Shown: positions 1 to 64,000 of the stretch, piece by piece | Numbering within the stretch: position 1 is the first letter of the stretch | Layout: every line of letters starts with the position of its first letter | Source: Bacilli bacterium | GTDB lineage: Bacteria; Bacillota_I; Bacilli_A; RF39; UBA660 | Reading direction: 5' to 3' | NCBI GenBank assembly: GCA_017626405.1 | Contig: JAGAIS010000007.1 | Span: 8,280 to 72,279, forward strand | Length of the DNA stretch: 64,000 nt | Made by a program: the position numbers and the translations under genes | Notes under the pieces: generated by a model | Told to the model about the DNA's origin: nothing | The model's input: only the letters and a program-made list of their open reading frames with translations | Database searches by the model: none

Positions 1-282
1 GGAGTTAAATATACAGGAAAAGTTACAAAGGTCGAAGATTTTGGATGCTTTGTTGAACTATGGCCTGGTTGTGAAGGGTTAGTTCATATTAGTCAATTAG
101 CTCATGAAAGAGTAGAACATACTAGTGATGTAGTATCAGTAGGAGATGAAATAATAGTAATGTCACAGGGATACGATAATCGCGGAAGATTAAACTTGTC
201 GCGCAAAGACGCTTTACCAAAACCAGTAAAAAAAGAGAAAAAATCAGAAGAAAATAAGACATTAGAGGAAGGAACTGAATAG
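1..282 (+). CDS. pnp: polynucleotide phosphorylase, C-terminal S1-domain fragment (5' truncated by window edge)
   Basis: Frame-1 translation [40 protein letters not shown]...[11 protein letters not shown] matches the PNPase C-terminal S1 domain. Stop TAG at 280-282 is followed by a terminator hairpin. Confidence 0.7.
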
Positions 283-298
283 TTCCTTTTTTTTATCT
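268..298 (+). terminator. rho-independent terminator (GGAACTGAATAGTTCC stem + T8)
   Basis: Inverted repeat GGAACT..AGTTCC followed by TTTTTTTT. Confidence 0.7.
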
Positions 299-397
299 GT
301 CAAATAGTTGCAAAACTTTAAAAATTATAGATTAATTTGTCATATTGTGTTATATTTATAATAGAAAAAGGTAAAATAATAGAAGGAGTGATTTAGA

Positions 398-1300
398 ATG
401 AAAAAGATTATGAGCATTTTAGCATTAGTTTTACTAGTAATACCTTTTACTAGTGTAAGTGCTATAACTGGTAATTATTACGTGTATTCAGTAGGAGATG
501 AGGTAAACTTTTATACATCATCAAATGATACTACTGGACAATCAACAATTATCTTAAGCGATGAAGGAGCAGACAGCCAATACGTTAGAGCATTAGCATT
601 AACTGCTTATTCAGGAAATGTTTTCTATGATGCTGTAATTGATGCTGGAAGAACTAAAGTTACTGAATATGAATTCTTTAAAGAACATATTTCAATGATT
701 AATTCAACTGCTGAAGGTTGGCCATATGTTAAAGATTTATCTACAACTATGGATTATATCTCACTAGATGAATTAAAGACTGTATTTGGTGCAACTTCTA
801 CTGATGGTGGTGAAACTTATACTATAGACGCTGCTAAATGGGGAGCAAAACTAAATATTATTGTTACTAGCAAAAAAGGTTTCTATACATCAACTATTGA
901 TGGAGAAAAAGTATGGGTTGTTGAATTTACATATGATAATCCAACAGATTTAGCTAATAGAAATATAACTGCTATTACTGTTAAAAAAGTTGCTAAACAA
1001 GATAACACAGATTATGCTGCATTACCAGTTGCATATTTCGATAAGACTTATGATTGTGTAGAAAGACAAACTAAGGAAGAATATGCATGCTATCAATGTG
1101 GTGAAGAGTATACTTGGTCTAAAGTAGGATCTCAAGCAAGTACTTGTACATTAGTTGAAAATGTTACTAGCAAGAATAGTTGTGTAGTAAGTCCTAAAAC
1201 TGGAATTGCTGATTATGCTATTGAATTAATTAGTTTAGCTGCTGTATGTGGTTTAGCATTAGTACTAGTTAACAGAAAAGACTTATTTAAACAAATATAA
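398..1300 (+). CDS. cell-wall-anchored surface protein, sortase-B-type SPKTG sorting signal
   Basis: N-terminal signal peptide. C-terminus has SPKTG followed by a hydrophobic stretch and an RKDLFKQI charged tail. RBS AGGAG lies upstream. Confidence 0.6.
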   Translation: MKKIMSILALVLLVIPFTSVSAITGNYYVYSVGDEVNFYTSSNDTTGQSTIILSDEGADSQYVRALALTAYSGNVFYDAVIDAGRTKVTEYEFFKEHISMINSTAEGWPYVKDLSTTMDYISLDELKTVFGATSTDGGETYTIDAAKWGAKLNIIVTSKKGFYTSTIDGEKVWVVEFTYDNPTDLANRNITAITVKKVAKQDNTDYAALPVAYFDKTYDCVERQTKEEYACYQCGEEYTWSKVGSQASTCTLVENVTSKNSCVVSPKTGIADYAIELISLAAVCGLALVLVNRKDLFKQI

Positions 1301-1307
1301 TTGATAT

Positions 1308-1345
1308 AAAATACTTTAATTTAATTAAAGTATTTTTTTTTGATT
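1308..1345 (+). terminator. rho-independent terminator (AAATACTTTAATT/AATTAAAGTATTT palindrome + T-run)
   Basis: Perfect palindrome followed by a T9 run directly after the stop of the surface protein gene. Confidence 0.65.
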
Positions 1346-1423
1346 TTTTCTTATATAAAATGTTATTGACTTTAAATAGTAGTTGGTATATATTTATATT
1401 CGGCACTTAGAAAGGAATGTAAC

Positions 1424-2101
1424 ATGAGAATCAATCATTTAGAGGAATCTCTAATCTCTATTCAAGATGAAGATGAATCGCTGCTGATGGAGACCTCTAA
1501 AAAGGAATTAGATATAAAACATGAATTAGATTGTGAGTTATTAGTAAACTCGGAAAATAAGAACAGGATTCAAGAATTGACCTATATCAAGTTAGTTAAA
1601 GAAAATAAGATTAGATTTTTATATTTTCTTTTACCATTTATTGAAATACCACTAGCTATAACGATTTTTATCATATGTATTATTGCAAGTGCTACTATAT
1701 CAGCTGGTTTTTCAATTAGTATTATTGGGGGAATATTATTGCTTGATTCTACATATAATATTAGTATCAACTACAAACGAGTAAATGACGATGGTTCAGT
1801 TATTAAAAGAGTAGTTAATACAATGAAACTTTTATTCATGAAAAAAAAGAGGTTTACTAAAGAATTAAATCATTACTTAGAAATGGATAAATTATCGGAG
1901 AATAAAGTAAATGAATTAACAAACAAACTAAATGAAGTAATATATAAAAAAGAATCCTTAATTGATGAACTAGAAAGTCTTGAAGGATATATAATAGGTG
2001 TTCAAAAGGTTATTAGTCATAATCTACTAGAAAATGTCCCTGAAAGCAATTTTGCTGTAGAATTTGTCAATTTAAGATTAAATAAAAAGAGCAGTTTATA
2101 A
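1424..2101 (+). CDS. hypothetical membrane protein with coiled-coil C-terminus
   Basis: 225-aa ORF with two hydrophobic helices (aa about 65-110). No recognisable family. Confidence 0.45.
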   Translation: MRINHLEESLISIQDEDESLLMETSKKELDIKHELDCELLVNSENKNRIQELTYIKLVKENKIRFLYFLLPFIEIPLAITIFIICIIASATISAGFSISIIGGILLLDSTYNISINYKRVNDDGSVIKRVVNTMKLLFMKKKRFTKELNHYLEMDKLSENKVNELTNKLNEVIYKKESLIDELESLEGYIIGVQKVISHNLLENVPESNFAVEFVNLRLNKKSSL

Positions 2102-2185
2102 ATATAAACTGTTTTTTGTTTTATTGAAACGAATTCTATTAGATGATATAATACTAATATAACTTAGAGAATAGAGGTTATTAAA

Positions 2186-2917
2186 ATGAATTTTAAATAT
2201 AAGAAAGAAGTATCTATCTTAGTTATTTCTTTTATGTTATGTTTATCCATTTTTACATATATTAAAGTCACATATTTTAGAGATAAAAAATTAGATGAAC
2301 CAATTACAACAGTAATTAGTTACTATAACAAAGAAGAAGTAAAAGAACCATTAACGGTAGTTCCAGCTACAACTAAAATAGTATCTACGACAAGTGCGCC
2401 TTTGATAACTACAACTACTATTGAACCTATAGATGTACAAATAGTTAATGCGAGTAAATATCCATATCTAGAACCTCCCGTATTTATTGATGACGGTTCG
2501 ATAATATATGATGGCATGACTATTACAGAACTTACTAATAAATTAAATAGATCATTAACATCTTATCTAACTAATACAGGTTATTTCTTTGCAAAATATA
2601 CTAAAGATACAGGAATGGATCCATATTTAAGCGTTGCTATAGTTCTCCATGAAACTGGATGTAAATGGAAATGTTCAACTCTTACAAGAGAGTGTAACAA
2701 TATTGGAGGATTAAAAGGCGGTAACTCGTGTAATGGCAGTAGTTATCGAAAATATGACACCTTAGAAGAGGGTATAGAAGGATATTTAAATACCATATAT
2801 TATAATTATTATAAAAATGGCTTTGTAACACCTGAAGCAATGGCAAGCAGTTATGCTGCAAGTTCTTCTTGGCCTAGCAAAGTTAGAAGTTATATGAATG
2901 AAATAAAGGCTAAATAG
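2186..2917 (+). CDS. membrane-anchored mannosyl-glycoprotein endo-beta-N-acetylglucosaminidase-domain protein (FlgJ/LytD-like glucosaminidase)
   Basis: N-terminal TM and a Thr-rich linker. C-terminal domain motifs LHETG, NNIGGLKG, RKYDTLEEGIEGY and YAASSSWPSKV resemble the PF01832 glucosaminidase domain. Confidence 0.55.
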   Translation: MNFKYKKEVSILVISFMLCLSIFTYIKVTYFRDKKLDEPITTVISYYNKEEVKEPLTVVPATTKIVSTTSAPLITTTTIEPIDVQIVNASKYPYLEPPVFIDDGSIIYDGMTITELTNKLNRSLTSYLTNTGYFFAKYTKDTGMDPYLSVAIVLHETGCKWKCSTLTRECNNIGGLKGGNSCNGSSYRKYDTLEEGIEGYLNTIYYNYYKNGFVTPEAMASSYAASSSWPSKVRSYMNEIKAK

Positions 2918-2956
2918 CCTTTATTTTTTTTATAAAAAAAGAATCATTTATGATTC

Positions 2957-3895
2957 TTATAATATTTCATTATCAAACCCTAAAGATTCTTTTTCTATGT
3001 ATATAGGTCTTTTTTTGACTTCTAGGAAAGCTCTAGCTATATATTCTCCAATAATACCTAAAACTAATAATTGTATACCTCCAAGTATTAATATTACGCA
3101 CATCATTGATGCATAACCGGGAATATCTTTTCCAAGACATAGAGTTTGAATAATTATTTCAACTAGATATACAAATGAAATAATTGATATTATAGCTCCT
3201 ATTACAGTAGCTGCTCTAAGCGGTTTAGTAGAGAAGTTTAATAAACCGTTGGAAGCATATGAAAGTTGTCTTTTAAATTTGAATTTCGATTCACCAGAAT
3301 GTCTTTTTTCTACATTATATTCAATATAATGAGTATTAAAACCAACCCAAGAGAATAATCCTTTAGAGAATCTATTTGTTTCTTTCATGCTTATGATGGC
3401 TTTTACAACATTGTGTCTGAACATGCGGAAGTCCGATGCTCCAGCTACTGAAGATTGACCACTAGCGCGACCCATGATTTTATAAAAACACTTCTTTGAT
3501 ACTTTTTGAAATAATGATTCCTTTTCGTATTTGTTGACCATAGCTACTTCGTCATATTCATCATTATTTTCTAAAAACTCCAACATTGTCAAAATATACT
3601 TAGGATTTTGTTGTAGATCAGAATCAATTATGCAGGCATATTCACTTTTACTATTTATTAGACCGGCATATATAGCAGCGTCTTTGCCGAAGTTTCTTGA
3701 GAATCTTATTACCTTTACATGTTTCTTATCATCATTATATATCTTTTGTAATTTTTTATATGAAGAATCTTTTGAACCGTCATCTACAAATAGAATGTTG
3801 TATTTTACATTTTTTAGAGTTTTAGTTAATTCATCATAAATAGCTAATACATTTCCTTCTTCATTGTAAACGGGTACGATAACATCTAACTTCAT
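2957..3895 (-). CDS. GT2 family glycosyltransferase (GtrB/ArnC-like polyprenyl-phosphate sugar transferase) with C-terminal TM helices
   Basis: Motifs VIVPVYNEEGNV and FVDDGSKD, with a DSD motif. Two C-terminal TM helices are typical of bactoprenol glycosyltransferases. Confidence 0.75.
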   Translation of the reverse strand: MKLDVIVPVYNEEGNVLAIYDELTKTLKNVKYNILFVDDGSKDSSYKKLQKIYNDDKKHVKVIRFSRNFGKDAAIYAGLINSKSEYACIIDSDLQQNPKYILTMLEFLENNDEYDEVAMVNKYEKESLFQKVSKKCFYKIMGRASGQSSVAGASDFRMFRHNVVKAIISMKETNRFSKGLFSWVGFNTHYIEYNVEKRHSGESKFKFKRQLSYASNGLLNFSTKPLRAATVIGAIISIISFVYLVEIIIQTLCLGKDIPGYASMMCVILILGGIQLLVLGIIGEYIARAFLEVKKRPIYIEKESLGFDNEIL

Positions 3896-4071
3896 ATAAC
3901 CACCTCATAATTCATTATAGCATACATATATGATTAAATATTATTAAAAAATTATAAAAATTGACAAATAATCATATATATGAGTAGGCGAGTAGATAGG
4001 TTTACACTTATTTTTTTCTTTCTATATACACTCATATATCGAAAAACATTAAAAAAACTGCACAAAAAGGG

Positions 4072-4100
4072 TTGATTTCTCCAAATAACTAGTGTATACT
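4072..4100 (+). promoter_or_regulatory. sigma-A-type promoter of the S10 operon (TTGATT-17-TATACT) followed by a leader of about 130 nt
   Basis: -35 TTGATT at 4072-4077, a 17-nt spacer, -10 TATACT at 4095-4100 with an upstream TG. Confidence 0.5.
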
Positions 4101-4234
4101 ATCGATAGTTTAACTGGCTGAGATGTGCAAGGTTGCTGATACACTAGGAAGAGTTGCATATGACTAGTGAAAAATCAGGTAATTTGTTACGGAGCTATGT
4201 TTATACAAGATATAGGCGAAGGGAGGACATGTAA

Positions 4235-4540
4235 ATGTCAAAAGTTAGAATTAGATTTAAAGCTTATGATCATCGCGTTCTTGATAATGCTGTTGCAAGA
4301 GTAATTGAAACAGTTAAGAGAACTGGTAGTGAAGTATCTGGTCCAGTACCACTTCCTACAGAGATTTCAAAGATTACTGTTCTAAAAGCTGTTCATAAAT
4401 ACAAAGACAGCCGCGAACAATTTGAAATGCGTACTCATAAGAGATTAATCGATATCAAGGATCCTAGTAAGGAAACTATGGATGCACTTCATCATTTAGA
4501 TTTACCAAGTGGTGTAGATATTGATATTAAAACTATTTAA
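4235..4540 (+). CDS. rpsJ: 30S ribosomal protein S10
   Basis: [17 protein letters not shown]...GPVPLPT is a canonical S10. RBS GGGAGGA. Confidence 0.95.
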
Positions 4541-4567
4541 TAAAAAATAATAATGGAGGAAAGAAAA

Positions 4568-5362
4568 ATGAAAGGAATCTTAGGTCGTAAAATCGGGATG
4601 ACCGAGAAATTTACGAAAGATGGAAAAGTTATTCCTGTTACTGTTATCGAAGTTGAACCAAATGTAATCACTCAAATCAAAACAACTGAGACTGATGGTT
4701 ACAATGCTATTCAATTAGCTTATGGTGACAAGAAAGAAAAAAATGCAAGCAAAGCTGAAATTGGCCATGCTAAAAAAGCAGGTGTAGCTCCTAAGCGCTT
4801 CTTAAAAGAATTAAGAGTAGAATCTACAGAAGGTTATACTCTAGGAAGTACTCTAGCAGCTGACACATTTGAAGTTGGAGAACGTGTTGACGTTACTGGT
4901 ACTTCAAAAGGAAAAGGATTCACAGGTGTTATCAAACGTCATGGACAATCTCGTGGACCTGAAACTCATGGATCACATTATCATAGAAGACCTGGTTCAA
5001 TGGGAACTATGAGACCAATGAGAGTATTAAAAGGTAAAAAGTTATCTGGACATATGGGAGCTAGTACAGTTACTATTCAAAATCTAGAAATTATCGAAGT
5101 ATGTTTAGAAGACAATTACATATTAGTAAGTGGAAATGTTCCAGGACCAAAAAAATCAATAGTATTAATCAAATCTGCTGTTAAAGGTGGAAAAGTTAAT
5201 CCTAAAGAAATCATCATTAATACAGAAGCTACTACAGAAGAAGTAAATGAAGAAGTTGCTACAACAGTAGAAGAAACTCAAGCTGAAGAAACTGTTCAAG
5301 AAACTCAAACAGAAGAAGTAGTAGAAGAAACTAATGATGTCGAGGAAACTACTGAAGCTTAA
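4568..5362 (+). CDS. rplC: 50S ribosomal protein L3 with an acidic E/T-rich C-terminal extension of about 55 aa
   Basis: [12 protein letters not shown] start after GGAGG. Core L3 is followed by [24 protein letters not shown]... Confidence 0.93.
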
Positions 5363-5389
5363 TACTTCGGTTGAAAGGAGATATTATTT

Positions 5390-6013
5390 ATGACAAAATT
5401 AAATGTTATTGACCTTAAGGGTTCAAAAGTTAAAGATATAAATATTAATGATGAAATATGGAATATAGAAACTAATGATGTTGTATTAAAGAAAGCTATT
5501 AAATTACAAATGGATTCTTTAAGACAAGGTACTGCTGATACTAAAGGACGTTCTGAAGTATCTGGTGGTGGAAGAAAACCTTATAGACAAAAAGGAACAG
5601 GAAATGCAAGACAAGGTTCAATTCGTGCTCCTCACTATAGAGGCGGTGGAATTGTATTTGGTCCAACGCCAAGAAGTTATTCATTCAAGATGAATAGAAA
5701 AGAAAGAAGATTAGCATTAAAGTCTGCTTTAACTGAAAAGTTTAAAGAAAATAGTGTTGTTGTTGTATCATCACTTGATATTACATCAACTAAGACTAAA
5801 GATATGATCGCATTAATGGAAGAATTGAAGTTAGTTGGAAAAGTATTATTTGTTAGTTCACATGATGCTGAAAAATTATACTTAGCTTCAAGAAACTTAA
5901 CTAATACAGCTGTTATTATGGCTGATGAAATCAATGTATATGATATCGTTAATGCTGATACAGTTGTATTTGATGAAGATACAGTAAATTATATAGAGGA
6001 GGCGCTTAAATAA
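5390..6013 (+). CDS. rplD: 50S ribosomal protein L4
   Basis: GGGRKPYRQKGTGNARQGSIRAPHYRGGG motif. Confidence 0.95.
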   Translation: MTKLNVIDLKGSKVKDININDEIWNIETNDVVLKKAIKLQMDSLRQGTADTKGRSEVSGGGRKPYRQKGTGNARQGSIRAPHYRGGGIVFGPTPRSYSFKMNRKERRLALKSALTEKFKENSVVVVSSLDITSTKTKDMIALMEELKLVGKVLFVSSHDAEKLYLASRNLTNTAVIMADEINVYDIVNADTVVFDEDTVNYIEEALK

Positions 6014-6282
6014 TGAAAGATATTATTATTGCACCAGTTATTACAGAAAAAGCAGCTACAGTTGCTGAATCTGGTAATACTTATGTTTTTAAAGTTAAAA
6101 AAAGTGCAAACAAAATTGCAATAGCAGATGCTGTTGAAAGCGCATTCAATGTTAAAGTTGCAAGTGTAAGAACTCTTAATACAAAAGCTAAAGATAAGAG
6201 AGTTGGTAGATACACTGGAAAAACTCAAACTTATAAGAAAGCATACGTTACTTTAGCTGACGGTTATGCTATAGAAATCTAA
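6013..6282 (+). CDS. rplW: 50S ribosomal protein L23
   Basis: MKDIIIAPVITEKA N-terminus. Position between L4 and L2. Confidence 0.93.
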   Translation: MKDIIIAPVITEKAATVAESGNTYVFKVKKSANKIAIADAVESAFNVKVASVRTLNTKAKDKRVGRYTGKTQTYKKAYVTLADGYAIEI

Positions 6283-6298
6283 TTAGGAGGTTAAGACA

Positions 6299-7126
6299 AT
6301 GGGTATAAAGAAATATAAACCAACGACTAATGGTCGTAGAGGAATGTCTACTTTAACTAATGATGAGATTACTACTAATAAACCAGAAAAAAGCTTACTA
6401 AAGAGCAAATCAAAAACTGGTGGACGTAATAATCAAGGTAGAATGACTGTACAACACATTGGTGGCGGTGCTAAGAGAAAATATCGTTTAATCGATTTCA
6501 AAAGAAATAAATTCGGTGTTACTGGTAAAGTTGCTACAATCGAATACGATCCAAATAGAAATGCCAATATCGCTTTAATCAACTATTTAGATGGTGAAAA
6601 GAGATATATCATTGCTCCTAAAGATTTGAAAGTTGGAATGATCATCGAATCAGGAAGTGCTTGTGATATCAAAGTAGGAAACGCAATGAAGTTAGAAAAC
6701 ATTCCTGTTGGTACATTAGTACATAATGTTGAACTTAAACCAGGTAAGGGTGGAGAAATCGCTCGTTCAGCTGGACAAAGTGTTCAAATATTAGGTAGAG
6801 ATGGAAAATATGTTATCGTTCGTCTTCAATCAGGTGAAACAAGAAAAATACTTGGAACTTGTATGGCAACAATTGGTGTTGTAGGAAATGAAGATTATGA
6901 ACTTATTAATATAGGAAAAGCTGGACGTACTCGTCATATGGGAATTCGTCCTACAAACCGTGGTTCTGTAATGAACCCTAATGACCATCCACATGGTGGT
7001 GGTGAAGGTCGTGCTCCAATCGGACGTAAAGCTCCAATGACTCCATGGGGTAAACCAGCACTTGGATATAAAACTCGTAAAGGAAAGAAAGCTTCTGACA
7101 AGTTAATTGTTAGTAAGAAGAAATAG
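6299..7126 (+). CDS. rplB: 50S ribosomal protein L2
   Basis: [16 protein letters not shown] and [13 protein letters not shown] motifs. Confidence 0.96.
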
Positions 7127-7134
7127 GTGATTTT

Positions 7135-7398
7135 ATGGCAAGAAGTTTAAAGAAAGGGCCTTTTGTTGACAAAAGCCTAATGAATAAGATAACAAAATTA
7201 AACGAATCAAATAAAAAAGAAGTTGTTAAGACTTGGTCACGTCGTTCAACAATTTTCCCAGATTTTATTGGTCATACTATTGCAGTTCATAACGGAAAAG
7301 ATTTTATTCCTGTTTATATAACTGAAGATATGGTTGGACATAAACTTGGAGAATTTGCTTTAACTCGTAAAGCCGGCGGACATGCAGGACAAAAGTAG
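7135..7398 (+). CDS. rpsS: 30S ribosomal protein S19
   Basis: [12 protein letters not shown]...HNGKDFIPV. Confidence 0.95.
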
Positions 7399-7409
7399 GA
7401 GGTTATTAG

Positions 7410-7751
7410 ATGGAAACATTTGCAATGCATAAAAGTGCTATGGTAGCTCCACGTAAATGCCGTATGACTATGGATTTAATCAGAGGTAAAAAAGCTACAG
7501 TAGCAATTGGAATATTAAAGAATACAAATACTAAATCTAGTAGACTTATACTTAAAGTTTTAGAATCTGCAATGGCTAATGCAACTAATAACTTTGGAGC
7601 AAAAGTAGAAGATTTAGTAATATCTGAATGCTTTGTTAATCCAGGACCTGTTTATAAGAGAGTAAAGATTGGTTCTAGAACAAAAGTAGACAGAAGAGAT
7701 AAAAGAACAAGTCATATAACTGTAAAAGTTAGTGATGGTAAGGAGGCTTAA
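7410..7751 (+). CDS. rplV: 50S ribosomal protein L22
   Basis: Position in the operon. VAPRKCRMTMDLIRGK motif. Confidence 0.92.
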   Translation: METFAMHKSAMVAPRKCRMTMDLIRGKKATVAIGILKNTNTKSSRLILKVLESAMANATNNFGAKVEDLVISECFVNPGPVYKRVKIGSRTKVDRRDKRTSHITVKVSDGKEA

Positions 7752-7753
7752 TT

Positions 7754-8446
7754 ATGGGACAAAAAGTTAATCCTAATGGATTAAGACTTGGCGTTAATAA
7801 AGATTGGCATTCAAAATGGTATGCTGAAAAAGGTGAATACGTTAAGAATTTAAACAACGATATCAAAATTCGTGAATTCTTAGCTAAAGAACTTAAAGAC
7901 GCTTTAGTATCTGAAATCCTTATCGAAAGAAAACCAAATAGAATAGATGTTAAGATTTCTACAGCTCGTCCTGGTGTTATCATCGGTAGAGGTGGGGAAG
8001 ACATCGAAAAATTAAGAGCAAAGATTAAGAAAGTTAGTGGAGAAGATGTATTCGTTACTATTAACGAAATCAAAAACCCTAACCTAAATGCTGAAATTGT
8101 TGCTCAAACTATAGCTAAACAAATTGAAAATAGAGCAAACTTCCGTAACGTTCAAAAGAAAGCTAAGAAAGATGCTATGAAGGCTGGAGCATTAGGAATT
8201 AAAACTAGTGTATCAGGAAGACTTGGTGGAGCAGAAATGGCTAGAACTGAAGGATATACTGAAGGTACAGTTCCACTACAAACAATTCGTGCTAATGTTG
8301 ATTATGCAGTAGCTGAAGCAAACACTACTTATGGTAAGATTGGTGTTAAAGTATGGATCTATACTGGAGAAGTTTTAAATAAGAAAAGACGCAACAATAG
8401 AAATGTAGAAGGAGGTAATGACGATGTTAATGCCAAAAAGAACTAA
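7754..8446 (+). CDS. rpsC: 30S ribosomal protein S3
   Basis: [13 protein letters not shown] start with KH domain. C-terminal basic tail. Confidence 0.95.
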
Positions 8447-8855
8447 ATATCGTAAACCTCATAGAATTTCATATGAAGGTCATGCTAAAGGTAATACAGA
8501 ACTTCATTTCGGTGAATTTGGATTACAGGCAAAAGAAGGTGGATATGTTACTGCAAGACAAATTGAGGCAGCACGTATCGCTATGACTCGTTATATGAAA
8601 CGTGGTGGAAATGTATGGATTAATATATTCCCACATTTAGCAAGAACAATGCAACCTTTAGAAACTCGTCAAGGTACAGGAAAAGGTAATGTAGATCACT
8701 GGGCAGCAGTAGTTAAGGAAGGCAAGATCATGTTTGAAATTGGCGGAGTTAGCGAAGAAATTGCTCGTGAAGCATTAAGACTTGCATCACACAAATTAAG
8801 TGTTAAAACAAGATTTGTAAAGAGAGAAGAAAGTGGTGACAAAGTTGAAGACTAG
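8424..8855 (+). CDS. rplP: 50S ribosomal protein L16
   Basis: [11 protein letters not shown] start, 8 nt after GGAGG. An alternative ATG at 8418 is in frame. Confidence 0.93.
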
Positions 8856-9042
8856 TGAAATAAGAGAAATGTCTACTGAAGATATTTTAAAGAAAATTGA
8901 TGAATTAAAAAATGAACTATTCGATTTAAATATGAAAAAAGCTACTGCATCTTTAGAAAAACCACATAAGATTAATCAAAATAGAAAAGATATTGCTAGA
9001 ATGAAAACAGTTTTAGCAGAAAGAGAAGGAGGAAATAAATAA
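8833..9042 (+). CDS. rpmC: 50S ribosomal protein L29 (non-ATG start: GTG 8833 or TTG 8845)
   Basis: (M)[32 protein letters not shown] is L29-like. There is no in-frame ATG before conserved residues. It overlaps the rplP stop. Confidence 0.85.
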
Positions 9043-9302
9043 TGAGTGAAACTAAGAGAACTGAACTTATAGGAAAAGTTGTAAGTGCTACTAATGATAA
9101 AACTATTACAGTTTTAGTTGAAACTTATAGAAATCATCCTCTATATCATAAGAGAGTTAAATACTCTAAAAAGTATGCAGCTCATGATGAAAAGAATATT
9201 GCGAAAGTTGGAGATACAGTAAGACTATTATCAACTCGTCCTCTATCTAAAACTAAGAGATATGAACTTGTTGAAGTATTAGTTGAATCTGTAGAAGCTT
9301 AA
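9042..9302 (+). CDS. rpsQ: 30S ribosomal protein S17
   Basis: [17 protein letters not shown]...HDE motif. Confidence 0.94.
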
Positions 9303-9313
9303 GGAGGGTTATT

Positions 9314-9682
9314 ATGGTACAACAAGAATCTAGATTAAAAGTTGCTGATAACTCTGGAGCACGTGAAATTTCCGTAATTAGAGTTATGGGTGGAAGTAAA
9401 GTTAAATATGGTAGTATTGGTGACATTGTAGTAGGAACTGTTAAAAAAGCTATTCCTAACTCAAATGTTAAAAAAGGAAAAGTAGTAAAAGCTGTTATTG
9501 TTAGAACAAAAGATGGCGTTAGAAGAAATGATGGATCAATGATTAAATTCGATGATAATGCATGTGTATTAATCAAGGATGACAAGAGTCCAATCGGAAC
9601 TCGTGTTTTAGGTCCAGTAGCTAGAGAACTTCGTGATAAAGAATTCATGAAGATTGTATCTTTAGCTAACGAAGTATTATAG
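9314..9682 (+). CDS. rplN: 50S ribosomal protein L14
   Basis: [16 protein letters not shown] start. Confidence 0.96.
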
Positions 9683-9691
9683 GAGGCAGTC

Positions 9692-9988
9692 ATGAAAGTT
9701 AAAGTTGGAGATAAAGTTAAAATTCTTGCTGGAAAAGATAAAGGCAAGGAAGGAACTGTTACAGTTACTTTAAAAGCAAAAGATAAAGTTGTTGTAAGTG
9801 GTGTAAACATTGTTAAAAAACATATGAAACCAAATGCAATGAACGAAACTGGCGGTATTCTTTCAGTAGAAGCCCCAATTCATGTATCTAACGTAAAAGT
9901 TATTGATTCTAAGAATGCTAAAACTACTAAAGTTGAAGAAAAGAAAACAACAAAGAAGACTACTAAAAAAGAGAGTGGTGAGAAATAA
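9692..9988 (+). CDS. rplX: 50S ribosomal protein L24 with a Lys/Thr-rich C-terminal tail
   Basis: [26 protein letters not shown] motif. Tail [22 protein letters not shown]. Confidence 0.92.
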
Positions 9989-10527
9989 TGTCTACATTAA
10001 AAGATAAATATGAAAACGAAATAAAAAAGGACTTAAAAGCAAAATTCAATTATAAATCAATTATGCAAGTTCCAAAATTAGAAAAAATCGTTATTAATAT
10101 TGGTGTTGGAGAAGCTTCACACGATTCAAAATATATTGAAGCTGCTGCTCGTGACCTTGAAACTATTACAGGTCAAAAACCAATCATCACTAAAGCTAAA
10201 AAATCAATTGCTGGTTTTAAATTAAGAGAAGGTCAAGCAATTGGAACTAAAGTTACATTAAGAGGAGAAAACATGTATAACTTCATGGAAAAACTAATCC
10301 GTGTAGCACTACCTCGTGTTCGTGACTTTAGAGGTATTAGTCCAAAAGCATTCGATGGTTTTGGAAACTATACTTTAGGAATTAAGGAACAACTTATATT
10401 CCCAGAAATAGATTATGATAATGTATTAAAAATTAGAGGAATGGATATAGTTTTTGTTACAAGTGCAAAGACTAATGAAGAAGCTTTAGAGTTATTAAAA
10501 GGCTTCGGAATGCCATTTAGAAAGTAG
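9988..10527 (+). CDS. rplE: 50S ribosomal protein L5
   Basis: Position in the operon and L5 motifs ([10 protein letters not shown]). Confidence 0.95.
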
Positions 10528-10534
10528 GGATAAT

Positions 10535-10720
10535 ATGGCTAAGACAAGTATGAAGATTAAGGCTAAACGCCCACAAAAATTTAAAGTTAGAGAATATACT
10601 CGTTGCGAAAGATGTGGAAGACCACATGGTGTTCTACGTAAATTCGGTTTATGCCGTATTTGCTTTAGAGAACTAGCAAACCAAGGTAAAATACCTGGAG
10701 TAAAGAAATCTAGTTGGTAG
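10535..10720 (+). CDS. rpsZ: 30S ribosomal protein S14 type Z (zinc-binding, 61 aa)
   Basis: [23 protein letters not shown] zinc motif. 61 aa. Confidence 0.95.
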
Positions 10721-10734
10721 GAAGGAGATTAATT

Positions 10735-11133
10735 ATGGTAAATGATATAATTGCAGACATGCTTACAAGAATACGTAATGCAAATCAAATGAAATATGAT
10801 ACAGTTGAAGTATTAGGTTCTAAAATGACTACTGAAATTGCAAGAATTCTAAAAGAAGAAGGATATATTAATGATTATAAAGTTAATGAAGCTTCTAATG
10901 GAAATACTATAACAATTAATCTTAAATATACTGAAGGAAAAAAGACTAGAGTTATTACAGGTTTAAAAAGAATTTCTAAATCTGGTTTAAGAGTATATGC
11001 TAAAGCAGCTGAACTTCCAAGAGTTATTAATGGCTTAGGAATTGCTATTATCTCAACTTCTGAAGGAATTATGACTGATAGAGATGCTAGAAAAAAAGGT
11101 CTAGGAGGAGAAGTACTTGCTTACATTTGGTAG
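10735..11133 (+). CDS. rpsH: 30S ribosomal protein S8
   Basis: [16 protein letters not shown] start after AAGGAG. The ORF-track start at 10714 is upstream but lacks an RBS. Confidence 0.94.
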
Positions 11134-11150
11134 CAGGGAAAATATTAGTT

Positions 11151-11690
11151 ATGAGTAGAATTGGAAATAGAGAACTTACAATACCTGCAGGTGTTACAGT
11201 AACAATAGTTGATAATACTATTACTGTAAAAGGACCTAAGGGAGAATTAAATTATACATTTGATAAATCTATTACTGTTGCAGTAAATGAAAATAAAATA
11301 AATGTTACAAGAGCAAATGAAACTAAAGCAGTTAAGTCCCTTCATGGTACAACTAATGCTTTAGTAGCAAATATGCTTAAAGGTGTTTCTGAAGGTTTCG
11401 TTAAGGAACTTGAAGCAGTTGGTGTTGGATATAGATTTAATGTTGCTGGTAATAAAGTAACTATTAGTGCTGGTTATTCACATCCAGTTGAAATGATAGC
11501 TCCTGCTGGAATTTCAATTGAAGCACCATCAGCTACTGAATTAAAAGTAAGTGGTATTGATAAACAAAAAGTATCTGAATTTGCGGCTAATGTTCGTAAA
11601 GTTCGTGAACCAGAACCTTACAAAGGTAAAGGTATACGTTACAAGAATGAACATGTAAGACGTAAAGAAGGAAAGAAAGCAGCTAAATAG
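11151..11690 (+). CDS. rplF: 50S ribosomal protein L6
   Basis: MSRIGNRELTIPAGV start. Confidence 0.94.
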   Translation: MSRIGNRELTIPAGVTVTIVDNTITVKGPKGELNYTFDKSITVAVNENKINVTRANETKAVKSLHGTTNALVANMLKGVSEGFVKELEAVGVGYRFNVAGNKVTISAGYSHPVEMIAPAGISIEAPSATELKVSGIDKQKVSEFAANVRKVREPEPYKGKGIRYKNEHVRRKEGKKAAK

Positions 11691-11705
11691 GTAGGAGGAT
11701 AAAAT

Positions 11706-12059
11706 ATGAAGAGTGTATCAAATAATGTCGCAAGACAAAGAAGACATACTAGAGTTCGTAATAAGATTTCTGGAACTCCTGAATGTCCAAGATTAAATGT
11801 TTTTAGATCTAATTCACAAATTTTCGCACAAATAATTGATGACGAAAAGGGTACTACCTTAGTTAGTTCTTCAAGTGTTGCTTTAAAAATCAAAAATGGT
11901 GGTAACATCGAAGGAGCTAAATTAGTAGGTGCTGACTTAGCTAAGAAAGCAGCTAAGGCTGGTATCAAAGCTGTTGTATTTGATAGAGGTGGATACCAAT
12001 ATCATGGACGTGTTGCTGCATTAGCAGAAGCTGCACGTGAAAATGGATTGGAGTTTTAG
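11706..12059 (+). CDS. rplR: 50S ribosomal protein L18
   Basis: [24 protein letters not shown] motif. Confidence 0.94.
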
Positions 12060-12068
12060 GAGGTTATT

Positions 12069-12578
12069 ATGGCAAGAACAGAAAAAGTTATGGATCCTAA
12101 GAAAAAACTTTTGGATGAAAAAGTTATTAACATCTCTAGAGTAACAAAAGTTACTAAAGGTGGACGTCATTTTAGATTCTCAGCTGCAATGGCTGTAGGT
12201 GACGGAAAAGGATTAGTAGGAATCGGAACAGGTAAATCTAATGAAGTACCTGAGGCAATTAAAAAAGGATTACAAGCTGCTAATAAGAACTTAGTTAAAG
12301 TTGCATTAGTAGATAATCGTACAATCCCACATGAAGCTATTGGTGTTTGTGGAAGAGCTAAAGTTTTAATTAAACCAGCTCCTAAAGGTACTGGTATTAT
12401 CGCTGGTGGTGCTGCTCGTGCAGTATTAGAACTAGCTGGAATTAAAGATATCGTTGCTAAGAGTTTAGGATCAAACACTAAAGTTAATGTTGCTAAAGCT
12501 ACTTTAGAAGCATTAAAATCAGTACGTACTGCAGAGACTATTGCAGAATTACGTGGTAAGAAAGTTGAGGAGTTATAA
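12069..12578 (+). CDS. rpsE: 30S ribosomal protein S5
   Basis: [16 protein letters not shown]...GIIAGG motifs. Confidence 0.95.
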
Positions 12579-12579
12579 T

Positions 12580-13020
12580 ATGAAGTTAAATAATTTATGT
12601 AAGTCTCCAGAAACTAAATCAATTAAGAGAGTTGGACGTGGACCAGGATCTGGAATGGGTAAAACATCTACTCGCGGTGAAAATGGTCAAAAATCTCGTA
12701 GTGGTGCAAGTATTTCTCCATGGTTTGAAGGTGGACAATCACCATTATATAGAAGAGTTCCTAAGAGAGGATTTAACAATAAGAGATTTACTGTTAGATA
12801 TGCAACTATCAATTTATCTGATTTAAACAGATTCAATGATGGTGATACAGTTACTCCTGAATTGTTAAAAGAATTAGGAATCATCAAAAAACAATTAGCT
12901 GGTGTTAAAGTATTAGCTAATGGTAAATTAGAAAAGAAGGTTAATGTTAAGGCTAATAGATTCTCATCTAAAGCAGTAACTAAGATTGAAGAGATTGGCG
13001 GAACAGCAGAGGTGATTTAA
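12580..13020 (+). CDS. rplO: 50S ribosomal protein L15 (directly abuts rpsE; no rpmD/L30 gene between them)
   Basis: MKLNNL...RVGRGPGSGMGKTSTRGENGQKSRSG. ATG lies 1 nt after the rpsE stop, with GAGGAG upstream. Confidence 0.93.
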   Translation: MKLNNLCKSPETKSIKRVGRGPGSGMGKTSTRGENGQKSRSGASISPWFEGGQSPLYRRVPKRGFNNKRFTVRYATINLSDLNRFNDGDTVTPELLKELGIIKKQLAGVKVLANGKLEKKVNVKANRFSSKAVTKIEEIGGTAEVI

Positions 13021-13022
13021 AG

Positions 13023-14291
13023 ATGTTTTCAAGTCTTAAAGGGCTATTTAGTCCAAATAATAAAGATTTGCGAAAAAGAATATATTTCACCTTAGCAGTG
13101 TTAGCTATCTTTGCTTTAGGAACTAATATAATAGTTCCTGGAGCAAAAAGAATAACATCTAATTTAGGTTTCTTAGATTTATTAAACCTAATGAGTGGTG
13201 GAAGTTTAAAAACTTTTTCAATATTTGCATTAGGAGTAATGCCTTATATAACGGCAACAATCCTTACACAAATACTACAAATGGATATTATTCCATACTT
13301 TAAAGAATTAAAGGAACAAGGTGCTACCGGAAGACAAAAGATTAATAGAATTAATAGATATTTAGGCATTCTATTCGCTTTTATTCAAGGTTATATATAT
13401 TCAGTTGCATTTATGGGAGGATCTTCTGTTGAAGTCCTAAAGACAACTATTATATTAACTGGTGGTACAGCACTTCTATTATGGCTAGCAGATCAAGTTA
13501 CTAATAAAGGTTTAGGTAATGGTATATCATTATTCATTATGGCTGGTATAGTTAATACTTTACCATCGACTTTTATAACAGCATTTAAAGATTTGGTTCT
13601 AGCTGATACTTTCACAAGAGTTGTTGGTATTATCTTATTTATAGTATTTATAATTGCTTACTTACTAATATTAGTAGGTGTAGTATACATGCAAATATCA
13701 GAGCGTCGTATACCAATACAACATAGTACAAGAACAGATAGTTCTTATAAACAAGAACAATCTTATATACCTTTAAAAATTAACTCAGCAAGTGTTATGC
13801 CAGTAATATTTGCAAGTGCAATAACAAGTATACCTTCGTTTATTGCTGAATTTATTAAAAATGAAGCTTTTACGAACTTTGTTAACAATTATATAGTATA
13901 TACATCGTTAACTGGTTATTTATTATATGTATTCTTGATTTTTGCATTTGGTTATATCTGGACACTTATGGAATTAAATCCAAAAGAGATGAGTGAAAAT
14001 TTAGATAAGAATAGAAGTTATATTCCAGGAATAACTCCAGGAGAAAAAACTATTAGTTATTTGAAGGGAACACTTACAAGAATTACAGTTGTAGGTAGTA
14101 TATTCCTAGTAGTATTAGCATCTATTCCATTACTAATAAGTAAAATATCTAGTTTATCTAGTGCAGTTACATTAGGTGGTACTGGATTATTAATAGTAGT
14201 TGGTGTTGCTCTTGAAACTTATAAACAACTTGAAAGTAGTGTAGTATCTAGAAGCTACCAAGGAAGTAGAAAGAGAAGACATAGAAGATGA
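13023..14291 (+). CDS. secY: preprotein translocase subunit SecY
   Basis: 10-TM protein. Motifs LFALGVMPYITATI and GISLFIMAGI. Confidence 0.95.
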   Translation: MFSSLKGLFSPNNKDLRKRIYFTLAVLAIFALGTNIIVPGAKRITSNLGFLDLLNLMSGGSLKTFSIFALGVMPYITATILTQILQMDIIPYFKELKEQGATGRQKINRINRYLGILFAFIQGYIYSVAFMGGSSVEVLKTTIILTGGTALLLWLADQVTNKGLGNGISLFIMAGIVNTLPSTFITAFKDLVLADTFTRVVGIILFIVFIIAYLLILVGVVYMQISERRIPIQHSTRTDSSYKQEQSYIPLKINSASVMPVIFASAITSIPSFIAEFIKNEAFTNFVNNYIVYTSLTGYLLYVFLIFAFGYIWTLMELNPKEMSENLDKNRSYIPGITPGEKTISYLKGTLTRITVVGSIFLVVLASIPLLISKISSLSSAVTLGGTGLLIVVGVALETYKQLESSVVSRSYQGSRKRRHRR

Positions 14292-14938
14292 AGAACATAA
14301 TATTCATCGCCCCTCCGGCTGCCGGAAAGGGAACTCAAAGTGAATTACTTGTTAAGAAATATGGGTTAGCTCATATTTCGACAGGTGATCTACTTAGAAG
14401 TGAAGTAAAAGAACAAACTGATCTAGGACGTAGCATTGAAACTCTAATGAGTACTGGTGCTCTAATTAGTACAGATATTGTTACTGTACTTCTTAAGAAA
14501 AGATTAAATAAAGATGATATAGAAAAAGGATTTATCTTAGATGGTTATCCAAGAACTTTAGAACAAGCAGAGATATTATCAAATCTATTGATGGAATTGA
14601 ATTATAGAATTAACAATGTAATTTATCTTGATATGGATGTTTCTGTTGCTACTCATCGCGCTTTGGGAAGAATGACTTGCCCAAGTTGTGGAAGAGGATA
14701 CAATAAGTATGAAAGTGCAACAAAGCCAAAAGTTGATAATATTTGTGATGATTGTGGAGTAGAGTTGGTTGGAAGAAGCGATGATAATGAAGAATCATTT
14801 AAAGTTCGCTTTAATACATATGAGAATGAAGTTAAACCTATCTTGAATTATTACAAGGAAAAAGGTATACTTAATATCATAGATAACAGTGGAACTCCTG
14901 AAGAGACATTTGCAAGAATTGAAAGTGTGATAGAATGA
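14288..14938 (+). CDS. adk: adenylate kinase (zinc-binding lid CPSCGRGYN...CDDCG)
   Basis: P-loop IAPPAAGKGTQ. Cys4 lid. Confidence 0.95.
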   Translation: MKNIIFIAPPAAGKGTQSELLVKKYGLAHISTGDLLRSEVKEQTDLGRSIETLMSTGALISTDIVTVLLKKRLNKDDIEKGFILDGYPRTLEQAEILSNLLMELNYRINNVIYLDMDVSVATHRALGRMTCPSCGRGYNKYESATKPKVDNICDDCGVELVGRSDDNEESFKVRFNTYENEVKPILNYYKEKGILNIIDNSGTPEETFARIESVIE

Positions 14939-15684
14939 TAAATATTTACAGTGAAGATGAAATAGCTAAGATTAAGGCATCAGGCCACATTACTTATTTA
15001 ACACATCAACACATGAAAAGTTTTATCAAACCGGGAGTTTCTACTAAATTCCTTGATGAAGAAGCCGGAAGATTTATTAGAGAATTGGGAGGAATTCCAG
15101 CTTGTAAAGGATTTGAAGGCTATCCTGGAAATATATGTGTATCTGTCAATGATGAAGTAGTTCATGGAATTGGAAGTGAAAATCGCATATTAAAAGAAGG
15201 GGACATAGTTACACTAGATATTGTAACATTGTATCAAGGATATCATTCTGATTCAGCAGTAACACATGCTGTAGGTAAGATTAATAAAGAAAAAGAACAT
15301 TTATTAACTCATACAGAAAAAAGTTTATATGTTGGATTAAAAGAAATAAAAGATGGTGCTAAACTAGGTAGTGTCGGAGCAAGAATTCAACAATATGCTG
15401 AACATCATGGTTTAGGAGTTATTAGAGAACTTGTTGGACATGGAGTTGGGCACGAGATGCACGAAAGTCCGGATGTTCCAAACTACGGAAAATACAATAC
15501 GGGCGTAACTTTGAAAGCAGGCATGGTAATAGCTGTAGAACCAATGTTAACTGCTGGAAAAAGGTATGTAGCTATGCTAGATGATGATTGGACGATAGTT
15601 ACAGAGGATGGGCGACCTTCTGCTCACTTCGAACATACTGTCGCAGTTACAGAAGATGGCTATGAAATACTTACAGGAGAGTGA
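14935..15684 (+). CDS. map: methionine aminopeptidase type I
   Basis: Metal-binding D/H/E motifs ([11 protein letters not shown]). Confidence 0.94.
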
Positions 15685-15692
15685 GAATTTTA

Positions 15693-15944
15693 ATGAAAGT
15701 GCAAAATAAAAAAAAGAATCAAAGAGAGCAAAAACAAAAAGAACAAAAAATTGAAGTAGAAGGAAAAGTTATCGATGTAACACATGAAATATATCGTGTA
15801 CAACTTGATAACGGAATAACTATAACTGCCCATGTTTCTGGTAAAATACGTATGAATGTGATTCGTATCTTAGCAGGTGATAGGGTTATAGTAGAATTGT
15901 CACCAACTGATTTAACACATGGGATAATAAAATATAGAAAATAA
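15693..15944 (+). CDS. infA: translation initiation factor IF-1 with a Lys/Gln-rich N-terminal extension
   Basis: [11 protein letters not shown]...[40 protein letters not shown]. An alternative GTG start at 15681 overlaps the map stop. Confidence 0.9.
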
Positions 15945-15955
15945 GGAGGGTACTC

Positions 15956-16069
15956 ATGAAAGTAAGAGCATCTGTAAAGAAAATTTGTCCAAAATGTAGA
16001 ATAATAAGAAGAAAAGGCAAAAATATGGTTATTTGTGAAAATCCAAAACACAAACAAGTACAAGGTTAG
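15956..16069 (+). CDS. rpmJ: 50S ribosomal protein L36 (37 aa; below the ORF-track size cutoff)
   Basis: [37 protein letters not shown] after AGGAGGG. Confidence 0.9.
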
Positions 16070-16080
16070 GAGGGTATTTT

Positions 16081-16455
16081 ATGGCACGTATTAAGAATAT
16101 TGAATTACCAAAAGAAAAAGCTATTTATATTGGATTAACTGCTATATATGGTATTGGTCAAAGTTCTGCAAAGAAAATTTGTAAGGCTTGTGATATTGAT
16201 CCTGAAATTAAAGTTAAAGATATCACTGTTGATCAAGAAAATGCTATCAGAACAGAGATTGATAACTATTTAGTAGAAGGAGAACTTCGTAGAGAAGTTC
16301 AAATGAATATTAAAAACAAAATGGAAATTGGTTCATACCAAGGAAGTAGACACAAAAAAGGTTTACCAGTACATGGTCAAAGAACTAATAGAAATGCACG
16401 TACTCGTAAGGGTAGAGGAAAAGTAGTTGCTAACAAAAAGAAAGCTACTAAGTAA
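16081..16455 (+). CDS. rpsM: 30S ribosomal protein S13
   Basis: MARIKNIELPKEKAIYIGLTAIYGIG start. Confidence 0.95.
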   Translation: MARIKNIELPKEKAIYIGLTAIYGIGQSSAKKICKACDIDPEIKVKDITVDQENAIRTEIDNYLVEGELRREVQMNIKNKMEIGSYQGSRHKKGLPVHGQRTNRNARTRKGRGKVVANKKKATK

Positions 16456-16474
16456 TTAAAGGAGGTTATTAAGA

Positions 16475-16858
16475 ATGGCTTATAATAGAAGAAAAAGAAA
16501 AGTTAAAAAGAATATTCCTGAAGCTGTAGCTCATATTACATCATCTTATAATAATACACTTGTTACAATTGCTGATAAAGATGGAAATACAATTAGTTGG
16601 GCATCAAGCGGAACTATCGGATATAAGGGTTCAAAGAAGAAAACTCCATATGCTGCTGGTGTAGCTGCAGAGAGTGCAGGAAAAGCTGCTATGGATGCAG
16701 GAGTTGTTAAAGTATCTGTTATCGTTAAAGGTTTAGGTGGAGGTAGAGAAACTGCTATTCGTTCACTTCAAACTGTTGGATTAGAGATAACATCTATTAC
16801 TGATGAAACGCCAATTCCACATAATGGTTGTAGACCACCAAAACGTCCAAGAAACTAA
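16475..16858 (+). CDS. rpsK: 30S ribosomal protein S11
   Basis: [15 protein letters not shown]...[11 protein letters not shown] motifs. Confidence 0.95.
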
Positions 16859-16890
16859 TAGATAAGTAATTAAGGAAAGAGGATTGAAAT

Positions 16891-17829
16891 ATGAATTTTG
16901 AAAAACCAGAATATAAAATTACTGAATATGTTGAAAGTAAAAACTATGGTAAATTTGAACTAGAACCTTTAGAAAGAGGTTTTGGTACAACTATTGGTAA
17001 TGCATTAAGAAGAGTAATGTTATCTAGTATGCCAGGTTCAGCAGTTACTAGTGTTAAAATTGATGGAGTTATGCATGAATTCCAAAAAATTGATGGCGTA
17101 AGAGAAGATGTTATGAATATCATCTTAAATCTTAAATCATTAGTTGTTAAGAATTATTCTACTGATAAAAAGGTAATGCATTTAACAGTATCTAAAGAAG
17201 GTCCAGTATTAGCTGGAGATATCGATCATGATGCTGATATTGAAATAGTAAATCCTGATTTAGTTATTTGTAATTTAGTTAAGGACGGAAAAATCAGTAT
17301 TGAAATGACTGTTGATAATGGTCGTGGATATGTTGATGCAAAAGAAAATAAGAAAAAAGTTGGAGAATCTGCAGGAGTAATTCCTATAGATTCACTATAC
17401 TCTCCAGTTGAAAAGGTTTCTTTTGAAGTAGAGAATGCTCGTGTAGGACATAATGAAAACTATGATAAGTTAATCATGAATGTATACACTAACGGTTCAA
17501 TTACTCCAGAAGAATGTATGGCTTTAGCTAGTAGAATTTTAATCGAACATTTAAATATTGTTGCTGATTTAAATCAAATAGCTGACATAACTGGAATAAT
17601 GGCTGAAAAGAAAGTTGATACAATTACTAAGACTTTAGAAACTCCTATTGAAGAAATCGAATTCTCAGTAAGAGCATATAATTGTTTAAAACGTGCTGGA
17701 ATTCATACAATGCAAGATTTAATTGATAAGAGAGAAGTTGAAGTTACTAAGATTAGAAACTTAGGTAAGAAATCACTTAAAGAAGTTATTGATAAAGTTA
17801 ATGAAATGGGATTAAAATTCCGCGATTAA
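16891..17829 (+). CDS. rpoA: DNA-directed RNA polymerase subunit alpha
   Basis: N-terminal assembly domain and C-terminal alphaCTD (RAYNCLKRAGI). Confidence 0.95.
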   Translation: MNFEKPEYKITEYVESKNYGKFELEPLERGFGTTIGNALRRVMLSSMPGSAVTSVKIDGVMHEFQKIDGVREDVMNIILNLKSLVVKNYSTDKKVMHLTVSKEGPVLAGDIDHDADIEIVNPDLVICNLVKDGKISIEMTVDNGRGYVDAKENKKKVGESAGVIPIDSLYSPVEKVSFEVENARVGHNENYDKLIMNVYTNGSITPEECMALASRILIEHLNIVADLNQIADITGIMAEKKVDTITKTLETPIEEIEFSVRAYNCLKRAGIHTMQDLIDKREVEVTKIRNLGKKSLKEVIDKVNEMGLKFRD

Positions 17830-17854
17830 AAAATAAAACAAGGAGGTAACACTA

Positions 17855-18196
17855 ATGTATAGAAAATTAGGAAGAGAATCTAGAATTAGAAGAAGTATAT
17901 TAGCTGGTATTACTAAAGATGTTATTATGAATGAAGGTGTTGTTACTACTGAAGCTAGAGCTAAAGAAGTAAGAAAGTTCGTTGATAAGATGATTACTTA
18001 TGGTAAAGATGGATCTTTAGTTGCAAGAAGAAAAGCCTTAGCTTTCTTACACAATGATAAACGTGTTGTTGATAAAGTATTTAATGAATTAGCTCCACGT
18101 TATAAAGAGAGAAATGGCGGATATACAAGAATCATTAAATTAAAAGAAAGAGTTGGAGACGATGCTCTAACTGTAAGACTTGAATTAGTTGACTAA
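17855..18196 (+). CDS. rplQ: 50S ribosomal protein L17
   Basis: MYRKLGRESRIRRSIL...GGYTRIIKL. Confidence 0.94.
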   Translation: MYRKLGRESRIRRSILAGITKDVIMNEGVVTTEARAKEVRKFVDKMITYGKDGSLVARRKALAFLHNDKRVVDKVFNELAPRYKERNGGYTRIIKLKERVGDDALTVRLELVD

Positions 18197-18212
18197 TCAA
18201 GTCTTTTTTCTT
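18178..18212 (+). terminator. rho-independent terminator ending the ribosomal supercluster
   Basis: GACTTGA..TCAAGTC hairpin overlapping the rplQ stop, followed by TTTTTTC. Confidence 0.6.
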
Positions 18213-18249
18213 GTATAAAAAATGTTTTAATTTTATAATTAATTAGAGA

Positions 18250-18522
18250 GTGATGTTCATGAAATTTAAAAAAATATATGCCGGAATCTATATTTTAATA
18301 GTAAACATCTTATATATATTAATGACTATGACTAATGATGAAGAATTATTAATAAAATTAGTAACTACTATCATATCGGGATTTATAGCTATTATATTAA
18401 ATGGTAAAATGATAAAAATTACAAAAGAAAAAAAGATAAATATAATATGCTTTATCTTAAATATAATAATACTAAATGCTTTGTTAATATATTGTATATT
18501 ACTTTTACCTAAAAAAAGTTAG
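18250..18522 (+). CDS. small hydrophobic membrane protein (hypothetical)
   Basis: 90-aa ORF with two TM helices. No recognisable family. Weak. Confidence 0.3.
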   Translation: MMFMKFKKIYAGIYILIVNILYILMTMTNDEELLIKLVTTIISGFIAIILNGKMIKITKEKKINIICFILNIIILNALLIYCILLLPKKS

Positions 18523-18843
18523 AGAGTTATTATGCTTTTGTGGAATTTCTCTTTTCATAACATTTTGATTATTATTAATTGAAAAACTGTTAAGCTTAGG
18601 TAAGTTAGTATTTGATATTTTACTCCTTATTGACCTAATAGTTGGTGTAATATCGCGAACTAGAGGAATTGCACGATTCGCGATATTTAATATTCTCAAA
18701 CTACTAGAAAGAAAACTTGAAAAGTTAGAAAACATATAATCACCTAATAAATTATATGTTTAATTAATAAAAATGTTTAACATTGTTTTTTTTTATGTTA
18801 TAATTGAATCATAGTGAGATACTAGAAAGTAGGTGTCTGAAAA

Positions 18844-20415
18844 ATGGGGTTAGCAAATGATAAACATGTACATAAGCAAGATAATTTCTTCTTATTCTTT
18901 CCTATGTATGTTTGTTTGGGAGTATATTATATTTTAAGAACTTTAGTTTCTCCAATATTATTGTTATGGAACTCTTTATCAGATTCATTATATAGTGGAA
19001 TAACAAGGAAAAATAATGCCGATGATGGCAGAATTTTCATGACTGAACAAGAGAGATTAGATTATATTAAAGCTCATGAAGCAAAGAACCCAGATGAAGC
19101 AAAGAAAGAAATACATGTAAGTCCTAAATTAATAGAAGAGAGAGAAAACTTAATTAATGCTATTGATTCGGGAGCTGAAATTAGAAGTGATAGACCTGTA
19201 ACTTATCGATATACAGCATTATCTCCGGAGGGAAAACAAGTTACTAATACTTTTTATGCTTTTTCTAAAGTCGAAGTTTATACATTCTTAGAGAATGAGG
19301 GATATAAAGTATTTAAAATAGAAACATCTCCAACGATTGAAAGATTATATGGACCAAGTAAGTTTAATACAGGAAGAATTAGTACAAAGAATATTGTATT
19401 TTGGCTTCAACAATTATCTACATATTTGAAGAGTGGTATTCCTCTAACGGATGCTATGAGAATATTAAGTAAGCAAATGGGTAGAAATAAGAATATTAAG
19501 AGAGTATTTGATTCTGTTGTATATAACTTGACTTTAGGTGAGAGTTTCTCAAGCGCTTTAGAAAAACAGGGAGAGGCATTCCCAGCATTACTAATCAATA
19601 TGGTAAAGTCTGCTGAAGCAACAGGTGATCTTGAGGGAACTCTTGATGAAATGGCTGACTACTATAAGTCAACAGAGACGACGAGAAAAGAAATGATAAG
19701 TGCACTTACTTATCCTTGTCTAGTAATGATATTCTCTATATGTGTTATTATATTTATTCTAGTATATTTAATACCTCAATTTGTTGGAATATATGAGACT
19801 GCAGGAGTTACATTAAATCCACTTACAGCATTTATTATAGTTGCGAGTGATTATCTAAAGGCAAACTTATTCTATATCATATTAGTAGTTGCAATGATTG
19901 TAGTAGTACTATATGTTTTATATACGAATATTAAAGCATTCAGATATTTTGTTCAGACTGTATTTATGAAAATTCCTGTATTTGGAAAAATAATTATCTA
20001 CAAAGAAATGATGATATTTACAAAGACATTCTCAAGTCTATTAAAGAATAATGTATTTATTACCGAATCAATGGATATATTGAGAAAGGTTACAAACAAT
20101 GAGATATACCGTGAAATTATGATAAATACGATAAATGCTATTGGACGAGGAGAAAAAATATCGACATCATTCTATGGTCATTGGGCAATTCCTGAAGTAG
20201 CTTACTATATGATGGTTACTGGTGAATCTACCGGTGAACTTGCTGAAATGATGGGAAAAGTAGCTGATTATTATCAAGAACAGCATAAGATGATTGTAGA
20301 TTCAATGAAGACATTAATTGAACCTGCATTGATTATCTTCTTAGCTGCTGTAGTTGGAGGAATTATTATAGCTGTAATTGTTCCTATGTTCGGTCTATAT
20401 CAAAACTTATTGTAA
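18844..20415 (+). CDS. pilC: type II secretion/type IV pilus platform protein (GspF/PilC/ComGB family); start uncertain (alternative ATG 19039)
   Basis: Two T2SF-type repeats with 3 TM helices. Residues like LTLGESFSSALEK and MMVTGESTGELAEMMGKVADYY are typical GspF motifs. AGGTG RBS before 18844. Confidence 0.75.
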   Translation: MGLANDKHVHKQDNFFLFFPMYVCLGVYYILRTLVSPILLLWNSLSDSLYSGITRKNNADDGRIFMTEQERLDYIKAHEAKNPDEAKKEIHVSPKLIEERENLINAIDSGAEIRSDRPVTYRYTALSPEGKQVTNTFYAFSKVEVYTFLENEGYKVFKIETSPTIERLYGPSKFNTGRISTKNIVFWLQQLSTYLKSGIPLTDAMRILSKQMGRNKNIKRVFDSVVYNLTLGESFSSALEKQGEAFPALLINMVKSAEATGDLEGTLDEMADYYKSTETTRKEMISALTYPCLVMIFSICVIIFILVYLIPQFVGIYETAGVTLNPLTAFIIVASDYLKANLFYIILVVAMIVVVLYVLYTNIKAFRYFVQTVFMKIPVFGKIIIYKEMMIFTKTFSSLLKNNVFITESMDILRKVTNNEIYREIMINTINAIGRGEKISTSFYGHWAIPEVAYYMMVTGESTGELAEMMGKVADYYQEQHKMIVDSMKTLIEPALIIFLAAVVGGIIIAVIVPMFGLYQNLL

Positions 20416-20433
20416 TTTTACAAGGAGGGTATT

Positions 20434-21198
20434 ATGGATGTGATTATGGTTTATCTGTTTATAGCAGGATTATTCTTCGGTTCATTTTTCAATTGTATTG
20501 CAAATCGATTAAGCAAAAATGAATCAATAATTCGACCAGGATCACATTGTGAAAATTGTAAACATGAATTAGCCTGGTATGAATTAATACCAGTTTTTTC
20601 ATATCTTTTTTTAAAAGGAAAATGTAAAAAGTGCCATACTAAACTAAGTGTATGGTATCCCATTACTGAAATAATCACGGGTTTTCTATTTGCACTTTCA
20701 TATTTAAAATTTGGCTTTACTATTGAAACTATCATATCTATTACTATTGTTTCTATTCTAATAATCACATTTATTAGTGATATAACATACTATATTATTT
20801 TAGATGAAGTAATATTTATCGGTTTAATAATAATGGCGATACTAATGTATTTTAATGCTGGCATAGAGGGCGTAATAAAGTCTTTTATTGGATGTTTTTT
20901 TATTGGTGGTGTAATGATGCTTATCAAGTTAATAGGGGATAAGGCATTTAAGACAGAATCACTTGGATGGGGAGATATAAAACTAAGTTTAATAGCTGGA
21001 TTTATTTTAGGAATTCGTTTAGGAACTCTCTATATATTTTTAGGTTCCCTAATAGCATTACCATTCGGGATTGCATCATCATTTAAAAATAAATCGAGAA
21101 TAATACCTTTTGGACCTTTTCTATCAGTAAGTCTATTAGTTATATATTGGTTTAGTCCATTTTTCTATTCAATTTTAAATATTTTGTTAGGAGTATAA
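20434..21198 (+). CDS. pilD: prepilin peptidase (A24 family, PilD/ComC-like)
   Basis: N-terminal CxxC...CxxC zinc motif (CENCKHE...CKKCHT) and a polytopic membrane domain. Confidence 0.8.
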   Translation: MDVIMVYLFIAGLFFGSFFNCIANRLSKNESIIRPGSHCENCKHELAWYELIPVFSYLFLKGKCKKCHTKLSVWYPITEIITGFLFALSYLKFGFTIETIISITIVSILIITFISDITYYIILDEVIFIGLIIMAILMYFNAGIEGVIKSFIGCFFIGGVMMLIKLIGDKAFKTESLGWGDIKLSLIAGFILGIRLGTLYIFLGSLIALPFGIASSFKNKSRIIPFGPFLSVSLLVIYWFSPFFYSILNILLGV

Positions 21199-21200
21199 AT

Positions 21201-22739
21201 ATGAAGAAGTTAATTACAACATTGTTAATATCATTATTTTTTGCTTGCGATGTCAATGCTTTAACAACGATTAATAAGATGGACATCAATGTAAAATTTG
21301 ATGAAGATGGCATTGCAACAGTAAGTGAAGTTTGGTCAATGCCAAAACAGAATTCAAAAGAAATAGATAAGATATTTTATAATACAGGAAGTTCTCAAAT
21401 AACTGATTTGGTAATTACTGATTCTAATAATCACGAATATATTTATGCTAAGAATATTAAGAATAAATTATATAATTACAAACTTGATAGTAGAGGTAAA
21501 AGCAAGTACTTATCAATTAATACTGATGGAAATGAATTAGTGATTAACTTAAGTTATAGGGTTTCTGGAATGATTAAGTCCTATAATGATTTAGATGGTA
21601 TTAATTGGTATTTTCTAAATACGTCTAATGATATGGACGTTAAGTTACTTAATGTTACTATCGAAGATGTGTATCCTTATACGGAAGGTAATGTTGGCCT
21701 ATATGGCATTGGCAATAATATAGATTGTAGCATTAAAGAAGGAAAAGTCTCTTTAAATGCTGAATATTTAGGCACACGTAGTAAAGTACTATTATTAACA
21801 ACATTTACTGATAAAAAATACAATAATACGATAAAAATTAATAGTGATTATAGTGATTACTATAAAAAGAATAAACCATCAATAATAAATGATATAAGAA
21901 ATTTTTTGGCAAGTGAAACTGTTTTAATTCTAATCATCGTATTTACTTTAATAGCAATATTTATAATATTAAAAATCAGTCTTGGAAAAAAGAAAAATAT
22001 ATTTGATTCCATAGTAGTTAAGAGTAAAACTAATCTGATTCGTTCAATAAATGATGCAACTTATAATGAACTCATTCCTTGTGATGGTGATTTTTATCAT
22101 TTAGAGTTCATAGCTTCTTACTTTAATATTACTAAGAGTAGATCTAATATTATTGCAGCGACACTTCTTAGATGGATTATTAATGGACTTGCCGAGATGG
22201 ATTCACAAAATAAAGTTATCATCTTAAAGGAAAATTTAAAATTTACTAATCCATTAGATGAAAAACTATATGAAATACTATTGGGAGCGTGTGGATCTAA
22301 TAAGATAAAGAAGAATACTCTTAATAAATATATTGAAAATAACCAAGAAAGAATTGATGAATGGTTTATATGTATTTATGATTATGCTATAAATAAAGAA
22401 TACAACTTAGGACATATTAAAAAAGGAAAGAGAAAACTAATATTGACTGATGAGACTGTGAAATCAGCAAACGAGCTTATGGGATTGAAGAAATATCTTC
22501 TTAACTTTAATCAGGTTCCAAGAAGAAGTGAATTAACTCCTAAGTTATATGAAGATTTACTTATTGTTGCCTGTCTTTTAGGCCTATCTAAAACTCTATC
22601 TAAAGAAATACTAAGAAAGAATAAAGATAATAGACTAGCTAAGATATTAGAAGAATTCATGAGTGTGCGTGAAATATTACTACCAACATATTTAATTAAG
22701 ACTAATAAAGTAGATTTTGTGCAATCTATAAAGGAGTAG
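21201..22739 (+). CDS. hypothetical single-pass membrane protein with signal peptide (secreted N-domain, TM, cytoplasmic C-domain)
   Basis: Signal peptide, about 230-aa ectodomain, one TM (VLILIIVFTLIAIFIIL), about 250-aa C-terminal domain. Contiguous with pilD. Confidence 0.5.
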   Translation: MKKLITTLLISLFFACDVNALTTINKMDINVKFDEDGIATVSEVWSMPKQNSKEIDKIFYNTGSSQITDLVITDSNNHEYIYAKNIKNKLYNYKLDSRGKSKYLSINTDGNELVINLSYRVSGMIKSYNDLDGINWYFLNTSNDMDVKLLNVTIEDVYPYTEGNVGLYGIGNNIDCSIKEGKVSLNAEYLGTRSKVLLLTTFTDKKYNNTIKINSDYSDYYKKNKPSIINDIRNFLASETVLILIIVFTLIAIFIILKISLGKKKNIFDSIVVKSKTNLIRSINDATYNELIPCDGDFYHLEFIASYFNITKSRSNIIAATLLRWIINGLAEMDSQNKVIILKENLKFTNPLDEKLYEILLGACGSNKIKKNTLNKYIENNQERIDEWFICIYDYAINKEYNLGHIKKGKRKLILTDETVKSANELMGLKKYLLNFNQVPRRSELTPKLYEDLLIVACLLGLSKTLSKEILRKNKDNRLAKILEEFMSVREILLPTYLIKTNKVDFVQSIKE

Positions 22740-23915
22740 ATGATGAACAAGAGAATAATTATTACATCTTTACTATTATTAGTTTTTGTTCTTTTAAGTA
22801 TATTTTTATGCCAAAATGTAACTATTATTGAGAATAATAATAATGGCAATGACATTGATATCAAATTAGAAATAACAAAGGAAGAAACTAGTAATTCAAC
22901 ACATTCTGAAACTACTATTACTGAGATTATGAATAATTCTACTAAAACATCAACTAAAAATAATGATAGTACTACTAAAATAACTAATAAAAAGACAACT
23001 ACAACTTCAAATAATATAAAGAAAAATTTAGTAAGCTATAACGGATGGTTAAGTATTAAAAATAATACATTAGTGAATCAATATGGAGAAAAGATTCAGT
23101 TAAAGGGAATGAGTACTCACGGAATTCAATGGTTTCCTAAATATGCAAATGCTTATGTTATGAGAACATTGAGAGATGAATGGAACTCTAATTTATTTAG
23201 AATTGCTATGTATACGGAAGAAAATGGTTATATAAGTAATCCAACACTCAAAAATAAAGTAGTGGAAGTAGTAAATAATGCGATTAATCTGAATATGTAT
23301 GTAATAATTGATTGGCATATTCTAAGTGATGGAAATCCTCAAACTCATAAAAGCGAAGCTATTGCTTTCTTCAGTGAAATGAGTAGAAAATATAAAAATA
23401 ATCCTAATGTAATTTATGAAATATGTAATGAACCGAATGGAAATGTTACCTGGAATAATGATATCAAACCTTATGCCGAAGAAGTAATAGCAGCAATTAG
23501 AGCAAATTCTCCAAAATCAATTATTATTGTAGGAACTGGAACTTGGAGTCAGGATGTTGATCAAGCAGCTATGAACCCAATTAATGATTCACGTGTTATG
23601 TACGCTTTGCATTTTTATGCTGGTACTCATAAAGAATGGTTAAGAGATAGATGTTCAAATGCATTAAATAAGATACCTATCTTTGTATCTGAATGGGGAA
23701 TGAGTGATGCAAGTGGAAATGGTGGAGTTTATAAAGATGAAGCCGATAAATGGATTTCATTTATGAAAAATAATAACATATCATGGGCTAATTGGTCTCT
23801 TTGTGATAAAAACGAATCATCGGCACTTTTAAAACCGAATACTCCTTCAAATAATATAGATGACTCTTATCTATCAAAAAGTGGTATATATGTTAAACAA
23901 TATATGAAACAATAA
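22740..23915 (+). CDS. glycoside hydrolase family 5 endoglucanase (cellulase-like), N-terminally anchored with a Thr/Asn-rich linker
   Basis: GH5 catalytic motifs ICNEPNG (acid/base) and VSEWGMS (nucleophile). IIDWHIL. N-terminal TM/signal. Confidence 0.8.
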   Translation: MMNKRIIITSLLLLVFVLLSIFLCQNVTIIENNNNGNDIDIKLEITKEETSNSTHSETTITEIMNNSTKTSTKNNDSTTKITNKKTTTTSNNIKKNLVSYNGWLSIKNNTLVNQYGEKIQLKGMSTHGIQWFPKYANAYVMRTLRDEWNSNLFRIAMYTEENGYISNPTLKNKVVEVVNNAINLNMYVIIDWHILSDGNPQTHKSEAIAFFSEMSRKYKNNPNVIYEICNEPNGNVTWNNDIKPYAEEVIAAIRANSPKSIIIVGTGTWSQDVDQAAMNPINDSRVMYALHFYAGTHKEWLRDRCSNALNKIPIFVSEWGMSDASGNGGVYKDEADKWISFMKNNNISWANWSLCDKNESSALLKPNTPSNNIDDSYLSKSGIYVKQYMKQ

Positions 23916-23925
23916 AATCTCAAGA

Positions 23926-25161
23926 TTACTCTTGAGATTTTTTAATTCCTAATTCATAATTGTGACTTCTATTTAACAAATTTTCTAGAGCTTCTAGTTC
24001 TTCGTTAATTGATGATAACCAGAAATCTTTATCGTTACTAGAACTATTAACATATTCATCTACTAATTCATGTATAGTTCGATCTAAATTTTCAATATCT
24101 AGATTGCTCTTATAGTATTCTATTTTTTCAGAAAGATCTAAGTATCTATCTATCGCACTTAACTTTTTATGTTTTTTCAAAGCCTTAGTAATGAAATTTT
24201 CAATAGTAGTGCTAGAGAAATTTAAGTTTTGCATTATCGTTACAACATATTGAATTTCAGATATTTTAAGTGTTTTCTTTAAAATTCCATTCTCTAAATC
24301 ATAATATTTAGATATCATTTGCATTCCCTGATAGTAATCACTTTTTGCAATCATTGGTGTTTGTTCAACCTTAAGTGATCCACAGTTCAATTTTATAGGT
24401 TTTTCATTTGTAGATTTCTTTTTGTTTATTTTTTCCAAGAAACTCTTTAAGGCAAATGGATTTGGATAACCTAGAAGAGAGAATGCCCTCATCATTGATT
24501 CTATATCATATTCTTCATTAGTATTAACTTTATTTAAATATTCATCTTCAATTATACGATGTGCTCTTATAATATCATAAATTTCCATACTATCTAGTTC
24601 GATACTATATATGCCGTTATTAATATTCATTTGAATAATATAAATTGTAGCATTTATCATATCTTTATTATTCATATCCATTTTTCCGAAAAAGCTAAAT
24701 AATTCATTGAAATCATATATTATATCATTGCTTTTTCCAGTTAATACTTTTCTAATTAATCTATTAGTACTTATAAGGGATGCGAAATTATTGACATCTC
24801 TTTTAATAACTTTTGCATGTGCTCGTCTCATCATCCATTTATTTAGCTTTTTACCCGATTCTGATAAATCATCATATAGAGGTTCTAATTCTTCATATTC
24901 TACTCTTAATTCATATTCAGATAAGCTTTGCGAATAATCACCATAGTAAATAGATATTAAATTATTTTTTGCGATTGTCCTTATTATTTCATTTAATAAA
25001 TTATAAACTTTAAGAAAAGTTTTAGATTTTAATTTTTTTACAAAACTTTTTGAATAATAGAAATAGGAATCAGTAATACTATCTATTTGGTCATTAGTAT
25101 AGTTATCCAATATTTGTAATAATTTTTTTATATAAATTGTATTTATCATATATATCCTCAT
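23926..25161 (-). CDS. hypothetical cytoplasmic protein (411 aa)
   Basis: Long ORF on the opposite strand with no recognisable motifs. Confidence 0.45.
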   Translation of the reverse strand: MRIYMINTIYIKKLLQILDNYTNDQIDSITDSYFYYSKSFVKKLKSKTFLKVYNLLNEIIRTIAKNNLISIYYGDYSQSLSEYELRVEYEELEPLYDDLSESGKKLNKWMMRRAHAKVIKRDVNNFASLISTNRLIRKVLTGKSNDIIYDFNELFSFFGKMDMNNKDMINATIYIIQMNINNGIYSIELDSMEIYDIIRAHRIIEDEYLNKVNTNEEYDIESMMRAFSLLGYPNPFALKSFLEKINKKKSTNEKPIKLNCGSLKVEQTPMIAKSDYYQGMQMISKYYDLENGILKKTLKISEIQYVVTIMQNLNFSSTTIENFITKALKKHKKLSAIDRYLDLSEKIEYYKSNLDIENLDRTIHELVDEYVNSSSNDKDFWLSSINEELEALENLLNRSHNYELGIKKSQE

Positions 25162-25288
25162 TTCGTTTAGTAAATAGTATAAGAAAGAATAATATATATT
25201 GTCAACATAAATAACATTGAATTTAAGTGTAAAATATATGCTCTTTAATAGTTCTATTCATGAAATAATGATATAATTATTCTAGGAT

Positions 25289-25609
25289 GTGATTTTTATG
25301 GGATTATTGGATAGAATAATAAATAGAGTAGTAGACAATGTAGCATCAGAAGCATCTAGTGCTATTGGAATAGCAGTAGGTAATACAGTAGAAAGTATGG
25401 CAACTGAAGCAGGAAAATCCCTAACGAATGAATTGAAGGAAAAGAATCAACAAAGAGAATTGGAAATTAAACAAAACGCTATTAATGCTGAATTAAAAAT
25501 GGAAGAACAAAGAAAATCGGCTGATTTGCCAACTCATTGTCCTCATTGTGGTGCTCCAACTAATAAGAATATTGTTTGTGAGTACTGTGAGTGTAAGATA
25601 GTAGAATAA
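25289..25609 (+). CDS. small zinc-ribbon protein (C-terminal CPHCG...CEYCEC)
   Basis: Helical, charged N-terminus with a Cys4 ribbon at the C-terminus. Confidence 0.45.
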   Translation: MIFMGLLDRIINRVVDNVASEASSAIGIAVGNTVESMATEAGKSLTNELKEKNQQRELEIKQNAINAELKMEEQRKSADLPTHCPHCGAPTNKNIVCEYCECKIVE

Positions 25610-25661
25610 TCTTATTCTTTAATACTATTAATTATAATTTGTATGTAATGGAAGTGATATT

Positions 25662-27866
25662 ATGAATAATAAGAAAGTATATTATAGATATTTAGATATA
25701 ATAAGAGCATTTTTTTGTGTAGCTATTCTTTTTTATCACTTAGATATTATCAAGGGTGGTTATTTAGCAGTATGTTCTTTTTTTGCTTTAAGTGGATATT
25801 TATCTGTAATATCTTCGATGAGAAAAGATAATTTCTCACTAAAAGATTTTTACATAAGTAGAATAAAAAAAATATATTTACCTCTAGTAGTGGTTGTCTT
25901 TTTATCAATATCAGCTATTAGCTTATTTGACATCATTTGGTTGAATTTAAAACCAGAGACAACTTCAGTATTACTTGGATTTAATAACTTTTGGCAATTA
26001 AGTGTCAATTTAGATTATTTTGCTCATCATATTGATTCTCCATTTATGCATCTATGGTATGTAGCAATTCTCTTACAGTTTGAACTGATATTCCCACTTA
26101 TATATATTCCTTTAAAAAGGATAGGAGATAAAGTTAATAAACTTCTACCGGGAAATATCATGTTAGTGGTATCTATTTTAGGATATGTATTCTTCTATAG
26201 AATGTGTTTAAAGGGAAACTTAATGCTTCCATACTATAATACATTTACTAGATTATTTTCACTAACTTTTGGTATTTCTTTAGGATTTTTACATGGATAT
26301 TTTAAACCATTAGTTCCTAGAATGTTTAAAAGTAAAAGAATGGTAAATACAATCATGCTTTTATATATGATACTTCTTTCTATCATATTCTTTACTATTG
26401 ATGCATCAAATAAGTATTTCTGTGTTTGTATGTTACTATCTACTTTATTTGCATTAAGATTGATAGATTATTCATGTATAACTAATCTAAATGAGGATAG
26501 TAGAGCAATAAGTATAATTAAATACTTATCAAGTATTAGCTATGAATTATTCTTAGTACAATATCCCGTAATATATTTATTTCAATATATTAAATGGAAT
26601 AGTATTATAGAGATTATACTTATTATAATAATTACATTAGTATTATCATCTATTATTCACTTTGTATTAAAGATTGATAAGAGAAGACCAATACTAAAAA
26701 TAATTATGGCTATTTTAGTTATGACTGGAGTATTCTATGGTGAGTATAAATATGTAATGACGGAAGATCACTCACAAGAAATGAAAGAGTTAGAGAATGA
26801 ATTAAATAAGAATGCTGAAGATGCCAAGAGAAAACAAGAAGAGTATAAGAAAGAATATGAGGAAGCTCAGAAAAAGTATGAGAGTGCTTTAAAAGATCTT
26901 GATAATAATAAAAATAATATAAAGAATGTCGTCGATAATTTGCCAGTTGTTGGTATTGGAGACTCTGTAATGCTAGGTGCTGTTAAGAGTCTTGAAAGTG
27001 TATTTCCAAAAGGAATATTCAATGGTGAAGTATCTCGTACAGCATATGCTGCTAATGATATATTGCTAGAATATAAGAATGCTGGAGTACTGGGAGATTA
27101 TGTAGTTTTCAATCTTGGAACTAACGGAGATTCATCAGCAAAATGCAAAGAAGAGATAATGAATACTTTGGGAAATCGTGAAGTATATTGGTTGACAGTA
27201 ACTAATGATGAAGAAGTCCACTTTAATGATAAAATTAAAGAATATGCAAGTAGATTTGACAATGTCCATGTAATTGACTGGGAAGAAGCATCAAAGGGAC
27301 ATCCAGAATATTTCTATGCCGATGGTATTCACTTAACTCCTCCGGGAAGAAAAGCTTATGCTGAAGTAATCTACAACGCTATCTATGAAAGTGTATTAGA
27401 GAAAATAGAAAAGTTAAGAGGAGAACTAATTCAGAATCATGAAAATAGTACTAAGAATAAAATTACTTTCTATGGAAATGATCTATTACTAAATTCTTAT
27501 AACTTAATAGAAAAATCTTTCTCTAATTCAAACTTTGAAATAGAATCTAATTATACAACAGATGAATTAATAAATAGAATAAATGAAAGCATAGAGAATA
27601 AAACTATAACTAATACTTTAGTATTTATTATTGATTCTACATCAGATATAGATTTTAAAAAAATAATAGAGCTAGTTAAAGATAAAAAAGTTTATATTAT
27701 AACTACTAAAGATATTAGTACTAATGTTGATAATGTTAAAGTTATAAACATAAAGAAATCTTTAGAAGACAATCCAGATTATCTAAGAGCTGATAAAATT
27801 CATTTAACTGATAATGGAAATGAATATCTAAATCAAGTATTAATAGATAATATAAAATCTAGTTAA
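25662..27866 (+). CDS. OatA-like acyltransferase-3 / SGNH hydrolase fusion protein (putative peptidoglycan or polysaccharide O-acetyltransferase) with an extra C-terminal domain
   Basis: N-terminal 10-TM acyltransferase_3 domain. SGNH block I (VVGIGDSVMLGA) and block V (DGIHLTPPG). A second degenerate D-x-x-H-like block (ADKIHLTDNG) lies near the C-terminus. Confidence 0.75.
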   Translation: MNNKKVYYRYLDIIRAFFCVAILFYHLDIIKGGYLAVCSFFALSGYLSVISSMRKDNFSLKDFYISRIKKIYLPLVVVVFLSISAISLFDIIWLNLKPETTSVLLGFNNFWQLSVNLDYFAHHIDSPFMHLWYVAILLQFELIFPLIYIPLKRIGDKVNKLLPGNIMLVVSILGYVFFYRMCLKGNLMLPYYNTFTRLFSLTFGISLGFLHGYFKPLVPRMFKSKRMVNTIMLLYMILLSIIFFTIDASNKYFCVCMLLSTLFALRLIDYSCITNLNEDSRAISIIKYLSSISYELFLVQYPVIYLFQYIKWNSIIEIILIIIITLVLSSIIHFVLKIDKRRPILKIIMAILVMTGVFYGEYKYVMTEDHSQEMKELENELNKNAEDAKRKQEEYKKEYEEAQKKYESALKDLDNNKNNIKNVVDNLPVVGIGDSVMLGAVKSLESVFPKGIFNGEVSRTAYAANDILLEYKNAGVLGDYVVFNLGTNGDSSAKCKEEIMNTLGNREVYWLTVTNDEEVHFNDKIKEYASRFDNVHVIDWEEASKGHPEYFYADGIHLTPPGRKAYAEVIYNAIYESVLEKIEKLRGELIQNHENSTKNKITFYGNDLLLNSYNLIEKSFSNSNFEIESNYTTDELINRINESIENKTITNTLVFIIDSTSDIDFKKIIELVKDKKVYIITTKDISTNVDNVKVINIKKSLEDNPDYLRADKIHLTDNGNEYLNQVLIDNIKSS

Positions 27867-27971
27867 TTAATTTAACTAGATTTTTTTTTAATAGAATGTA
27901 TGTTATAATTAAATCATAGAAATAATGTAGTAGGTTATAAAATTTATTAATTTATACATAATAAATTTGAG

Positions 27972-28283
27972 GTGATTATTTTGGAAGTACTCGACTTAAA
28001 CATTTTGAAAAGTAAATCTAAATCATCCTTTAGAGAATTAGAAAAAGAAGTTTTAGATATTTATGAAATTAAATTTAAAAATACTTATGATGCTGGAATT
28101 ATTCTAAATTATATCATCGAAAAAAAAATATACCAAGTATATTGTTATATATATACTAAAGATCAAGTAGTTTCTGGATTAAAGAGCAAAACGTTTAATA
28201 ATAAAATAAAATCTATTCTATATTTTAATTACTTAAAAATACTTATTAATATAAAAGGATTAAAATTTTTTTTTGAAGATTGA
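27972..28283 (+). CDS. hypothetical protein (103 aa)
   Basis: ORF only; its stop abuts the tandem repeat tract. Confidence 0.3.
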   Translation: MIILEVLDLNILKSKSKSSFRELEKEVLDIYEIKFKNTYDAGIILNYIIEKKIYQVYCYIYTKDQVVSGLKSKTFNNKIKSILYFNYLKILINIKGLKFFFED

Positions 28284-28375
28284 TTACAGTTTTATTACAG
28301 TTTTATTACAGTCTTATTACAGTTTTATTACAGAAATAAAAAAAGATATAAAAAAGATATAAAAAAGATACTCAT
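28283..28375. repeat. two adjacent 11-nt tandem repeat tracts (ATTACAGTTTT x about 4.6, then AGATATAAAAA x about 2.5)
   Basis: Direct reading: ttattacagttttattacagttttattacagtcttattacagttttattacag... aaagatataaaaaagatataaaaaagata. Confidence 0.85.
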
Positions 28376-28522
28376 CGGATATTTACATTTATAAATGGCG
28401 ATATATAATTAAGTAAAATGAATTAATTGTCTGTTGGATGATTAGTTCATTTTTTTATTGGAGTGTGATTATTATGATTGTATGCAATTAAGGATTAATT
28501 ATACTAGAAAAGGACTGATATT

Positions 28523-28858
28523 ATGAAATTTATAAAAATTAAACCTACCAATAACTATAGTAATGAAAAGAGAATTAAACTATTTATAAAAGATAAATAT
28601 TATCTTAATAAAGTAACTTTCACATTAATACTAAATTATCCTTTAGAAATAATTAATGGAATACCTGATGAATTAATAATACCAGTTAATAATGGAATAA
28701 TTAATCAAGCTTATATTAAGAGATTAATTTATAGAGAATCAACTAATAAAGAAGAAATAATAAAAAAATATTTGGATATCCCAAATATTTTTTTATTTAA
28801 AGGGGTTAATTATATTTATACGAATTTAGAAAATTTAATTATAGAAATAGAGGAATAG
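28523..28858 (+). CDS. hypothetical protein, first gene of the Rhs toxin operon
   Basis: 111-aa ORF. Its stop lies 2 nt before the tail-collar gene start. Confidence 0.4.
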   Translation: MKFIKIKPTNNYSNEKRIKLFIKDKYYLNKVTFTLILNYPLEIINGIPDELIIPVNNGIINQAYIKRLIYRESTNKEEIIKKYLDIPNIFLFKGVNYIYTNLENLIIEIEE

Positions 28859-28860
28859 AA

Positions 28861-29529
28861 ATGAATAACGATTTATTTTTTAAAGATTGTTTCACAGAGG
28901 TAGAAGGGGGAATAAATGCCGAGTTTAATAAAGCTACGGTAAAATGTTTTAATTCAACAAATAATGCATTTAGTATGGACTGTGATGGTAACCTAGTCGT
29001 CAATAGTATTATGACAAGAGAAGGTAATTCACAAAATATTGATATTCAAACAGTAGTTGATAAAATCTATCCAATAGGATCAATTTATATGAGTGTAAAC
29101 ACAACAAATCCAAGTACATTATTTGGTGGAACATGGGAGCAAATCAAAGATAGGTTTTTACTATGCTCAGGTGATAAATATACCAATGGATTACAAGGCG
29201 GTGAAGAGACTCATCAATTAAATATTAATGAGATTCCTAGTCATAATCATTTAGTAAATATAAATACTAGTGAAGGCGGATATCATGCTCATAATTTAAG
29301 AAGAGATATGGGAGGAGCTGAATTTGGAATAAGCGGCGGTGGTGCAACGGGTAATGCTTTACATGGTACGTGGACAAATACTAATATATGGCCTAACTCT
29401 ATTGGCGCAGCTGGTAATGGAAATCATATTCATAACGTATATGGATACACTAGTGCTAATGGAGGCAATTTAGCACATAATAATATGCCACCATACTTAA
29501 CTGTATGTGTTTGGAAAAGAGTTGCATAA
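28861..29529 (+). CDS. phage tail-collar domain protein (PF07484-like; microcystin-dependent-protein/baseplate-wedge-like)
   Basis: Motifs IYPIGSIYMS...LFGGTWEQI, GGEETHQLNINEIPSHNH and NNMPPYLTVCVWKR are the hallmark blocks of the tail-collar fold. Confidence 0.7.
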   Translation: MNNDLFFKDCFTEVEGGINAEFNKATVKCFNSTNNAFSMDCDGNLVVNSIMTREGNSQNIDIQTVVDKIYPIGSIYMSVNTTNPSTLFGGTWEQIKDRFLLCSGDKYTNGLQGGEETHQLNINEIPSHNHLVNINTSEGGYHAHNLRRDMGGAEFGISGGGATGNALHGTWTNTNIWPNSIGAAGNGNHIHNVYGYTSANGGNLAHNNMPPYLTVCVWKRVA

Positions 29530-29555
29530 AGCAGCTCTTTTATATAGGAGGAAAA

Positions 29556-32500
29556 ATGAAAGAAATAATAGAATTAAGAAAAGAAAGGGAAAAACATTAT
29601 TTAAATAATGACGGAACTGTAACTGCATATATGTATAATGAAGATATTCATTATTTAGAAAATGGTGAATATAAAGAAATCGATAATACTCTAGTAGAAG
29701 AAGATGGGTATATTACTAATAAAGCTAATAATTTTAAAATAAGACTTAATAAAAATAAATATTTAGTTAAGATAGAATTAAATGAAAAAGAATATTTGAA
29801 TATATCGTTAAGAAATGCTAATGCCGTTTCAGCTCATATTCTTAATAATGAAGTAATGTATAAAGAAATATTATCTAATATAGATATCCAATATTTAGTA
29901 CATGGGAAAACATTGAAAGAAAATATTATATTAAAAGATAAATTAAATAGTAACATTGTATTTAATATAGAAACAAATTTAGAATTAGTTATAAGTGATT
30001 CAAAAGTTCTAGCTAAAAATGGTGATAATATCATATATGTTTTTAATCCATTATTTATGATTGATGCGAAAGAACAAATAAATAATAATTGCAATTATAA
30101 ATTAACAAAATTAGAAAATGGATATGAATTAGAATTTATTCTTGATGAAAAATATTTAATTGAAGCAGAATATCCTATAGTTATAGATCCTACAGTAACT
30201 ACTGATAATTTAGAAAATGTTGAAGATATTACTTTATATTCTAGTCAACCGGATCATGCAGCTGCAAATACAAACTATTTATCAGTCGGTAGTGATGCTA
30301 ATGGTATTATGAGAACTTTATTAAAGTTTGATTTACCGAAAATAGCAACTGGGAATAATATAATTAAAGCTACTGCTTATCTAAAACATTTCGGGTCATA
30401 CATTAATGAAAACCCTAAAACTATTGGTGTGTATGAAGTAACAACTAATTGGAGTGAATCTACAGCAACATGGAATAATATGAATAATAATTATAATCCT
30501 AAAATGGAAACTTATTTAACTCCACCACAAATGGTTGATACAAATTCTTCATTTGACATAGATTTAACGAATATAGTTAAAAGATGGTATTCTGATAAAG
30601 AAAATAAAGGAATAATGTTAAAATGTTTAGATGAAAGTTATGATTCTACAATGCCATATTACTCATTTTATTCAAAAACTTATGATTATTTAAATAGTAC
30701 GACTTATCGTCCACTATTAACTATTGAATATCGTTTGCAAAATGGGCTACTAGATTATATGACTTATGAAAATGTGTCTTTTTCAATCGGCAATAGTTAT
30801 GTTAACAATTGTACCGGAAATTTTTCAAATGTAGTATCTTTGTCTGAAATATTAGACAGTACATGTTTGTTTGAAATGTCATTAACTTATAATACGCATG
30901 ATGTGATATTAAATAAGAATAATAAATTTGGGCTAGGTTTTAATATTAGTTATAATGACACTATTGAAGAAACCATAAATAAATATATGGAGAAGGAATA
31001 CAAATATACATGTTCAGATGGAACTAGTCATTATTTTTATAAATATATAAAAGAAGACGGAACCGATAGTGGGGAATACCATGATGAGGATGGTTTCTCT
31101 TTAACATTAGAAATAAAGAACGAAACTACTAAAGAATTCATTTTAAAAGACAAAAATAATAATGTATATAATTTTACAAATGGCTTTTTATCTAAAATAG
31201 AATATGCTGATAAAACTTATGTAAATATTACAAGAGATTTTGAAAATAAAATTACATCAATAAAAGATAGTAAAAATAATGAAGCAACTATCAGTTATTA
31301 TGAAAATAAAGTTATTTTTGCTAATGGAAACAAAAATATTACAATCAATATTTCTAACAATAAATTGACAAGTATAGTATGTAAAAATGGAAATCTTAGT
31401 TTTGAATATAATAGTAATTCTTTGATTTCTAAAATAATTGATACTAATGGACTTAGTATGGGTGTTGATTATTATAATATTGAACCATATAAAGTAAGTA
31501 AAATAACTGAATATGGTTTAAATAATGAAGAAGGTAAATCTAAATCTTTTGTTTATGAATTTAATTCAACAACGGTAACAGATAATCAAGACATTAAAAT
31601 GAGATATACATTTAATAATTTAGGTAATACTATTAGTACTGTTTTAATTAGTGACGATAATTCTTTAAAAAAATCTTATGGTTTTTCTAGTACATATGTA
31701 AATGAATTAAAAACACCAATAACAAATAAACCTTTAGCTTCAACTTTACCGATAAAATATGGTGAAAACCTGATTAAAAATGGTAGTTTTGAAACTGATG
31801 AAAAGAACTTCTTTACTAACTTTAGAAGTAGTGAAGATAGTTTTTCAGGAAGTTATTCAGTCAAAATAGAAAGTTATGGTTGTGCAGAGCTAGATAGAAT
31901 TCTTGAAAAAGATAAAACCTACACTTTTAGTGCATATTTTAAAAATAATGATATAATTGATATTCAAGTTTATGGTACGAGAGCAACTGGTCAAGATATA
32001 ATATACGAAGAAACTATTATGCCTAATTCTGAATTTACAAAATGCGATTTTACATTCGATGTAACTTATGGTTATTCTTGCGTAGGTTTTACAATTGACG
32101 TTAGAAATGATGGTATTGCATACATAGATGATGTGGTAATAAATGAAGGTGATGTTGCAAATAATTGCAATTTGATAGATAACTCAAATTTTGTTAAAGG
32201 TATTGATGGATGGAATGTTAGTGGAAGTATTGATGGTTCAGACGATATTGTAGCTAATCCATATGAAATTATTACTTTACCATCCAATGAAAAAGCAATC
32301 CAATTAAATAGTATTGTTAATGGTAGTGTATCGTTGTTAAAAACACTTAACATATCTGGTAAAAAAGGTGATACATTTACTTTTTCATTCTGGTATAAAA
32401 ACGAGGGAGTTCTAGATACAAGTTATAATATGGTTGGTAATTTGGTATCATTAACATTTTTTGATTCTAATTCTGAATTCGGTGAATGTATTAATAATGT

Positions 32501-35500
32501 TATTTTAAACTATCATGCTGATAATTGGCAATTTCATACAGAAACATGTATAGCTGAAAACGACTTTGATTCAATAGACATTAGAGTGTTTAGTATTTAT
32601 GAAACAAATCATTTACTTTTAACTAATTTTTCTCTTACTAGAGATTTAGGGTCTTTCTTTTATGAATACGATGAAAACGGAAATTTAATATCGACTATTT
32701 ATCCAGATAATAGTAAGATAAAAATGGCATATGATAAAAATAACCAATTACTGGGAGTCTTTGATGTTAAAGGTAATAATTACAGTTATGAATATGATAA
32801 TATAAAAACAGATAGATTATTAAAAGGAATTAGTCCGACAGGAATATCAAACGAAATAAAATATGATAGTTTTGGTAATCCTGTGAGAACTATAATAAAT
32901 AATGTTAATCCAAATGGTAATGAAATAAGTGGCGATTATTATATTCGATCAAAAGGAACAGATAAATATATTACACCTAATTTAAAAACAGGAGAGTTAT
33001 CACTAAAAAATGATACTTGTAGTCATTATTCTTTTTCAATAGTAAACCATAATGAAACTGAAACCAATACAAAAGTATATAATTTTACATCTTCTATTTT
33101 ACCAAACTATAAATTAACAAAATTAGAAGATAAAGCTATTCTTCAAAAAGATTCAACAGGCACTTATTTTGAATTAATTCAAAAAAATAATGGTTCATAT
33201 AATATTAAAGTATATAAAGAAGACTTATATCTTAAGGTAAATGAAGGTAGAATATCTTTAGCAAACCTAAAAGACACATCAGATTTTGAATTTTATTTTG
33301 AAACCACAAATTCTGATGAATTTATTGAAAATAGAGCCGAGTATACAGTTGATGGTAAACATATTACTAAAATTATAGATAGTTTAGGTAAAGAAACTAC
33401 ATATAGCATTAATAATGATACTGGATTAATAGATTATACTGTTTATCCTAATAATGAAAAATATATATATGAGTATAATGACAAAGATGAATTAATACGC
33501 TTATCTAAGGATGAAAAAAATATAAATTATACATATAGCAATCAGTTATTAAAAAGTGTGACTTCTGGAAATAAAACAGTTACATTTAATTATGATAATT
33601 TCTTAAATCCTTCTGAAATAAAAATTAATAATAAACTTTTAGTTAAAGATAATTATCAGTTTGATAAATTGACATCAAAAAATTATGGAAATGGGTCAAG
33701 TATTAAGTATTATTATGATGAATTAAATAGAATAAGTAAAGTTGAAAAAGAAGATAGAGTGTTTACATATAAATATAATAATTTAGGAACTCTAGACTCG
33801 ATAATAGATCATTCAACAAGTGGATATAATTATAGTTTAAAATTTAATTATGACTTTGCAAATAGATTATCTAATATTAAATGTAAAAATATGAGAATTG
33901 AATATGTTTATGACACATTTGGAAATATAATCCAAGAAAAAAATGCTTTAAATAATACTACTCATAATTTAGAATATAGTTTTAATCAAAATAATATATT
34001 AACCAAAATAAAGATAGATGATGATGCCATAAATTACAACTACGACAATTTAGAAAGATTAACAAGTGTAAATATAAATAATAATATAAAAACAGAATAT
34101 ACTTATAAAAAAATGGGTAAAAAATTATCTACTGTTATTAATACTATTAAAAAAGGAGAAGATCTATATCAATATTTTTATGATGAATTATACAACATTA
34201 TTAAGGTTACAAAAAATGGTAATACCAGTAAAGAATATGTTTATGACACTAATAATCAATTATTAACTGAAAATAATCATGATTTAAATATGAAGTTTAT
34301 ATATAATTATGATTCTGAAGGAAATATAACTTCAAAAAAAATCTTCAATTTAGAAGATAATACGTTAATTAAAGAGGACACATATGCTTATTCAAATGTT
34401 GAATGGGAAGACGAATTAACTAGCTTTAATAATGAAAATATATGTTATGATGACATCGGAAATCCAATAAGCATTGGAAATAAAACATTAAATTGGGAAA
34501 ATGGAAAAGAATTAAAATCGTATTGCGATGATATAAATACATTTGAATATTCATATAATGTTGCTGGTTTTAGAACAAATAAAAAGATTAATAATAAATT
34601 AATTGAATACTATTTAGATGATGATAAGGTTTTATTTGAATATAGCGATGATTATGTGTTATACTTCATGTATGATGATAATGATAATTTGATTGGATTT
34701 AAGAAAAACGACCAAACTTATTACTACAATAAAAATTATCAAAATGATATTATTGGAATTTATGATAATAATTATAATGAAGTTGTTAAGTATAACTATG
34801 ATTCATGGGGAAAATTAGTTTCTATTTTGGATGCTAATAATAAAGAAATTATAGATAAAAACAACATAGGAATGATAAATCCATTTAGATACAGAAGTTA
34901 TTATTATGATCAAGAAACAGGTTTATATTATTTAAATAGTAGATATTATAATCCAGAATGGGGAAGATTTATTAATTCTGATAAGATTGCTTTTTCGAGC
35001 AATGGATTATTTGGAATAAACTATTACTTATATGCTAATAATAATCCAATTAATTATATTGATTCGAATGGTGATTTCCCTTTTGCTATACCAGTGCTTG
35101 GCGCAGCAGAAATAGCCGCAGGGTTTGTTTTAGCTGCTACACTAATCTATGCTACTGCAAAAGCTATACAAAGTGTCGGTCCCATTTCGATTGATTTAGA
35201 TCTAAACGTAAGTACTCCTCCTAAAAAGGAAAAAAAATCAAAGAAAAAAAATGATAAAGATGGTAAAAATTGTTATATATATGGATTATATAATGGTACT
35301 AAAATTGAGTATGTTGGAAGAACATATGATTTGAAAGTTAGAGAAGCTCAGCATAAGCGAACTATTAGAAAAGACTTAGAAATGCATAAAATTCATACAA
35401 CTACATCATATGAAGATTGTCGAGCATACGAGCAATACTATATTGAAAAATATAAAACGCTGAATAGAGTGATAAAAAAATCGGAAAGAATTAACAATCA

Positions 35501-35588
35501 AAGAAACGGCGTGGCAATAGATTCTCCATTCTATAGAGATTATGTTAGACCATTGAAAACAGTTTATGGAGAAACATACGTAGGATAA
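29556..35588 (+). CDS. Rhs/YD-repeat polymorphic toxin (2010 aa) with two CBM_4_9-like modules, RHS core and a C-terminal GIY-YIG nuclease-like toxin domain; no signal peptide
   Basis: ATG 29556 follows TAGGAGG. NLIKNGSFE / NLIDNSNFVKGIDGW CBM-like motifs. Many YD repeats (YDxxGN, YxYD). RHS core end PFRYRSYYYDQETGLYYLNSRYYNPEWGRFINSD. Putative autoproteolysis region IDSNGDFPF. C-terminal CYIYGLYNGTKIEYVGRTYDLKVREAQHKR...N matches the GIY-x10-YxG...R...H...N nuclease motif. Confidence 0.85.
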   Translation: MKEIIELRKEREKHYLNNDGTVTAYMYNEDIHYLENGEYKEIDNTLVEEDGYITNKANNFKIRLNKNKYLVKIELNEKEYLNISLRNANAVSAHILNNEVMYKEILSNIDIQYLVHGKTLKENIILKDKLNSNIVFNIETNLELVISDSKVLAKNGDNIIYVFNPLFMIDAKEQINNNCNYKLTKLENGYELEFILDEKYLIEAEYPIVIDPTVTTDNLENVEDITLYSSQPDHAAANTNYLSVGSDANGIMRTLLKFDLPKIATGNNIIKATAYLKHFGSYINENPKTIGVYEVTTNWSESTATWNNMNNNYNPKMETYLTPPQMVDTNSSFDIDLTNIVKRWYSDKENKGIMLKCLDESYDSTMPYYSFYSKTYDYLNSTTYRPLLTIEYRLQNGLLDYMTYENVSFSIGNSYVNNCTGNFSNVVSLSEILDSTCLFEMSLTYNTHDVILNKNNKFGLGFNISYNDTIEETINKYMEKEYKYTCSDGTSHYFYKYIKEDGTDSGEYHDEDGFSLTLEIKNETTKEFILKDKNNNVYNFTNGFLSKIEYADKTYVNITRDFENKITSIKDSKNNEATISYYENKVIFANGNKNITINISNNKLTSIVCKNGNLSFEYNSNSLISKIIDTNGLSMGVDYYNIEPYKVSKITEYGLNNEEGKSKSFVYEFNSTTVTDNQDIKMRYTFNNLGNTISTVLISDDNSLKKSYGFSSTYVNELKTPITNKPLASTLPIKYGENLIKNGSFETDEKNFFTNFRSSEDSFSGSYSVKIESYGCAELDRILEKDKTYTFSAYFKNNDIIDIQVYGTRATGQDIIYEETIMPNSEFTKCDFTFDVTYGYSCVGFTIDVRNDGIAYIDDVVINEGDVANNCNLIDNSNFVKGIDGWNVSGSIDGSDDIVANPYEIITLPSNEKAIQLNSIVNGSVSLLKTLNISGKKGDTFTFSFWYKNEGVLDTSYNMVGNLVSLTFFDSNSEFGECINNVILNYHADNWQFHTETCIAENDFDSIDIRVFSIYETNHLLLTNFSLTRDLGSFFYEYDENGNLISTIYPDNSKIKMAYDKNNQLLGVFDVKGNNYSYEYDNIKTDRLLKGISPTGISNEIKYDSFGNPVRTIINNVNPNGNEISGDYYIRSKGTDKYITPNLKTGELSLKNDTCSHYSFSIVNHNETETNTKVYNFTSSILPNYKLTKLEDKAILQKDSTGTYFELIQKNNGSYNIKVYKEDLYLKVNEGRISLANLKDTSDFEFYFETTNSDEFIENRAEYTVDGKHITKIIDSLGKETTYSINNDTGLIDYTVYPNNEKYIYEYNDKDELIRLSKDEKNINYTYSNQLLKSVTSGNKTVTFNYDNFLNPSEIKINNKLLVKDNYQFDKLTSKNYGNGSSIKYYYDELNRISKVEKEDRVFTYKYNNLGTLDSIIDHSTSGYNYSLKFNYDFANRLSNIKCKNMRIEYVYDTFGNIIQEKNALNNTTHNLEYSFNQNNILTKIKIDDDAINYNYDNLERLTSVNINNNIKTEYTYKKMGKKLSTVINTIKKGEDLYQYFYDELYNIIKVTKNGNTSKEYVYDTNNQLLTENNHDLNMKFIYNYDSEGNITSKKIFNLEDNTLIKEDTYAYSNVEWEDELTSFNNENICYDDIGNPISIGNKTLNWENGKELKSYCDDINTFEYSYNVAGFRTNKKINNKLIEYYLDDDKVLFEYSDDYVLYFMYDDNDNLIGFKKNDQTYYYNKNYQNDIIGIYDNNYNEVVKYNYDSWGKLVSILDANNKEIIDKNNIGMINPFRYRSYYYDQETGLYYLNSRYYNPEWGRFINSDKIAFSSNGLFGINYYLYANNNPINYIDSNGDFPFAIPVLGAAEIAAGFVLAATLIYATAKAIQSVGPISIDLDLNVSTPPKKEKKSKKKNDKDGKNCYIYGLYNGTKIEYVGRTYDLKVREAQHKRTIRKDLEMHKIHTTTSYEDCRAYEQYYIEKYKTLNRVIKKSERINNQRNGVAIDSPFYRDYVRPLKTVYGETYVG

Positions 35589-35624
35589 CAAAATATAGCC
35601 AATTTTGACGAAAGGGATAAGTAT

Positions 35625-36659
35625 ATGGAAAATAAAAAAACTTTAATGAATTGTGAACATGGAGATACATTTGCTCTAAGAATAGTTTCAAATCAAGAAT
35701 ATAAAGATAGATATTTGATTTTTATTAGGTTTGAAACTGATTTATATGAAGATGAAAAAAATTCTAATGATACAAGTAAGCTTTTTCGAGTTAAACTCAC
35801 TAAAAATAAAGAACTTCCAAAAAGTTTTGAAGAGTTAGAGGAACTACCTTATATTATTTGTAAAATAACTTGTTATGCAAAGAGATATTGGCCATTAGAT
35901 TCTGATATGGAATATAAAGAGATAGTAGAAAAATATAAAAATGTAAAATATTATCCGGACAAATACAATTATTTATATTCATATTTGCTTATCTTGAGTG
36001 ATTATAGATGCAAAAGATATGTAAAAAACTACGTCTATTTAGGGAATTTTTCTCTAACTCCACCAGAAAAAGAATACTTTCCAGTTGATATATTTGGTAA
36101 CGTTTTTCTTCTTATAGATGATTTAGAAAGATATTGTTTGAAAAGCTATCATGAGCATAATTTGAAAAAAGGAAAAGAATATTCTGAAGAAGCCGCAAAA
36201 GAAAACAACGCTTATGCGGAGGAAGAAGTGAAAATTCAAATGGAACTTCATAATAATATAAGAAAAAGAAATAACAAAATTTTAATAACTTCAATATCTG
36301 GATGGGGAACGGGACTATATGATTGTGATACAGCGTTGGATATGAGAGATGATTATCAAAGGTATTTATTAGAATATGATTATAAAGAAGTTTTAATATT
36401 AATGAAAAAGCAATATAAAGATTTTTTAAACGATAGAGAAGAAAAAACAATATTTTGGATGGTTATTGCTGATCAAGAAATAAAAAGAAAGATACTTATT
36501 CCTGAAGTAAAAGAAAAAGCGTTAAAGTCTATAGAAGATAATTTAATTATTTGGAAAGAATTAGATCCTAAGAATTATAATATTAGAAAACAAAAATTGT
36601 ATGGATTAAAAAAAAGAATCAACGATTTTAAAAATGCTAACATAAAAAGAGATTTTTGA
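35625..36659 (+). CDS. putative cognate immunity protein of the Rhs GIY-YIG toxin (344 aa, possibly two fused immunity domains)
   Basis: Immediately downstream of the toxin gene. Cytoplasmic. C-terminal GWGTGLYDCDTALDMRDDY block resembles a DUF4259-type immunity motif (from memory). Confidence 0.5.
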   Translation: MENKKTLMNCEHGDTFALRIVSNQEYKDRYLIFIRFETDLYEDEKNSNDTSKLFRVKLTKNKELPKSFEELEELPYIICKITCYAKRYWPLDSDMEYKEIVEKYKNVKYYPDKYNYLYSYLLILSDYRCKRYVKNYVYLGNFSLTPPEKEYFPVDIFGNVFLLIDDLERYCLKSYHEHNLKKGKEYSEEAAKENNAYAEEEVKIQMELHNNIRKRNNKILITSISGWGTGLYDCDTALDMRDDYQRYLLEYDYKEVLILMKKQYKDFLNDREEKTIFWMVIADQEIKRKILIPEVKEKALKSIEDNLIIWKELDPKNYNIRKQKLYGLKKRINDFKNANIKRDF

Positions 36660-36687
36660 AAACATCTCTTTTTTATATGGAGGAACT
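36646..36687 (+). terminator. hairpin + TTTTTTATATGGAGGAA junction motif, copy 1 (terminator-like; overlaps the immunity gene stop)
   Basis: AAAGAGAT-loop-ATCTCTTT then TTTTTATATGGAGGAACT. Nearly identical to the sequence at 41963-42004. Confidence 0.55.
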
Positions 36688-36804
36688 ATGAGATACGAAA
36701 TGAATAATATCAAACATTGTCCAATTAAAGGGGTTACAGCAGTCACTGTAACCTCTAAATTTGGACCAAGAACATTTTACAATAGAGTAGAAGGATGCGA
36801 TTAA
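36688..36804 (+). pseudogene. duplicated 5' fragment (38 codons) of the M23 peptidase gene found intact at 42005
   Basis: MRYEMNNIKHCPIKGVTAVTVTSKFGPRTFYNRVEGCD* vs MRYKMNNIKHCPIKGVTAVTVTSKFGPRRFYNRVEEKYESGHH. About 95% nt identity over about 130 bp, then divergence and a stop. Confidence 0.8.
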
Positions 36805-37322
36805 ATGTGAAGAAGAAATTATACTATAATATTGTATGCTATGATGTTTTAATAATAATGATATATGCAGTTGCAGGTATAGCTTTTTTCTTTGCATTTA
36901 ATACATTTATTGGTTTATTTACAATTATTCCAATTGTATTGGAATCGAAAAGATTAGTAAAAAACATTCAAAATATACCTTTAGTTATAGAAAAAACTGA
37001 AAATGGAATCATACTATATGAAAGTTCAAACGTTATTTTAACTGATAAGTCTTTGATTAGCCTAAAAAGATACATTTTTTCTATTGACTATCTTAATATT
37101 AACGATATTTATATAAGCAATGAATATTTTATATATGAACATGCACAAAACTTATGTTTACTTTCTAATGAAAATAAAAAATATAAAATTGTGTATATAT
37201 ATACTCTTTATTCACTTTTAACATATAAGCATGAAATAAAACAAATTCTAGAAATAATAAAAACATATAATAAAAATATTGAACTATATGGCAAAATAAA
37301 AGAAATATATGAAAAAGAATAG
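36795..37322 (+). CDS. hypothetical membrane protein (possible orphan immunity protein)
   Basis: 175 aa, N-terminal TM pair. Located between the M23 fragment and the orphan rhs-CT. Confidence 0.4.
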   Translation: MRLNVKKKLYYNIVCYDVLIIMIYAVAGIAFFFAFNTFIGLFTIIPIVLESKRLVKNIQNIPLVIEKTENGIILYESSNVILTDKSLISLKRYIFSIDYLNINDIYISNEYFIYEHAQNLCLLSNENKKYKIVYIYTLYSLLTYKHEIKQILEIIKTYNKNIELYGKIKEIYEKE

Positions 37323-37355
37323 TAATGGTTCAAGAAAAATGATTATAGTGGTTCA

Positions 37356-38393
37356 TTGATAGGATTTAAATATAATAATGAAATATACTATTATCAAAAG
37401 AACTATCAAAATGATATAACAGGAATCTATGATAGTAGTTATAACTTAGTGGTAATATATAAATATAATGGATGGGGTAAAGTATTATCAGTAGTAGATA
37501 ATACAACAAATAATATAGGAAGTATAAATCACTTCAGATATAGAAGTTATTATTATGATGAAGAGACAAGTTTATATTATTTAAATAGCAGATATTATAA
37601 TCCAAAATGGTGTAGATTTATAAATGCCGATGGAATAATAGGAGCAAACCAAGATATCTATAGTTATAATCTATACTTATATTCAAGCAATAATCCAATA
37701 AAAAATTATGATTCTGAAGGAAAATCTATATTTGGTGCCATAGCTATTTGTGGTATAATTGGTGCTGCATTGAATGTTGCTCCAACATTTATAGGGGATG
37801 TAGCGAAATCTATAAAGAACAAAAAGGTAACATACTCAGGATGGAAAGCATATGCATCTGGAGCTATAGGAGGCGCAGTAGGTGGCGCAGTTGGATATTT
37901 ATGTCCGGGAGCATATTTTGCACCAATAGTTGCTTCATCATTAACAACATCTGTTTCAAATTCTCTTTTTAATAAAAAAGACCTGGATAAAACAGTAGAA
38001 ACCGCTCTAAGTGATGTAATTATAGATACAACAGTTGGAAGATTAACGAAGAATATAAAGATTCCTAAAATAAACTCTGGGAAAAATAGTTTTGCATCAG
38101 TTTTTAAGTCTGGTATAACAAAACTTAATAAAAAAACTGTAAAAAATATGTCGTTAAAAGTAATTGCAAAAGGTGTAACTTCAGAAAGTGTTTCATCTTC
38201 AATTGACTCGTCAATAGCATATTATCCAAAAAAAATAGTTGAGGATCTAAAAGAACAATCAAATGTAGTAGTTAAAGATAATGACTATGTTAGTAATTGT
38301 ATTGAGTGTTCAAACCCATCACATAATTACCCAACACTAATCCATAATGATAATAGAAATGATTATTATTGTTTATGTGTTAAGTGGGATTAG
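37356..38393 (+). CDS. orphan rhs C-terminal toxin module (RHS core end + glycine-zipper/Cys-rich toxin domain), TTG start, no ATG
   Basis: LIGFKYNNEIYYYQKNYQNDITGIYD...HFRYRSYYYDEETSLYYLNSRYYNPKWCRFINADGI is homologous to residues about 1715-1830 of the main Rhs. Divergent CT with GAIGGAVGGAVG glycine zipper and C-terminal CxxC...YYCLCVKWD. Confidence 0.75.
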   Translation: MIGFKYNNEIYYYQKNYQNDITGIYDSSYNLVVIYKYNGWGKVLSVVDNTTNNIGSINHFRYRSYYYDEETSLYYLNSRYYNPKWCRFINADGIIGANQDIYSYNLYLYSSNNPIKNYDSEGKSIFGAIAICGIIGAALNVAPTFIGDVAKSIKNKKVTYSGWKAYASGAIGGAVGGAVGYLCPGAYFAPIVASSLTTSVSNSLFNKKDLDKTVETALSDVIIDTTVGRLTKNIKIPKINSGKNSFASVFKSGITKLNKKTVKNMSLKVIAKGVTSESVSSSIDSSIAYYPKKIVEDLKEQSNVVVKDNDYVSNCIECSNPSHNYPTLIHNDNRNDYYCLCVKWD

Positions 38394-38447
38394 ATTATTA
38401 TTTGACTAAAATAATTATATAAAATATAATTAAAGTGGTGATATACT

Positions 38448-39242
38448 ATGGAAAGTACAAAATTTTTATTATTTGTAGGTATTATATTTTTGTTAGGGTT
38501 TATCATTGCTTTATTAAAAAGTATATATAAAGACATTAAAAAATATAAGAGTTTTGATGTTACAAATGTGAATGCAAAAATATATTATGAGCGTCAGCAA
38601 TGCAAAGAAAAAATTATCACTATGATAATAGGGCTTATTATTGTAATCGCATTTTTTCTTTATTGTATAATTAATCTCCCTAAAAAAATAGTTGGTACCT
38701 ATGATAACAATTATATGATAGAAAAATGTCAAATTGTCGATTATATAGAAAAACCAAAAGGAGCTTATAACGAAATGAGTTGCCATAGTGATAACTTTGA
38801 TATTACCAATGATTCTTTTGTAAACAAAAGTGGCGAGGAATTTTACTACGATGATATTGGCAAATACGCTTGTATAAAGTATTACCCAGATATGTATGTT
38901 GTTGAAATTATGAAAATAAGTGACAATGAGAACCTTATATGTGATAATTTTTATTGGCCAGGAAAAAACATCAACGATAAAACAAATTATAACTATTCGG
39001 TTATAAAATGTAATATTAAAAAGAATGATAATGGAAAAATTAATTGTGTATATGGATCAAATTTAAAAATAAATAATGTGACTTTACTTAACGAAAAAGA
39101 CATTAAAGAAAAAAGTCACGTTTGTCTAAAATACTATTGGGATAATAATACTGGTAAAATACTATATGTTAATGATACTAATAAAAACTTTAACTGCGAT
39201 AGATATTTAAAAACAGAAGAAGAAAAAGATAAAAAAGAATAG
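38448..39242 (+). CDS. putative immunity protein A (two-TM membrane protein with Cys-containing domain), cassette 1
   Basis: Follows the orphan toxin. Paralogous to 40433-41251 (shared blocks GTYDNNYMI, YACIKYYP, ICLKYYW..NTGKIL). Confidence 0.55.
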   Translation: MESTKFLLFVGIIFLLGFIIALLKSIYKDIKKYKSFDVTNVNAKIYYERQQCKEKIITMIIGLIIVIAFFLYCIINLPKKIVGTYDNNYMIEKCQIVDYIEKPKGAYNEMSCHSDNFDITNDSFVNKSGEEFYYDDIGKYACIKYYPDMYVVEIMKISDNENLICDNFYWPGKNINDKTNYNYSVIKCNIKKNDNGKINCVYGSNLKINNVTLLNEKDIKEKSHVCLKYYWDNNTGKILYVNDTNKNFNCDRYLKTEEEKDKKE

Positions 39243-39253
39243 AGATAAAGTTT

Positions 39254-39832
39254 ATGAGTGAAATATTTTTAAGATTTATACAAATTGGAGCAATGTGTAT
39301 ATCAATTTCTTTTATTGCTAAGATTACATCATCTAAAAATTTTAATGATATAAAAACAAAAAATGGATATTCATCAAAAAAAATTAAAGGTTATATCTCT
39401 TCTGATTTAGATGGGTATAAAAAAATTGTATTCGTATTATCTTTAATATTCTTTTTGTTAACAATCTATTTTTTAACTATTTATTTTCTAAAAATAAATG
39501 GCTATATAGTAGTACAAGAAAGCGAAAAAAATAATTCATTAAAAATAGCGTGCTTGATGTTTATTATATTTTTATTTAATTATTATATATTCATTTATAC
39601 ATCAAAAAGCAAGATATATTTTAATGATCAAGAAATTATAAAGTACAGGTTAATTGGAAAAAAACAAGTATTAAAATTTAGCGATATAGAAAAAGTTGTT
39701 GCTACACCAACCTCTAAATTAATATTGTATTCAAAAAATAATAGATTGGTTTTTGAATTAGAAAAATCAAATAGTAATAAGTTTATTGCACTACTTGCGA
39801 AAAAAGGGATAGATATTAATTACAAAATGTAA
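39254..39832 (+). CDS. putative immunity protein B (membrane protein with bacterial-PH-like C-terminus), cassette 1
   Basis: Paralogous to 41278-41835 (IYFN..EIIKYR.IG..Q.LKFSD..KV). Confidence 0.5.
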   Translation: MSEIFLRFIQIGAMCISISFIAKITSSKNFNDIKTKNGYSSKKIKGYISSDLDGYKKIVFVLSLIFFLLTIYFLTIYFLKINGYIVVQESEKNNSLKIACLMFIIFLFNYYIFIYTSKSKIYFNDQEIIKYRLIGKKQVLKFSDIEKVVATPTSKLILYSKNNRLVFELEKSNSNKFIALLAKKGIDINYKM

Positions 39833-39848
39833 AAAAATCTTAATGCAT

Positions 39849-39884
39849 AGGAGATATATTAAAAATATATCTCCTTTATATATG
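39849..39884 (+). terminator. hairpin + TTTATATATGGTGGAA junction motif, copy 2
   Basis: AGGAGATATATT-AAA-AATATATCTCCT perfect 12-bp stem, then TTTATATATGG. Confidence 0.55.
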
Positions 39885-40393
39885 GTGGAACGACCTCGTT
39901 ATTACCATTTGGCGGTGTAATTTCTATAGCATCTTCATCTATTGCTGAGTCAGTTACTACATCACTATTTGATAAAAAAAATGTAAAAGAGACTGCCGAA
40001 TACGCTTGTAACAATTTAGTTGAAGATTTAACAACAGGATTAGTATCATCCCTTATAAAAATTCCAGGATTAAATGCAGGAAGAAATAGTTATAATGCTG
40101 TTTTTAAATCTGGAATAACTAAAATATCTAAAAATACAGCTGCAAAAATATCTTTTAAAGTAATAGCTAAAGGAGTTGCAGTAGAAAGTTTTGGTACATT
40201 TACTACTGAAATACTCAAAAAAGGTTATGAAGTTTTAACTAAAGAACTTCCTAAAAATCCACAGCAGGCTGTTAATAATGAAGATAATAATCATAATAGA
40301 ATAGAATGTTGCAATCTTACACAAAACTATCCAACATTAGCTCATAGTAATACACAAGATAATTATTATTGCTTATGTGCTAGATGGGATTAA
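39863..40393 (+). pseudogene. 5'-truncated orphan toxin C-terminal fragment (homologous to the CT of 37356-38393), no start codon
   Basis: Open frame ...GGTTSLLPFGGVISIASSSIAESVTTSLFDKK...NAGRNSYNAVFKSGITKISKNT...CCNLTQNYPTLAHSNTQDNYYCLCARWD* aligns with ...FAPIVASSLTTSVSNSLFNKK...NSGKNSFASVFKSGITKLNKKT...NYPTLIHNDNRNDYYCLCVKWD*. Confidence 0.7.
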
Positions 40394-40432
40394 TTTAGTA
40401 TCTATATAGCATTTATTGACTTATTAATATGA

Positions 40433-41251
40433 TTGGAATATACTAAAATTGGTGATAAGATGGTTGAAAACAAGTTTTTAATAGTTATAATTTTGATTGT
40501 AATACCTGCTTTTTTAATATATTTTTGTGTTTGCTTTTATAAGCTATTAAAAAAGTTAAAAAAATTGAAAAAGTCTATGGAATCAGATAAAAAAAATCTT
40601 AAGATTTATAGTGAATATCAACGACATAAATATAGCGTAATTGCTTATGTTATTTTGATGCCAATTGTTTTTATATTATTAATTTATGGTTTTTTAGATA
40701 ATTCTAAAAGGCTTACAGGTATTTATGATAATAATTATATGATTCAAAAATGTGAGATAACAGAAGTGGATGAAGGTAGGTCACGTGCTGATAAAATAAG
40801 TTGTAAGAATGAAAATTTTTATACAAAGTATACAGTTGTTGAATATGGAGATTTAGATTACGAAGATGAAAGAAAATATGCTTGTATAAAGTATTATCCA
40901 AATGTGGAAGTAGCAGAAGTATTAAGAATAGATAACAAGGACAATTTATCCTGTGAAGAATTTTATTGGTCAAAAGAAAATGATAAATCAACTAATCTTA
41001 ATTATTCAGTTTTAAAATGTGATGTAAATGCTATTAATAGCAATATAATAGATTGTTCTATTGAATCTAGTACAAAAATATCCAATATAAAAATAGAAAA
41101 TGAAAAAAATATAAAAGAAAAAGATGGTATTTGCTTAAAATACTATTGGAGTGATAATACAGGAAAAATATTGGAAGTTAATCAATCTAATGAAAACTTT
41201 AGTTGTGATAAGTATATAAAACAGGAAGAAACTAAAGATAATACGAACTAG
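40433..41251 (+). CDS. putative immunity protein A', cassette 2
   Basis: Paralog of 38448-39242. Confidence 0.55.
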   Translation: MEYTKIGDKMVENKFLIVIILIVIPAFLIYFCVCFYKLLKKLKKLKKSMESDKKNLKIYSEYQRHKYSVIAYVILMPIVFILLIYGFLDNSKRLTGIYDNNYMIQKCEITEVDEGRSRADKISCKNENFYTKYTVVEYGDLDYEDERKYACIKYYPNVEVAEVLRIDNKDNLSCEEFYWSKENDKSTNLNYSVLKCDVNAINSNIIDCSIESSTKISNIKIENEKNIKEKDGICLKYYWSDNTGKILEVNQSNENFSCDKYIKQEETKDNTN

Positions 41252-41277
41252 TTTTTAAAATAAGCAGGAGTTAATCT

Positions 41278-41835
41278 ATGGATAGAATATTTATAAGATT
41301 TTTAGAAATATCATGTAGTTGTTTTTTATGGGTTGCAACCTTTAAGTTAGGGAAATGGATACTTACAGTAAAAAGGAAGAATAATTTCTTAGTTACTAAA
41401 AATAAGAAAGATTATGTAAGCATTAGCAATGATCGTTATAAAGGAGTATTATTTGTTGTTTTAATTATTGCTCTTATACCTTCTTTATTTTTTACTATAA
41501 GTGGACTATTAGGTGTTAAAGATGTTGAAGGTAATAATGTAATATTTATAGCAATGGTATTTTGGGTAATAGTATTTTTATCTTTAATTTTATTAATTTA
41601 TTATTTTCGATGCAAAATATATTTCAATAATGATGAAATTATCAAATATCGTTTTATCGGACATAGACAAAAATTAAAGTTTTCTGATGTAAAAAAAGTC
41701 ATGGTTAAACCACTATCAGGTATAGTATTGTATTCAGAAAATGGTAAATTAAAAGTGGACTATGACAATCCTAATGCCAGTAAATTAGTCTCTATACTAG
41801 AAAAGAAAGGTTTCATTGTTAACTATAAAATATAA
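41278..41835 (+). CDS. putative immunity protein B', cassette 2
   Basis: Paralog of 39254-39832. Confidence 0.5.
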   Translation: MDRIFIRFLEISCSCFLWVATFKLGKWILTVKRKNNFLVTKNKKDYVSISNDRYKGVLFVVLIIALIPSLFFTISGLLGVKDVEGNNVIFIAMVFWVIVFLSLILLIYYFRCKIYFNNDEIIKYRFIGHRQKLKFSDVKKVMVKPLSGIVLYSENGKLKVDYDNPNASKLVSILEKKGFIVNYKI

Positions 41836-41962
41836 ATATAGTTCTTATATTAAATAATAGTATTTTTTATCTATCCAAAGCTACCTCATCAATGGTAACT
41901 TTAAATTGCTATCAAATCATAAATGCATCAAATTTTTAAAAATAACGAGTTACAAACACTCT

Positions 41963-42004
41963 AGAGATATACTATAAAATATCTCTTTTTTATATGGAGG
42001 AATT
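41963..42004 (+). terminator. hairpin + TTTTTTATATGGAGGAA junction motif, copy 3, immediately upstream of the intact M23 gene RBS
   Basis: AGAGATAT-ACTATAAA-ATATCTCT then TTTTTTATATGGAGGAATT ATG. Confidence 0.55.
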
Positions 42005-42649
42005 ATGAGATACAAAATGAATAATATTAAACACTGTCCAATTAAAGGGGTTACAGCAGTCACTGTAACCTCTAAATTTGGACCAAGAAGATTTTACAAT
42101 AGAGTAGAGGAGAAATATGAATCTGGACATCATAATGGAATTGATATAATTGGTGGAGATACCATTGTTGCTGCTTATGATGGGGTAGTTACTAAAACTA
42201 GAAATGGAGTAAAAGGATATTCAACTAAAAACTCGTGTGGTAATTATGTTACTATCGATCATGGCAATGGGTATACTACTGTTTACTATCATTTAAAACT
42301 AGATTCAATCAAAGTAAAAAAAGGGGATCGTGTTATTGCTGGTCAAGAAATAGGTTTAATGGGAAATACAGGACATTCAATATCTAAACACTTACACTAT
42401 GGAATTAAAAGAAATAATGTATGGATTAACCCGGAGCCATTTCTTAACAATACAAAAAATATTGAAAATACTAGTAATATAAAAGAAACTAATAATAAAG
42501 AAATAATATATGTCGTAAAAAAGGGTGATAATTTAACTAAAATAGCTAAAAAATATAATACTACTTGGAAAGCAATTTATAAAAAAAACAAGGAACTTAT
42601 TGGGGATAATCCCAATCTTATACTTGTTGGATGGAAATTAAAAATATAA
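42005..42649 (+). CDS. M23 family metallopeptidase with C-terminal LysM domain (peptidoglycan endopeptidase, endolysin-like)
   Basis: HxxxD (HHNGIDI) and HLH (HLHYGI) M23 motifs. C-terminal LysM (YVVKKGDNLTKIAKKYNTTWKAIYKKN). No signal peptide. Confidence 0.8.
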   Translation: MRYKMNNIKHCPIKGVTAVTVTSKFGPRRFYNRVEEKYESGHHNGIDIIGGDTIVAAYDGVVTKTRNGVKGYSTKNSCGNYVTIDHGNGYTTVYYHLKLDSIKVKKGDRVIAGQEIGLMGNTGHSISKHLHYGIKRNNVWINPEPFLNNTKNIENTSNIKETNNKEIIYVVKKGDNLTKIAKKYNTTWKAIYKKNKELIGDNPNLILVGWKLKI

Positions 42650-43017
42650 TTGATTTAAAAATAATAGCAAGTACGTTTATTTTTTTAGTTGGTGGTTTTG
42701 ATAATATGTTTATTACTCTTTTAATTTTTATTGCTCTTGATTATATAACAGGTATAATTAAAGCAATTTATCAAAAAAAATTAAATAGCAAATTGGGATT
42801 AAAAGGATTTTTAAAAAAATTAGGTTATATTTTGATAGTAATAGTTGCAAGTTTATTTGATTCAATTATAGGAGATAAACAAATGGCGATAAGAACATTA
42901 TGCATATATTTTTTTATATCTAACGAAGCCATTTCAATACTTGAAAATTGGGCAGTTATGGGCCTTCCTCTTCCGAAAAAGATATTTCAAGTGTTTGAAT
43001 CTTTAAAAGAAGAATAA
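42631..43017 (+). CDS. TcdE/phage_holin_4_1-family holin-like protein (toxin-secretion/lysis holin)
   Basis: 3-TM, 128 aa. Blocks KIIASTFIFLVGGFDNMFITLLIFIALDYITGIIKA and NEAISILENWAVMGLP are characteristic of this holin family. Overlaps the M23 gene end by 19 nt. Confidence 0.65.
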   Translation: MEIKNIIDLKIIASTFIFLVGGFDNMFITLLIFIALDYITGIIKAIYQKKLNSKLGLKGFLKKLGYILIVIVASLFDSIIGDKQMAIRTLCIYFFISNEAISILENWAVMGLPLPKKIFQVFESLKEE

Positions 43018-43021
43018 ATGT

Positions 43022-43050
43022 TGACTAAGTTGAAAAAAAGGGTTAATATA
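43022..43050 (+). promoter_or_regulatory. sigma-A-type promoter (TTGACT-17-TAATAT) for the regulator gene
   Basis: -35 at 43022-43027, -10 at 43045-43050. Confidence 0.45.
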
Positions 43051-43079
43051 TACAACCAAGTAGTTTAAGAGGTGATTAT

Positions 43080-43589
43080 ATGATTGATTCAATTTCAGCT
43101 AAGGACTTTGTTGAATTACCAGATATTATGTTAGATAAATCTAAGAATGTAAAATATATTCAACTATTAAGTGAGAATACAATAGATGACTATTACTATT
43201 CAAATTTGCGAAAAGATTTAGAAGTTATATTTAATAAGTTCAAAGATTCTAAATATCTTATACATTATCAAAATGACTATAACTTAAAATCTAATCCTTT
43301 TGAAATTAATAGAAATACCAATAGAATTAATGATAAAGTAGGAAACTATATTGAGAAAAAATTAGATCTAAGTATTTGGTCAAAAGATCTTTATAACATC
43401 TTAATCAATCTATCCGAAGAACTGACAATAAAGGAGACAATATATTTAACTTCTACATTCTTTGATAATAAAACAGAAGAAGAAATAGAAGAACTAATGG
43501 ATATTTCAAGAAAAATGTTATATAAAATAAAAAAGAGTTGTCTAGTAAAATTAAGATTAGAATTTTCAAAATATAATTTAATTGATTAG
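43080..43589 (+). CDS. small sigma-70 region-4-like / ArpU- or TcdR-like transcriptional regulator (hypothetical)
   Basis: 169 aa. C-terminal EEEIEELMDISRKMLYKIKKSCLVKLR resembles a sigma region-4 HTH. Located next to the holin. Confidence 0.35.
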   Translation: MIDSISAKDFVELPDIMLDKSKNVKYIQLLSENTIDDYYYSNLRKDLEVIFNKFKDSKYLIHYQNDYNLKSNPFEINRNTNRINDKVGNYIEKKLDLSIWSKDLYNILINLSEELTIKETIYLTSTFFDNKTEEEIEELMDISRKMLYKIKKSCLVKLRLEFSKYNLID

Positions 43590-43591
43590 AG

Positions 43592-43625
43592 AAGTGTGAT
43601 TTTTTTCACACTTCTTTTTAATTTT
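43592..43625 (+). terminator. rho-independent terminator (AGAAGTGTGA..TCACACTTCT + T-run)
   Basis: Perfect 10-bp stem and T-run. Confidence 0.7.
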
Positions 43626-43686
43626 GTATTGACATTAGAGTAGTATTTTAGTGTATTATTAAGGTGAATATAGAATTAGGGAGGAA

Positions 43687-44430
43687 ATGAATATGTTAAA
43701 AGGAAAAGTAGCTCTTGTTACTGGTGGAACGAGAGGAATAGGATTAGAGACAGTTAGAGTATTCAAAGAAAATCATGCCGAAGTTATTTTACTTGGTTCT
43801 CGAGAAGAAACTGTAATGAAGGCAATAGATGAACTAAAGAAAGAGGGACATGAAGTAAGTGGGTACTATCCTGATTTAAATAATTATGAGGAAATAGAGA
43901 AAACAATAAAGGATATTATTGATAAATATGGTCGAATCGATATACTTATTAATAATGCTGGTATTTCTGCAAATAAAAAGATTGAGGATACTACAAGCGA
44001 AGATTTTTCTAAGATTATAGACATTAATGTAAAAGCTATATTCAATATGATTAAGGCTGTTGTTCCTTATATGAAGGAGAATAATGGCGGAGTAATATTG
44101 AATACAAGTTCAATGGTAAGTATTTATGGGCAACCTTCAGGAGTTGGTTATCCAACAAGTAAATTTGCCGTAAATGGTATAACTAAATCTCTATCAAGAG
44201 AACTTGCACCATTTAATATAAGAGTAAATGCAGTAGCGCCTGGTGTAACGAGAACTGATATGATTGCATCACTTCCCGAAGAACAAATTGCTCCATTAAT
44301 TAAGACAATTCCATTAGGAAGAATAGGAGAACCTAGAGACATTGCAAATGCATTCTTATTCTTAGCAAGCGATTTGGCAAGTTATGTTACTGGTGAAATA
44401 TTATCTGTAGATGGAGCAGCTAGAAGTTAA
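43687..44430 (+). CDS. SDR family oxidoreductase (3-oxoacyl-ACP reductase FabG-like)
   Basis: GKVALVTGGTRGIG Rossmann motif, NNAG, catalytic S..YxxxK (YPTSK). Confidence 0.8.
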   Translation: MNMLKGKVALVTGGTRGIGLETVRVFKENHAEVILLGSREETVMKAIDELKKEGHEVSGYYPDLNNYEEIEKTIKDIIDKYGRIDILINNAGISANKKIEDTTSEDFSKIIDINVKAIFNMIKAVVPYMKENNGGVILNTSSMVSIYGQPSGVGYPTSKFAVNGITKSLSRELAPFNIRVNAVAPGVTRTDMIASLPEEQIAPLIKTIPLGRIGEPRDIANAFLFLASDLASYVTGEILSVDGAARS

Positions 44431-44510
44431 GAATAATAATTAATATCAGTTTCTATGTTTTAGTAAACTAAAATGATAAAATTAATTATTTTGTGTTATA
44501 CTTTTATTAG

Positions 44511-44858
44511 GTGATATTTATGACTATTGATAAAATTAAAGATCAGATTCTTTCTGCTGGTAAGTATATGTCTGAGAATGTTAATTTAGCTACAAGTAAG
44601 GCAAACATTAAAATAACTTTAAAATCTAAAAATGATGCTTTAAATGCAATGTATGCATCCTTAGGTCGCGAGTATTTTAATTCCCTTTCTAAGACAGAAA
44701 AAAAGAAACACGCTGATATAGTTGAATTAGAAAGTGAAGTGGAAAAACTAAATCGCGAGTTAGAATTGATTGATGAATCAACAGTATGTTCAAAATGTGG
44801 AACAAAAGTAAGTAAAAGTATAAATTATTGTCCCGAATGTGGTGGTAAAGTAAATTAG
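44511..44858 (+). CDS. small zinc-ribbon protein (C-terminal CSKCG...CPECG); alternative start at 44520
   Basis: Helical N-terminal part with a C-terminal Cys4 ribbon. Architecture similar to 25289-25609. Confidence 0.45.
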   Translation: MIFMTIDKIKDQILSAGKYMSENVNLATSKANIKITLKSKNDALNAMYASLGREYFNSLSKTEKKKHADIVELESEVEKLNRELELIDESTVCSKCGTKVSKSINYCPECGGKVN

Positions 44859-44930
44859 AAAGTATTTATTACTTTCTTTTTGTATTTTATTAGTTATATA
44901 TTTTATAATAATAATGAATGGAGGAATTAT

Positions 44931-46883
44931 ATGTTTGATTTAGTTTCCAAATATAAGCCATCGGGAGATCAACCTAAAGCAATAGAGGAATTAGTTAAGG
45001 GAATTAAAGAGGGAAAGAGAGATCAAGTTTTATTAGGTGCAACAGGAACTGGTAAGACATTCACAATAGCCAATGTAATTGCTAGTGTTAATAAACCAAC
45101 TCTAGTACTTGCTCATAATAAAACTTTAGCCGGTCAATTATATTCTGAGTTAAAAGAATTATTTCCAAATAATCATGTAGAATATTTTGTATCATACTAT
45201 GATTATTATCAACCGGAAGCATATGTTCCTCAAAGTGATACTTATATAGAGAAGGATGCTTCAATAAATGATGAAATAGATGAACTTCGCCATGCTGCGA
45301 CATCTAGTTTGCTTACCTATAAAGATACGATTGTCGTATCGAGTGTATCTTGTATTTATGGTATAGGAGATCCCGATGATTATGAAAACCATATGCTTAT
45401 AATAACAGTTGGGGACACTATATCTAGAAATGATATATTAAACCGTTTAATAGAAATGAACTATGAGAGAAATCAAATTGACTTTCATCGCGGAACTTTT
45501 AGAGTAAATGGAGATATAATTGATATTGTTCCCATAGCAGAAAAGAAAAATGGTATTCGCATTGAATTATTTGGCGATGAAGTTGATAGAATATCTGAAT
45601 TTGATATATTGACAGGAACGATTTTAAATAATAAGAGAAGTACAACTTTATTCCCAGCAACGCACTTTGTCACAAATAAAGAAAAACTTGAAGAGGCATG
45701 CAATCGTATTGAAGCAGAACTTAGAAGTCGATGCAAGGAGTTAATTGAAAATAATAGATTGCTTGAAGAACAGAGACTTCGCGAGAGATGTGAATATGAC
45801 CTTGAGATGTTAAGAGAAACTGGATTTTGCCATGGTATTGAAAACTATTCACGACATTTAGCGCTTCGAGATGAAGGGGAGACGCCATCGACTTTGATTG
45901 ATTTTTTCCCTAAAGATTTTTTACTTGTCGTTGATGAATCTCATGTTACTTTGCCACAAGTTCGAGGAATGTATAATGGAGATAGAATGCGTAAGACAAC
46001 TTTAGTTGAATATGGTTTCCGTCTTCCATCAGCACTTGATAATAGACCTCTTAAGTTTGAAGAATTTAATAGCAAGATAAATCAAGCTATCTATGTATCG
46101 GCAACTCCGGGAGATTATGAACTTGATTTAGTCAATCATAAATGTGTAGAACAAATTATTAGACCGACAGGACTTTTAGATCCAACTATTGAAGTAAAAG
46201 GTACATTGGGTCAAATAGATGATTTAATAAATGAAATTAGTATTAGAACAGAAAAAAATGAAAGAGTACTTATTACAACTCTAACTATTCGTATGGCTGA
46301 AGAACTAACAAGTTATCTTAAAAATGTTGGAATAAAAGTTGCCTATCTTCACAGTGAAGTAAAAACTCTAGAAAGATTAAAAATTATCAGAGAACTTAGA
46401 ATGGGAAAATATGATTGTCTTGTTGGAATTAATCTATTGAGAGAAGGAATAGATTTACCGGAAGTTTCTTTAATCGCGATTATGGATGCCGATAAACAGG
46501 GATTCTTGAGAAGTGATAGATCGCTTATTCAAATTGTTGGTCGATGTGCAAGAAACGCATCGGGACATGTTATCATGTATGCAGACTCAGTAAGTGAATC
46601 AATGGATAAGGCAATAAAAGAAACAAAACGTCGTCGAGAAATTCAAGATAACTACAATAGAGAGCATGGTATTACTCCAAAGACAATTGTCAAAGAAATA
46701 AGAGAAGTAATATCTAATACTGAAGTTGAGGAGAAGAGTTTAGCTAAGACAAAGATGTCTAAGAAAGATAAAGAATTAATCATGGCTAATATCGAGAATG
46801 AAATGAAGCAAGCAGCTAAGAATTTGGATTTCGAAAGAGCTATGGAACTACGAGATATTCTTTTTGAAATGAAAAGTGAATAA
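44931..46883 (+). CDS. uvrB: excinuclease ABC subunit B
   Basis: [26 protein letters not shown] Walker A, DESH box, C-terminal UVR domain (FERAMELRD). Confidence 0.95.
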
Positions 46884-46952
46884 TTGCTAAAATCACTTTA
46901 AAAATAATAAATTATATGTTATGATAATCCTAGAATAGAGGGAAATTAAATT

Positions 46953-47675
46953 ATGAGAGAACAAGATTATGACGTTAAGTTTATGTCAGTATTTATTCGT
47001 ATTATGGCAATTGCTTTTAAATGGGTATGCTTGATTAACTGTGTGCTTTGTGCAGGTTTTAGTATCGGACTTTTAGTAATGTTTATGGTAAAGGGAAATG
47101 AATTGCCAACATCACTTTTATCAGTAATGGTATCATCAATTACAAAATTTGATGTATCAGAAGTATCGGGATTAGTTGATAACTTCGGTATAGCTAAACT
47201 TCTAGTAGCAACATTGGGTTATGGATTTGCCGTATGTGTATACTATGGTTGCCTACATTCATTAATGGTTAAATTCTTAAGAGTATTTGATTCAATAGTT
47301 GAAGGAAATATGTTCACAAAAGAAAATGTTGAAATCATCAATAGTACAATATTACAATCAATCATCATTGCATTTGTAATACCACTTACAATTTGCTGTG
47401 TTTCTTCATCAACAGGTATTCTTTCATTATCGGATATTAATATTTCAGGTATTTTATATATCTTTGCTGTATATATAGCAAAACTTGTATTTACATCAGG
47501 TTATGAATTAAATGAGGCAAATAGCAAAAAGGTACGCGAAATTACAAACATTAAAGCTGAATACGCTGAAGAAAAAATGAAAATGATCAAAGAAAATACT
47601 AAGAGTGCAACAACTAAAAAGACAACTGAGAAAAAAGCACAAAAGAAAACTACTAAAAAGGCTACTTTAAAGTAG
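46953..47675 (+). CDS. hypothetical polytopic membrane protein with Lys-rich C-terminal tail
   Basis: 4-5 TM helices. C-terminus TKKTTEKKAQKKTTKK. Confidence 0.45.
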   Translation: MREQDYDVKFMSVFIRIMAIAFKWVCLINCVLCAGFSIGLLVMFMVKGNELPTSLLSVMVSSITKFDVSEVSGLVDNFGIAKLLVATLGYGFAVCVYYGCLHSLMVKFLRVFDSIVEGNMFTKENVEIINSTILQSIIIAFVIPLTICCVSSSTGILSLSDINISGILYIFAVYIAKLVFTSGYELNEANSKKVREITNIKAEYAEEKMKMIKENTKSATTKKTTEKKAQKKTTKKATLK

Positions 47676-47717
47676 TTTTTTTATTGTTTTTGATATAGAA
47701 TAAAGTTAGGTGGTAGT

Positions 47718-48611
47718 ATGTACAAGTCAAATGTTAACTTTAATCTTTATAAGACATTTTATGACGTAGCTAAATGTGGAAGTATTTCAAAGACAGCAAC
47801 AATGAACTTTACTTCGCAACCTGCTATCAGTAGGAGTATTAAAACTCTAGAACAGGAACTCAATACAAAATTGTTTTATAGAACGAAAAAGGGAATTGAA
47901 CTTACGGATAAGGGTAGGGAATTATTATTCTATGTTGAACAAAGTTACAATTCACTAGTTACAGCAGAAAGAATGATGCTAGAAACTAAAACTTTAGATA
48001 AGGGAAAATTATCAATTGGTATTCCTTCCCATATTGCATCGTTTTATCTATTCGATGCTATTGATAGTTTTCATAAGGAATACCCCAATATTGAAATAAC
48101 TCTTATAAACAAATCTACAAGTGGACTTTTAGAGTTACTCAGAAGTCATGAGATTGATTTTATGATTGATTCAGAACCTATTAATTTTCAAGATGATTCA
48201 ATAACTGTAAAACATATTAAAGAATTTTCTAATACATTCATTGCTTCTGAAAATTTCGATATAACCAAAATTAAAAACATAAAAGACCTAGAGACTATGC
48301 CAGTAATACTACCAATCAAAGGAACAGCAAATAGAACAGATTTAGAAGAGTTTCTAATAAAGAATAACTGTTCTTTAAATAATGTAATTAATATTCATAC
48401 TTCTGAAGTAATAATAGGTGCAGTAAAGAGAAATCTTGGTATTGGATATATTATAAGAGAAATGGTAATAGATGATATAAATAGAAATATATTAAAAGAA
48501 GTTAATATTCCTAATTTACCTAAAATAGGTATTAGTCTTGTTTACGTAAAAGATTATATTACCGAATCTCCTAAGATATTCTTAAATAAGTACTTTAATA
48601 TCGAACTTTAA
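47718..48611 (+). CDS. LysR family transcriptional regulator
   Basis: N-terminal HTH (YDVAKCGSISKTATMNFTSQPAISRSIKTLEQEL) with a substrate-binding domain. Confidence 0.8.
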   Translation: MYKSNVNFNLYKTFYDVAKCGSISKTATMNFTSQPAISRSIKTLEQELNTKLFYRTKKGIELTDKGRELLFYVEQSYNSLVTAERMMLETKTLDKGKLSIGIPSHIASFYLFDAIDSFHKEYPNIEITLINKSTSGLLELLRSHEIDFMIDSEPINFQDDSITVKHIKEFSNTFIASENFDITKIKNIKDLETMPVILPIKGTANRTDLEEFLIKNNCSLNNVINIHTSEVIIGAVKRNLGIGYIIREMVIDDINRNILKEVNIPNLPKIGISLVYVKDYITESPKIFLNKYFNIEL

Positions 48612-48711
48612 TGGAAGTTATATCAAAAATGATATATTTGATATAACTTTTTTTTATTTTATTTATATTTCTTTTCCTATTATGATGGTTTTATGAAGGG
48701 TAAGATGAAGT

Positions 48712-49032
48712 ATGAAAGTATATCAATTAAAGCTTTTAGATTTAAACATCGTGCTCGATCCTGTATTTAATACGATTGATGCAGCACGACTATTTAAGAA
48801 TAAATATAAAGGACGTAGAATGGAAATATTAGAAAAAACTTTAGAGCCATCTAATGATATGAACTATATATATCGAATTTTGACTACAGATGTTGATGGA
48901 AGTTATTTAGAGGAAGAAGTTTTCTCTTCGATTGAAAGCTCTTTTCGTATTTTAAAAAATAATCAAAAAATTGTAAAAGAAAACATTATTAATCTAAATA
49001 CTTTTAAATATGTAATCGAGGATGTACAATGA
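48712..49032 (+). CDS. hypothetical protein (106 aa)
   Basis: ORF with RBS. Overlaps the next gene by 4 nt (ATGA). Confidence 0.4.
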   Translation: MKVYQLKLLDLNIVLDPVFNTIDAARLFKNKYKGRRMEILEKTLEPSNDMNYIYRILTTDVDGSYLEEEVFSSIESSFRILKNNQKIVKENIINLNTFKYVIEDVQ

Positions 49033-49712
49033 TAAAGTTTAATAAAGTAATAAATAGAAATGAAATAATTTATACATTCGATAATATTTCTATTGTAGTC
49101 AGAAGAAATCCTAAATTAGAAATAGAAATAAGTAGCATTATAGGTGTTGATGAAAAATCCTTAGAATTATATTTAAGTATGGTAATTAAAGATATTAATT
49201 CATGCGAACCTATTTGTGTATCATTTAATAATAACTTACAAGATTCAATTAGTTTTATTATTAGAATTAATAGTTTATATTCCAATGTAATTTTTAAAGT
49301 TAGAGAAGATATGCTTGAAAATGTAAGTAACCATCTAAATGATATTATATTGAATCATCTACCAATTGTAATTAACTATGTGATATCTAGCAGTGAAACA
49401 TCTTTAGAAAGTACTTTAAGAGTATTGAAAGATTTAGATGAATTATATATTATTGATGAGGAAATAAAATCTCGATTTAATTCTTATTTGAGAAATATAA
49501 ATAGAATATATTTAACTAAAGAACTTGAAGAGGGAATATCAGATGATCCATTTGAAAGGGCAACATTTATGTATTATCTCGATCGTTTTGGATTTAAAGT
49601 GAATTTTGAAGGAAAGAAAGAATTAATTGAAAGTTGGAAGAATAGTATTCGAGAGTATTATCAAAATACATACTTCATTAGTAAAAAAAGAAGTTTAAAA
49701 GTTATTCAATAA
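49029..49712 (+). CDS. hypothetical protein (227 aa)
   Basis: Translationally coupled to the upstream ORF. Confidence 0.4.
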   Translation: MIKFNKVINRNEIIYTFDNISIVVRRNPKLEIEISSIIGVDEKSLELYLSMVIKDINSCEPICVSFNNNLQDSISFIIRINSLYSNVIFKVREDMLENVSNHLNDIILNHLPIVINYVISSSETSLESTLRVLKDLDELYIIDEEIKSRFNSYLRNINRIYLTKELEEGISDDPFERATFMYYLDRFGFKVNFEGKKELIESWKNSIREYYQNTYFISKKRSLKVIQ

Positions 49713-49757
49713 CTATTTCTTATATGATATAATAATTATAAGAATAGGGGAATAAAT

Positions 49758-51350
49758 ATGGATAAAGTACTAATATTTGGACATAAGAATCCTGATACTG
49801 ATTCAGTGTGTGGAGCAATCGCGCTTTCTTATTTGAAGAATAAACTTGGCAATAATACAGAACCTAGAATACTAGGGTCTATCAGTAAGGAAACAGCATT
49901 TGTTCTTAATAAATTTAAAGTACCAGTACCTCGTTATTTAAATGATGTTAAAGTACAAATAAAGGATGTAAAGTTTAATAAAAATTACTTAATTGAAGAA
50001 AATAGAACGATATATGATGCATTCAATATTATGAATAAATATGGTTTGACCGGTCTTCCTATAGTTAATAAAAAGAAAGTGTTTCAAGGATATGTATCTT
50101 TAAAAGAGATAGTGTCTGATATGGTAGCAAATAATAATACTTTTATTAACACAACAATGGATAATATATTGAGTACCCTTACGATCGTCGATTATTTGAA
50201 AATTGATGATACTATTTGCGGTAGAGTTAATGTTTTAGACGATTGGAAAAATTATAATTCAGAATCTATTATTATAACTACTAATGTCGATGATATAAAA
50301 TACAACAATAATTTAAAATTGATTATATATAATTCAAACAAGAAGATGAGTGCTACTCTAAAAAGTTTTGCAAGAAATAACAAGATTAATGTTATTGTAT
50401 CTAACGAATCTCTATTTAATATAGCTAGAGTAATCTGTCTTTCTAATCCAATTAATACAATAAAGAGAAATCAAGTTACTATTACATTTAATGAACATGA
50501 TTATCTATCGGATTTTAATGAGGAGACTAGTAAACTTAAACATACTAACTATCCAATAGTCGATAATCAAAATATCTGTCTTGGTATGTTGAGGACAATT
50601 GATGCTAAAGAAATTAAGAGAAAGAAAGTTATATTAGTTGATCATAATACTTTAAGTCAATCTGTAGATGGTCTATATGAAGCAGAGATTTTGGAAATCA
50701 TCGATCATCATAATCTAGGTGATATTAATACGTCTGTTCCTATTAACTTTAGAAGTATGTCAGTAGGTTCAGTTTCGACAATCATATATTATATGTTTAT
50801 GGAAAATAAAGTTAGTATTCCTAAATACATAGCTGGTTTATTACTTAGTGGAATTATTTCAGATACACTTCTACTTGAAAGTCCAACGACTACTGATGTC
50901 GATCGCTTAGTAGCAAAACAACTATCAAAAATTAGTGGATTAGATATAAAAAAATATGGATTAGAATTATTAAGTAGTGGAGTATCAATCGATGGTTTAA
51001 CAGCTAACGAAATAATATTTAAAGATTTTAAGACATATAAAGTATCTGATGATACAATGGCAATAGCTCAAGTATTTACTACTTCATTTAGTGTATTTAA
51101 ACCGCGAATGGAAGAATTAATTGAGGAATTAAATAGATTAGCTGATAATCATGATTATAAAGTATGTGCATTATTTATAACTGACTTTCTAACGAATGAT
51201 TCTTGTCTTCTATATTCAAAATCATCAAAGAGAATACTTGAAATGTCTTACGGAATAGAAAACCTTGAAGAGGGTATTATTCTTCATGGTATAGTATCTC
51301 GAAAAAAACAAATGGTACCAAATATAATGTCTACTTTAGAACACATTTAA
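49758..51350 (+). CDS. ppaC: CBS-domain-containing family II (Mn-dependent) inorganic pyrophosphatase
   Basis: MDKVLIFGHKNPDTDSVCGAIA, DHN/DHH motifs, DHHA2 C-terminus ending GIVSRKKQMVP. A CBS-pair insertion lies in the DHH domain. Confidence 0.88.
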   Translation: MDKVLIFGHKNPDTDSVCGAIALSYLKNKLGNNTEPRILGSISKETAFVLNKFKVPVPRYLNDVKVQIKDVKFNKNYLIEENRTIYDAFNIMNKYGLTGLPIVNKKKVFQGYVSLKEIVSDMVANNNTFINTTMDNILSTLTIVDYLKIDDTICGRVNVLDDWKNYNSESIIITTNVDDIKYNNNLKLIIYNSNKKMSATLKSFARNNKINVIVSNESLFNIARVICLSNPINTIKRNQVTITFNEHDYLSDFNEETSKLKHTNYPIVDNQNICLGMLRTIDAKEIKRKKVILVDHNTLSQSVDGLYEAEILEIIDHHNLGDINTSVPINFRSMSVGSVSTIIYYMFMENKVSIPKYIAGLLLSGIISDTLLLESPTTTDVDRLVAKQLSKISGLDIKKYGLELLSSGVSIDGLTANEIIFKDFKTYKVSDDTMAIAQVFTTSFSVFKPRMEELIEELNRLADNHDYKVCALFITDFLTNDSCLLYSKSSKRILEMSYGIENLEEGIILHGIVSRKKQMVPNIMSTLEHI

Positions 51351-51405
51351 GAGTAAATATTTATTTACTCTTTATTTATTGATATAATTTAGGTAAGGTG
51401 ATAAT

Positions 51406-51735
51406 ATGACGGAATATAAGAAAGTAGTTACTAAATTAGAAAGCAGTGTTAAACCAATTAGTATTAATTCGGAGGATGCTTACAATTATGCAAAGATTCA
51501 AAATGAGGAAAACAATATTATAAATAATATCGAAGAGGAAGAAAATGTCGAAAAAATTGCAACTCCCATTAAAGCTGATGAAAAAACACTTGAATCATTC
51601 CATGATGTCAATGATGTAATAAAAATTACCAAAAAGAAAACTCCAATAATAACTTATGTCATCATGATTGCTATACTCGTTATATTAGTGGCTATTTTCA
51701 TTATATTTGAACTTCCAATATTGAGAGGATTATAA
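51406..51735 (+). CDS. hypothetical C-tail-anchored small protein
   Basis: 109 aa with a C-terminal TM. Confidence 0.35.
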   Translation: MTEYKKVVTKLESSVKPISINSEDAYNYAKIQNEENNIINNIEEEENVEKIATPIKADEKTLESFHDVNDVIKITKKKTPIITYVIMIAILVILVAIFIIFELPILRGL

Positions 51736-51736
51736 T

Positions 51737-52855
51737 ATGAAAGAAAAAGTAAGATTTAGAGAAAAAGTTAAAAGATTTTTTGATGATGATAGGAAGAGAA
51801 GTGTATTTATCCTATGTGTCGTTGTAATACTATTAATAGGCGCATTAATTGCTGCTTATTACTATACGGTCTATGATGTCAAGGAAGAACCAAAAAGTGA
51901 GCCAACAACCGTATCAAAGAAAACTACTGATAGTTTATTTAGAGGTTATCAAGTAAAAGATTTGAATGATAACTCTTATAGCTTAGATTTGGCTTCTAAG
52001 CATGAAATAGTATATTCGAGCAACAAAAAGACAGCTATTTCAACTTGTGTTGATGATTTAGAACTAATCTATGAGGTTAGTTTAAAAGATGGAAATCTTG
52101 AATTCAATGAATTAAGAAAAGATGAAATACTAGGTGGGCAAGTTTATACACACAACAAATACTTTTTGAAACTAGATAAAAAAATTATTAACTTTGTCAT
52201 AGGTTATAATTGTACAAGTTTTGAATATACTATATTAGTACTTGATGAAAGTAACAATATATATAGATATGAAAATACTAATACTTCGAATATGAGTATG
52301 AAAGATATCATCAATTCATTTCAAAAAGTAAAAACAATTTCTACGCCAAAGAAAATAGGTTACTATAATTACAATAATGAGGCTTTCTTGGAATGTGCTC
52401 AAAGTAAAATGGTATACTTAGACAAATCTAATAATATAAGATTGTTAGATAGTAAAAATACTTTGTTCTATGATACTGTTTATTATACTTATTTGGGCAA
52501 TGAAGAGAATGGCGATGTAGTATATGTATTCAAAGATAAACTAATGAAGTATTCTAATATAGATGAATATTTAAGTAATGGAATATCGGAAATTCAATAT
52601 AGGGGATCATTTCACGACGATAAGAATTTATTTATAATTAGCAGTGATAATTATCTATATAAAATATCTTTAACAGAAGAGTTTAGTAATCCTGTTTTAA
52701 CTTCGATAGGAAACTCAAAGATTAAAAGAATAGGTAGCAGAATAGTTGGAGAAAACAACTATGTTACTAATAAAAATAGTATAATTATCGAATTTGAAAA
52801 TGGAGAAAATGTTAAATTTGATGTTACTTATGAGTATGAAATTTTGGGAGTCTAA
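51737..52855 (+). CDS. hypothetical N-terminally anchored protein (372 aa)
   Basis: One N-terminal TM. Abuts the upstream ORF. Confidence 0.4.
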   Translation: MKEKVRFREKVKRFFDDDRKRSVFILCVVVILLIGALIAAYYYTVYDVKEEPKSEPTTVSKKTTDSLFRGYQVKDLNDNSYSLDLASKHEIVYSSNKKTAISTCVDDLELIYEVSLKDGNLEFNELRKDEILGGQVYTHNKYFLKLDKKIINFVIGYNCTSFEYTILVLDESNNIYRYENTNTSNMSMKDIINSFQKVKTISTPKKIGYYNYNNEAFLECAQSKMVYLDKSNNIRLLDSKNTLFYDTVYYTYLGNEENGDVVYVFKDKLMKYSNIDEYLSNGISEIQYRGSFHDDKNLFIISSDNYLYKISLTEEFSNPVLTSIGNSKIKRIGSRIVGENNYVTNKNSIIIEFENGENVKFDVTYEYEILGV

Positions 52856-53457
52856 TTTGCATATTTTCTAATAATATGCTATAATGTTTCATGTGTGGTG
52901 CATTATGCTAGTCATTACACTATTTGAAGGTAGGGCTAAAAATCTACCAATTGTACATCTGACACTTTGCCTATTTGCTTCTTCGGCCCAAGTTGGGGTG
53001 GATAGGTGATTTAAAATTCAAGGATAAATTATAATGGCATATAGTTGATATTCCTTCTATTGAGTCTCTTATACAAAGAATAGTAAATAACGTACATGAT
53101 GTGAGTGGTTTTTAGGGATTAACGATTTAAATGTTATGAAATAGAAATTGCAAAAGCATATAAGAATAGTCACTATTGTTAGGGAAAACCTCTAGCGTGT
53201 ATATATTATAAGTATTGGAGTGCGGACTAAGTGGTAATCGAGTAGTTGATTCGGTGACGACCAACTGCTTAATTTAAAGCGAAAGCGCTTGCGGGTAACT
53301 AAAAGTATTAAGTAGAGAAATTCAACTCGACCAAAGCCGTAAAATTGATTTATAATATACCATACAAGAATAACCAAACTTTAATGAGGGGGAAGCCAAG
53401 TTAAAGTTTTTTTCATGGATTAAAATATGTTATAATAGATAAAGATAGGTGGGTAAT

Positions 53458-53979
53458 ATGAAAGGTAATCGACAATGGATTGTTACAATATTTATATTAA
53501 CTTTTATTTTAGCAATTATTTTTAGTGCTGTATCAAATTGCATTGCAGCGGTATTTAATGAAGTAGCTTTGGCAATTATTCTAATTTCTGTAATCGTGTT
53601 AGGAATAATGTTTGACTGTATAGGAGTATCTGTTATTACAGCAAATGAAGCGACATTCCATTCTATGAGTTCAAAAAAGATTAAAGGAGCTAAAGAAACT
53701 ATTACTTTAATAAAAAATAGTAGTAAAATTTCAACTATTTGTAACGATGTAATTGGAGATGTGTGTGGAATCATATCAGGAGGACTTGGAGCAGTCTTGG
53801 CTATATCTTTATCAACAACAACAGGTATTAATAATACAGTTATATCTGTTATAATATCTTCTCTTATATCTTCTATGACTGTAGGTGGAAAAGCAATATT
53901 TAAGAGTATTGCAATCTCAAATGCCGATAGAATTATATTTGTTGTAGGCAAGATAAAACACTTTCTTAAGATTAAGTAG
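53458..53979 (+). CDS. hypothetical polytopic membrane protein
   Basis: 4 TM helices. AGGTG RBS. An alternative GTG start at 53449 is possible. Confidence 0.5.
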   Translation: MKGNRQWIVTIFILTFILAIIFSAVSNCIAAVFNEVALAIILISVIVLGIMFDCIGVSVITANEATFHSMSSKKIKGAKETITLIKNSSKISTICNDVIGDVCGIISGGLGAVLAISLSTTTGINNTVISVIISSLISSMTVGGKAIFKSIAISNADRIIFVVGKIKHFLKIK

Positions 53980-53985
53980 GTTCAT

Positions 53986-54579
53986 ATGAAGAAAGAGAAA
54001 TTGATAACTTTAATTTTATTAATTATATTATTATTAATAGATATTATTTTAATACTAACTGGTATTATGAACAATATAGATTCGATAGTATATGATTTTA
54101 TATTTAGTTTTAATAATACTACTTTAACAAATATCTTTAAAATAATATCGTTATTAGCAAGTACAAAGATGGTTATTATATATAACATAATAATTGTGAT
54201 TGTTATGATTATAAGAAAAAGTAACAAACTAGTATTAGTTCCAATAGCATCTTCGTTAAGTGGATTTATAACTTATATTATTAAAATCATCGTAGCAAGA
54301 GAAAGACCGGGAATTAATCCATTAGTAATTGAGAATACTTATTCATTTCCTTCGGGTCATTCGATGATTTCCATATTGTTCTTTGGGACTCTTTTATATA
54401 TAATTAACCGAGAGAATTATAAATATAAAAAAGTATTCAATATTATTATACCGATATATATCTTGAGTGTAGGTATATCGAGAATATACTTGGGAGTACA
54501 TTATTTCAGTGATTGTATTTCGGGCTATTTAATAGCTGGTATAATATTGGTATTATTGACTATAAGGAGAGAAAAATGA
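53986..54579 (+). CDS. PAP2 family phosphatase (undecaprenyl-diphosphatase / PgpB-like)
   Basis: PAP2 motifs KIIVARERPG, PSGHS, SRIYLGVHYFSD. Confidence 0.8.
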   Translation: MKKEKLITLILLIILLLIDIILILTGIMNNIDSIVYDFIFSFNNTTLTNIFKIISLLASTKMVIIYNIIIVIVMIIRKSNKLVLVPIASSLSGFITYIIKIIVARERPGINPLVIENTYSFPSGHSMISILFFGTLLYIINRENYKYKKVFNIIIPIYILSVGISRIYLGVHYFSDCISGYLIAGIILVLLTIRREK

Positions 54580-55334
54580 GAGCATTAATTACTGGAGCTA
54601 GTAGTGGAATTGGCTATTCGATGGCTAAATATTTAGCAGTTAAGAATATTGATTTAATCTTAGTTGCAAGAAGAAAGAATAGATTATTGGAATTAAAGAA
54701 AGAGTTTAAGAATATCGATATTGAGATAATACCATTAGATTTATCTATCGAAGATAATCTAGAAGTATTAGTTAATTCGACAATTGATAAGGATATCGAT
54801 ATTCTGATAAATAATGCTGGATTTGGATTATTCGGAACTTTTGATTCGACTGATCTTGAAACTGAGATGAAAATGATTGATGTAAATATTCGTGCAGTAC
54901 ATTATTTGACAAAATCATTTTTAAAAAAATTTATTAAGGAAGATAAAGGGTATATTTTAAACGTTGCATCTTCAGCTGGTTTCATGGCAGGTCCAAAACT
55001 TTCAACTTACTATGCAACTAAAAATTATTGTTTAAGATTAAGCGAAGCAATCTATCAGGAATTAAAAGAGAAAAAGAGCAATGTACACATATCTGTATTA
55101 TGTCCTGGTCCTGTAGATACTGAGTTTAACACTGTTGCTCACGGTGTATTTAAAACTAAATCAGCAACACCAGAATATGTAGCTAAATATGCTGTTGATA
55201 AAATGTTTAAGAATAAACTTTTAATTATTCCAACAATAAAAATGAAAATGGCAATATTCTTAATTAGATTTGTACCAACTAAATTACTCTTACATATTAC
55301 TTCTAATATACAAGAGAGAAAAATAAGCAAATAG
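54576..55334 (+). CDS. SDR family oxidoreductase
   Basis: MRALITGASSGIGY start after GGAGAG. NNAG, YxxxK (YYATK). Confidence 0.8.
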   Translation: MRALITGASSGIGYSMAKYLAVKNIDLILVARRKNRLLELKKEFKNIDIEIIPLDLSIEDNLEVLVNSTIDKDIDILINNAGFGLFGTFDSTDLETEMKMIDVNIRAVHYLTKSFLKKFIKEDKGYILNVASSAGFMAGPKLSTYYATKNYCLRLSEAIYQELKEKKSNVHISVLCPGPVDTEFNTVAHGVFKTKSATPEYVAKYAVDKMFKNKLLIIPTIKMKMAIFLIRFVPTKLLLHITSNIQERKISK

Positions 55335-55335
55335 T

Positions 55336-55674
55336 TTAACTATTTGCTTGTTTTTTATTATCTAAGTATTCTAATTTTTCTTTTATAAAACTTTCATCTT
55401 TTATTAATTCGAGTTCTTCATCATTGAGTTTTTCAATTCTATGATTTTGCTTATATTTATCCTTTTCTTCATCACTTAGTTCTTGTACTAAATCATTATA
55501 TTCTCTAATAAAACATAAACCGTCTTGAAATATAGACTCATATATAACAAAATTATCGTTTGGGAAATTACTTGTTCCTGTATATTTTGGATTAATAGCT
55601 AATATCCTGTAAATATTCTTTTCTACTAAACTATTTCCTTTAAAATGTTTATATAAACTACCGACTTCTAACAT
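55336..55674 (-). CDS. DUF1653-like domain protein
   Basis: GSLYKHFKGNSL...YRILAI matches the DUF1653 YRHYKG...Y core. Confidence 0.5.
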   Translation of the reverse strand: MLEVGSLYKHFKGNSLVEKNIYRILAINPKYTGTSNFPNDNFVIYESIFQDGLCFIREYNDLVQELSDEEKDKYKQNHRIEKLNDEELELIKDESFIKEKLEYLDNKKQANS

Positions 55675-55756
55675 TTATATCACCAATAATATTATACTAT
55701 AATTTGACTATAAATCACTAGTAGTGTATACTATTAAGACAAAAAAGGGGATATTT

Positions 55757-56581
55757 ATGGCTAGTTTTTTAAATGAATTAAGTTATTTTATTCTTCCATA
55801 TTTAAGTGATGATGGAAAATTTATTGAATGTATCACAGAATCAAATAACTATAATATGGAACTAATTGAAAAAGATCGAGATAGAATACTAGAATTTATC
55901 TTTAAACACTTTAATATAAGAAAAGGTTCTATTAGAATAGATGAACTATTATGTGGAAGGGATTATCGTCTGTGGAATTATCTTCGTACCATGCGAGAAC
56001 TTGATGTATTAGATAAACTAGTAGGCCTATTAATTGCCGTTGGAATATTTGAAGATTCCTGTTTAACAAGAATAAAATCTTTTTGTGAAATGAAGAGTTA
56101 TGGTGAATTTTTGATTAGAGAAAACTTCTGTTTATTCGATGATGAAACGATTGCCAATTATCTCCTAACTATAAGAGACTATGTACTTCATTTGTATCGT
56201 TTTAATGTTAATGAAGATATATTTGAATATATGACTAAATTTGCTAATACCGACCAAAATAAAGATATAAAAGAAAAACTTATTGCTTGGATAAAAACAA
56301 GTAAGATACCAGCAAGTGAAAGAGATTTAGAAGTAATAAATGGATTTTTAAACAATAATTTAGAACAATTTATAAATGCTATAGTAACTGGATTTGATTT
56401 CGATCAGGGACCTGAAATGCTAGTTAACTATTTGAAATTCGATCCGGATTTTTGTTATATGGGAGAAATCAATAATTTGATAAGTAGATATAATTATAAT
56501 CAAAGAGAAGATTTAGAAAACAAAAAGAGACTATTCTTTGACTTCATAGAAGAAACTCTTAAGAAAAGAAAATTACAATAA
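55757..56581 (+). CDS. hypothetical cytoplasmic protein
   Basis: ORF. ATG 55757 after GGGG. The ORF-track start at 55724 is the alternative. Confidence 0.4.
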   Translation: MASFLNELSYFILPYLSDDGKFIECITESNNYNMELIEKDRDRILEFIFKHFNIRKGSIRIDELLCGRDYRLWNYLRTMRELDVLDKLVGLLIAVGIFEDSCLTRIKSFCEMKSYGEFLIRENFCLFDDETIANYLLTIRDYVLHLYRFNVNEDIFEYMTKFANTDQNKDIKEKLIAWIKTSKIPASERDLEVINGFLNNNLEQFINAIVTGFDFDQGPEMLVNYLKFDPDFCYMGEINNLISRYNYNQREDLENKKRLFFDFIEETLKKRKLQ

Positions 56582-56618
56582 AAAAGTCTATTGAAATTAA
56601 TCAATAGACCTTTTTATT

Positions 56619-57389
56619 TTACTTTTTTAACTTATCAACAAAATCTGTAATATTTTTTTGACCAAAAGCATTTAATACTTCAATTGGAATAGCAAATATT
56701 ATAGTATTTGATTGATCTGATGATACATCATTGATAGTTGATAGAGTTCTAAGATGTAATGCTCCCGGAGCACTAGACATTATTTGAGCAGCTTCAGCTA
56801 AGTTTTGAGCAGCCTCTTTTTCACCTAAAGATTTAGTGATAACAGCTTGTTTTTCTCTTTCAGCTTCAGCAATCTTAGCAATAACTCTTTGCATTTCATC
56901 GGGAAGTTTTACATCTTTAAGTTCAACATTCTCAACTTTGATTCCCCAAGGATCAGTTGCTTCATCAATTATTCTACATATTTCAGATGATATTTTATCT
57001 CTTTCTGTTAATAATTCATCAAGTGAAACAGCACCAACTGCATTACGCATAGTTGTTTGAGCAAGTTGGGATACAGCATATTGAAATCTTTCAACAGCAA
57101 TAATTGCTTTAGCTGCATCAAATACTTTATAGTATATAACTGCATTAATTCTAATAGTTACATTATCTTTTGTAATCGCATCTTGTTCAGGAACATCAAC
57201 AGCCTTAGTACGAATATCGACTTTAGTAAATGATTGAATAATAGGTAAAACAATTTTCCAACCTGGTGTTAATATTTTCTTATATTTACCAAATTGAAAT
57301 AGTATTCCTCGCTCATATTCATTTATTTGTCTAATAGAACATAAAAGAATAATACCAACTACAATAAGAATAGGGAAAATAAACTCCAT
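56619..57389 (-). CDS. SPFH/band-7 (stomatin-like) membrane protein
   Basis: N-terminal TM followed by an SPFH domain (coiled-coil EREKQA region). Confidence 0.8.
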   Translation of the reverse strand: MEFIFPILIVVGIILLCSIRQINEYERGILFQFGKYKKILTPGWKIVLPIIQSFTKVDIRTKAVDVPEQDAITKDNVTIRINAVIYYKVFDAAKAIIAVERFQYAVSQLAQTTMRNAVGAVSLDELLTERDKISSEICRIIDEATDPWGIKVENVELKDVKLPDEMQRVIAKIAEAEREKQAVITKSLGEKEAAQNLAEAAQIMSSAPGALHLRTLSTINDVSSDQSNTIIFAIPIEVLNAFGQKNITDFVDKLKK

Positions 57390-57485
57390 AAATAAACTCC
57401 TTTCTAGTTATATTGTATAATTAATAGTATTAAAATACAACTAATATTGACTTTTAAAACTAAGTAAAGTAGTATAAAATTATAA

Positions 57486-58367
57486 ATGGGTGATGTTATG
57501 AAAGTAGTAAATGATTTCAAAGAATATGAAATATTAGATATGTCAAATGGCCAAAAGTTAGAGAGATGGAATGAAATATTGTTATCGCGACCAGATCCTC
57601 AAATCATTTGGAAACAAAAACTTAAGCCAACTTTGTGGGATAGTGTGGATGCTCATTACACGAGAAGTAAGACAGGTGGTGGAGAATGGCACATCTATAA
57701 TAAAGATATGCCAACTAGTTGGACGATTAGATGGAATGATTTAACTTTCAATTTAAAACTTATGGGATTTAAACATACTGGTTTATTTCCTGAACAGGCA
57801 TATAACTGGAATATAATTAGAAATAAGATAAAGGAAGCTAATAGGGAAGTTAAAGTATTGAATCTTTTTGCCTATACGGGAGGTGCAACTGTAGCTGCTT
57901 TATCAGCTGGAGCATCGGTGGTTCATGTCGATTCTTCGCGCGGAATGGTCGATTGGGCAAAAGAAAATGTCAAATCATCAGGTTTGGAAAAATGTCCTGT
58001 TAGATATATTGTTGATGATGTCGTAAAATTTGTTGAGCGCGAAATAAGAAGAGGGAACAAATACGATATTATTATCATGGATCCACCTTCATTCGGAAGG
58101 GGTTCAAATAAGGAAATATGGAACATTGAAACCGATCTATATAATCTAGTAGATCTATGTACAAATATTTTATCAGATGATCCTATTATGTTCTTGATTA
58201 ATTCATATACTACTGGATTATCAATGAATGTACTTTCCGATGTTTTAAAATTGACAGTTAATAAAAAGTATAAAGGAACAATTGATACTGATGAATTAGG
58301 ACTTCAAATGAAAGATTCTGATTTAGTACTTCCTTGTGGAATATATGCTAGATGGGAAAATAAATAA
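57486..58367 (+). CDS. class I SAM-dependent methyltransferase (RlmI/RlmK-like rRNA methyltransferase family)
   Basis: LNLFAYTGGATVAA SAM motif I. IIIMDPPSF. Alternative ATG at 57498. Confidence 0.7.
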   Translation: MGDVMKVVNDFKEYEILDMSNGQKLERWNEILLSRPDPQIIWKQKLKPTLWDSVDAHYTRSKTGGGEWHIYNKDMPTSWTIRWNDLTFNLKLMGFKHTGLFPEQAYNWNIIRNKIKEANREVKVLNLFAYTGGATVAALSAGASVVHVDSSRGMVDWAKENVKSSGLEKCPVRYIVDDVVKFVEREIRRGNKYDIIIMDPPSFGRGSNKEIWNIETDLYNLVDLCTNILSDDPIMFLINSYTTGLSMNVLSDVLKLTVNKKYKGTIDTDELGLQMKDSDLVLPCGIYARWENK

Positions 58368-58423
58368 TTTAATACCTATATTAAAAAATACAAATAATAA
58401 AGAGTTAGAAATTTCTAACTCTT

Positions 58424-59416
58424 TTATTCATATAGGGATTCATCATCTTCAAGGGAATCATCGAAGTTAACATCTATGTTGATATCTTCTTCTTTTTCAT
58501 CTTTTTGTTTTTCTCGACTTTGTTTCTTTTCTTTCTTTTCTTCCTTTGAATCTTTTTCATCTTGGATAAATGATTCGACATTCTCATTTTCGATTACAAT
58601 CTTGTGTTCGTCGCCTTCAATTACTTCCTCGTTGTCATAATCACTTATCTCTTCATCTTTAACCATATCGGAAATATCAACAGGTTCTAAAGATTCAGTA
58701 TCTTCATCCTCAATATCATCCATGATATCTTCATTATTTTCGTTTTCTATATCGGTACTATCATCACTAGGAGTAACATATTCATCAATATCGATATCCT
58801 CTTCATCGTTTTCTATGTATTTTTCATCATTTTCTAAAGTTGTTTTTGTTTTTTGACTAGAACTAGATTCAATATCGTTATATTGTTCCATTACAGGCAT
58901 ATTAACAGTTAAATTATTTTTATGTGTCGATGAATAATTGATAATATCTCCCAAGGCAGTAGAGTAATAATTATAGGCATCTAAGATTCTATTTAAACAT
59001 ACTTCTAAAGTTTTCTTTTCAGCAGTAAGTTTTACCAATTTAGCTTTTACATTTTCTGCCTTATCTACTAATTCATTCATTGCATTCTTATCTTTAACAA
59101 TTTTTCTTTTTCTCTCATCGATCTTTAAAGAGATTTCTTTATTAGCAGCTATTAGAATATTGGCAAGTTCATCATCCTTAAAACGTTCAACTAATTTTTG
59201 ATAATCTGTTTCGAAACCTTCGATATCTGCATTCATCTTCTCGATTTTAGCTTTTGATTCAAAGAATTCAGTTTTATATTTTTGTACTTTTTCTAATTGG
59301 GCATCAATTTCAATGCTATTAGCTTTAAGTTTTTCTTCGTATTCTTCTTTAATTGTTGTTAAATTAGCAATAATGTCAGTTAATCTACTGTTTGTCTCAT
59401 TAACTAAATTGTCCAT
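58424..59416 (-). CDS. coiled-coil protein with a long acidic (D/E-rich) C-terminal tail
   Basis: About 170-aa coiled coil followed by DIDIDEYVTPSDDSTDIENENNEDIMDDIEDEDTES... Confidence 0.45.
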   Translation of the reverse strand: MDNLVNETNSRLTDIIANLTTIKEEYEEKLKANSIEIDAQLEKVQKYKTEFFESKAKIEKMNADIEGFETDYQKLVERFKDDELANILIAANKEISLKIDERKRKIVKDKNAMNELVDKAENVKAKLVKLTAEKKTLEVCLNRILDAYNYYSTALGDIINYSSTHKNNLTVNMPVMEQYNDIESSSSQKTKTTLENDEKYIENDEEDIDIDEYVTPSDDSTDIENENNEDIMDDIEDEDTESLEPVDISDMVKDEEISDYDNEEVIEGDEHKIVIENENVESFIQDEKDSKEEKKEKKQSREKQKDEKEEDINIDVNFDDSLEDDESLYE

Positions 59417-59530
59417 AAAAAAATCCCTCTATTCTTTATAATAAAAATTATACAATATAAAAAAATGTTTGTAAATATATATTATATATGAAAAGCAAAA
59501 TAAAATTTTGTGTAAACTTTAAAAAATATA

Positions 59531-59559
59531 TTGACTTAAGAAAGAAAGTTGCATATAAT
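59531..59559 (+). promoter_or_regulatory. consensus sigma-A promoter (TTGACT-17-TATAAT) followed by a leader of about 490 nt
   Basis: -35 at 59531-59536, -10 at 59554-59559. Confidence 0.6.
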
Positions 59560-60048
59560 GGAGATACTTAGTAAGGTAACTGGCTAAGCAACTGATATTT
59601 ATTAAATATTTATTTTTATCCAAACGAAAATAAATAGAGTAATATTTATCTTTAACTGTTTTATTTTAGTATTAGAGTAGTTGGTTATTGAATAATCAAA
59701 AAAAACTCTAATACTTCAAAATATTACAAGACTGCTTTAGTTTTTATACTTATATTTATTTCATTGGACGGGATGTTCAATACTAGGTATGAGTATATTT
59801 GTTACCAGATGCCTATTTTGGTCTTATCTTTTTACTAAGTATGTGATCACAGTGAGAAAGAAAACTCGATTTTATTAGATAAGCGATTATAGATGATGAC
59901 CTGACATTCATCGGAAATAATTGATCTAAAAACTAGGAAATATATAGTTGTCAGCTGTATATTTTTTTTGTGGTTATTTTTATTTAATGCTATTGCATAT
60001 AAAATGTAAGTTTGATATACTTTTAATAGGATAAAGAGGATTGAGAAT

Positions 60049-60768
60049 ATGAGAAATGTTTTAGTTTTTTTAATTCTAAGCCTGTTTTCTCTTTTTGCTA
60101 TACCTGAAAATGTTTTTGCAGATTCGTGTGACTATAAACAAAAGGCACAACTTAATAAATATGCCTTTAATGTTAAAGCTGAATACGAATTTAAGAAAAA
60201 TGAAGATGGTAGCACTTACTTTGATATCATTGTATATAATATTGTTTCAGATATCTATGTAAATTATAAAAGTGAGTTGGAAGGCAATAGTTCAATAGGA
60301 ACTAATATCAATTATGAAGCAACCAATAGTGGCACTTATAGATTTAGTATTCCTATTCCAAGTAAGTCTTTTGATTATATATTTTATGTAAGAACGACAA
60401 AAGAGGGATGTGCTGGAGATTTAAGAAAATTTAGTTTATCCATACCAATTAGAAATTCTTATCATGATTTGGATGTTTGCAAAAAAAGTGGAATGGAAGA
60501 TTATTACTATTGCAAAGAGTGGATAATAGATGAATTTAATATATCTTCATCAGAAATTGAAAAAAAGATAAATGAAAAATATGAATCTCTTAAGAAGAAT
60601 ACAACTAGTCAATGTATTGGATGTGCAGAGAAAGCGAGAAATGATGCTAAGATAAAAGCTTTTGAAGAATTAAAGATGAAGATAATAATTGGACTAGCAG
60701 TAGGAATTGTAATAGATTTATTAGCTATGATTATTCAAATAGTCAATATTAGGAGGAGCGAAATATGA
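60049..60768 (+). CDS. secreted C-tail-anchored Cys-containing protein (paralog 1)
   Basis: Signal peptide, C-terminal TM. Shares Cys spacing and C..WI.E motif with the next gene. Confidence 0.5.
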   Translation: MRNVLVFLILSLFSLFAIPENVFADSCDYKQKAQLNKYAFNVKAEYEFKKNEDGSTYFDIIVYNIVSDIYVNYKSELEGNSSIGTNINYEATNSGTYRFSIPIPSKSFDYIFYVRTTKEGCAGDLRKFSLSIPIRNSYHDLDVCKKSGMEDYYYCKEWIIDEFNISSSEIEKKINEKYESLKKNTTSQCIGCAEKARNDAKIKAFEELKMKIIIGLAVGIVIDLLAMIIQIVNIRRSEI

Positions 60769-61712
60769 CGCGATTAAGAGAAAAGAAAGAGTTCAAAAGA
60801 GAATATATTCCAGTAATCATTACGGGAATTATATTAATACTTTTAGTTGGTGCTCTAGTATTCATGATATTCTATAAGGGAAATTTAAATCTTGAAGAAG
60901 TTCCAAAAGATTCCGGGCATAAAGTAGATGAACTAAATGTCGAAGTAGATAAAGATAAATGTTCAACAGATTTAATTAAAAAATTGAGTGATGAAGCAAA
61001 TAAGATTAAAATGAGTTATAAAGAAAAAGCAATTGAAGATGGCATTTATGATGTTGATGATGACTCTGGCGAAAATTTTTACCTTTATGATTATGTATGG
61101 AATGTAACTTTCGATAATGTAACTGATAATTTCTATTTGAAAATAACTAATGATTATGATGATACAGTAAAAACTATTACAAAAGATACTTTAGTTGATG
61201 GAAAGTGGGAATTTGATACTATTCCTGATGATGATGTAGTAACTTACACTATCTCTGTTATATCTAATCCAGATGGATGCAAGGAACAAACATTTAGAAA
61301 GTTCGAATTGAAAGCATTGATTTTTAATACATGGAGTGCAACTCCTAAGTGTAAAGTTTATAAAGATTTTAAATATTGCAATAGATGGATTGATGAAGAT
61401 ACATTAACATTTGATGAATTTGAATATGAACTAGCTAAGTATATAAAAGAACATCCTGAGATTAAAGAAGAAAATCCTTTTGGAGTTGATCTTCCAACTA
61501 CAACAACTAGTACTAATAAAACAAATAGTAAAAATAGTACTACAACAACTAGTAAAAAATTTTCTAGTTCTTCGAGTAAAGATAATACAACCAATAAAGA
61601 GAATAATGTAATTGTAAAAGACAATAAGATAATATATGCTATTGTAATTATATTAATCATTATTGTAGGGGTGGTAATAGTGGTACTGCTTAAAAAGAAG
61701 AGGAGTAAGTAG
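60765..61712 (+). CDS. membrane-anchored Cys-containing protein with a Ser/Thr-rich stalk (paralog 2)
   Basis: N-terminal TM, GC..RKF.L and C.RWI.E blocks, S/T/N-rich region, C-terminal TM. Confidence 0.5.
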   Translation: MTRLREKKEFKREYIPVIITGIILILLVGALVFMIFYKGNLNLEEVPKDSGHKVDELNVEVDKDKCSTDLIKKLSDEANKIKMSYKEKAIEDGIYDVDDDSGENFYLYDYVWNVTFDNVTDNFYLKITNDYDDTVKTITKDTLVDGKWEFDTIPDDDVVTYTISVISNPDGCKEQTFRKFELKALIFNTWSATPKCKVYKDFKYCNRWIDEDTLTFDEFEYELAKYIKEHPEIKEENPFGVDLPTTTTSTNKTNSKNSTTTTSKKFSSSSSKDNTTNKENNVIVKDNKIIYAIVIILIIIVGVVIVVLLKKKRSK

Positions 61713-61714
61713 TA

Positions 61715-64000
61715 TGAAAAAGAAAATAGTATTAATTTTAATTGCTTTAAGTTGCATGCTTGTATTTACTCCTAATGCAAATGCTAAAACAAATGCAGTA
61801 GTAGTATATAAGAATTATCCGGGAACTGGATCGAATAAAATTCTTTCAGGCATAGAATATGCTGCCGATGGAAATAAAAGTATTGTTGGACGAGGAAAAT
61901 TCAAATTATATAATGAATATATTAGAATGAATGACCATGATTATAAAGCATGGTGTGTTGACCCTTCATTACATGCTAAAGGAGGCGCTTCTTATACTTG
62001 TACTCCGTTAAAAGATTATGGCCTTCAATATTTGTATAATAATAAAACAGGTGATGAAACTATAGATTCCACTGCATTCAGATTTTATGCAATTTATGCT
62101 GGTATCGGTATGACGGCAACAGACATGAACGGTAATGAAATAGAACACTCAAGTTTAAACTATCCAAAGGCTGCACTAATCAGATATCTTCAAGTTAGAA
62201 ATGGTAATTCTGGTGTTATTGCTGAATATGGAAATGATTATACACAATTTTTGCGTGGTAATACTGCTGCAATTGAAGCTGCCTATAATCTAGCTACTGC
62301 AGCATCGCTTCATAAACAAACAACTGAATTAGCTCAAGCTACATCGGGAGACGGAAGTGGGTTAAAGTATACTAGAACATCAAATGATGCAACAAGTGTT
62401 ACATATAATGTAACTTCTACATTCCCTATGAAACGAGAAGAAATGGAATTTACATGTGATAATTGTGCAAGCGTTGATATTTTGAGTTGGTCAGAATATA
62501 GCGTTACAATAAAAGTTAATCAATTACCTGGCGAAGAAGGATGTAAATTTATTGTTAATGCAATATTTAAACGAAGAGGAATGTTTGGTTGTTATGGAGG
62601 AGAAGGAAATCAATTCTTAGTTATAATGGTAGATGATCCTGAACAAGCAAAATTCCCATTTGAAGGTCACAATCCTACATGCGGCGATGAATGTTGTGAG
62701 GAAGGACCATTAAATGATGATTTACAAGGAAATATTTCGAATTGTTGTGAAGAAACAACACATTCTTATGTAAAAGAATATGATCTTGATGAATTATTCT
62801 GTTATCATGAAGGTTTACAAGTTCCATATTATTGGGAAAAATGTGGAGCAGATGCTTATAAACTTGAAGAAGTAAATGACTATTGTGATATGTATTGTAC
62901 TGAGAGAGTTACTATTGATGTACCTGGAGCAATAACTGCAAAGTCAGGAAGATATTTTACTCTTTCTAAAAATCCAGTAGGTAATACTACAAGCCCTTAT
63001 ATTCAAGGATTTAAAAGATGTCGTGTAAGAGTTAAATATGATTTATGGGAAAAACATTATATTGAAGCTGTTAAGGAAGAAGTACAAAAATATAATGCAT
63101 TCCAATTAGCAGCAGCAAATTACCATTTCTATGTTTCTGGTGGTCAAGGTGGATACTTAGGTTCACAAACTGTTACTGGAACTGTTAGTTTAACTCAAAA
63201 GTGTCATCATTGGGGTACTTGTACTGGAACAAGACCATGTACTTCGCCTGGTTGTACTGGAACTGAATCATACACATATGGTTGTTGGATAGATGATTCC
63301 GATGCAACAGGAACATATAGTTATTCATATACGAAATATCACTTTAAAACTACATTACCTTATCAAACATCTAAAACTAAAGAAGATCCAATTACTCATA
63401 AGGAAATTGAAGTATTAAAAAATAGTATTCAAAATGCAAGTCATGATGAATATACCGTTTGGGATAGATCAACTGAAGTAAGCAAAGCACAATCAGCAGC
63501 TAATGCATTGTCTTGTGGATCAAATAGTAAAAATGGAAGTCCTACAATAGGAGAAATTCCTGACGGTAGTTTGCTAAATGAAAACTTTGATTCTCAAAAA
63601 TCCTCATTGAAAGGTACAATGGATGGGGCTGCAAGCGCTTATGCTACAGCAGTATCGGCAGCGAAAACTCTTGAGGAAAAGTTAACTAAATGTGATAAAT
63701 ACTTTGACGAAAAATCAGCAAATGAAATGTACGAATTTAATCCATCAATGTCATTTAGATATACTCAATTATATCGTGATGATAATGGAGAATCACAACT
63801 AAGTATAATTGGAATCGATTTTAAAGAAACACCAGGTTGTATAATTACTGGCCCAGAAAAGGGTGATATTAATTATGAAGGTGGTATGGATACAGCATCT
63901 CCAAGATATTCTGGAGTATATGGCACAGGATTCTTCAATGGTAAGGATTTCGATGGTGGAGCAATTGAATATGATAACGATGGAAGTAAGTTCAATGGTG
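61715..64000 (+). CDS. large secreted cysteine-rich protein (3' truncated by window edge)
   Basis: ATG 61715 after GAGGAG. Signal peptide MKKKIVLILIALSCMLVFTPNANA. Multiple CxxC/CC clusters. Open to the window end. Confidence 0.55.

Follow-up and report, generated by a model that had tools for sequence, protein, structure and literature searches.

The DNA analysed here raises the question of how a large Rhs polymorphic toxin that carries no signal peptide could leave the cell that makes it. The window (the whole stretch of 64,000 nucleotides under analysis) comes from an uncultured gut Bacilli bacterium, and a region of ~15.6 kb within it (approximately 27972-43617) is, as judged from its sequence, probably a chromosomal toxin module centred on the Rhs protein. 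The module runs in the order of a small conserved protein, at least one fibre-tip gene, the Rhs gene, an immunity gene, orphan cassettes, an M23+LysM gene, a PF05105 holin gene and a sigma-70-like gene (Table 1). The toxin type itself is already known, GIY-YIG ("Tox-URI") tips having been described on Rhs proteins since 2012. However, we found no description in the literature searched of the conserved block in which phage-derived fibre-tip and lysis genes surround the gene of a signal-less Rhs protein.

Table 1. Features of the predicted toxin module, in window coordinates
Position	Strand	Feature	Evidence
27972..28283	+	'up2', ~100 aa, function unknown, first module gene	same position in related loci
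28382..28409	+	candidate promoter before the operon, top sigma-70-like match (TTTACA-16-TATAAT)	weak
28523..28858	+	111-aa protein, split-off N-terminal module of fibre-tip protein	homology
28861..29529	+	phage fibre/baseplate-tip protein of 222 aa with Gp10_C domain and HxH motifs, lacking a signal peptide	PF21939 E 3.4e-22
29556..35588	+	signal-less Rhs polymorphic toxin, 2010 aa	
29691..30725	+	Rhs N-terminal region: DUF7948 (aa 46-213) and DNRLRE/CBM96 (aa 224-390)	profile matches
31767..32645	+	two CBM_4_9 modules, aa ~738-845 and ~872-1030	PF02018 E 4.4e-8, two stretches
32655..34796	+	YD/RHS repeat shell	PF05593 E 9.4e-19 on segment; TIGR01643 E 7.5e-20; NF041261 E 2.8e-21
34797..35072	+	Rhs repeat-associated core, autoproteolysis motif region, aa 1748-1839	TIGR03696 E 9.5e-19
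35073..35270	+	variable cassette start: hydrophobic helix aa 1840-1872, Lys-rich linker aa 1873-1905	read from sequence
35271..35585	+	predicted GIY-YIG (URI) nuclease toxin tip, ~105 aa, aa 1906-2010	
35625..36659	+	cytoplasmic protein of 344 aa without known family, probably the cognate immunity protein	co-occurrence with tip
36648..36791	+	recombination scar, 92%-identical duplicate of M23 gene 5' junction	
36795..37322	+	175-aa membrane protein preceding orphan Rhs fragments, role unknown	
37356..38393	+	orphan Rhs C-terminal fragment: core and glycine-zipper-rich, membrane-type tip	TIGR03696 E 5.7e-16
38448..39832	+	membrane proteins of 264 aa and 192 aa, probably the immunity pair of the orphan tip	L009 order
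39884..40390	+	truncated remnant of a toxin tip, lacking the Rhs core	99.4% identical to L009 main Rhs tip
40433..41835	+	DUF6560-like proteins of 272 aa and 185 aa forming an immunity pair	99% identical to pair after L009 main Rhs
42005..42649	+	M23 endopeptidase with LysM, 214 aa, endolysin-type peptidoglycan hydrolase, no signal peptide	PF01551, PF01476
42631..43017	+	holin, Phage_holin_4_1, 128 aa	PF05105 E 3.3e-37; phrog_199 holin E 1.1e-24
43080..43589	+	169-aa conserved protein, sigma-70 region-4-like C-terminus, candidate dedicated regulator	
43588..43617	+	intrinsic-terminator-like hairpin, module end	12-bp stem, then T run

The Rhs protein, its nuclease tip and the adjacent gene

The Rhs reading frame is far beyond chance, since it spans 2010 codons in DNA of 25% G+C and matches domain profiles with the E-values given in Table 1. 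An AGGAGG lies 7 nt upstream of the ATG, and the N-terminal sequence MKE(L/I)I.LRK is common to six homologues. The protein proposed in the initial annotation of this DNA is confirmed. The absence of a Sec signal, claimed there as well, agrees with a maximum Kyte-Doolittle(15) value of -0.21 over the first 60 residues, where no hydrophobic stretch resembles a signal; hydropathy is likewise low in the 111-aa, fibre-tip and M23 proteins, which hence lack signal peptides. As had also been stated, no LXG, WXG or PAAR domain was found among the matches to Pfam (aa 1-440 at E<=10, the whole protein at E<=0.01) and NCBIfam (the whole protein at E<=1).

The N-terminal region, which that annotation lacked, is matched by PF25778 (E 6.8e-6), PF24517 (E 2.8e-13), NF033679 (E 2.6e-27) and phrog_37549 (E 1.8e-11), and the protein has three CBM-type modules in all. 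The two CBM_4_9-like modules, the YD shell (PF05593 E 1.6e-15 in a confirmation scan), the RHS core and the hydrophobic helix reported earlier were all recovered. The core ends in ...NNPINYIDSNG, and the homologues begin to diverge immediately 3' of it; a comparable post-core hydrophobic segment is found in L001, L006 and the L009 orphan (L numbers denote related loci). The C-terminal cassette, comprising the hydrophobic helix, the basic linker and the GIY-YIG nuclease, is swappable.

The final 165 residues had been assigned to a GIY-YIG domain. The nuclease assignment stands, but the domain occupies only the last ~105 residues, the other ~65 being the helix and the Lys-rich linker. The key residues of the tip are Y1909, Y1919, G1921, R1922, R1929, H1933, R1956, E1959 and N1981. 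Taken alone, the tip scores 19.7-20.1 bits against the Pfam GIY-YIG profile, below the cut-off of 22.6, and its assignment rests on family-level and structural evidence. An exhaustive HMMER search returned 95 representative proteins at E<=0.001, and in the 93 examined the match lies about 20-30 residues or less from the C-terminus. The pattern Y, Y-x-G-R-T, H, R-x-x-E, N is conserved in this family, 34 of 43 members of which are matched by PF01541 (best E 9.6e-8). We therefore predict the tip to be the DNA-cutting domain of a bacterial "warfare" toxin.

The 344-aa reading frame that follows, earlier presumed to encode the immunity factor, has homologues 3' of a same-family GIY-YIG tip in L006 (38% identity, E 6e-58) and after such a tip in the L009 orphan cassette (55% identity). 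Because it travels with the tip in three independent arrangements (the window, L006 and L009), it is very probably the immunity gene of the tip. Only five homologues were found in a database of 5.8 billion proteins; there was no Pfam family at E 0.01 and no PDB match, the sole listing at E<=10 being DUF4241 (0.09). Two features count against the immunity reading, i.e. a size that is unusually large for an immunity protein and the lack of a known family.

Fibre-tip genes, orphan cassettes and the lysis cassette

The gene directly upstream of the Rhs gene had been taken for a PF07484 tail-collar protein; there is no match to that profile even at E<=10, and the protein belongs to PF21939 (Gp10_C) instead. 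Its PHROG matches are to the C-termini of tail and tail-fibre proteins, and the broader claim, that the Rhs gene is co-transcribed with an upstream gene for a fibre/baseplate-type protein of phage origin, is borne out. The 111-aa gene stops 2 nt short of it, and the 111-aa product is homologous to the N-terminal portion of the long fibre-tip proteins (350-480 aa) that related loci encode: HMMs of the two proteins match one and the same ORF in L006, L019, L022 and L032, and the module is encoded separately in the window, L001 and L002. One to three Gp10_C genes stand 5' of the Rhs gene, one of them immediately 5' in 28 of the 32 species-level genomes, all of uncultured gut Bacilli, and the neighbourhoods of fibre-tip homologues show the same gene order in 5/5. 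Homologues of up2 hold the same position in L001, L002, L005, L006, L008, L014-L017, L019 and L022, with lengths of 106-164 aa in distant loci, and up2 has no Pfam or PHROG match. The promoter ahead of the operon is only a candidate, as the total of promoter-like sites is not above that of shuffled controls.

Downstream of the 344-aa gene lies a series of older cassettes displaced as orphans. The recombination scar includes a 35-codon M23 remnant (36688-36792), and the 175-aa membrane protein is present in L009, a sister strain, in two 99%-identical copies. The orphan core and the main Rhs core form a DNA repeat, 71-85% identical, and the orphan fragment is 53% identical to the L009 main Rhs tip. 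The order of the membrane-protein pair that follows, which weakly matches DUF6560, is kept in L009. Taken together, the core-DNA repeats, the M23 5' scars, and the tip remnant and immunity pair that are both nearly identical to their L009 counterparts, argue for cassette swapping.

The array is followed by the lysis cassette. The M23/LysM protein matches PF01551 (E 5.8e-24) and PF01476 (E 1.8e-11), as well as endolysin and metallo-endopeptidase PHROGs; its gene is syntenic in L001, L005, L006, L008, L009, L011, L014, L018, L019 and L024, and its end is overlapped by the holin start by 19 nt. The 169-aa gene also follows the holin gene in L001, L006, L008, L009, L014, L018 and L019. TIGR02937 matches five of eight members of this family, with a best E of 1.5e-5 and all below the curated cut-off, and Sigma70_r4 gives E 0.016-0.12. 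Linkage of the lysis cassette to the Rhs gene was seen in at least six different settings on the chromosome, e.g. beside rpoBC, RNase Y, UvrB and PolC, with the cassette always placed at the far end of the toxin/immunity array. As many loci are truncated, this linkage is established for the clade close to the window and for L024, and not for the family as a whole. The interpretation of the initial annotation ended at 36659, and therefore missed this component; the orphan toxin cassettes were absent from it too.

Comparison with known systems

Tox-URI1 and Tox-URI2, whose URI domain is a GIY-YIG fold, were described at Rhs C-termini by Zhang, de Souza, Anantharaman, Iyer & Aravind 2012 (PMC3482391), and resemble the window's toxin in having a URI nuclease in this position and an adjacent immunity gene. 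Compared by published signature (PMC3482391), Y, YxG, R, [RK]xxE and N of Tox-URI1 correspond to Y1909, Y1919-V-G, R1929, R1956-A-Y-E1959 and N1981 of the window's tip. The Tox-URI1 immunity families are Imm14, Imm26, Imm44 and Imm51, whereas the 344-aa partner has no known family; the trafficking modes given for Tox-URI toxins are T2SS, T5SS, T6SS and TcdB/TcaC, and holins are never mentioned (PMC3482391). WapA of B. subtilis and S. suis is also a Gram-positive Rhs protein with N-terminal DNRLRE and wall/carbohydrate-binding modules, polymorphic C-terminal nuclease tips, immunity genes and orphan fragments, but it carries a Sec signal peptide, to which S. suis adds a SecF-like partner and sortase B (PMC12704120); the partners of the signal-less window protein are a fibre-tip protein and a lysis cassette.

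Two other systems couple a signal-less toxin to a holin. The Tc (ABC) toxins of Yersinia entomophaga, which have a Rhs/YD cocoon with an autocleaved toxic tip and no signal peptide, are released by a holin/endolysin type 10 secretion system (T10SS), a phage-derived cassette that is needed in a specialised subpopulation (PMC10847048, PMC10847046). They differ in being Gram-negative, aimed at insects, equipped with a TcA translocator and a spanin, and devoid of an immunity gene (PMC10847048, PMC10847046). The window locus has neither TcA nor SpvB, and its receptor-binding part would be the small fibre-tip protein and the CBMs; its immunity and orphan cassettes point to bacterial targets. The clostridial large toxins, which lack signal sequences, depend on the TcdE holin and have the sigma factor TcdR in their locus (PMC12150058). 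The C. difficile PaLoc encodes TcdR, TcdE and the endolysin remnant TcdL, and C. perfringens has TpeL/TpeE, so a large signal-less toxin is again found with a holin, a peptidoglycan hydrolase and a dedicated sigma-type regulator (PMC12150058, PMC12485765). The clostridial cargo is a host-directed glucosyltransferase toxin without a fibre-tip partner, whereas the window has a Rhs protein with an immunity gene, and its sigma-like assignment is sub-threshold. The window's holin showed 29% identity (pairwise E 1e-12) to a TcdE sequence, which is a lead only.

There are also phage relatives. The Rhs N-terminal ~370 aa (DUF7948 and DNRLRE) matched gp18 of PBC1 and its relatives in tblastn (24% identity, E 1e-8), i.e. 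the distal-tail 'YD repeat' protein (organisation C) of the Bacillus siphophages PBC1, Carmen17 and Wes44 (PMC9128512). However, that protein, of ~1060 aa, is a virion part encoded directly after the tape-measure gene, with no annotated Rhs core, toxin tip or immunity gene. The profile of the 222-aa family aligned from residue 55 to the end with the C-terminal domain of T4 gp10 (PDB 2fkk; PF21939) at E 2.9e-9; in T4 this domain ends a 602-aa baseplate wedge protein, but here it forms a free-standing protein of 165-480 aa with several HxH motifs beside a toxin.

Proposed release and action of the toxin

The M23/LysM, holin and sigma-like genes most plausibly answer how the signal-less Rhs protein gets out, and by analogy with the Tc and clostridial large toxins its export most likely occurs by holin/endopeptidase-dependent release. 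In the mechanism that we infer from sequence, the sigma-like factor would turn the module on in some cells, where the Rhs shell would encapsulate the autocleaved tip and the 344-aa protein would protect the producer's DNA. The holin would give the M23 endopeptidase access to the wall, which it would open, and the Rhs and fibre-tip protein(s) would exit through lysis or a type-10-like route. Outside, the fibre tip and CBMs may attach to wall glycopolymers of related bacteria, after which the hydrophobic helix might help the tip to cross the target membrane and the GIY-YIG domain would cut the target's DNA.

It is unlikely, though the least so among the alternatives, that the account of the Rhs protein, tip and immunity gene holds while the toxin leaves through a T7SS-like or other translocon encoded elsewhere, the lysis cassette being domesticated for an unrelated job and merely linked. 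The window covers 64 kb of the genome, so a T7SS or another exporter could lie outside it, and in the more distant loci L035, L036 and L040 the cassette was not detected ~4.5 kb or less 3' of the Rhs gene; therefore the Rhs/fibre-tip pair need not have the cassette beside it. Against this stand the lack of a signal peptide and of LXG, WXG or PAAR matches, the recurrence of the linkage at several unrelated chromosomal sites, each time at the distal end of the array, and the involvement of the M23 5' end in the cassette-swapping repeats.

A still smaller probability attaches to the Rhs and Gp10_C proteins being structural components of a particle (phage or tailocin) specified by genes elsewhere, i.e. 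a toxin-armed tail tip and not a free toxin. The likeness of the Rhs N-terminal 400 aa to the distal-tail-position protein of PBC1 and Carmen17 (PMC9128512), the baseplate/fibre-tip nature of Gp10_C and the phage-type lysis cassette would fit such a particle. However, no capsid, tape-measure, tube, sheath or baseplate gene was seen in the loci inspected gene by gene (the window, L001-L013 and L036), where the neighbours are housekeeping genes and the lysis cassette is never within a prophage; no relative of the Rhs N-terminus was found on 2.9 million viral contigs; and immunity genes and orphan arrays typify polymorphic toxins, not virion proteins. We regard as equally improbable that the released protein re-binds the producer's wall through its CBM and DNRLRE modules as a WapA-like, surface-borne contact-dependent inhibitor, with the fibre tip as an anchor and not a targeting ligand. 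The wall-binding N-terminus of S. suis WapA does consist of DNRLRE and wall-binding domains (PMC12704120), and the window protein has its three CBM-type modules; but WapA-type proteins bear a Sec signal peptide (PMC12704120), which is missing here, and release by holin and endolysin implies permeabilisation of at least part of the producing population.

The architecture had been called undescribed. For a GIY-YIG tip on a Rhs protein this does not hold (PMC3482391), and what survives of the claim is that this Rhs family is paired in a conserved way with a fibre-tip protein. The module has apparently borrowed a fibre tip and a lysis cassette from phages to get a signal-less toxin out of the cell.

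Architecture of the main Rhs protein and its GIY-YIG tip

The main Rhs gene lies in DNA with a G+C content of 24-34% across the window, and encodes a protein of 2010 aa, with AGGAGG placed 7 nt ahead of its ATG. The start codon is further supported by the motif MKE(L/I)I.LRK, which forms the N-terminus of all the main-Rhs homologues compared (six conserved N-termini). An alternative in-frame ATG at 29505, which would add 17 residues, was rejected, as it has no ribosome binding site and is unmatched in the homologues. The protein was scanned both whole and in pieces, giving the domain layout listed in the table below.

Features of the window and domain layout of the main Rhs protein (positions are window coordinates, or residues of the main Rhs protein where marked aa)
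Feature	Position	Evidence or remark
Type IV pilus-type genes and DUF2207 membrane protein	18844-22739	PilC-like T2SSF; prepilin peptidase A24
GH5 cellulase gene	22740-23915	
Small MIFM/zinc-ribbon paralogue	25289-25609	
Acyltransferase_3 + SGNH/GDSL protein, 734 aa	25662-27866	OatA-like
~100-aa protein	27972-28283	conserved at head of module
111-aa protein	28523-28858	
222-aa fibre-tip protein	28861-29529 (+)	PF21939 Gp10_C
Main Rhs	29556-35588 (+)	
DUF7948	aa 46-213	PF25778 E 6.8e-6
DNRLRE / CBM96	aa 224-390	NF033679 E 2.6e-27; PF24517 E 2.8e-13
Two CBM_4_9 modules	aa ~738-1030	PF02018 E 4.4e-8
YD/RHS repeats (shell)	aa 1034-1747	PF05593 E 1.6e-15; TIGR01643 E 7.5e-20; NF041261 E 2.8e-21
Rhs-associated core	aa 1748-1839	TIGR03696 E 9.5e-19
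Hydrophobic helix	aa 1840-1872	read from sequence
Lys-rich linker	aa 1873-1905	read from sequence
Tip, ~105 residues	aa 1906-2010	GIY-YIG evidence (see text)
344-aa protein	35625-36659 (+)	probable immunity protein
144-nt copy of M23 gene 5' junction	36648-36791	92% identical
Membrane protein ahead of orphan	36795-37322	
Orphan Rhs fragment	37356-38393	TIGR03696 E 5.7e-16; glycine-zipper-rich tip; two membrane proteins follow
Core-less tip remnant	39884-40390	99.4% identical to tip of the main Rhs of sister strain L009
M23 peptidase + LysM	42005-42649	PF01551 E 5.8e-24; no signal peptide
Phage_holin_4_1 holin	42631-43017	PF05105 E 3.3e-37; overlaps end of M23 gene by 19 nt
Conserved 169-aa protein	43080-43589	TIGR02937; C-terminus resembles sigma-70 region 4
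Strong terminator-like hairpin	43588-43617	follows 169-aa gene
Small MIFM/zinc-ribbon paralogue	44511-44858	

The N-terminus of the main Rhs is strongly charged, the maximal 15-residue Kyte-Doolittle value in its first 60 aa being -0.21, as expected for a protein without a Sec signal. A Pfam search of aa 1-440 at E<=10 revealed no LXG or WXG domain and returned only CBM96 and DUF7948, and LXG, WXG and PAAR families were likewise absent from scans of the whole protein (Pfam E<=0.01; NCBIfam E<=1). From these matches and the charged N-terminus, the description given in the initial annotation, i.e. a protein lacking Sec, LXG, WXG and PAAR features, with two CBM_4_9 modules, a YD shell, an RHS core and a hydrophobic helix, is therefore correct as far as it went, although the N-terminal DNRLRE region had been overlooked. 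A PDB sequence search with a profile of the Rhs N-terminal domain returned nothing useful. The variable tip follows directly after the Rhs core: five homologues are 36-55% identical to the main Rhs up to the core and unrelated beyond it, except for the one in L006, a related locus, which has its tip in common with the main Rhs. The core also contains a candidate autoproteolysis motif region (…SRYYNPEWGRFINSD…NNPINYIDSNG). Judged from sequence, the locus is that of an Rhs polymorphic toxin by every criterion that could be checked.

The tip by itself matches PF01541 (GIY-YIG) at 19.7-20.1 bits (E ~1e-3), below the gathering score of 22.6, but 34 of the 43 members of the tip family match the same profile at E<=0.01, with a best E of 9.6e-8. 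A word-index homologue search with the tip as query returned only the window's own sequence. With HMMER, 1.84 billion representatives were searched exhaustively, and 95 proteins reached E<=0.001. The match is located within about 20-30 residues of the C-terminus in all 93 of these 95 that were examined; the carriers range from 88 to 2075 aa, and several are Rhs proteins of ~2040 aa. The catalytic set of GIY-YIG enzymes is found in the tip as Y1909, Y1919, G1921, R1929, H1933, E1959 and N1981, where R1929 occupies the canonical Arg position, and the residues that are at least 90% conserved or invariant in 42-43 tip-family members are Y1909, Y1919, G1921, R1922, T1923, H1933, R1956, E1959 and N1981 (Y15, Y25, G27, R28, T29, H39, R62, E65 and N87, respectively, in the numbering of the tip alignment). 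A PDB sequence search with the tip alone gave nothing useful; the top PDB matches of the tip-family profile are the UvrC N-terminal domain, T4 EndoII and I-TevI. Furthermore, AlphaFold2 with the 42-sequence alignment predicted a beta-beta-alpha-beta-alpha core with a pLDDT of 87.4, in line with the GIY-YIG nucleases against which the initial annotation had suggested checking a predicted structure. A single-sequence model was poor (pLDDT 58) and was set aside. By its motifs and predicted fold, the tip is a GIY-YIG/URI nuclease domain.

URI toxin domains, which have the GIY-YIG fold, were defined at Rhs C-termini by Zhang et al. in 2012 (PMC3482391), and the window tip fits the Tox-URI1 signature of that study, 'Y, YxG, R, [RK]xxE, N'. 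The tip thus adds a new member to a known toxin class and does not amount to a new architecture, and the view that a GIY-YIG-tipped Rhs is undescribed has to be given up.

The immunity candidate and the orphan cassettes

The 344-aa protein has no relative in Pfam, PHROG, NCBIfam or the PDB, and only five homologues among 5.8 billion proteins, one of which, an NCBI entry from a MAG named 'Bacilli bacterium', is identical to it. In L006, a full-length Rhs is followed by a homologue of this protein, the two tips being 41% and the two downstream proteins 38% identical (E 6e-58); in L009, a sister strain whose locus occupies the same chromosomal position, the homologue is 55% identical and comes after an orphan Rhs fragment of 343 aa with a GIY-YIG tip. 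As the two are paired in L006 and the orphan of L009 as well as in the window, the 344-aa gene moves with the toxin tip, which is the comparative signature of an immunity gene and favours the role of immunity factor presumed for it at the outset. The combination of a GIY-YIG tip and a new, rare immunity family is an ordinary addition to the known toxin class. The motif ISGWGTGLYDCDTALD, at residues ~225-240 of the 344-aa protein, is kept in the L006 homologue; three more distant database matches span only about a third of the protein, and it may be a fusion of two domains.

Besides the orphan Rhs fragment and the core-less tip remnant, the window carries the two immunity-type genes that follow the main Rhs of L009, with 99% identity. 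DNA coding for the Rhs core is repeated in the window at 71-85% identity, and a copy of the 5' junction of the M23 gene is found just past the 344-aa gene. These repeats and the M23 copy would be scars of orphan-to-main tip replacement. Between the window and L009, the holin and the 169-aa protein are 100% identical, whereas the M23/LysM proteins share only 58% identity (window 42005-42649 versus L009 11224-11844); a recombination breakpoint is therefore placed inside or beside the M23 gene. A membrane protein of 149-175 aa is encoded ahead of each orphan Rhs fragment, once in the window and twice in L009 (3133-3582 and 6339-6788); the two L009 copies are 99% identical, and the first is preceded by a 38-codon M23 remnant. 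This protein may belong to the unit copied during tip swaps.

Fibre-tip genes, lysis cassette and conservation of the module

The 222-aa protein matches PF21939 (Gp10_C) with an E of 3.4e-22 over positions 2-139 of the 139 in the profile, and the profile built for its family hits the solved C-terminal domain of T4 gp10 (2fkk) with an E of 2.9e-9; its PHROG matches are the C-terminal ends of tail and tail-fibre proteins. It had initially been assigned to the tail-collar family PF07484, which gives no match to 28861-29526 even at E<=10, a level at which HMMER filters can still miss very weak ones; Gp10_C replaces that assignment. The 111-aa protein corresponds by homology to the N-terminal part of the Gp10_C proteins of related loci, which are longer (350-480 aa), so the protein is split in two in the window. 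The ~100-aa, 111-aa and 222-aa proteins all have no signal peptide. In addition, the N-terminal ~400 aa of the Rhs have a homologue, a 'virion structural / putative YD repeat protein', in the Bacillus siphophages PBC1, Carmen17, Wes44 and BCE1 (24% identity, E 1e-8), and the gene for it lies directly 3' of the tape-measure gene in what is known as atypical organisation C (PMC9128512).

The possibility that a diversity-generating retroelement targets the fibre-tip or Rhs genes was considered and rejected. Two related loci, L003 and L004 (1306-5266), do carry a retroelement with a MutS_I-like ORF, bAvd and RVT_1 a few kb upstream of the Rhs module, with a 151-nt VR/TR pair (2844-2994 and 3149-3299) that is 89% identical; the VR lies in the 3' end of a 565-aa gene that is located upstream and is unrelated. 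The GH5 cellulase gene occupies the place of this retroelement in the window, among whose scanned flanking genes no reverse transcriptase or bAvd was found. L012 is a metagenome contig whose Rhs and immunity proteins are those of the window. Here (821-2292), the gene immediately ahead of a Gp10_C gene truncated to 146 aa encodes a reverse transcriptase of 339 aa (RVT_1), and no TR/VR pair is present in the first 9 kb; the arrangement may reflect a rearrangement or an assembly chimera.

Downstream of the toxin array, beyond the stretch covered by the initial annotation, a holin and a peptidoglycan hydrolase without signal-like segments are encoded together with the signal-less Rhs cargo. The TIGR02937 profile matches five of the eight members of the 169-aa family (best E 1.5e-5), all under the curated cut-off. 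The holin also aligns with a sequence that we take to be that of TcdE (29% identity, E 1e-12), which serves as a lead only. A promoter scan gave 154 sites versus 145 expected, which is uninformative in such AT-rich DNA.

The gene order is alike in all five neighbourhoods of fibre-tip homologues inspected, i.e. a small protein, one to three Gp10_C genes, an Rhs of ~2000 aa, one to three small genes, M23+LysM, holin and a ~170-aa protein. The tip of the Rhs is a different one (Tox-REase-7 in L005, for example), and unrelated housekeeping genes, among them rpoB/rpoC, RNase Y and PolC, flank the module. A species-level scan with the Rhs N-terminal alignment as query, using one genome per GTDB species, yielded 32 loci, all from MAGs, most of which are labelled Bacilli, Firmicutes, 'Tenericutes', 'Mycoplasma sp. 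CAG:776', Candidatus Ventrenecus or Faecisoma; the Muribaculaceae label on three of them is attributed to faulty binning. In 28 of these 32 loci, the gene immediately preceding that of the Rhs encodes a Gp10_C protein. Lysis genes are linked to the Rhs, amid differing flanking genes, in the window and in L001, L005, L006, L008, L009, L011, L014, L018, L019 and L024; the species-level scan detected lysis genes in L014, L015, L016, L018, L019 and L024. The ~170-aa gene is positioned upstream in L020, L022 and L042. In L035, L036 and L040, the ~4.5 kb downstream of the Rhs gene showed no lysis genes, and many loci end too soon for such a comparison. From these gene neighbourhoods, the linkage between Rhs and lysis cassette is established for the clade around the window and not for the whole Rhs family.

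An origin of the whole island as a prophage or tailocin was rejected because structural genes and viral-contig relatives are both lacking: head and tail genes were absent from the window flanks and from the related loci inspected gene by gene, tube, sheath, baseplate and tape-measure genes from the window flanks and the related loci with genes listed, and no relative of the Rhs N-terminus was found in viral contigs. There are also no tRNA genes flanking the island. Directly upstream of the module in the window, as in L002-L004 and L011, lies a gene for an acyltransferase of the OatA-like peptidoglycan O-acetyltransferase type, and a wall modified in this way might differ in its sensitivity to the M23 enzyme or in CBM binding. 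Two small paralogues with an MIFM start and a zinc-ribbon end (28% identical, E 3e-5) bracket the region of this gene and the whole module. Farther upstream, the GH5 cellulase gene adjoins the pilus-type genes, within a MAG that otherwise carries the label of a reduced gut Bacilli genome.

A possible route of release and targeting

How large signal-less Rhs toxins leave Gram-positive cells is an open question. The routes described for Gram-positive Rhs in the literature we found are Sec (WapA) and the T7SS, and a 2026 paper on bacterial teneurin-like YD proteins described some members without a signal peptide or obvious delivery machinery (PMC13018210). The Sec signal peptide that defines WapA-type proteins is missing from the window Rhs by hydropathy, as are the defining features of LXG/T7SS and PAAR/T6SS effectors; the locus also lacks the structural genes that define tailocins and extracellular contractile injection systems and, unlike Tc systems, has no TcA. 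The lysis cassette and sigma-like regulator tied to the toxin array find a parallel in the Tc-toxin T10SS and the clostridial PaLoc; precedents are known from Yersinia, where a T10SS releases a Tc toxin (PMC10847048), and from clostridia, whose signal-less toxins need a holin for their release and are controlled by TcdR (PMC12150058). In a full-text literature search, no paper turned up in which a Gram-positive Rhs is linked to a Gp10_C protein or to a holin/endopeptidase cassette; most subscription papers were outside its scope, so the absence of a description is not proven.

We tentatively suggest, giving it somewhat less than an even chance, that the module is a hitherto unrecognised way in which Gram-positive bacteria deliver polymorphic toxins, a 'tail-less' bacteriocin built out of the adsorption and lysis modules of a phage, in which the Rhs cocoon is released in a type-10-like manner by the holin and endolysin and aimed by a separate, exchangeable fibre-tip protein docked on the Rhs N-terminus. 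Its components would be the small protein, the fibre-tip protein(s), the signal-less Rhs with an N-terminus like that of a phage distal-tail protein, the immunity/orphan array, the M23/LysM peptidase, the holin and the sigma-like factor. Alternatively, the toxin may be exported by another exporter encoded elsewhere in the genome, outside the 64-kb window. In the mechanism that we consider the most likely, the parts list, the missing signal peptides, the joint inheritance of tip and immunity gene and the conserved linkage of the module are shown, and every function is one that we infer. The sigma-like factor would turn on its own module, the holin would let the M23 endopeptidase get to the cell wall, and the Rhs cocoon with its autocleaved tip would leave together with the fibre-tip protein, either because a subpopulation lyses or along a type-10-like route without lysis. 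Wall polysaccharides of a competitor would then be bound by the fibre tip and by the three CBM-type modules, the hydrophobic helix would help passage through the membrane, and the GIY-YIG domain would cut DNA, with the 344-aa protein shielding kin cells.

The hosts are abundant, uncultured gut Bacilli formerly labelled 'Tenericutes' or 'Mycoplasma sp. CAG', and to our knowledge almost nothing is known of interbacterial antagonism among them. The toxin and immunity logic of the locus is ordinary, and the interest lies in the accessory module and its implications for export and targeting. As its toxin array is physically joined to a dedicated lysis cassette of the phage type and to a sigma-like regulator, the locus offers a concrete answer to the question of Rhs export, and it suggests that targeting is delegated to a separate protein of the phage receptor-binding type, so that specificity and payload would swap independently.

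Follow-up and report, generated by a model that had tools for sequence, protein, structure and literature searches.

What accounts for the series of toxin-like fragments and membrane-protein genes that follows a full-length rhs gene in the DNA of a low-GC (~26%), presumably Gram-positive and uncultured bacterium? The window analysed here is a 64,000-nt stretch of a Bacilli bacterium contig, in which positions 36660-42004 hold an orphan rhs fragment, a start-less tip remnant and two homologous membrane-protein gene pairs (A1/B1 and A2/B2); all features described below lie on the forward strand. Every element of the original prediction for this region was found at or near the place it had been given, far above chance, and we consider it likely that the locus is the variable 3′ end of a Rhs polymorphic-toxin locus carrying an array of displaced tip/immunity modules. 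Because the same cassettes occupy other positions in related strains, the array is a well-supported case of a known kind of weapon swapping; toxicity, immunity and in-strain switching are what we infer for it. Orphan Rhs modules are well documented in enterobacteria and, to our knowledge, few cases have been described in low-GC Gram-positive-type bacteria. Rhs tip swapping is already a known concept, which this locus extends and does not change; the new points are a 132-nt bracketing repeat, two homology arms, a conversion patch, a microhomology junction, the co-divergence of tip and A protein, and promoter-like sites.

The main rhs gene (29556-35588) encodes 2010 aa from its ATG, the longest ORF opening at 29505. 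The protein begins with DUF7948 and DNRLRE domains, continues through YD repeats into an RHS-associated core and ends in a tip (profile scores: DNRLRE 2.6e-27; YD_repeat_2x 8.5e-20; RHS_repeat 2e-15, more exactly 2.3e-15; TIGR03696, the RHS-associated core, 9.6e-19 over residues 1765-1856, aligned up to position 75 of 76). No hydrophobic segment was found in the first 115 residues. The core closes with NNPINYIDSNG, which corresponds to NNPIKNYDSEG in the orphan; relative to the PxxxxDPxGL motif of enterobacteria, DP is replaced by DS, and RYYDP by RYYNP. The tip behind this motif consists of a hydrophobic helix and a GIY-YIG-like domain, for which the profile (PF01541) scored below cut-off (18.9 bits, E 0.0019, against a gathering threshold of 22.6) and in which the motifs YIYGLY...YVGRT...R..QH...E...N are visible by eye. 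The next gene (35625-36659) encodes a soluble protein of 344 aa that is presumed to confer immunity to the main tip and is 55% identical to the 341-aa gene product behind a homologous orphan tip in the related contig L001. Profile searches matched neither this protein nor A, B or P175, a further ORF described below, to any curated family.

The orphan rhs-CT1 (37356-38393; TTG start, 345 aa) duplicates the final ~125 codons of the main Rhs core. Its core fragment runs from ~37339 to 37712, matches TIGR03696 (6e-16) and is 54% identical in amino acids to residues ~1724-1890 of the main Rhs (E 4e-50), and the two diverge after the NNPIKNYDSEG motif, in agreement with the predicted TTG-initiated fragment that reproduces the main core and bears a different tip. 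The nucleotide alignment that had been suggested as a check likewise reveals homology, with 71% identity between 34672-34822 and 37339-37489 and 85% between 34859-34982 and 37508-37631. Taken together, the main and orphan cores of this strain share just ~70% identity and no exact run above 19 nt, so that RecA-type switching in this strain should be rare. The orphan is devoid of the N-terminal delivery region of the 2010-aa main protein.

The FKKND tract just upstream (37329-37343) had been taken to mark the recombination scar. It is probably a genuine scrap (15-20 nt) of another rhs core, because it differs from the main gene at three nucleotides, each of them a third codon position, and it is joined to the orphan core through an ATGAT microhomology; FKKND occurs twice in the six frames of the whole window (the other copy, at 34698, lies in the main Rhs) against 0.06 expected. 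However, the tract is offset by 36 nt from the register of the FKYNN in the orphan itself, and the junction is common to all related strains and is therefore old rather than the trace of a recent event. Further upstream, as part of the conserved left arm, lies P175 (36795-37322), a 175-aa ORF whose product is hydrophobic over one long stretch near the N-terminus (about residues 9-51; by eye, two transmembrane helices side by side) and then continues into a soluble domain. P175 is probably an orphaned gene of the immunity type. Its nucleotide identity to L001 is 99.6%, where a nonsense change cuts the ORF to 149 aa (P149).

The array is bracketed by a 132-nt direct repeat made up of a terminator/hairpin tail, a ribosome-binding site and the first 35 codons of an M23 peptidase gene. 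Copy 1 (36662-36793) is a truncated pseudo-start with a 38-codon ORF (36688-36804), and its truncation point recurs in L001 (twice), L017 and L031; copy 2 (41979-42110) is the true 5′ end of the intact M23 gene. Identity between the copies is 94.7%, and they agree without a break over as many as 55 nt. The intact gene (42005-42649; 5.8e-24) encodes an endolysin-like M23 peptidase with a LysM domain and forms the right boundary of the array, and its end is overlapped by a holin gene (Phage_holin_4_1, 42631-43017; 3.3e-37). A signal-peptide-less Rhs cargo here has M23+LysM peptidase and holin genes directly downstream, an adjacency not seen at the distant loci L026, L029 and L037. Neither the M23-derived repeat nor the 175-aa ORF figured in the original prediction.

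The CT1 tip comprises a glycine zipper (GAIGGAVGGAVG), which fits the extended (G/A/S)xxxGxxxG motif (family-wide form GAAVGGAIGG), and a Cys-rich tail. A second tip, CT2, is present as a 5′-truncated remnant of ~170 codons (39883-40393). The prediction of an open frame that lacks a start and ends at 40393 was correct, but its left end lies at ~39883-39890 and not at 39863. At this point a terminator-like hairpin with a scrap of the M23 ribosome-binding site (39849-39890) passes into mid-CT2 (TATATGGTGGAACGACC) through a microhomology between the Shine-Dalgarno GGAGGA and the Gly-Gly codons GGTGGA. Over the final 146 residues of the CT1 orphan, the remnant shows 42% identity (E 1e-38), and it therefore belongs to the same toxin family rather than to a third kind. 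No Pfam model matched the CT1 and CT2 tips, a tip-only profile found nothing among PDB sequences, and fold searches gave no significant match; two other members of the family match Pfam Gly-zipper models. The locus points to an unannotated Rhs tip family of at least 150 representative clusters (E < 2e-26 over the tip region), together with a candidate two-protein membrane immunity. Many of the family tips stand at the C-terminus of 1500-2200-aa proteins, such as the 2160-aa Rhs in GCA_031549195.1, and in each of the five contexts looked at, a gene for a small 2-TM protein comes next.

A homologous gene pair lies behind each tip, as had been predicted. A1 (38448-39242; 264 aa) combines two N-terminal transmembrane helices with a ~190-aa domain containing eight conserved Cys, and B1 (39254-39832; 192 aa), the second membrane partner, has about three transmembrane helices and a small C-terminal domain. 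A2 (40460-41251) measures 263 aa from ATG 40460, or 272 aa from TTG 40433; the ATG is probably the start, the gene being called as 263 aa in L018 and L032. B2 (41278-41835) has 185 aa. A1 and A2 (38448-39242 and 40433-41251) are 42% identical (E 5e-61), B1 and B2 are 37% identical (E 7e-40), and the sequence blocks quoted as shared recur with small variations (GTYDNNYMI/GIYDNNYMI; VCLKYYW/ICLKYYW). Homologues of A1 were found in only four clusters. For B, there is a resemblance, and only that, to DUF6560 (PF20197), B2 scoring 25.2 bits and B1 16.7 bits, below the 27.8-bit gathering threshold. Both A and B would be immunity proteins, and A1 could be the one that determines specificity. Between the CT1 stop and the A1 start lies a promoter-like site (38402-38430; TTGACT-17-TATAAT, 11/12 matches), which is conserved in L001 and in the region upstream of A2 (40416-40444; TTGACT-17-TATACT). 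Both A genes, paralogues with an overall identity of just ~60%, keep promoter-like and ribosome-binding sequences upstream. Over all its sites, the promoter scan shows no enrichment relative to shuffles (152 found, 144 expected).

The relatives compared are all metagenome contigs of uncertain strain relationship, and single events may have run in either direction. The arrangement of the window is found unchanged in 11 assemblies, and L030 shows 100% identity to it over 17.5 kb. The comparison with related strains that had been suggested as a check shows an alternative CT on the main rhs of a relative: in L001, full-length CT2 is the tip of the main Rhs and is followed by A2-B2 (99.46% nt identity over 2.2 kb), the CT2 remnant of the window being 99.46% identical to the 3′ end of that gene. 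The fusion of an orphan tip to the main gene is thus seen between strains. L001 also contains, as an orphan, a tip related to the main one of the window (50% aa identity) with a counterpart of the 344-aa partner (55%), and two copies of the M23-fragment-P149-core arm. In L017 and L019 the second module is absent and the intact M23 gene directly adjoins B1; L017 has A1-B1 but no CT1, and an added Ntox44 orphan (1.8e-12), split into two ORFs. A third main tip precedes the same arm in L031, L034 and L035. These at least five arrangements across public metagenome assemblies form a clean natural series that shows cassette exchange, duplication, conversion and truncation at defined junctions.

The linkage of tip and A/B is conserved in L001, L002, L018, L030 and L032. 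That displaced toxin modules are retained with their presumed immunity genes is supported, the same modules occupying different positions in relatives and the downstream genes being kept there as toxin-linked sets. Of the two outcomes named beforehand as refuting the prediction (no homology between the main 3′ core and the orphan, and no conservation of the downstream genes as pairs in relatives), neither was obtained. As to the availability of the modules for toxin switching, CT2 sits on the main Rhs of L001, but the truncated CT2 of this strain cannot be redeployed, and switching within the strain should be rare. Between the window and L001, the arms are 98-100% identical, B1 96.7% at the nucleotide level (dS 0.13, dN/dS 0.10), A1 85.1% (dN 0.12, dS 0.42, dN/dS 0.29) and the CT1 tip 83.9% (dN 0.16, dS 0.25, dN/dS 0.65), with no indels or stops in any of them. 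The CT1 tip and A co-diverge between strains and B does not; the tip is under relaxed constraint. A 150-nt conversion patch (37631-37778) matches the CT2 allele at ~100%, in an orphan whose remaining sequence is of CT1 type.

We propose a model in which the main gene encodes a YD-repeat shell that ends in the core motif and carries a toxic tip, with the 344-aa gene behind it as presumed immunity gene. The displaced modules that follow would be P175, the intact but undeliverable CT1 with A1-B1, and the decapitated CT2 with A2-B2. Two homology arms bound the modules: ~300-380 nt of the rhs 3′ core on the left and, on the right, the terminator and ribosome-binding site with the opening 35 codons of the M23 gene. 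As the strain comparison shows, modules are inserted, duplicated, deleted and converted by recombination at the arms, either inside the chromosome or with relatives' DNA; occasional microhomology joins, as at 39883-39890, truncate them. CT1 and CT2 may be membrane-inserting glycine-zipper toxins, A the allele-specific protector, with two transmembrane helices and a Cys-rich domain probably facing outward, and B a conserved helper. With the A-B pairs putatively transcribed from their own promoter, the cell would stay immune to neighbours deploying those tips, and the orphan tip would be silent or harmless because it lacks the shell and N-terminal delivery domains.

The layout is similar to that of Salmonella Typhimurium LT2, in which main and orphan rhs genes recombine (Koskiniemi et al. 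2014, PMC3967940): behind a full-length rhs gene lies a fragment in which the 3′ core recurs with a different tip and its own immunity gene, and which has no delivery signals. In LT2 the orphan tip is deployed by recombination with the main gene, whereas here exchange is seen between strains and, because core identity is much lower (70%), we only infer switching within one strain. Unlike LT2, the present locus belongs to a low-GC, presumably Gram-positive organism, has DNRLRE/DUF7948 N-terminal domains and no T6SS context, and stacks several modules with a second, downstream homology arm. The orphan cdiA-CT/cdiI and rhs-CT/rhsI modules (Poole et al. 2011, PMC3150448) also show tandem 5′-truncated tips, each with a conserved stretch before a demarcation motif and then immunity genes. 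The motif is PxxxxDPxGL there but NNPI(N/K)xxDSxG here, one soluble immunity gene there stands against two membrane-protein genes per tip here, and our modules end in the repeated terminator, ribosome-binding site and 5′ fragment of the neighbouring lysis gene. A further, putative likeness is to EsxX with ExiCD of Staphylococcus aureus and to TelE, where a glycine-zipper toxin is matched by paired membrane immunity proteins that also exist as orphan copies (Alcock et al. 2025, PMC12744356). The C-terminal glycine-zipper toxin domain, the Bacillota-type organism, and a putatively protective membrane-protein pair that also occurs orphaned without toxin are common to both, and the toxins may work alike. 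In contrast, those toxins are delivered by LXG/T7SS and the present ones by a Rhs shell, the six transmembrane helices of ExiC and ExiD (DUF5079/DUF5080) compare with two in A and about three in B, and no soluble ExiAB-like pair is seen here.

The array could instead be inert, the decaying residue of duplications and replacements with no function and no realistic redeployment. The low identity of the main and orphan cores (~70%, 19-nt longest run), the decapitation of CT2, the nonsense change in P175 of L001, the dN/dS of 0.65 in the CT1 tip and the Ntox44 orphan of L017 in two ORFs all agree with such decay. Yet CT1, A1, B1, A2 and B2 are intact wherever seen, without indels over 2.5 kb despite 15% divergence; dN/dS is 0.29 for A1 and 0.10 for B1; the promoter-like and ribosome-binding sequences are conserved between ~60% identical paralogues; the conversion patch is recent; and the CT2 module sits on the main gene of L001 with 99.5% identity. 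We consider mere decay unlikely.

A more improbable reading is that A and B are accessory factors for export, maturation or membrane insertion of the toxin, or that just one of them protects. It would suit the absence of both from characterised families, the near invariance of B while the tip varies, and the one or two unrelated small membrane proteins, not A/B homologues, that follow distant family tips. Against it, A co-diverges with the tip, and A1-B1 without CT1 in L017 and A2-B2 behind a dead tip in the window fit immunity and not a toxin helper; moreover, channel-forming effectors are as a rule countered by membrane immunity proteins, a pair of which protects against EsxX (PMC12744356). 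We give hardly any weight to the idea that CT1, translated from its own TTG, is not a spare weapon but forms, with A/B, a toxin-antitoxin-like pair acting in the producer. Its 345-aa ORF is complete and is called in several assemblies, and one account describes a Salmonella orphan Rhs as acting like a type II toxin-antitoxin module (PMC7043789). However, the ribosome-binding sequence before the TTG is weak, the promoter scan found no site standing out upstream of CT1 while one does upstream of A1, and the ORF begins inside the rhs core at the recombination junction common to all strains.

The displaced-module reading can be extended, tentatively and with considerable doubt that its three parts hold jointly, to the whole block from a tail-fibre-like gene to a small sigma-like gene as a self-contained phage-derived weapon. 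The neighbouring holin and M23 endolysin may serve to release the Rhs toxin; the endolysin gene may have had its 5′ end co-opted as a fixed downstream homology arm, so that complete tip-immunity cassettes would be exchanged between the rhs core and the lysis genes; and CT1 and CT2 may represent a new and widespread family of Rhs tips that form pores by way of a glycine zipper and that a 2-TM protein, through its Cys-rich ectodomain, neutralises on the outside of the cell. The array supplies material for experiments, and the adjacent holin and endolysin give a testable hint on how signal-peptide-less Rhs proteins exit the cell. In Yersinia entomophaga, a holin/endolysin system (T10SS) releases Rhs-containing Tc toxins (PMC10847048). 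There, as here, a large YD-repeat toxin without signal peptide lies next to genes for a holin and a peptidoglycan hydrolase. Unlike that system, our locus offers gene adjacency alone, in a Gram-positive setting, and its hydrolase is an M23/LysM peptidase whose gene's 5′ end doubles as a recombination arm for toxin cassettes.

The window is AT-rich, with ~21-29% G+C in the locus, which is built around a main rhs gene on the forward strand (29556-35588). The N-terminal part of its 2010-aa product has DUF7948 and DNRLRE domains; YD repeats and an RHS-associated core domain (TIGR03696, 9.6e-19) come next, and the protein ends in a tip composed of a hydrophobic helix and a GIY-YIG-like domain with a sub-threshold score. 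All flanking genes of the locus are on the same strand: a tail-fibre-tip-like gene (Gp10_C, 28861-29529) upstream and, downstream, the gene of a 344-aa soluble protein (35625-36659), presumed to be the immunity partner of the main tip. Beyond the cassettes described below lie an endolysin-like M23/LysM peptidase gene (42005-42649), an overlapping phage-type holin gene (42631-43017) and, within 42005-43589, the gene of a 169-aa protein weakly similar to sigma-70 region 4 (2e-4). The N-terminus of Rhs has no signal peptide and is not hydrophobic. Together with the genes around this Rhs, Gp10_C upstream and the M23/LysM peptidase, holin and 169-aa protein downstream, this suggests that its release may depend on holin and endolysin, by analogy with Tc toxins (PMC10847048). 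This adjacency is absent at three distant loci (L026, L029 and L037). An intact prophage was rejected as an explanation of the locus, as only the tail-fibre-tip gene, the holin and the M23 hydrolase are phage-like and the wider neighbourhood is non-phage, with pilus, GH5 cellulase and acyltransferase genes upstream. The 18844-23915 segment, which encodes a type IV pilus-type platform protein (T2SSF), a prepilin peptidase, a DUF2207 membrane protein and the GH5 cellulase, has no relation to the cassette array.

The original prediction, that orphan rhs tips followed by pairs of membrane immunity-like genes form an array at 36640-42004, is confirmed. The orphan reading frame at 37356-38393 matches TIGR03696 (6e-16) and repeats the main Rhs core with 54% identity over 167 residues (E 4e-50); the nucleotide alignment that had been named as a check gives 71-85% identity between 34672-34982 and 37339-37631. 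As claimed, the orphan tip (CT1) differs from the main tip, the two being unrelated in sequence past the motif NNPIKNYDSEG, and the second element (CT2) is a start-less open frame ending at 40393. The latter is 42% identical to the last 146 residues of the first orphan (E 1e-38), so that CT1 and CT2 are diverged members of one family. The membrane-protein gene pairs behind them, A1-B1 and A2-B2, are likewise homologous (A1/A2, 42%, E 5e-61; B1/B2, 37%, E 7e-40). The A proteins have two hydrophobic N-terminal helices followed by a ~190-residue domain with eight conserved cysteines. The B proteins have about three helices and, at the C-terminus, a small domain. Neither these proteins, nor the 344-aa protein, nor the 175-aa product of a further ORF (P175), nor the genes downstream of the tips at the distant loci have a match in Pfam, NCBIfam or PHROGs, and word-based homologue searches with A1 and B1 returned same-species clusters only.

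The modules are bounded by two repeated arms: a fragment of the rhs core on the left and, on the right, a terminator, a ribosome-binding site and the 5' segment of the M23 gene. The latter belongs to a 132-nt direct repeat flanking the array (36662-36793 and 41979-42110; 94.7% identity, 55-nt exact run). In the second copy, a hairpin and a ribosome-binding site stand before the genuine M23 gene start. The first is a truncated duplicate directly behind the 344-aa gene; it codes for only 35 M23 codons plus two junction codons and a stop, and is joined at 36793/36794 to the P175 ORF (36795-37322). P175 has a long hydrophobic N-terminal stretch, read as two transmembrane helices, and a soluble domain, which is also the build of small membrane proteins behind tips of the CT1/CT2 family elsewhere. 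The junction between M23 fragment and P175 is identical in all strains that have it and hence arose once. An exact search for it in JGI metagenomes gave 0 matches, and a scan of genome contigs with the M23 protein yielded nothing closer than M23 peptidases of <=47% identity and no relative of the locus. Both M23 5' segments contain a perfect 9-bp inverted repeat, GGTTACAG CAGT CACTGTAACC (36732-36753 and 42049-42070), which a scan for terminators picked out, on the minus strand, in either copy. It may serve as a recombination hotspot, form a regulatory hairpin or have arisen by chance. Many public short-read assemblies of this organism break in or just upstream of the M23 gene, with contigs starting there (L016, L020-L025), which fits assembly collapse at the repeated segment combined with variable upstream content.

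The arrangement of the window recurs in 11 assemblies and in the related contigs L018, L032 and L033, and an ENA metagenome contig (L030) is 100% identical to it across 17.5 kb. Other assemblies, from this organism or a close relative of it, are arranged differently. In L001, a 203-kb scaffold, the main Rhs carries a full-length CT2 tip followed by A2 and B2; then come an M23 fragment, P149 (a 149-aa counterpart of P175), an orphan CT1, A1 and B1; a further M23 fragment, P149, an orphan CT3 and a minus-strand membrane protein; an orphan with a GIY-like tip and a 341-aa gene; and a 133-nt core scrap, M23 and holin. The main-gene tip, A2-B2 and M23 fragment of L001 are 99.46% identical to window 39883-42108, and its first orphan module is 91.3% identical to window 36659-39890; its last orphan pair resembles the main tip (50%) and the 344-aa partner (55%) of the window. 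In L017 and L019, B1 is joined directly to an intact M23 gene, which means that the CT2-A2-B2 module is absent there; L017 further contains an Ntox44-tipped orphan (1.8e-12), and its A1-B1 pair persists in the absence of CT1. A third type of main tip occurs in L031, L034 and L035; two other genes come after it, and behind these stands the arm already described, made up of M23 fragment, P175 and core. The alternative tips foreseen on the main rhs of relatives thus exist, the same arm standing behind three different main cassettes. The core scrap of L001 (17328-17460), which is of orphan type, 95% identical to window 37409-37541 and placed between the last immunity gene and an M23 gene whose 5' end is unlike that of the window, is another junction of cassette turnover.

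The orphan in the window is a mosaic. Its sequence from 37314 to 37630 and from 37779 on matches the L001 orphan CT1 at 97-100%, and the intervening stretch (37631-37778), which runs from the last part of the core through the first tip helix, is unlike L001 CT1 and matches the CT2 allele of the L001 main gene at ~100%; it is a gene-conversion patch. The left end of the CT2 remnant reads TATATGGTGGAACGACC, intermediate between the M23 ribosome-binding site behind B1 in L019, TATATGGAGGAAC, and the CT2 sequence of L001, GTTGGTGGAGCGACC. It is a microhomology join, in which the Shine-Dalgarno sequence GGAGGA paired with Gly-Gly codons of the glycine zipper. The remnant originated in one of two ways: either an orphan CT2 module lost ~1.4 kb, or a fragment was imported from a donor resembling L001, the right-hand crossover falling in the M23 repeat.

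An FKKND tract just upstream of the orphan start (37329-37343) had been taken for the recombination scar. In the six frames of the window it is found elsewhere only in the main gene, and these 2 occurrences against 0.06 expected argue against a chance match, as do the three differences between the copies, all at third-codon positions. A colinear alignment places the main-gene FKKND opposite the FKYNN of the orphan; the orphan-side tract lies 36 nt out of register with this FKYNN and meets the orphan core at an ATGAT microhomology. The most likely reading of the tract is that a piece of another core copy was left at an old junction common to all strains.

Switching has its limits in the window strain. 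Its main and orphan cores share only 69.8% identity, and no exact match between them exceeds 19 nt; homologous recombination should rarely fuse CT1 to the main gene. The orphan cores of L001 share 88-91% identity with one another, with exact runs of 123-175 nt. The 132-nt M23 repeat is a better substrate, through which the whole array could loop out. Soon after the gene start, from window ~29741, the main rhs body of the window parts from that of L001. Strains share 90-97% identity in the upstream genes and over the first ~185 nt of rhs, and the body beyond shows 65-75% or no detectable DNA similarity (window 29741 on vs L001 1718 on; L031 2754 on), so the whole shell-coding region, not the tip alone, has been replaced between strains.

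Comparison of the window with L001 shows where the modules themselves vary. The arms are 98-100% identical and B1 96.7% (dS 0.13, dN/dS 0.10); the CT1 tip is 83.9% identical (dN 0.16, dS 0.25) and A1 85.1% (dN 0.12, dS 0.42, dN/dS 0.29). The CT1 tip and A1 form one diverged block with zero indels and zero stops, and therefore travel and vary together. We infer that this is the pattern expected for a toxin and its specificity-determining immunity protein, B apparently behaving as a conserved partner. Although the paralogous modules are ~60% identical overall, the tip-A spacers of both keep a promoter-like site (TTGACT-17-TATAAT/TATACT) and a TGGTGAT ribosome-binding site. The whole promoter scan was not enriched relative to shuffles, so the case for these sites rests on their conservation; the putative promoter and ribosome-binding site before A would fit toxin-independent expression of immunity.

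A word-based search with the tip found 8 relatives only, and a profile search of 1.84 billion representatives gave 89 matches at E <= 1e-30. The best 150 profile matches (all E < 2e-26) reach well beyond the core end into the tip region; many are the C-terminus of 1500-2200-residue proteins, and one family member is a 2160-aa Rhs from an NCBI assembly. The family shows, in order, a hydrophobic helix, a GxWxFSSWxTY loop, a glycine zipper (GAAVGGAIGG), more helices and a GRNSxxxVFKSGxTK motif. It has no Pfam family match except for occasional Gly-zipper matches. An AlphaFold model built on 46 sequences (pLDDT 78) shows helices and, at the C-terminus, a hairpin; structure searches gave no significant neighbour. 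In 5/5 contexts examined, the tip is followed by the gene of a small protein with two transmembrane helices. S. aureus EsxX is the closest analogue in function: a glycine-zipper, membrane-depolarising toxin countered from outside the cell by the membrane-protein pair ExiCD, which also occurs as orphan immunity genes (PMC12744356). Based on the family features, these neighbours and the EsxX analogy, we propose that the CT1/CT2-type tip is a membrane-inserting toxin. A link to mosquito SGS1 was rejected: a profile containing the core end matched SGS1 80 residues past the core, which had pointed to homology with its buried putative transmembrane helices (PMC9935623), and a tip-only profile matched nothing.

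Orphan rhs-CT/immunity modules and their recombination with a main gene are established (PMC3150448, PMC3967940). The present locus shares with these systems a core-domain main gene, fragments in which the 3' core recurs and genes linked behind them; here too, exchange with the main gene occurs between strains. Its demarcation motif is a variant. Particular to it are the Gram-positive-type setting, a second homology arm that comes from a lysis gene, the sets of two membrane proteins and an uncharacterised tip family.

It is worth noting that each tip of the locus family (GIY-like, CT1, CT2, CT3, Ntox44) opens with a hydrophobic Gly/Ala-rich helix right behind the core motif, no matter which domain follows (window 35070-35170 and 37720-37800; L001 13560-13620 and 15760-15860; L017 2700-2790). 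Instead of belonging to the individual toxins, this helix may be a common segment for membrane entry or shell packing. Lastly, CT1 (38280-38393) and CT2 (40280-40393) end in a lineage-specific Cys-rich tail, CIECSNPSHNYPTLIHNDNRNDYYCLCVKWD, predicted to form a beta-hairpin and missing from most of the tip family. The eight conserved cysteines of A1/A2 sit in the predicted external domain, and this ectodomain and the tail may form a contact surface.

Follow-up and report, generated by a model that had tools for sequence, protein, structure and literature searches.

Among the closest described systems to the locus analysed here is the Rhs 'C-terminal displacement' orphan array of Enterobacteria and bee-gut bacteria (Poole et al., 2011, PMC3150448; Steele et al., 2017, PMC5727410), in which a conserved core carries a variable tip, an immunity gene follows each tip, downstream orphans keep the 3' end of the core joined to a different tip, and tips are replaced from strain to strain. 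For T6SS effector/immunity arrays of Vibrio cholerae and for Rhs orphans, homology-facilitated illegitimate recombination has been proposed (Kirchberger et al., 2017, PMC5361080). The region 28861–43589 of the window (the whole 64-kb stretch of DNA that was analysed) is a Rhs polymorphic-toxin locus with orphan cassettes (Table 1), and resembles the displacement arrays in the features listed above, the immunity genes being putative. Unlike those arrays, it lies in a low-GC Gram-positive-type genome, its right anchor is a peptidase/holin pair, and two of its orphans are parted by a linker (a stub of the anchor gene plus an extra ORF), where the described arrays have the orphan directly against the preceding immunity gene. 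None of the window ORFs scanned belongs to a T6SS or T7SS.

Table 1. Features of the Rhs locus, in window coordinates.
Feature	Position	Strand	Evidence or remark
Gp10_C-like small protein, opens conserved module	28861–29529	+	Pfam PF21939, E 3e-22
Full-length Rhs toxin, 2027 aa	29505–35588	+	RHS/YD repeats, DNRLRE/CBM96 N-terminal domains, Rhs_assc_core at aa 1765–1856
Immunity-like gene of tip A, 344 aa	35625–36659	+	Directly 3' of toxin tip
Copy 1: hairpin (36646–36671), T-run, SD box ATATGGAGGAA	36646–36687	+	8 perfect pairs, 10-nt loop
M23' stub, 38 codons + stop, M23-derived to 36791 (breakpoint J1)	36688–36804	+	95.5% to M23 5' end over 133 nt
175-aa linker ORF, N-terminal membrane helix	36795–37322	+	Restricted to these linkers
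Orphan Rhs: 223-aa tip B1 behind a core fragment (homology from 37339, motif SNNPIKNYDSEG at 37686)	37326–38393	+	Rhs_assc_core, E 6e-16
Putative immunity pair for B1: small membrane-type genes of 264 and 192 aa	38448–39832	+	Paralogous to 272/185-aa pair
Copy 2: hairpin, T-run, chimeric SD box ATATGGTGGAAC	39849–39890	+	11–12 pairs, 3-nt loop
Start-less toxin tip B2 remnant	39891–40393	+	42% identity to B1 (its last 146 aa)
Putative immunity pair for B2: small DUF6560-like genes of 272 and 185 aa	40433–41835	+	Promoter-like box 40416–40444
127-nt spacer travelling with B2 cassette	41836–41962	+	100% identical in L024 and L026
Copy 3: hairpin, T-run, SD of intact M23	41963–42004	+	8 pairs, 8-nt loop
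M23 peptidase + LysM domain, 214 aa, intact	42005–42649	+	Pfam PF01551, E 6e-24; PF01476, E 2e-11
Phage_holin_4_1-family holin	42631–43017	+	Pfam, E 3e-37
Conserved 169-aa gene, closes module	43080–43589	+	Weak sigma-70 region-4/HTH signal; AF2 model too poor to use

[quoted passage not shown] Next are two further tips, an orphan Rhs tip and then a second one left only as a start-less remnant; each has a pair of small genes behind it, and the two pairs are paralogous. The M23/LysM peptidase and the holin follow. A simple layout of Rhs, small gene, M23 and holin is present in related lineages and is taken as the ancestral one; one to three Gp10_C-like genes lie upstream of Rhs in every related locus, and the holin is downstream of M23 in all of them. 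The full-length Rhs protein matches PF05593, TIGR01643 and TIGR03696 (the last at aa 1765–1856), has no signal peptide visible at its N-terminus, and has a core that terminates in NNNPINYIDSNG (aa 1845–1856, nt 35037–35072) ahead of a 171-aa variable tip (tip A). We compared the locus with those of four sister strains recovered from metagenomes (L016, L024, L025, and L026), all comparison sequences being metagenome assemblies; four different main tips were found in four strains. The immunity-like gene behind tip A has no family match, and a 67%-identical homolog stands behind an A-like tip in L024.

The Rhs core has its 3' end (34672–35065) repeated at 37339–37714, a feature unmentioned in the original prediction, and the region is therefore an orphan-toxin array. 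The orphan product lacks the N-terminal bulk of the Rhs protein and is 54% identical to the main core end over 162 aa; the alignment runs up to NNPINYIDSNG in the main and NNPIKNYDSEG in the orphan protein, a variant of the classical PxxxxDPxGL motif, beyond which the tips diverge. In L016 and L026, the position of B1 is taken by an Ntox44 tip. The B2 open frame (39863–40393) contains no ATG, GTG, or TTG start, and over 542 nt the remnant matches the 3' end of L024's full-length Rhs gene at 100% identity. The two small-gene pairs are 42% and 37% identical to each other (264/192 aa vs 272/185 aa), with promoter-like boxes upstream of both, including a sigma-70-like promoter at 38402–38430 (TTGACT-17-TATAAT) for the 264/192-aa pair; the 272/185-aa pair is 99.8% identical to the pair directly behind the B2-tipped full-length Rhs of L024. 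Every tip is followed by small genes, which change together with it from strain to strain and are putative immunity genes.

All three copies of the hairpin, T-run and ATATGG(A/T)GGAA box reported in the original prediction were found in the places it gave. The stem arms are AAAGAGAT / ATCTCTTT in copy 1, GGAGATATATT / AATATATCTCC in copy 2 (hairpin at 39850–39874), and AGAGATAT / ATATCTCT in copy 3 (41963–41986). RNA folding gave -10.3, -13.2, and -9.9 kcal/mol for copies 1, 2, and 3, respectively, with z-scores against shuffles of -3.0, -3.1, and -2.4. Copy 1 overlaps the end of the immunity-like gene, whose stop codon falls within the loop of the hairpin; copy 2 lies 17 nt past the stop of the 192-aa gene, and copy 3 begins 127 nt past that of the 185-aa gene. 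Allowing up to two mismatches, the tail TTTTATATGGAGGAA has only three sites in the 64 kb (0.73 expected; three were reached in 2 of 100 shuffles), and a combined hairpin-plus-tail pattern matches copies 1 and 3 with none expected. Copy 2 is homologous, and no chance look-alike: in L016, an identical hairpin, base for base, is immediately followed by the RBS and start codon of M23. The motif is confined to this locus, with no dispersal found elsewhere, and so is not the common genome-wide terminator motif that the original prediction had set against its own reading; in form, nonetheless, the hairpins belong to the ordinary terminator class of the genome. Hairpin/T-run elements number 17 on the plus strand of the window, vs 2.5 in shuffles, and stand mostly at gene ends.

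The hairpin is most likely a real intrinsic terminator, because pairing has been kept via compensatory changes across M23 alleles. All eight hairpin variants upstream of differing M23 alleles or stubs are fully paired, and seven of the eight stem positions show compensatory double changes in a hand-anchored comparison, for which automatic alignment was unsuitable. The sequence varies between alleles and the pairing alone is conserved, which indicates that the hairpin, present in six of eight lineages, is selected as a structure. The stems have 8–12 perfect pairs followed by five or six T in the next 7 nt; a stricter terminator scan flagged copy 2 only, and hairpins 1 and 3, each with two G-C pairs, fail it. 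Of the regulatory role raised in the original prediction, what is plausible beyond a scar is that of an ordinary terminator or insulator.

Copy 1 is followed by a duplicate of the M23 5' end, described in the original prediction as 38 codons at about 95% identity. The stub and its degree of identity stand, with its ATG corrected to 36688, but only its first 35 codons are M23-derived, because the homology stops at 36791. The segments 36648–36791 and 41965–42108 are 92% identical over 144 nt, rising to the tabulated value from 36659 onwards. The breakpoint, ...GTAGA|AGGATGCGATTAAATG, is identical in six copies (the window, L016, L026, L025, and L024 twice), which points to a single origin of J1. 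The start of the 175-aa ORF overlaps the stop of the stub; its nucleotide sequence is 98.7–100% identical in a comparison of five linker copies, that of L025 running into a contig end. Homologs among 5.8 billion proteins are the linker copies only, and its AF2 model has low confidence. Oddly, the ORF occupies almost exactly the interval between stub and core fragment. Across four successive segments of the linker, identities are 61–84%, 94–100%, 98.7–100%, and 83–97%. Copy 1 and the stub are part of a linker common to all strains seen, with one identical breakpoint.

The sister strains bear out the original prediction that the copies stand at cassette boundaries, and that cassettes were inserted by recombination at the terminator/RBS/M23-5' junction. 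The main toxin/immunity cassette left of hairpin 1 differs among strains, and homology between the window and L016 starts at copy 1, with different DNA further left. The segment 39891–41962 is missing from L016, which has a single hairpin there; the same segment is 99.8–100% identical to positions 7219–9290 of L024, where it forms the tip of a full-length 2062-aa Rhs. In both L016 and L024, the copy 2 hairpin is followed by TATATGGAGGAATTATG, leading to M23 in L016 and to stub codons in L024. Copy 2 is thus a former junction of the 192-aa gene and M23 that is still intact in L016. The L024 toxin gene reads GTTGGTGGAGCGACCTCG, and the window and L026 read TATATGGTGGAACGACCTCG, with the breakpoint (J2) within window positions 39883–39890; this joint is a chimera across the microhomology TGGNGGA, typical of illegitimate recombination, and the joining of an inserted 2.07-kb fragment across it explains the A/T variation in the motif. 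The right border lies within M23: the differences between the window and L016 are confined to 42015–42411, by which point donor-type differences have faded, with none in the next 1.58 kb. The B2 insertion, with a novel microhomology joint on its left and homology on its right, is thus a product of homology-facilitated illegitimate recombination. L024 carries a donor-type (donor-like) allele and L016 the pre-insertion allele. The M23 5' end of L016 is of the hairpin-2-linked type, found also in the stub behind hairpin 2 of L024, and that of the window is hairpin-3-linked; in L024, the copy 3 hairpin stands behind the identical spacer and runs into a stub. A particular hairpin variant and particular first ~10 M23 codons belong to each cassette and travel with it across strains, and every one of the four possible pairings of orphan-tip type with presence or absence of B2 is represented in the four strains. 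Repeats of 40–150 nt could in principle give mis-assembly of metagenome contigs; the window arrangement is present in 12 contigs, and J2 also in an independent run (L026).

Based on these comparisons, we consider it likely that the hairpin plus SD box is the native 3' border of the cassettes, copied by homology-anchored cassette exchange, with the function of an ordinary terminator. The element comprises a terminator-like hairpin and T-run, followed after 3–5 nt by the SD box and start of the M23/LysM gene. M23 and the holin close the module, and the hairpin would end toxin/immunity transcripts and limit read-through into the potentially lytic M23–holin pair. Cassettes would be swapped between strains using the Rhs core as the left anchor and the M23 5' coding region as the right, and the element would be present three times because each exchanged cassette brings its own hairpin, SD, and first M23 codons. 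For the older recombination events, whose direction we infer, an old illegitimate join in M23 codon 35/36 (J1) would have fused M23 stub, 175-aa ORF, and Rhs core fragment into the linker now found between cassettes in all strains of the species compared here (in two copies in L024); copy 1 would be the hairpin with which today's main cassette meets this linker. Copy 2 would then once have served a working junction of the 192-aa gene and M23, as it still does in L016. In a third event, a 2.07-kb fragment would have integrated from a strain whose Rhs bears the B2 tip, as that of L024 does. It would have brought in the 3' part of B2 with its small-gene pair, the spacer and hairpin 3, and reached up to ~400 nt into M23. 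On the right, the fragment would have recombined homologously within M23, and on the left it would have joined illegitimately at TGGNGGA, shared by the M23 SD box and an internal run of toxin codons; this would have stranded copy 2, made its A-to-T variant, and placed copy 3 before M23.

The original prediction had also raised the possibility of a dedicated recombination site. On a model of this kind, a recombinase would insert or excise cassettes at a folded hairpin like that of an integron attC site. Hairpins do stand at all three cassette borders, the B2 cassette lies between two ~40-nt hairpin copies and is missing from L016, and palindromes serve some recombinases. The position of the breakpoint is not fixed, however: it is inside or near the hairpin loop at the main-cassette border, in the SD box 9–17 nt past the stem at J2, and ~120 nt downstream of the hairpin at J1 (M23 codon 35/36, window 36791/2), and homologous crossovers fall in M23 codons ~9–35 or further in. 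J2 is, moreover, a microhomology chimera within toxin coding sequence instead of a site-to-site join, the M23 5' type of L016 indicates that this strain is not an excision product, and the stem sequences differ between alleles. No integrase, transposase, or serine or tyrosine recombinase was found among the scanned ORFs of the window or in the sister-strain loci (the only integrases seen lie 3' of the module in loci of the distant L018 group), and an Rfam search of the element gave no match. We therefore reject a dedicated site as highly improbable. Equally improbable is an origin of the repeats by intragenomic tandem duplication or unequal crossing-over in one lineage, without import from other strains. 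The two linkers of L024 share a premature stop and a substitution, which points to duplication or gene conversion in one genome, and the linkers offer ~620 bp of near-identical DNA for unequal crossing-over. Nevertheless, the cassettes are too diverged for recent duplication (42% between the B1 and B2 tips, 37–42% between the small genes), the B2 fragment of the window is 100% identical to the main tip of another strain, hairpin and first-codon variants follow specific cassettes across strains, and the tip/B2 combinations occur in all four forms.

A regulatory alternative would treat the hairpin as an attenuator or translational switch for the M23–holin release genes, with its copies retained as functional elements; the 3' arm and T-run (CUCUUU) have two possible pairing partners, the 5' arm and the SD box (GGAGG or AAAGGA). 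The T-run is only 3–5 nt from the SD box, the structure is conserved across alleles, a lysis module requires tight control, and colicin operons have a terminator before the lysis gene. RNAalifold, applied to seven variants, picked the pairing of 3' arm and SD, with all six predicted pairs kept except in one sequence at one position; this result rests on a MAFFT alignment with misaligned stems, and the complementarity follows near-automatically from the SD-like, purine-rich 5' arm (AGAG). No known riboswitch or leader family was matched in Rfam, and copies 1 and 2 are no longer upstream of M23, so that their retention needs no such function. We consider the attenuator distinctly unlikely, and it is in any case compatible with cassette exchange as the origin of the copies.

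A bolder proposal, which we regard as possible but rather doubtful, is that the linker is a selected, recombinase-free cassette 'adaptor' and the whole module an undescribed holin/hydrolase-dependent system for Rhs bacteriocin release in Gram-positive anaerobes. The adaptor may consist of hairpin, SD, and a 35-codon M23 leader translationally coupled to the ORFan 175-aa membrane protein, followed by the Rhs core piece, and would let toxin/immunity cassettes be stacked and shuffled in this species with no recombinase involved. The release system may comprise the Gp10_C-like proteins, signal-less Rhs, M23 peptidase, holin, and sigma-like gene.

Among known systems, colicin operons, the TcdE/TcdL/TcdR genes of the C. 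difficile PaLoc, and the T10SS of the Yersinia Tc toxin (PMC10847048) likewise have a large signal-less toxin encoded beside holin and cell-wall hydrolase genes, a small regulator-like gene close by, and a terminator between toxin/immunity and release genes; the likeness is an analogy only, since the hydrolase here is of the M23 type, the regulator assignment is weak, and the toxin is a bacteriocin-type Rhs with immunity genes. Like integron attC sites, the hairpin-forming elements stand at cassette borders in an array of promoter-poor cassettes; unlike them, they lack conserved core sites, the breakpoints vary, and the cassettes have promoters of their own. Membership of the attC class was rejected because no cognate integrase in or beside the array was found among the ORFs scanned and because recombination shows no fixed position in a conserved core site. 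The elements share with intrinsic (Rho-independent) terminators of low-GC Firmicutes a perfect 8–12-bp stem, a short loop, a run of five or six T, and a place at operon ends, but differ from typical ones in having two or three G-C pairs, abutting the SD of the next gene, and being copied with their flanks. As in the V. cholerae T6SS arrays (PMC5361080), one end is anchored by homology and the other joined without it, and old immunity genes outlast the loss or truncation of the old effector, so that immunity arrays build up. In contrast to those arrays, the best-resolved event here is anchored downstream (in M23) instead of upstream, and its joint is known at the level of the base, together with donor-type and pre-insertion alleles and with the SD box as the microhomology. 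The hairpin repeats can thus be read as a record of cassette shuffling and not as a special recombination site.

On sequence inspection, the three hairpin elements of the original prediction were all present, each with a T-run and an SD box (copies 1, 2, and 3; see table), and their RNA folding energies are -10.3, -13.2, and -9.9 kcal/mol, respectively (2.4–3.1 standard deviations better than shuffles). The 15-nt tail (≤2 mismatches) occurs three times in the 64-kb window vs. 0.73 expected, with no further site. Copies 1 and 3 open a longer direct repeat (92% identity over 144 nt; 95.5% over 133 nt when counted from 36659). The duplicate of the M23 gene start claimed to follow copy 1 is also present as a 38-codon ORF (the stub), the first 35 codons of which are M23-derived. 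Given the three elements in place and this M23-derived repeat, the observation itself is confirmed.

The window encodes a 2027-aa Rhs protein with YD repeats and DNRLRE/CBM96 N-terminal domains, preceded by a gene for a Gp10_C-like small protein. The end of the Rhs core is repeated downstream; the two copies are 54% identical (protein) up to NNPINYIDSNG/NNPIKNYDSEG and divergent beyond, and an Rhs-associated core domain was also identified in the downstream ORF, which marks this ORF as an orphan Rhs tip (B1). Copy 2 is followed by a tip remnant (B2), a 176-codon open frame without a start codon; its product shares 42% identity with the C-terminal 146 residues of B1. Two small membrane-type genes come after each B tip (264 and 192 aa after B1, 272 and 185 aa after B2), and the two pairs are paralogous (42 and 37% identity). 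Near-consensus sigma-70-type promoter boxes directly upstream of both pairs raise the possibility that these orphan immunity-like genes may be expressed independently of any toxin gene. For the 272-aa gene, the downstream ATG (~40459) is probably the start, rather than TTG at 40433. The array closes with an M23/LysM peptidase gene, a Phage_holin_4_1 holin gene, and a gene for a conserved protein of 169 aa. The variable tip of the main Rhs protein (tip A) has a weak, sub-threshold match to a GIY-YIG nuclease domain (E = 0.002; 18.8 bits vs. a cut-off of 22.6), and this main toxin tip may be a nuclease. About 200 nt upstream of the module's first small gene, an 11-nt unit is repeated in tandem, which may represent an array of regulatory binding sites. 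The window belongs to the core chromosome, with a ribosomal-protein/SecY/RpoA operon upstream and UvrB and OLE (Ornate Large Extremophilic) RNA downstream; the latter is consistent with an anaerobic Firmicute host.

Coordinates of features in the window and in related loci
Locus	Feature	Position	Details
Window	11-nt tandem array	28268-28333	Four to five copies of TTTTATTACAG
Window	Rhs–M23–holin module	28861-43589	
Window	Main Rhs ORF	29505-35588	Core domain at aa 1765-1856
Window	Rhs core end; its repeat	34672-35065; 37339-37714	
Window	Tip A	35061-35588	
Window	Copy 1	36646-36687	AAAGAGAT-(10-nt loop)-ATCTCTTT, then TTTATATGGAGGAA
Window	Direct repeat	36648-36791; 41965-42108	
Window	Stub ORF	36688-36804	
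Window	175-aa ORF	36795-37322	
Window	B1 ORF	37326-38393	
Window	Promoter, 264/192-aa pair	38402-38430	TTGACT-17-TATAAT
Window	Copy 2	39849-39890	GGAGATATATT-AAA-AATATATCTCC, then TTTATATATGGTGGAA
Window	B2 remnant	39863-40393	
Window	Segment right of J2	39891-41962	
Window	Promoter, 272/185-aa pair	40416-40444	TTGACT-17-TATACT
Window	Copy 3	41963-42004	AGAGATAT-(8-nt loop)-ATATCTCT, then TTTTTTATATGGAGGAA
Window	3'-arm:SD complementarity	36665-36685; 39870-39890; 41982-42002	
Window	M23 gene	42005-42649	
Window	Differences from L016	42015-42411	
Window	OLE RNA, full-length	52879-53379 (+)	Rfam RF01071; 234.6 bits; E 6e-65
L016	Ntox44 region	2322-4188	
L026	Ntox44 region	7280-9146	
L024	175-aa ORF copies	9440-9970; 12646-13176	
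L024	M23 gene	17531-18151	
L030	Orphan Rhs tips	1-2470	

In the species-representative genome set, the M23 query recovered only distant M23 proteins of unrelated phyla, the species of the window being absent from this set. M23 homologues in metagenome assemblies formed a graded series of relatives. An exact-protein look-up of the window's M23 returned 12 contigs, all of the same layout and hence without contrast. Homologue searches with tip B1 (two matches) and the 175-aa ORF (one match) gave the sister strains L024 and L026; neither family was found outside this species group. Three further strains of the window's species were found, with holin and 169-aa genes 99–100% identical to those of the window.

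The strains differ in their toxin tips. In the window, the main Rhs gene carries tip A, followed by a 344-aa gene. L016 has a different main tip with a minus-strand small gene, and lacks B2; L026 has a third main tip, and its B2 region is identical to that of the window. In both L016 and L026, a frameshift-split Ntox44-domain tip with attached 199-aa and 58-aa genes replaces B1, and the 264/192-aa pair is still downstream, its toxin gone; this region would be an example of "effector lost, immunity retained." L024 encodes a complete B2 toxin as its main tip, followed by the 272/185-aa pair, a spacer, and hairpin 3; its orphan part comprises an M23 stub, a 175-aa ORF, a B1-type orphan with the 264/192-aa pair, and hairpin 2, after which come a second stub, a second 175-aa ORF, and two more orphans. 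M23 itself varies among strains of the species: the allele that ends the L024 array is very different, 58% (protein) and 70% (nucleotide) identical to that of the window, next to holin and 169-aa genes that are 99.5 and 100% identical. A 133-nt Rhs-core fragment lies directly upstream of the M23 hairpin in L024.

In L016 and L024, the copy-2 hairpin runs into TATATGGAGGAATTATG and M23-type codons, a normal gene junction. At the corresponding breakpoint (J2, within 39883-39890), the L024 toxin gene reads ...GTTGGTGGAGCGACCTCG..., and the window and L026 read TATATGGTGGAACGACCTCG; this chimeric reading places the joint within a microhomology, TGGNGGA, that the M23 SD box shares with a site inside toxin B2. 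This joint left its scar as the A/T position of the originally predicted motif. To the right of J2, the window and L024 are 99.8–100% identical. The M23 start of L016 (...ACAGCATAAAT...) is of the type that accompanies hairpin 2 in L024, and that of the window (...ACAAAATGAAT...) is of the type that accompanies hairpin 3; the differences between the window and L016 lie between 42015 and 42411 in M23, with none in the next 1.58 kb. That L016 arose by a deletion, which could also have produced the copy 2/copy 3 difference, was rejected because of its hairpin-2-linked M23 5' end; this, together with where the differences end, makes L016 the pre-insertion state. The fragment acquired by the window carried the 3' part of the toxin, both small genes with the spacer and hairpin 3, and a portion of M23; its right end was resolved by homologous recombination and its left end by an illegitimate join. 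In the defining features tested, the copy-2 event corresponds to homology-facilitated illegitimate recombination.

The stub and the 175-aa ORF meet at the same breakpoint (J1, 36791/2; ...GTAGA|AGGATGCGATTAAATG) in the window, in L016 and L026, in both L024 copies, and in the sister strain L025; J1 is one old event. Across the linker (stub, 175-aa ORF, and Rhs core piece), identities among five copies (L025, cut off by the contig end, was left out) are 61–84% for the hairpin and first stub codons, 94–100% for the stub 3' end, 98.7–100% for the 175-aa ORF, and 83–97% for the Rhs core piece. Each upstream cassette has its own hairpin and its own first ~10 codons, and from this combination with a conserved middle we infer that the middle of the linker is where different cassettes join by ordinary homologous recombination. 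Because both L024 copies have the same premature stop, the near-identity of the 175-aa ORF is due to gene conversion or recent spread and not to strict selection; the L026 copy has a C-terminal frameshift. This ORF has no homologues beyond these linkers in 5.8 billion proteins and no similarity to the 192-aa protein, and its AlphaFold single-sequence model was poor (pLDDT 53). It spans almost exactly the interval from the stub to the core fragment, and its start overlaps the stop of the stub (ATGCGATTAA), which suggests translational coupling. On a short contig from another sample (L030), orphan Rhs tips, one of them 94% nucleotide-identical to B1, directly adjoin the preceding small gene without hairpin, stub, or 175-aa ORF; thus, orphans can be stacked without the linker.

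Recombination at the hairpin/M23 junction is therefore supported by J1, J2, and the strain comparison, but the further proposal of a dedicated recombination site is not. The breakpoints fall at different places (in the loop region, in the SD box, at M23 codon 35/36, and at M23 codons ~9–35 and beyond), coding sequence contains one of the joints as a microhomology chimera, and the hairpin sequence is not conserved between variants. No recombinase gene was identified among the ORFs scanned, and Rfam searches of the region (permissive threshold) and the whole window gave no match at the hairpins. Nor is the motif a dispersed element: besides the tail search of the window, a 21-mer search of a large metagenome collection, which probably does not include the species, gave 12 exact matches, all in unrelated contexts and none at M23/Rhs loci. 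Collectively, these findings argue against a dedicated site. The simplest reading is that the hairpin is an intrinsic terminator, which would close each toxin/immunity unit and shield M23–holin from read-through. The three hairpins are alike in form to 14 other plus-strand hairpin/T-run elements of the window, most of them at gene ends (shuffles give only about 2.5); with 2 G-C pairs, hairpins 1 and 3 are weak.

A stem-loop, T-run, and SD box are situated directly upstream of M23 in six of eight lineages. In a hand-anchored table of eight stem variants (AGAGAT, GGAGATATAT, AGAGATAT, AGAGCAT, AGAGCAAT, AGAGTAT, AAGGTAAT, and AGAGTGATCAT), pairing is complete at every position in all eight, with double (compensatory) changes at 7/8 positions, which argues that the structure itself is under selection. 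This table replaced an RNAalifold run on seven variants, the 3'-arm:SD consensus of which was discarded because MAFFT had misaligned the stems. The hairpin 3' arm and T-run (CUCUUU) are complementary to the SD box (GGAGG/AAAGGA) at all three copies and in the M23 upstream regions of the related loci L017, L024, L032, and L036; such pairing may be a by-product of the SD-like purine-rich 5' arm, or an SD-sequestering alternative fold.

In more distant lineages, the module is simple: Gp10_C-like gene(s) and Rhs are followed by one or a few small genes, and then by M23, holin, and a ~170-aa gene. The module (window, L017, L018, L024, L032, L036, and L038–L040) is shared by at least six lineages, its chromosomal neighborhood differing among them, and includes a signal-less Rhs of ~2000 aa, small immunity-like gene(s), an M23/LysM peptidase, and a Phage_holin_4_1 holin. 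The 169-aa family profile gave only sub-threshold sigma-70 region-4/HTH matches against PDB and Pfam, and the AlphaFold single-sequence model was poor (pLDDT 34). A recent prophage origin of M23–holin is not supported, as the phage collections searched gave no match. The module resembles holin/hydrolase-dependent toxin release (PaLoc, Tc toxin T10SS), and large clostridial toxins and Rhs-containing Tc toxins are known to be released in a holin-dependent manner (PMC10847048). A less likely possibility is that the linker has been selected as an adaptor and that the module constitutes a new system for Rhs release. The conserved association of Rhs toxin, M23 peptidase, and holin in uncultured low-GC anaerobes offers a candidate release route.

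In the defining features tested, the locus is an Rhs orphan-cassette array, and it is a well-resolved further case of a known array type and mechanism. The growth of a polymorphic-toxin locus can be followed at base level and with unusual completeness, with donor-type allele, pre-insertion allele, and product all from natural populations; the illegitimate joint is legible, with a run of toxin codons set against an SD box, and the truncation of toxins while old immunity genes are kept is visible. A flank that lies downstream and looks essential (the terminator, the SD, and the beginning of the following gene) can act as a portable homology arm. For annotation, the 38-codon stub and the RBS-like box of copy 2 are reminders that such short "genes" and boxes can be recombination debris. 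Homology-facilitated illegitimate recombination has been proposed for Vibrio T6SS effector/immunity arrays and also Rhs orphans (PMC5361080). Particular to the present locus are the incidental multiplication of the downstream anchor (terminator, SD, and M23 5' end), the ORFan that hitch-hikes in the linker, and the setting, which is of Gram-positive type, with an M23–holin pair in place of a T6SS or T7SS.
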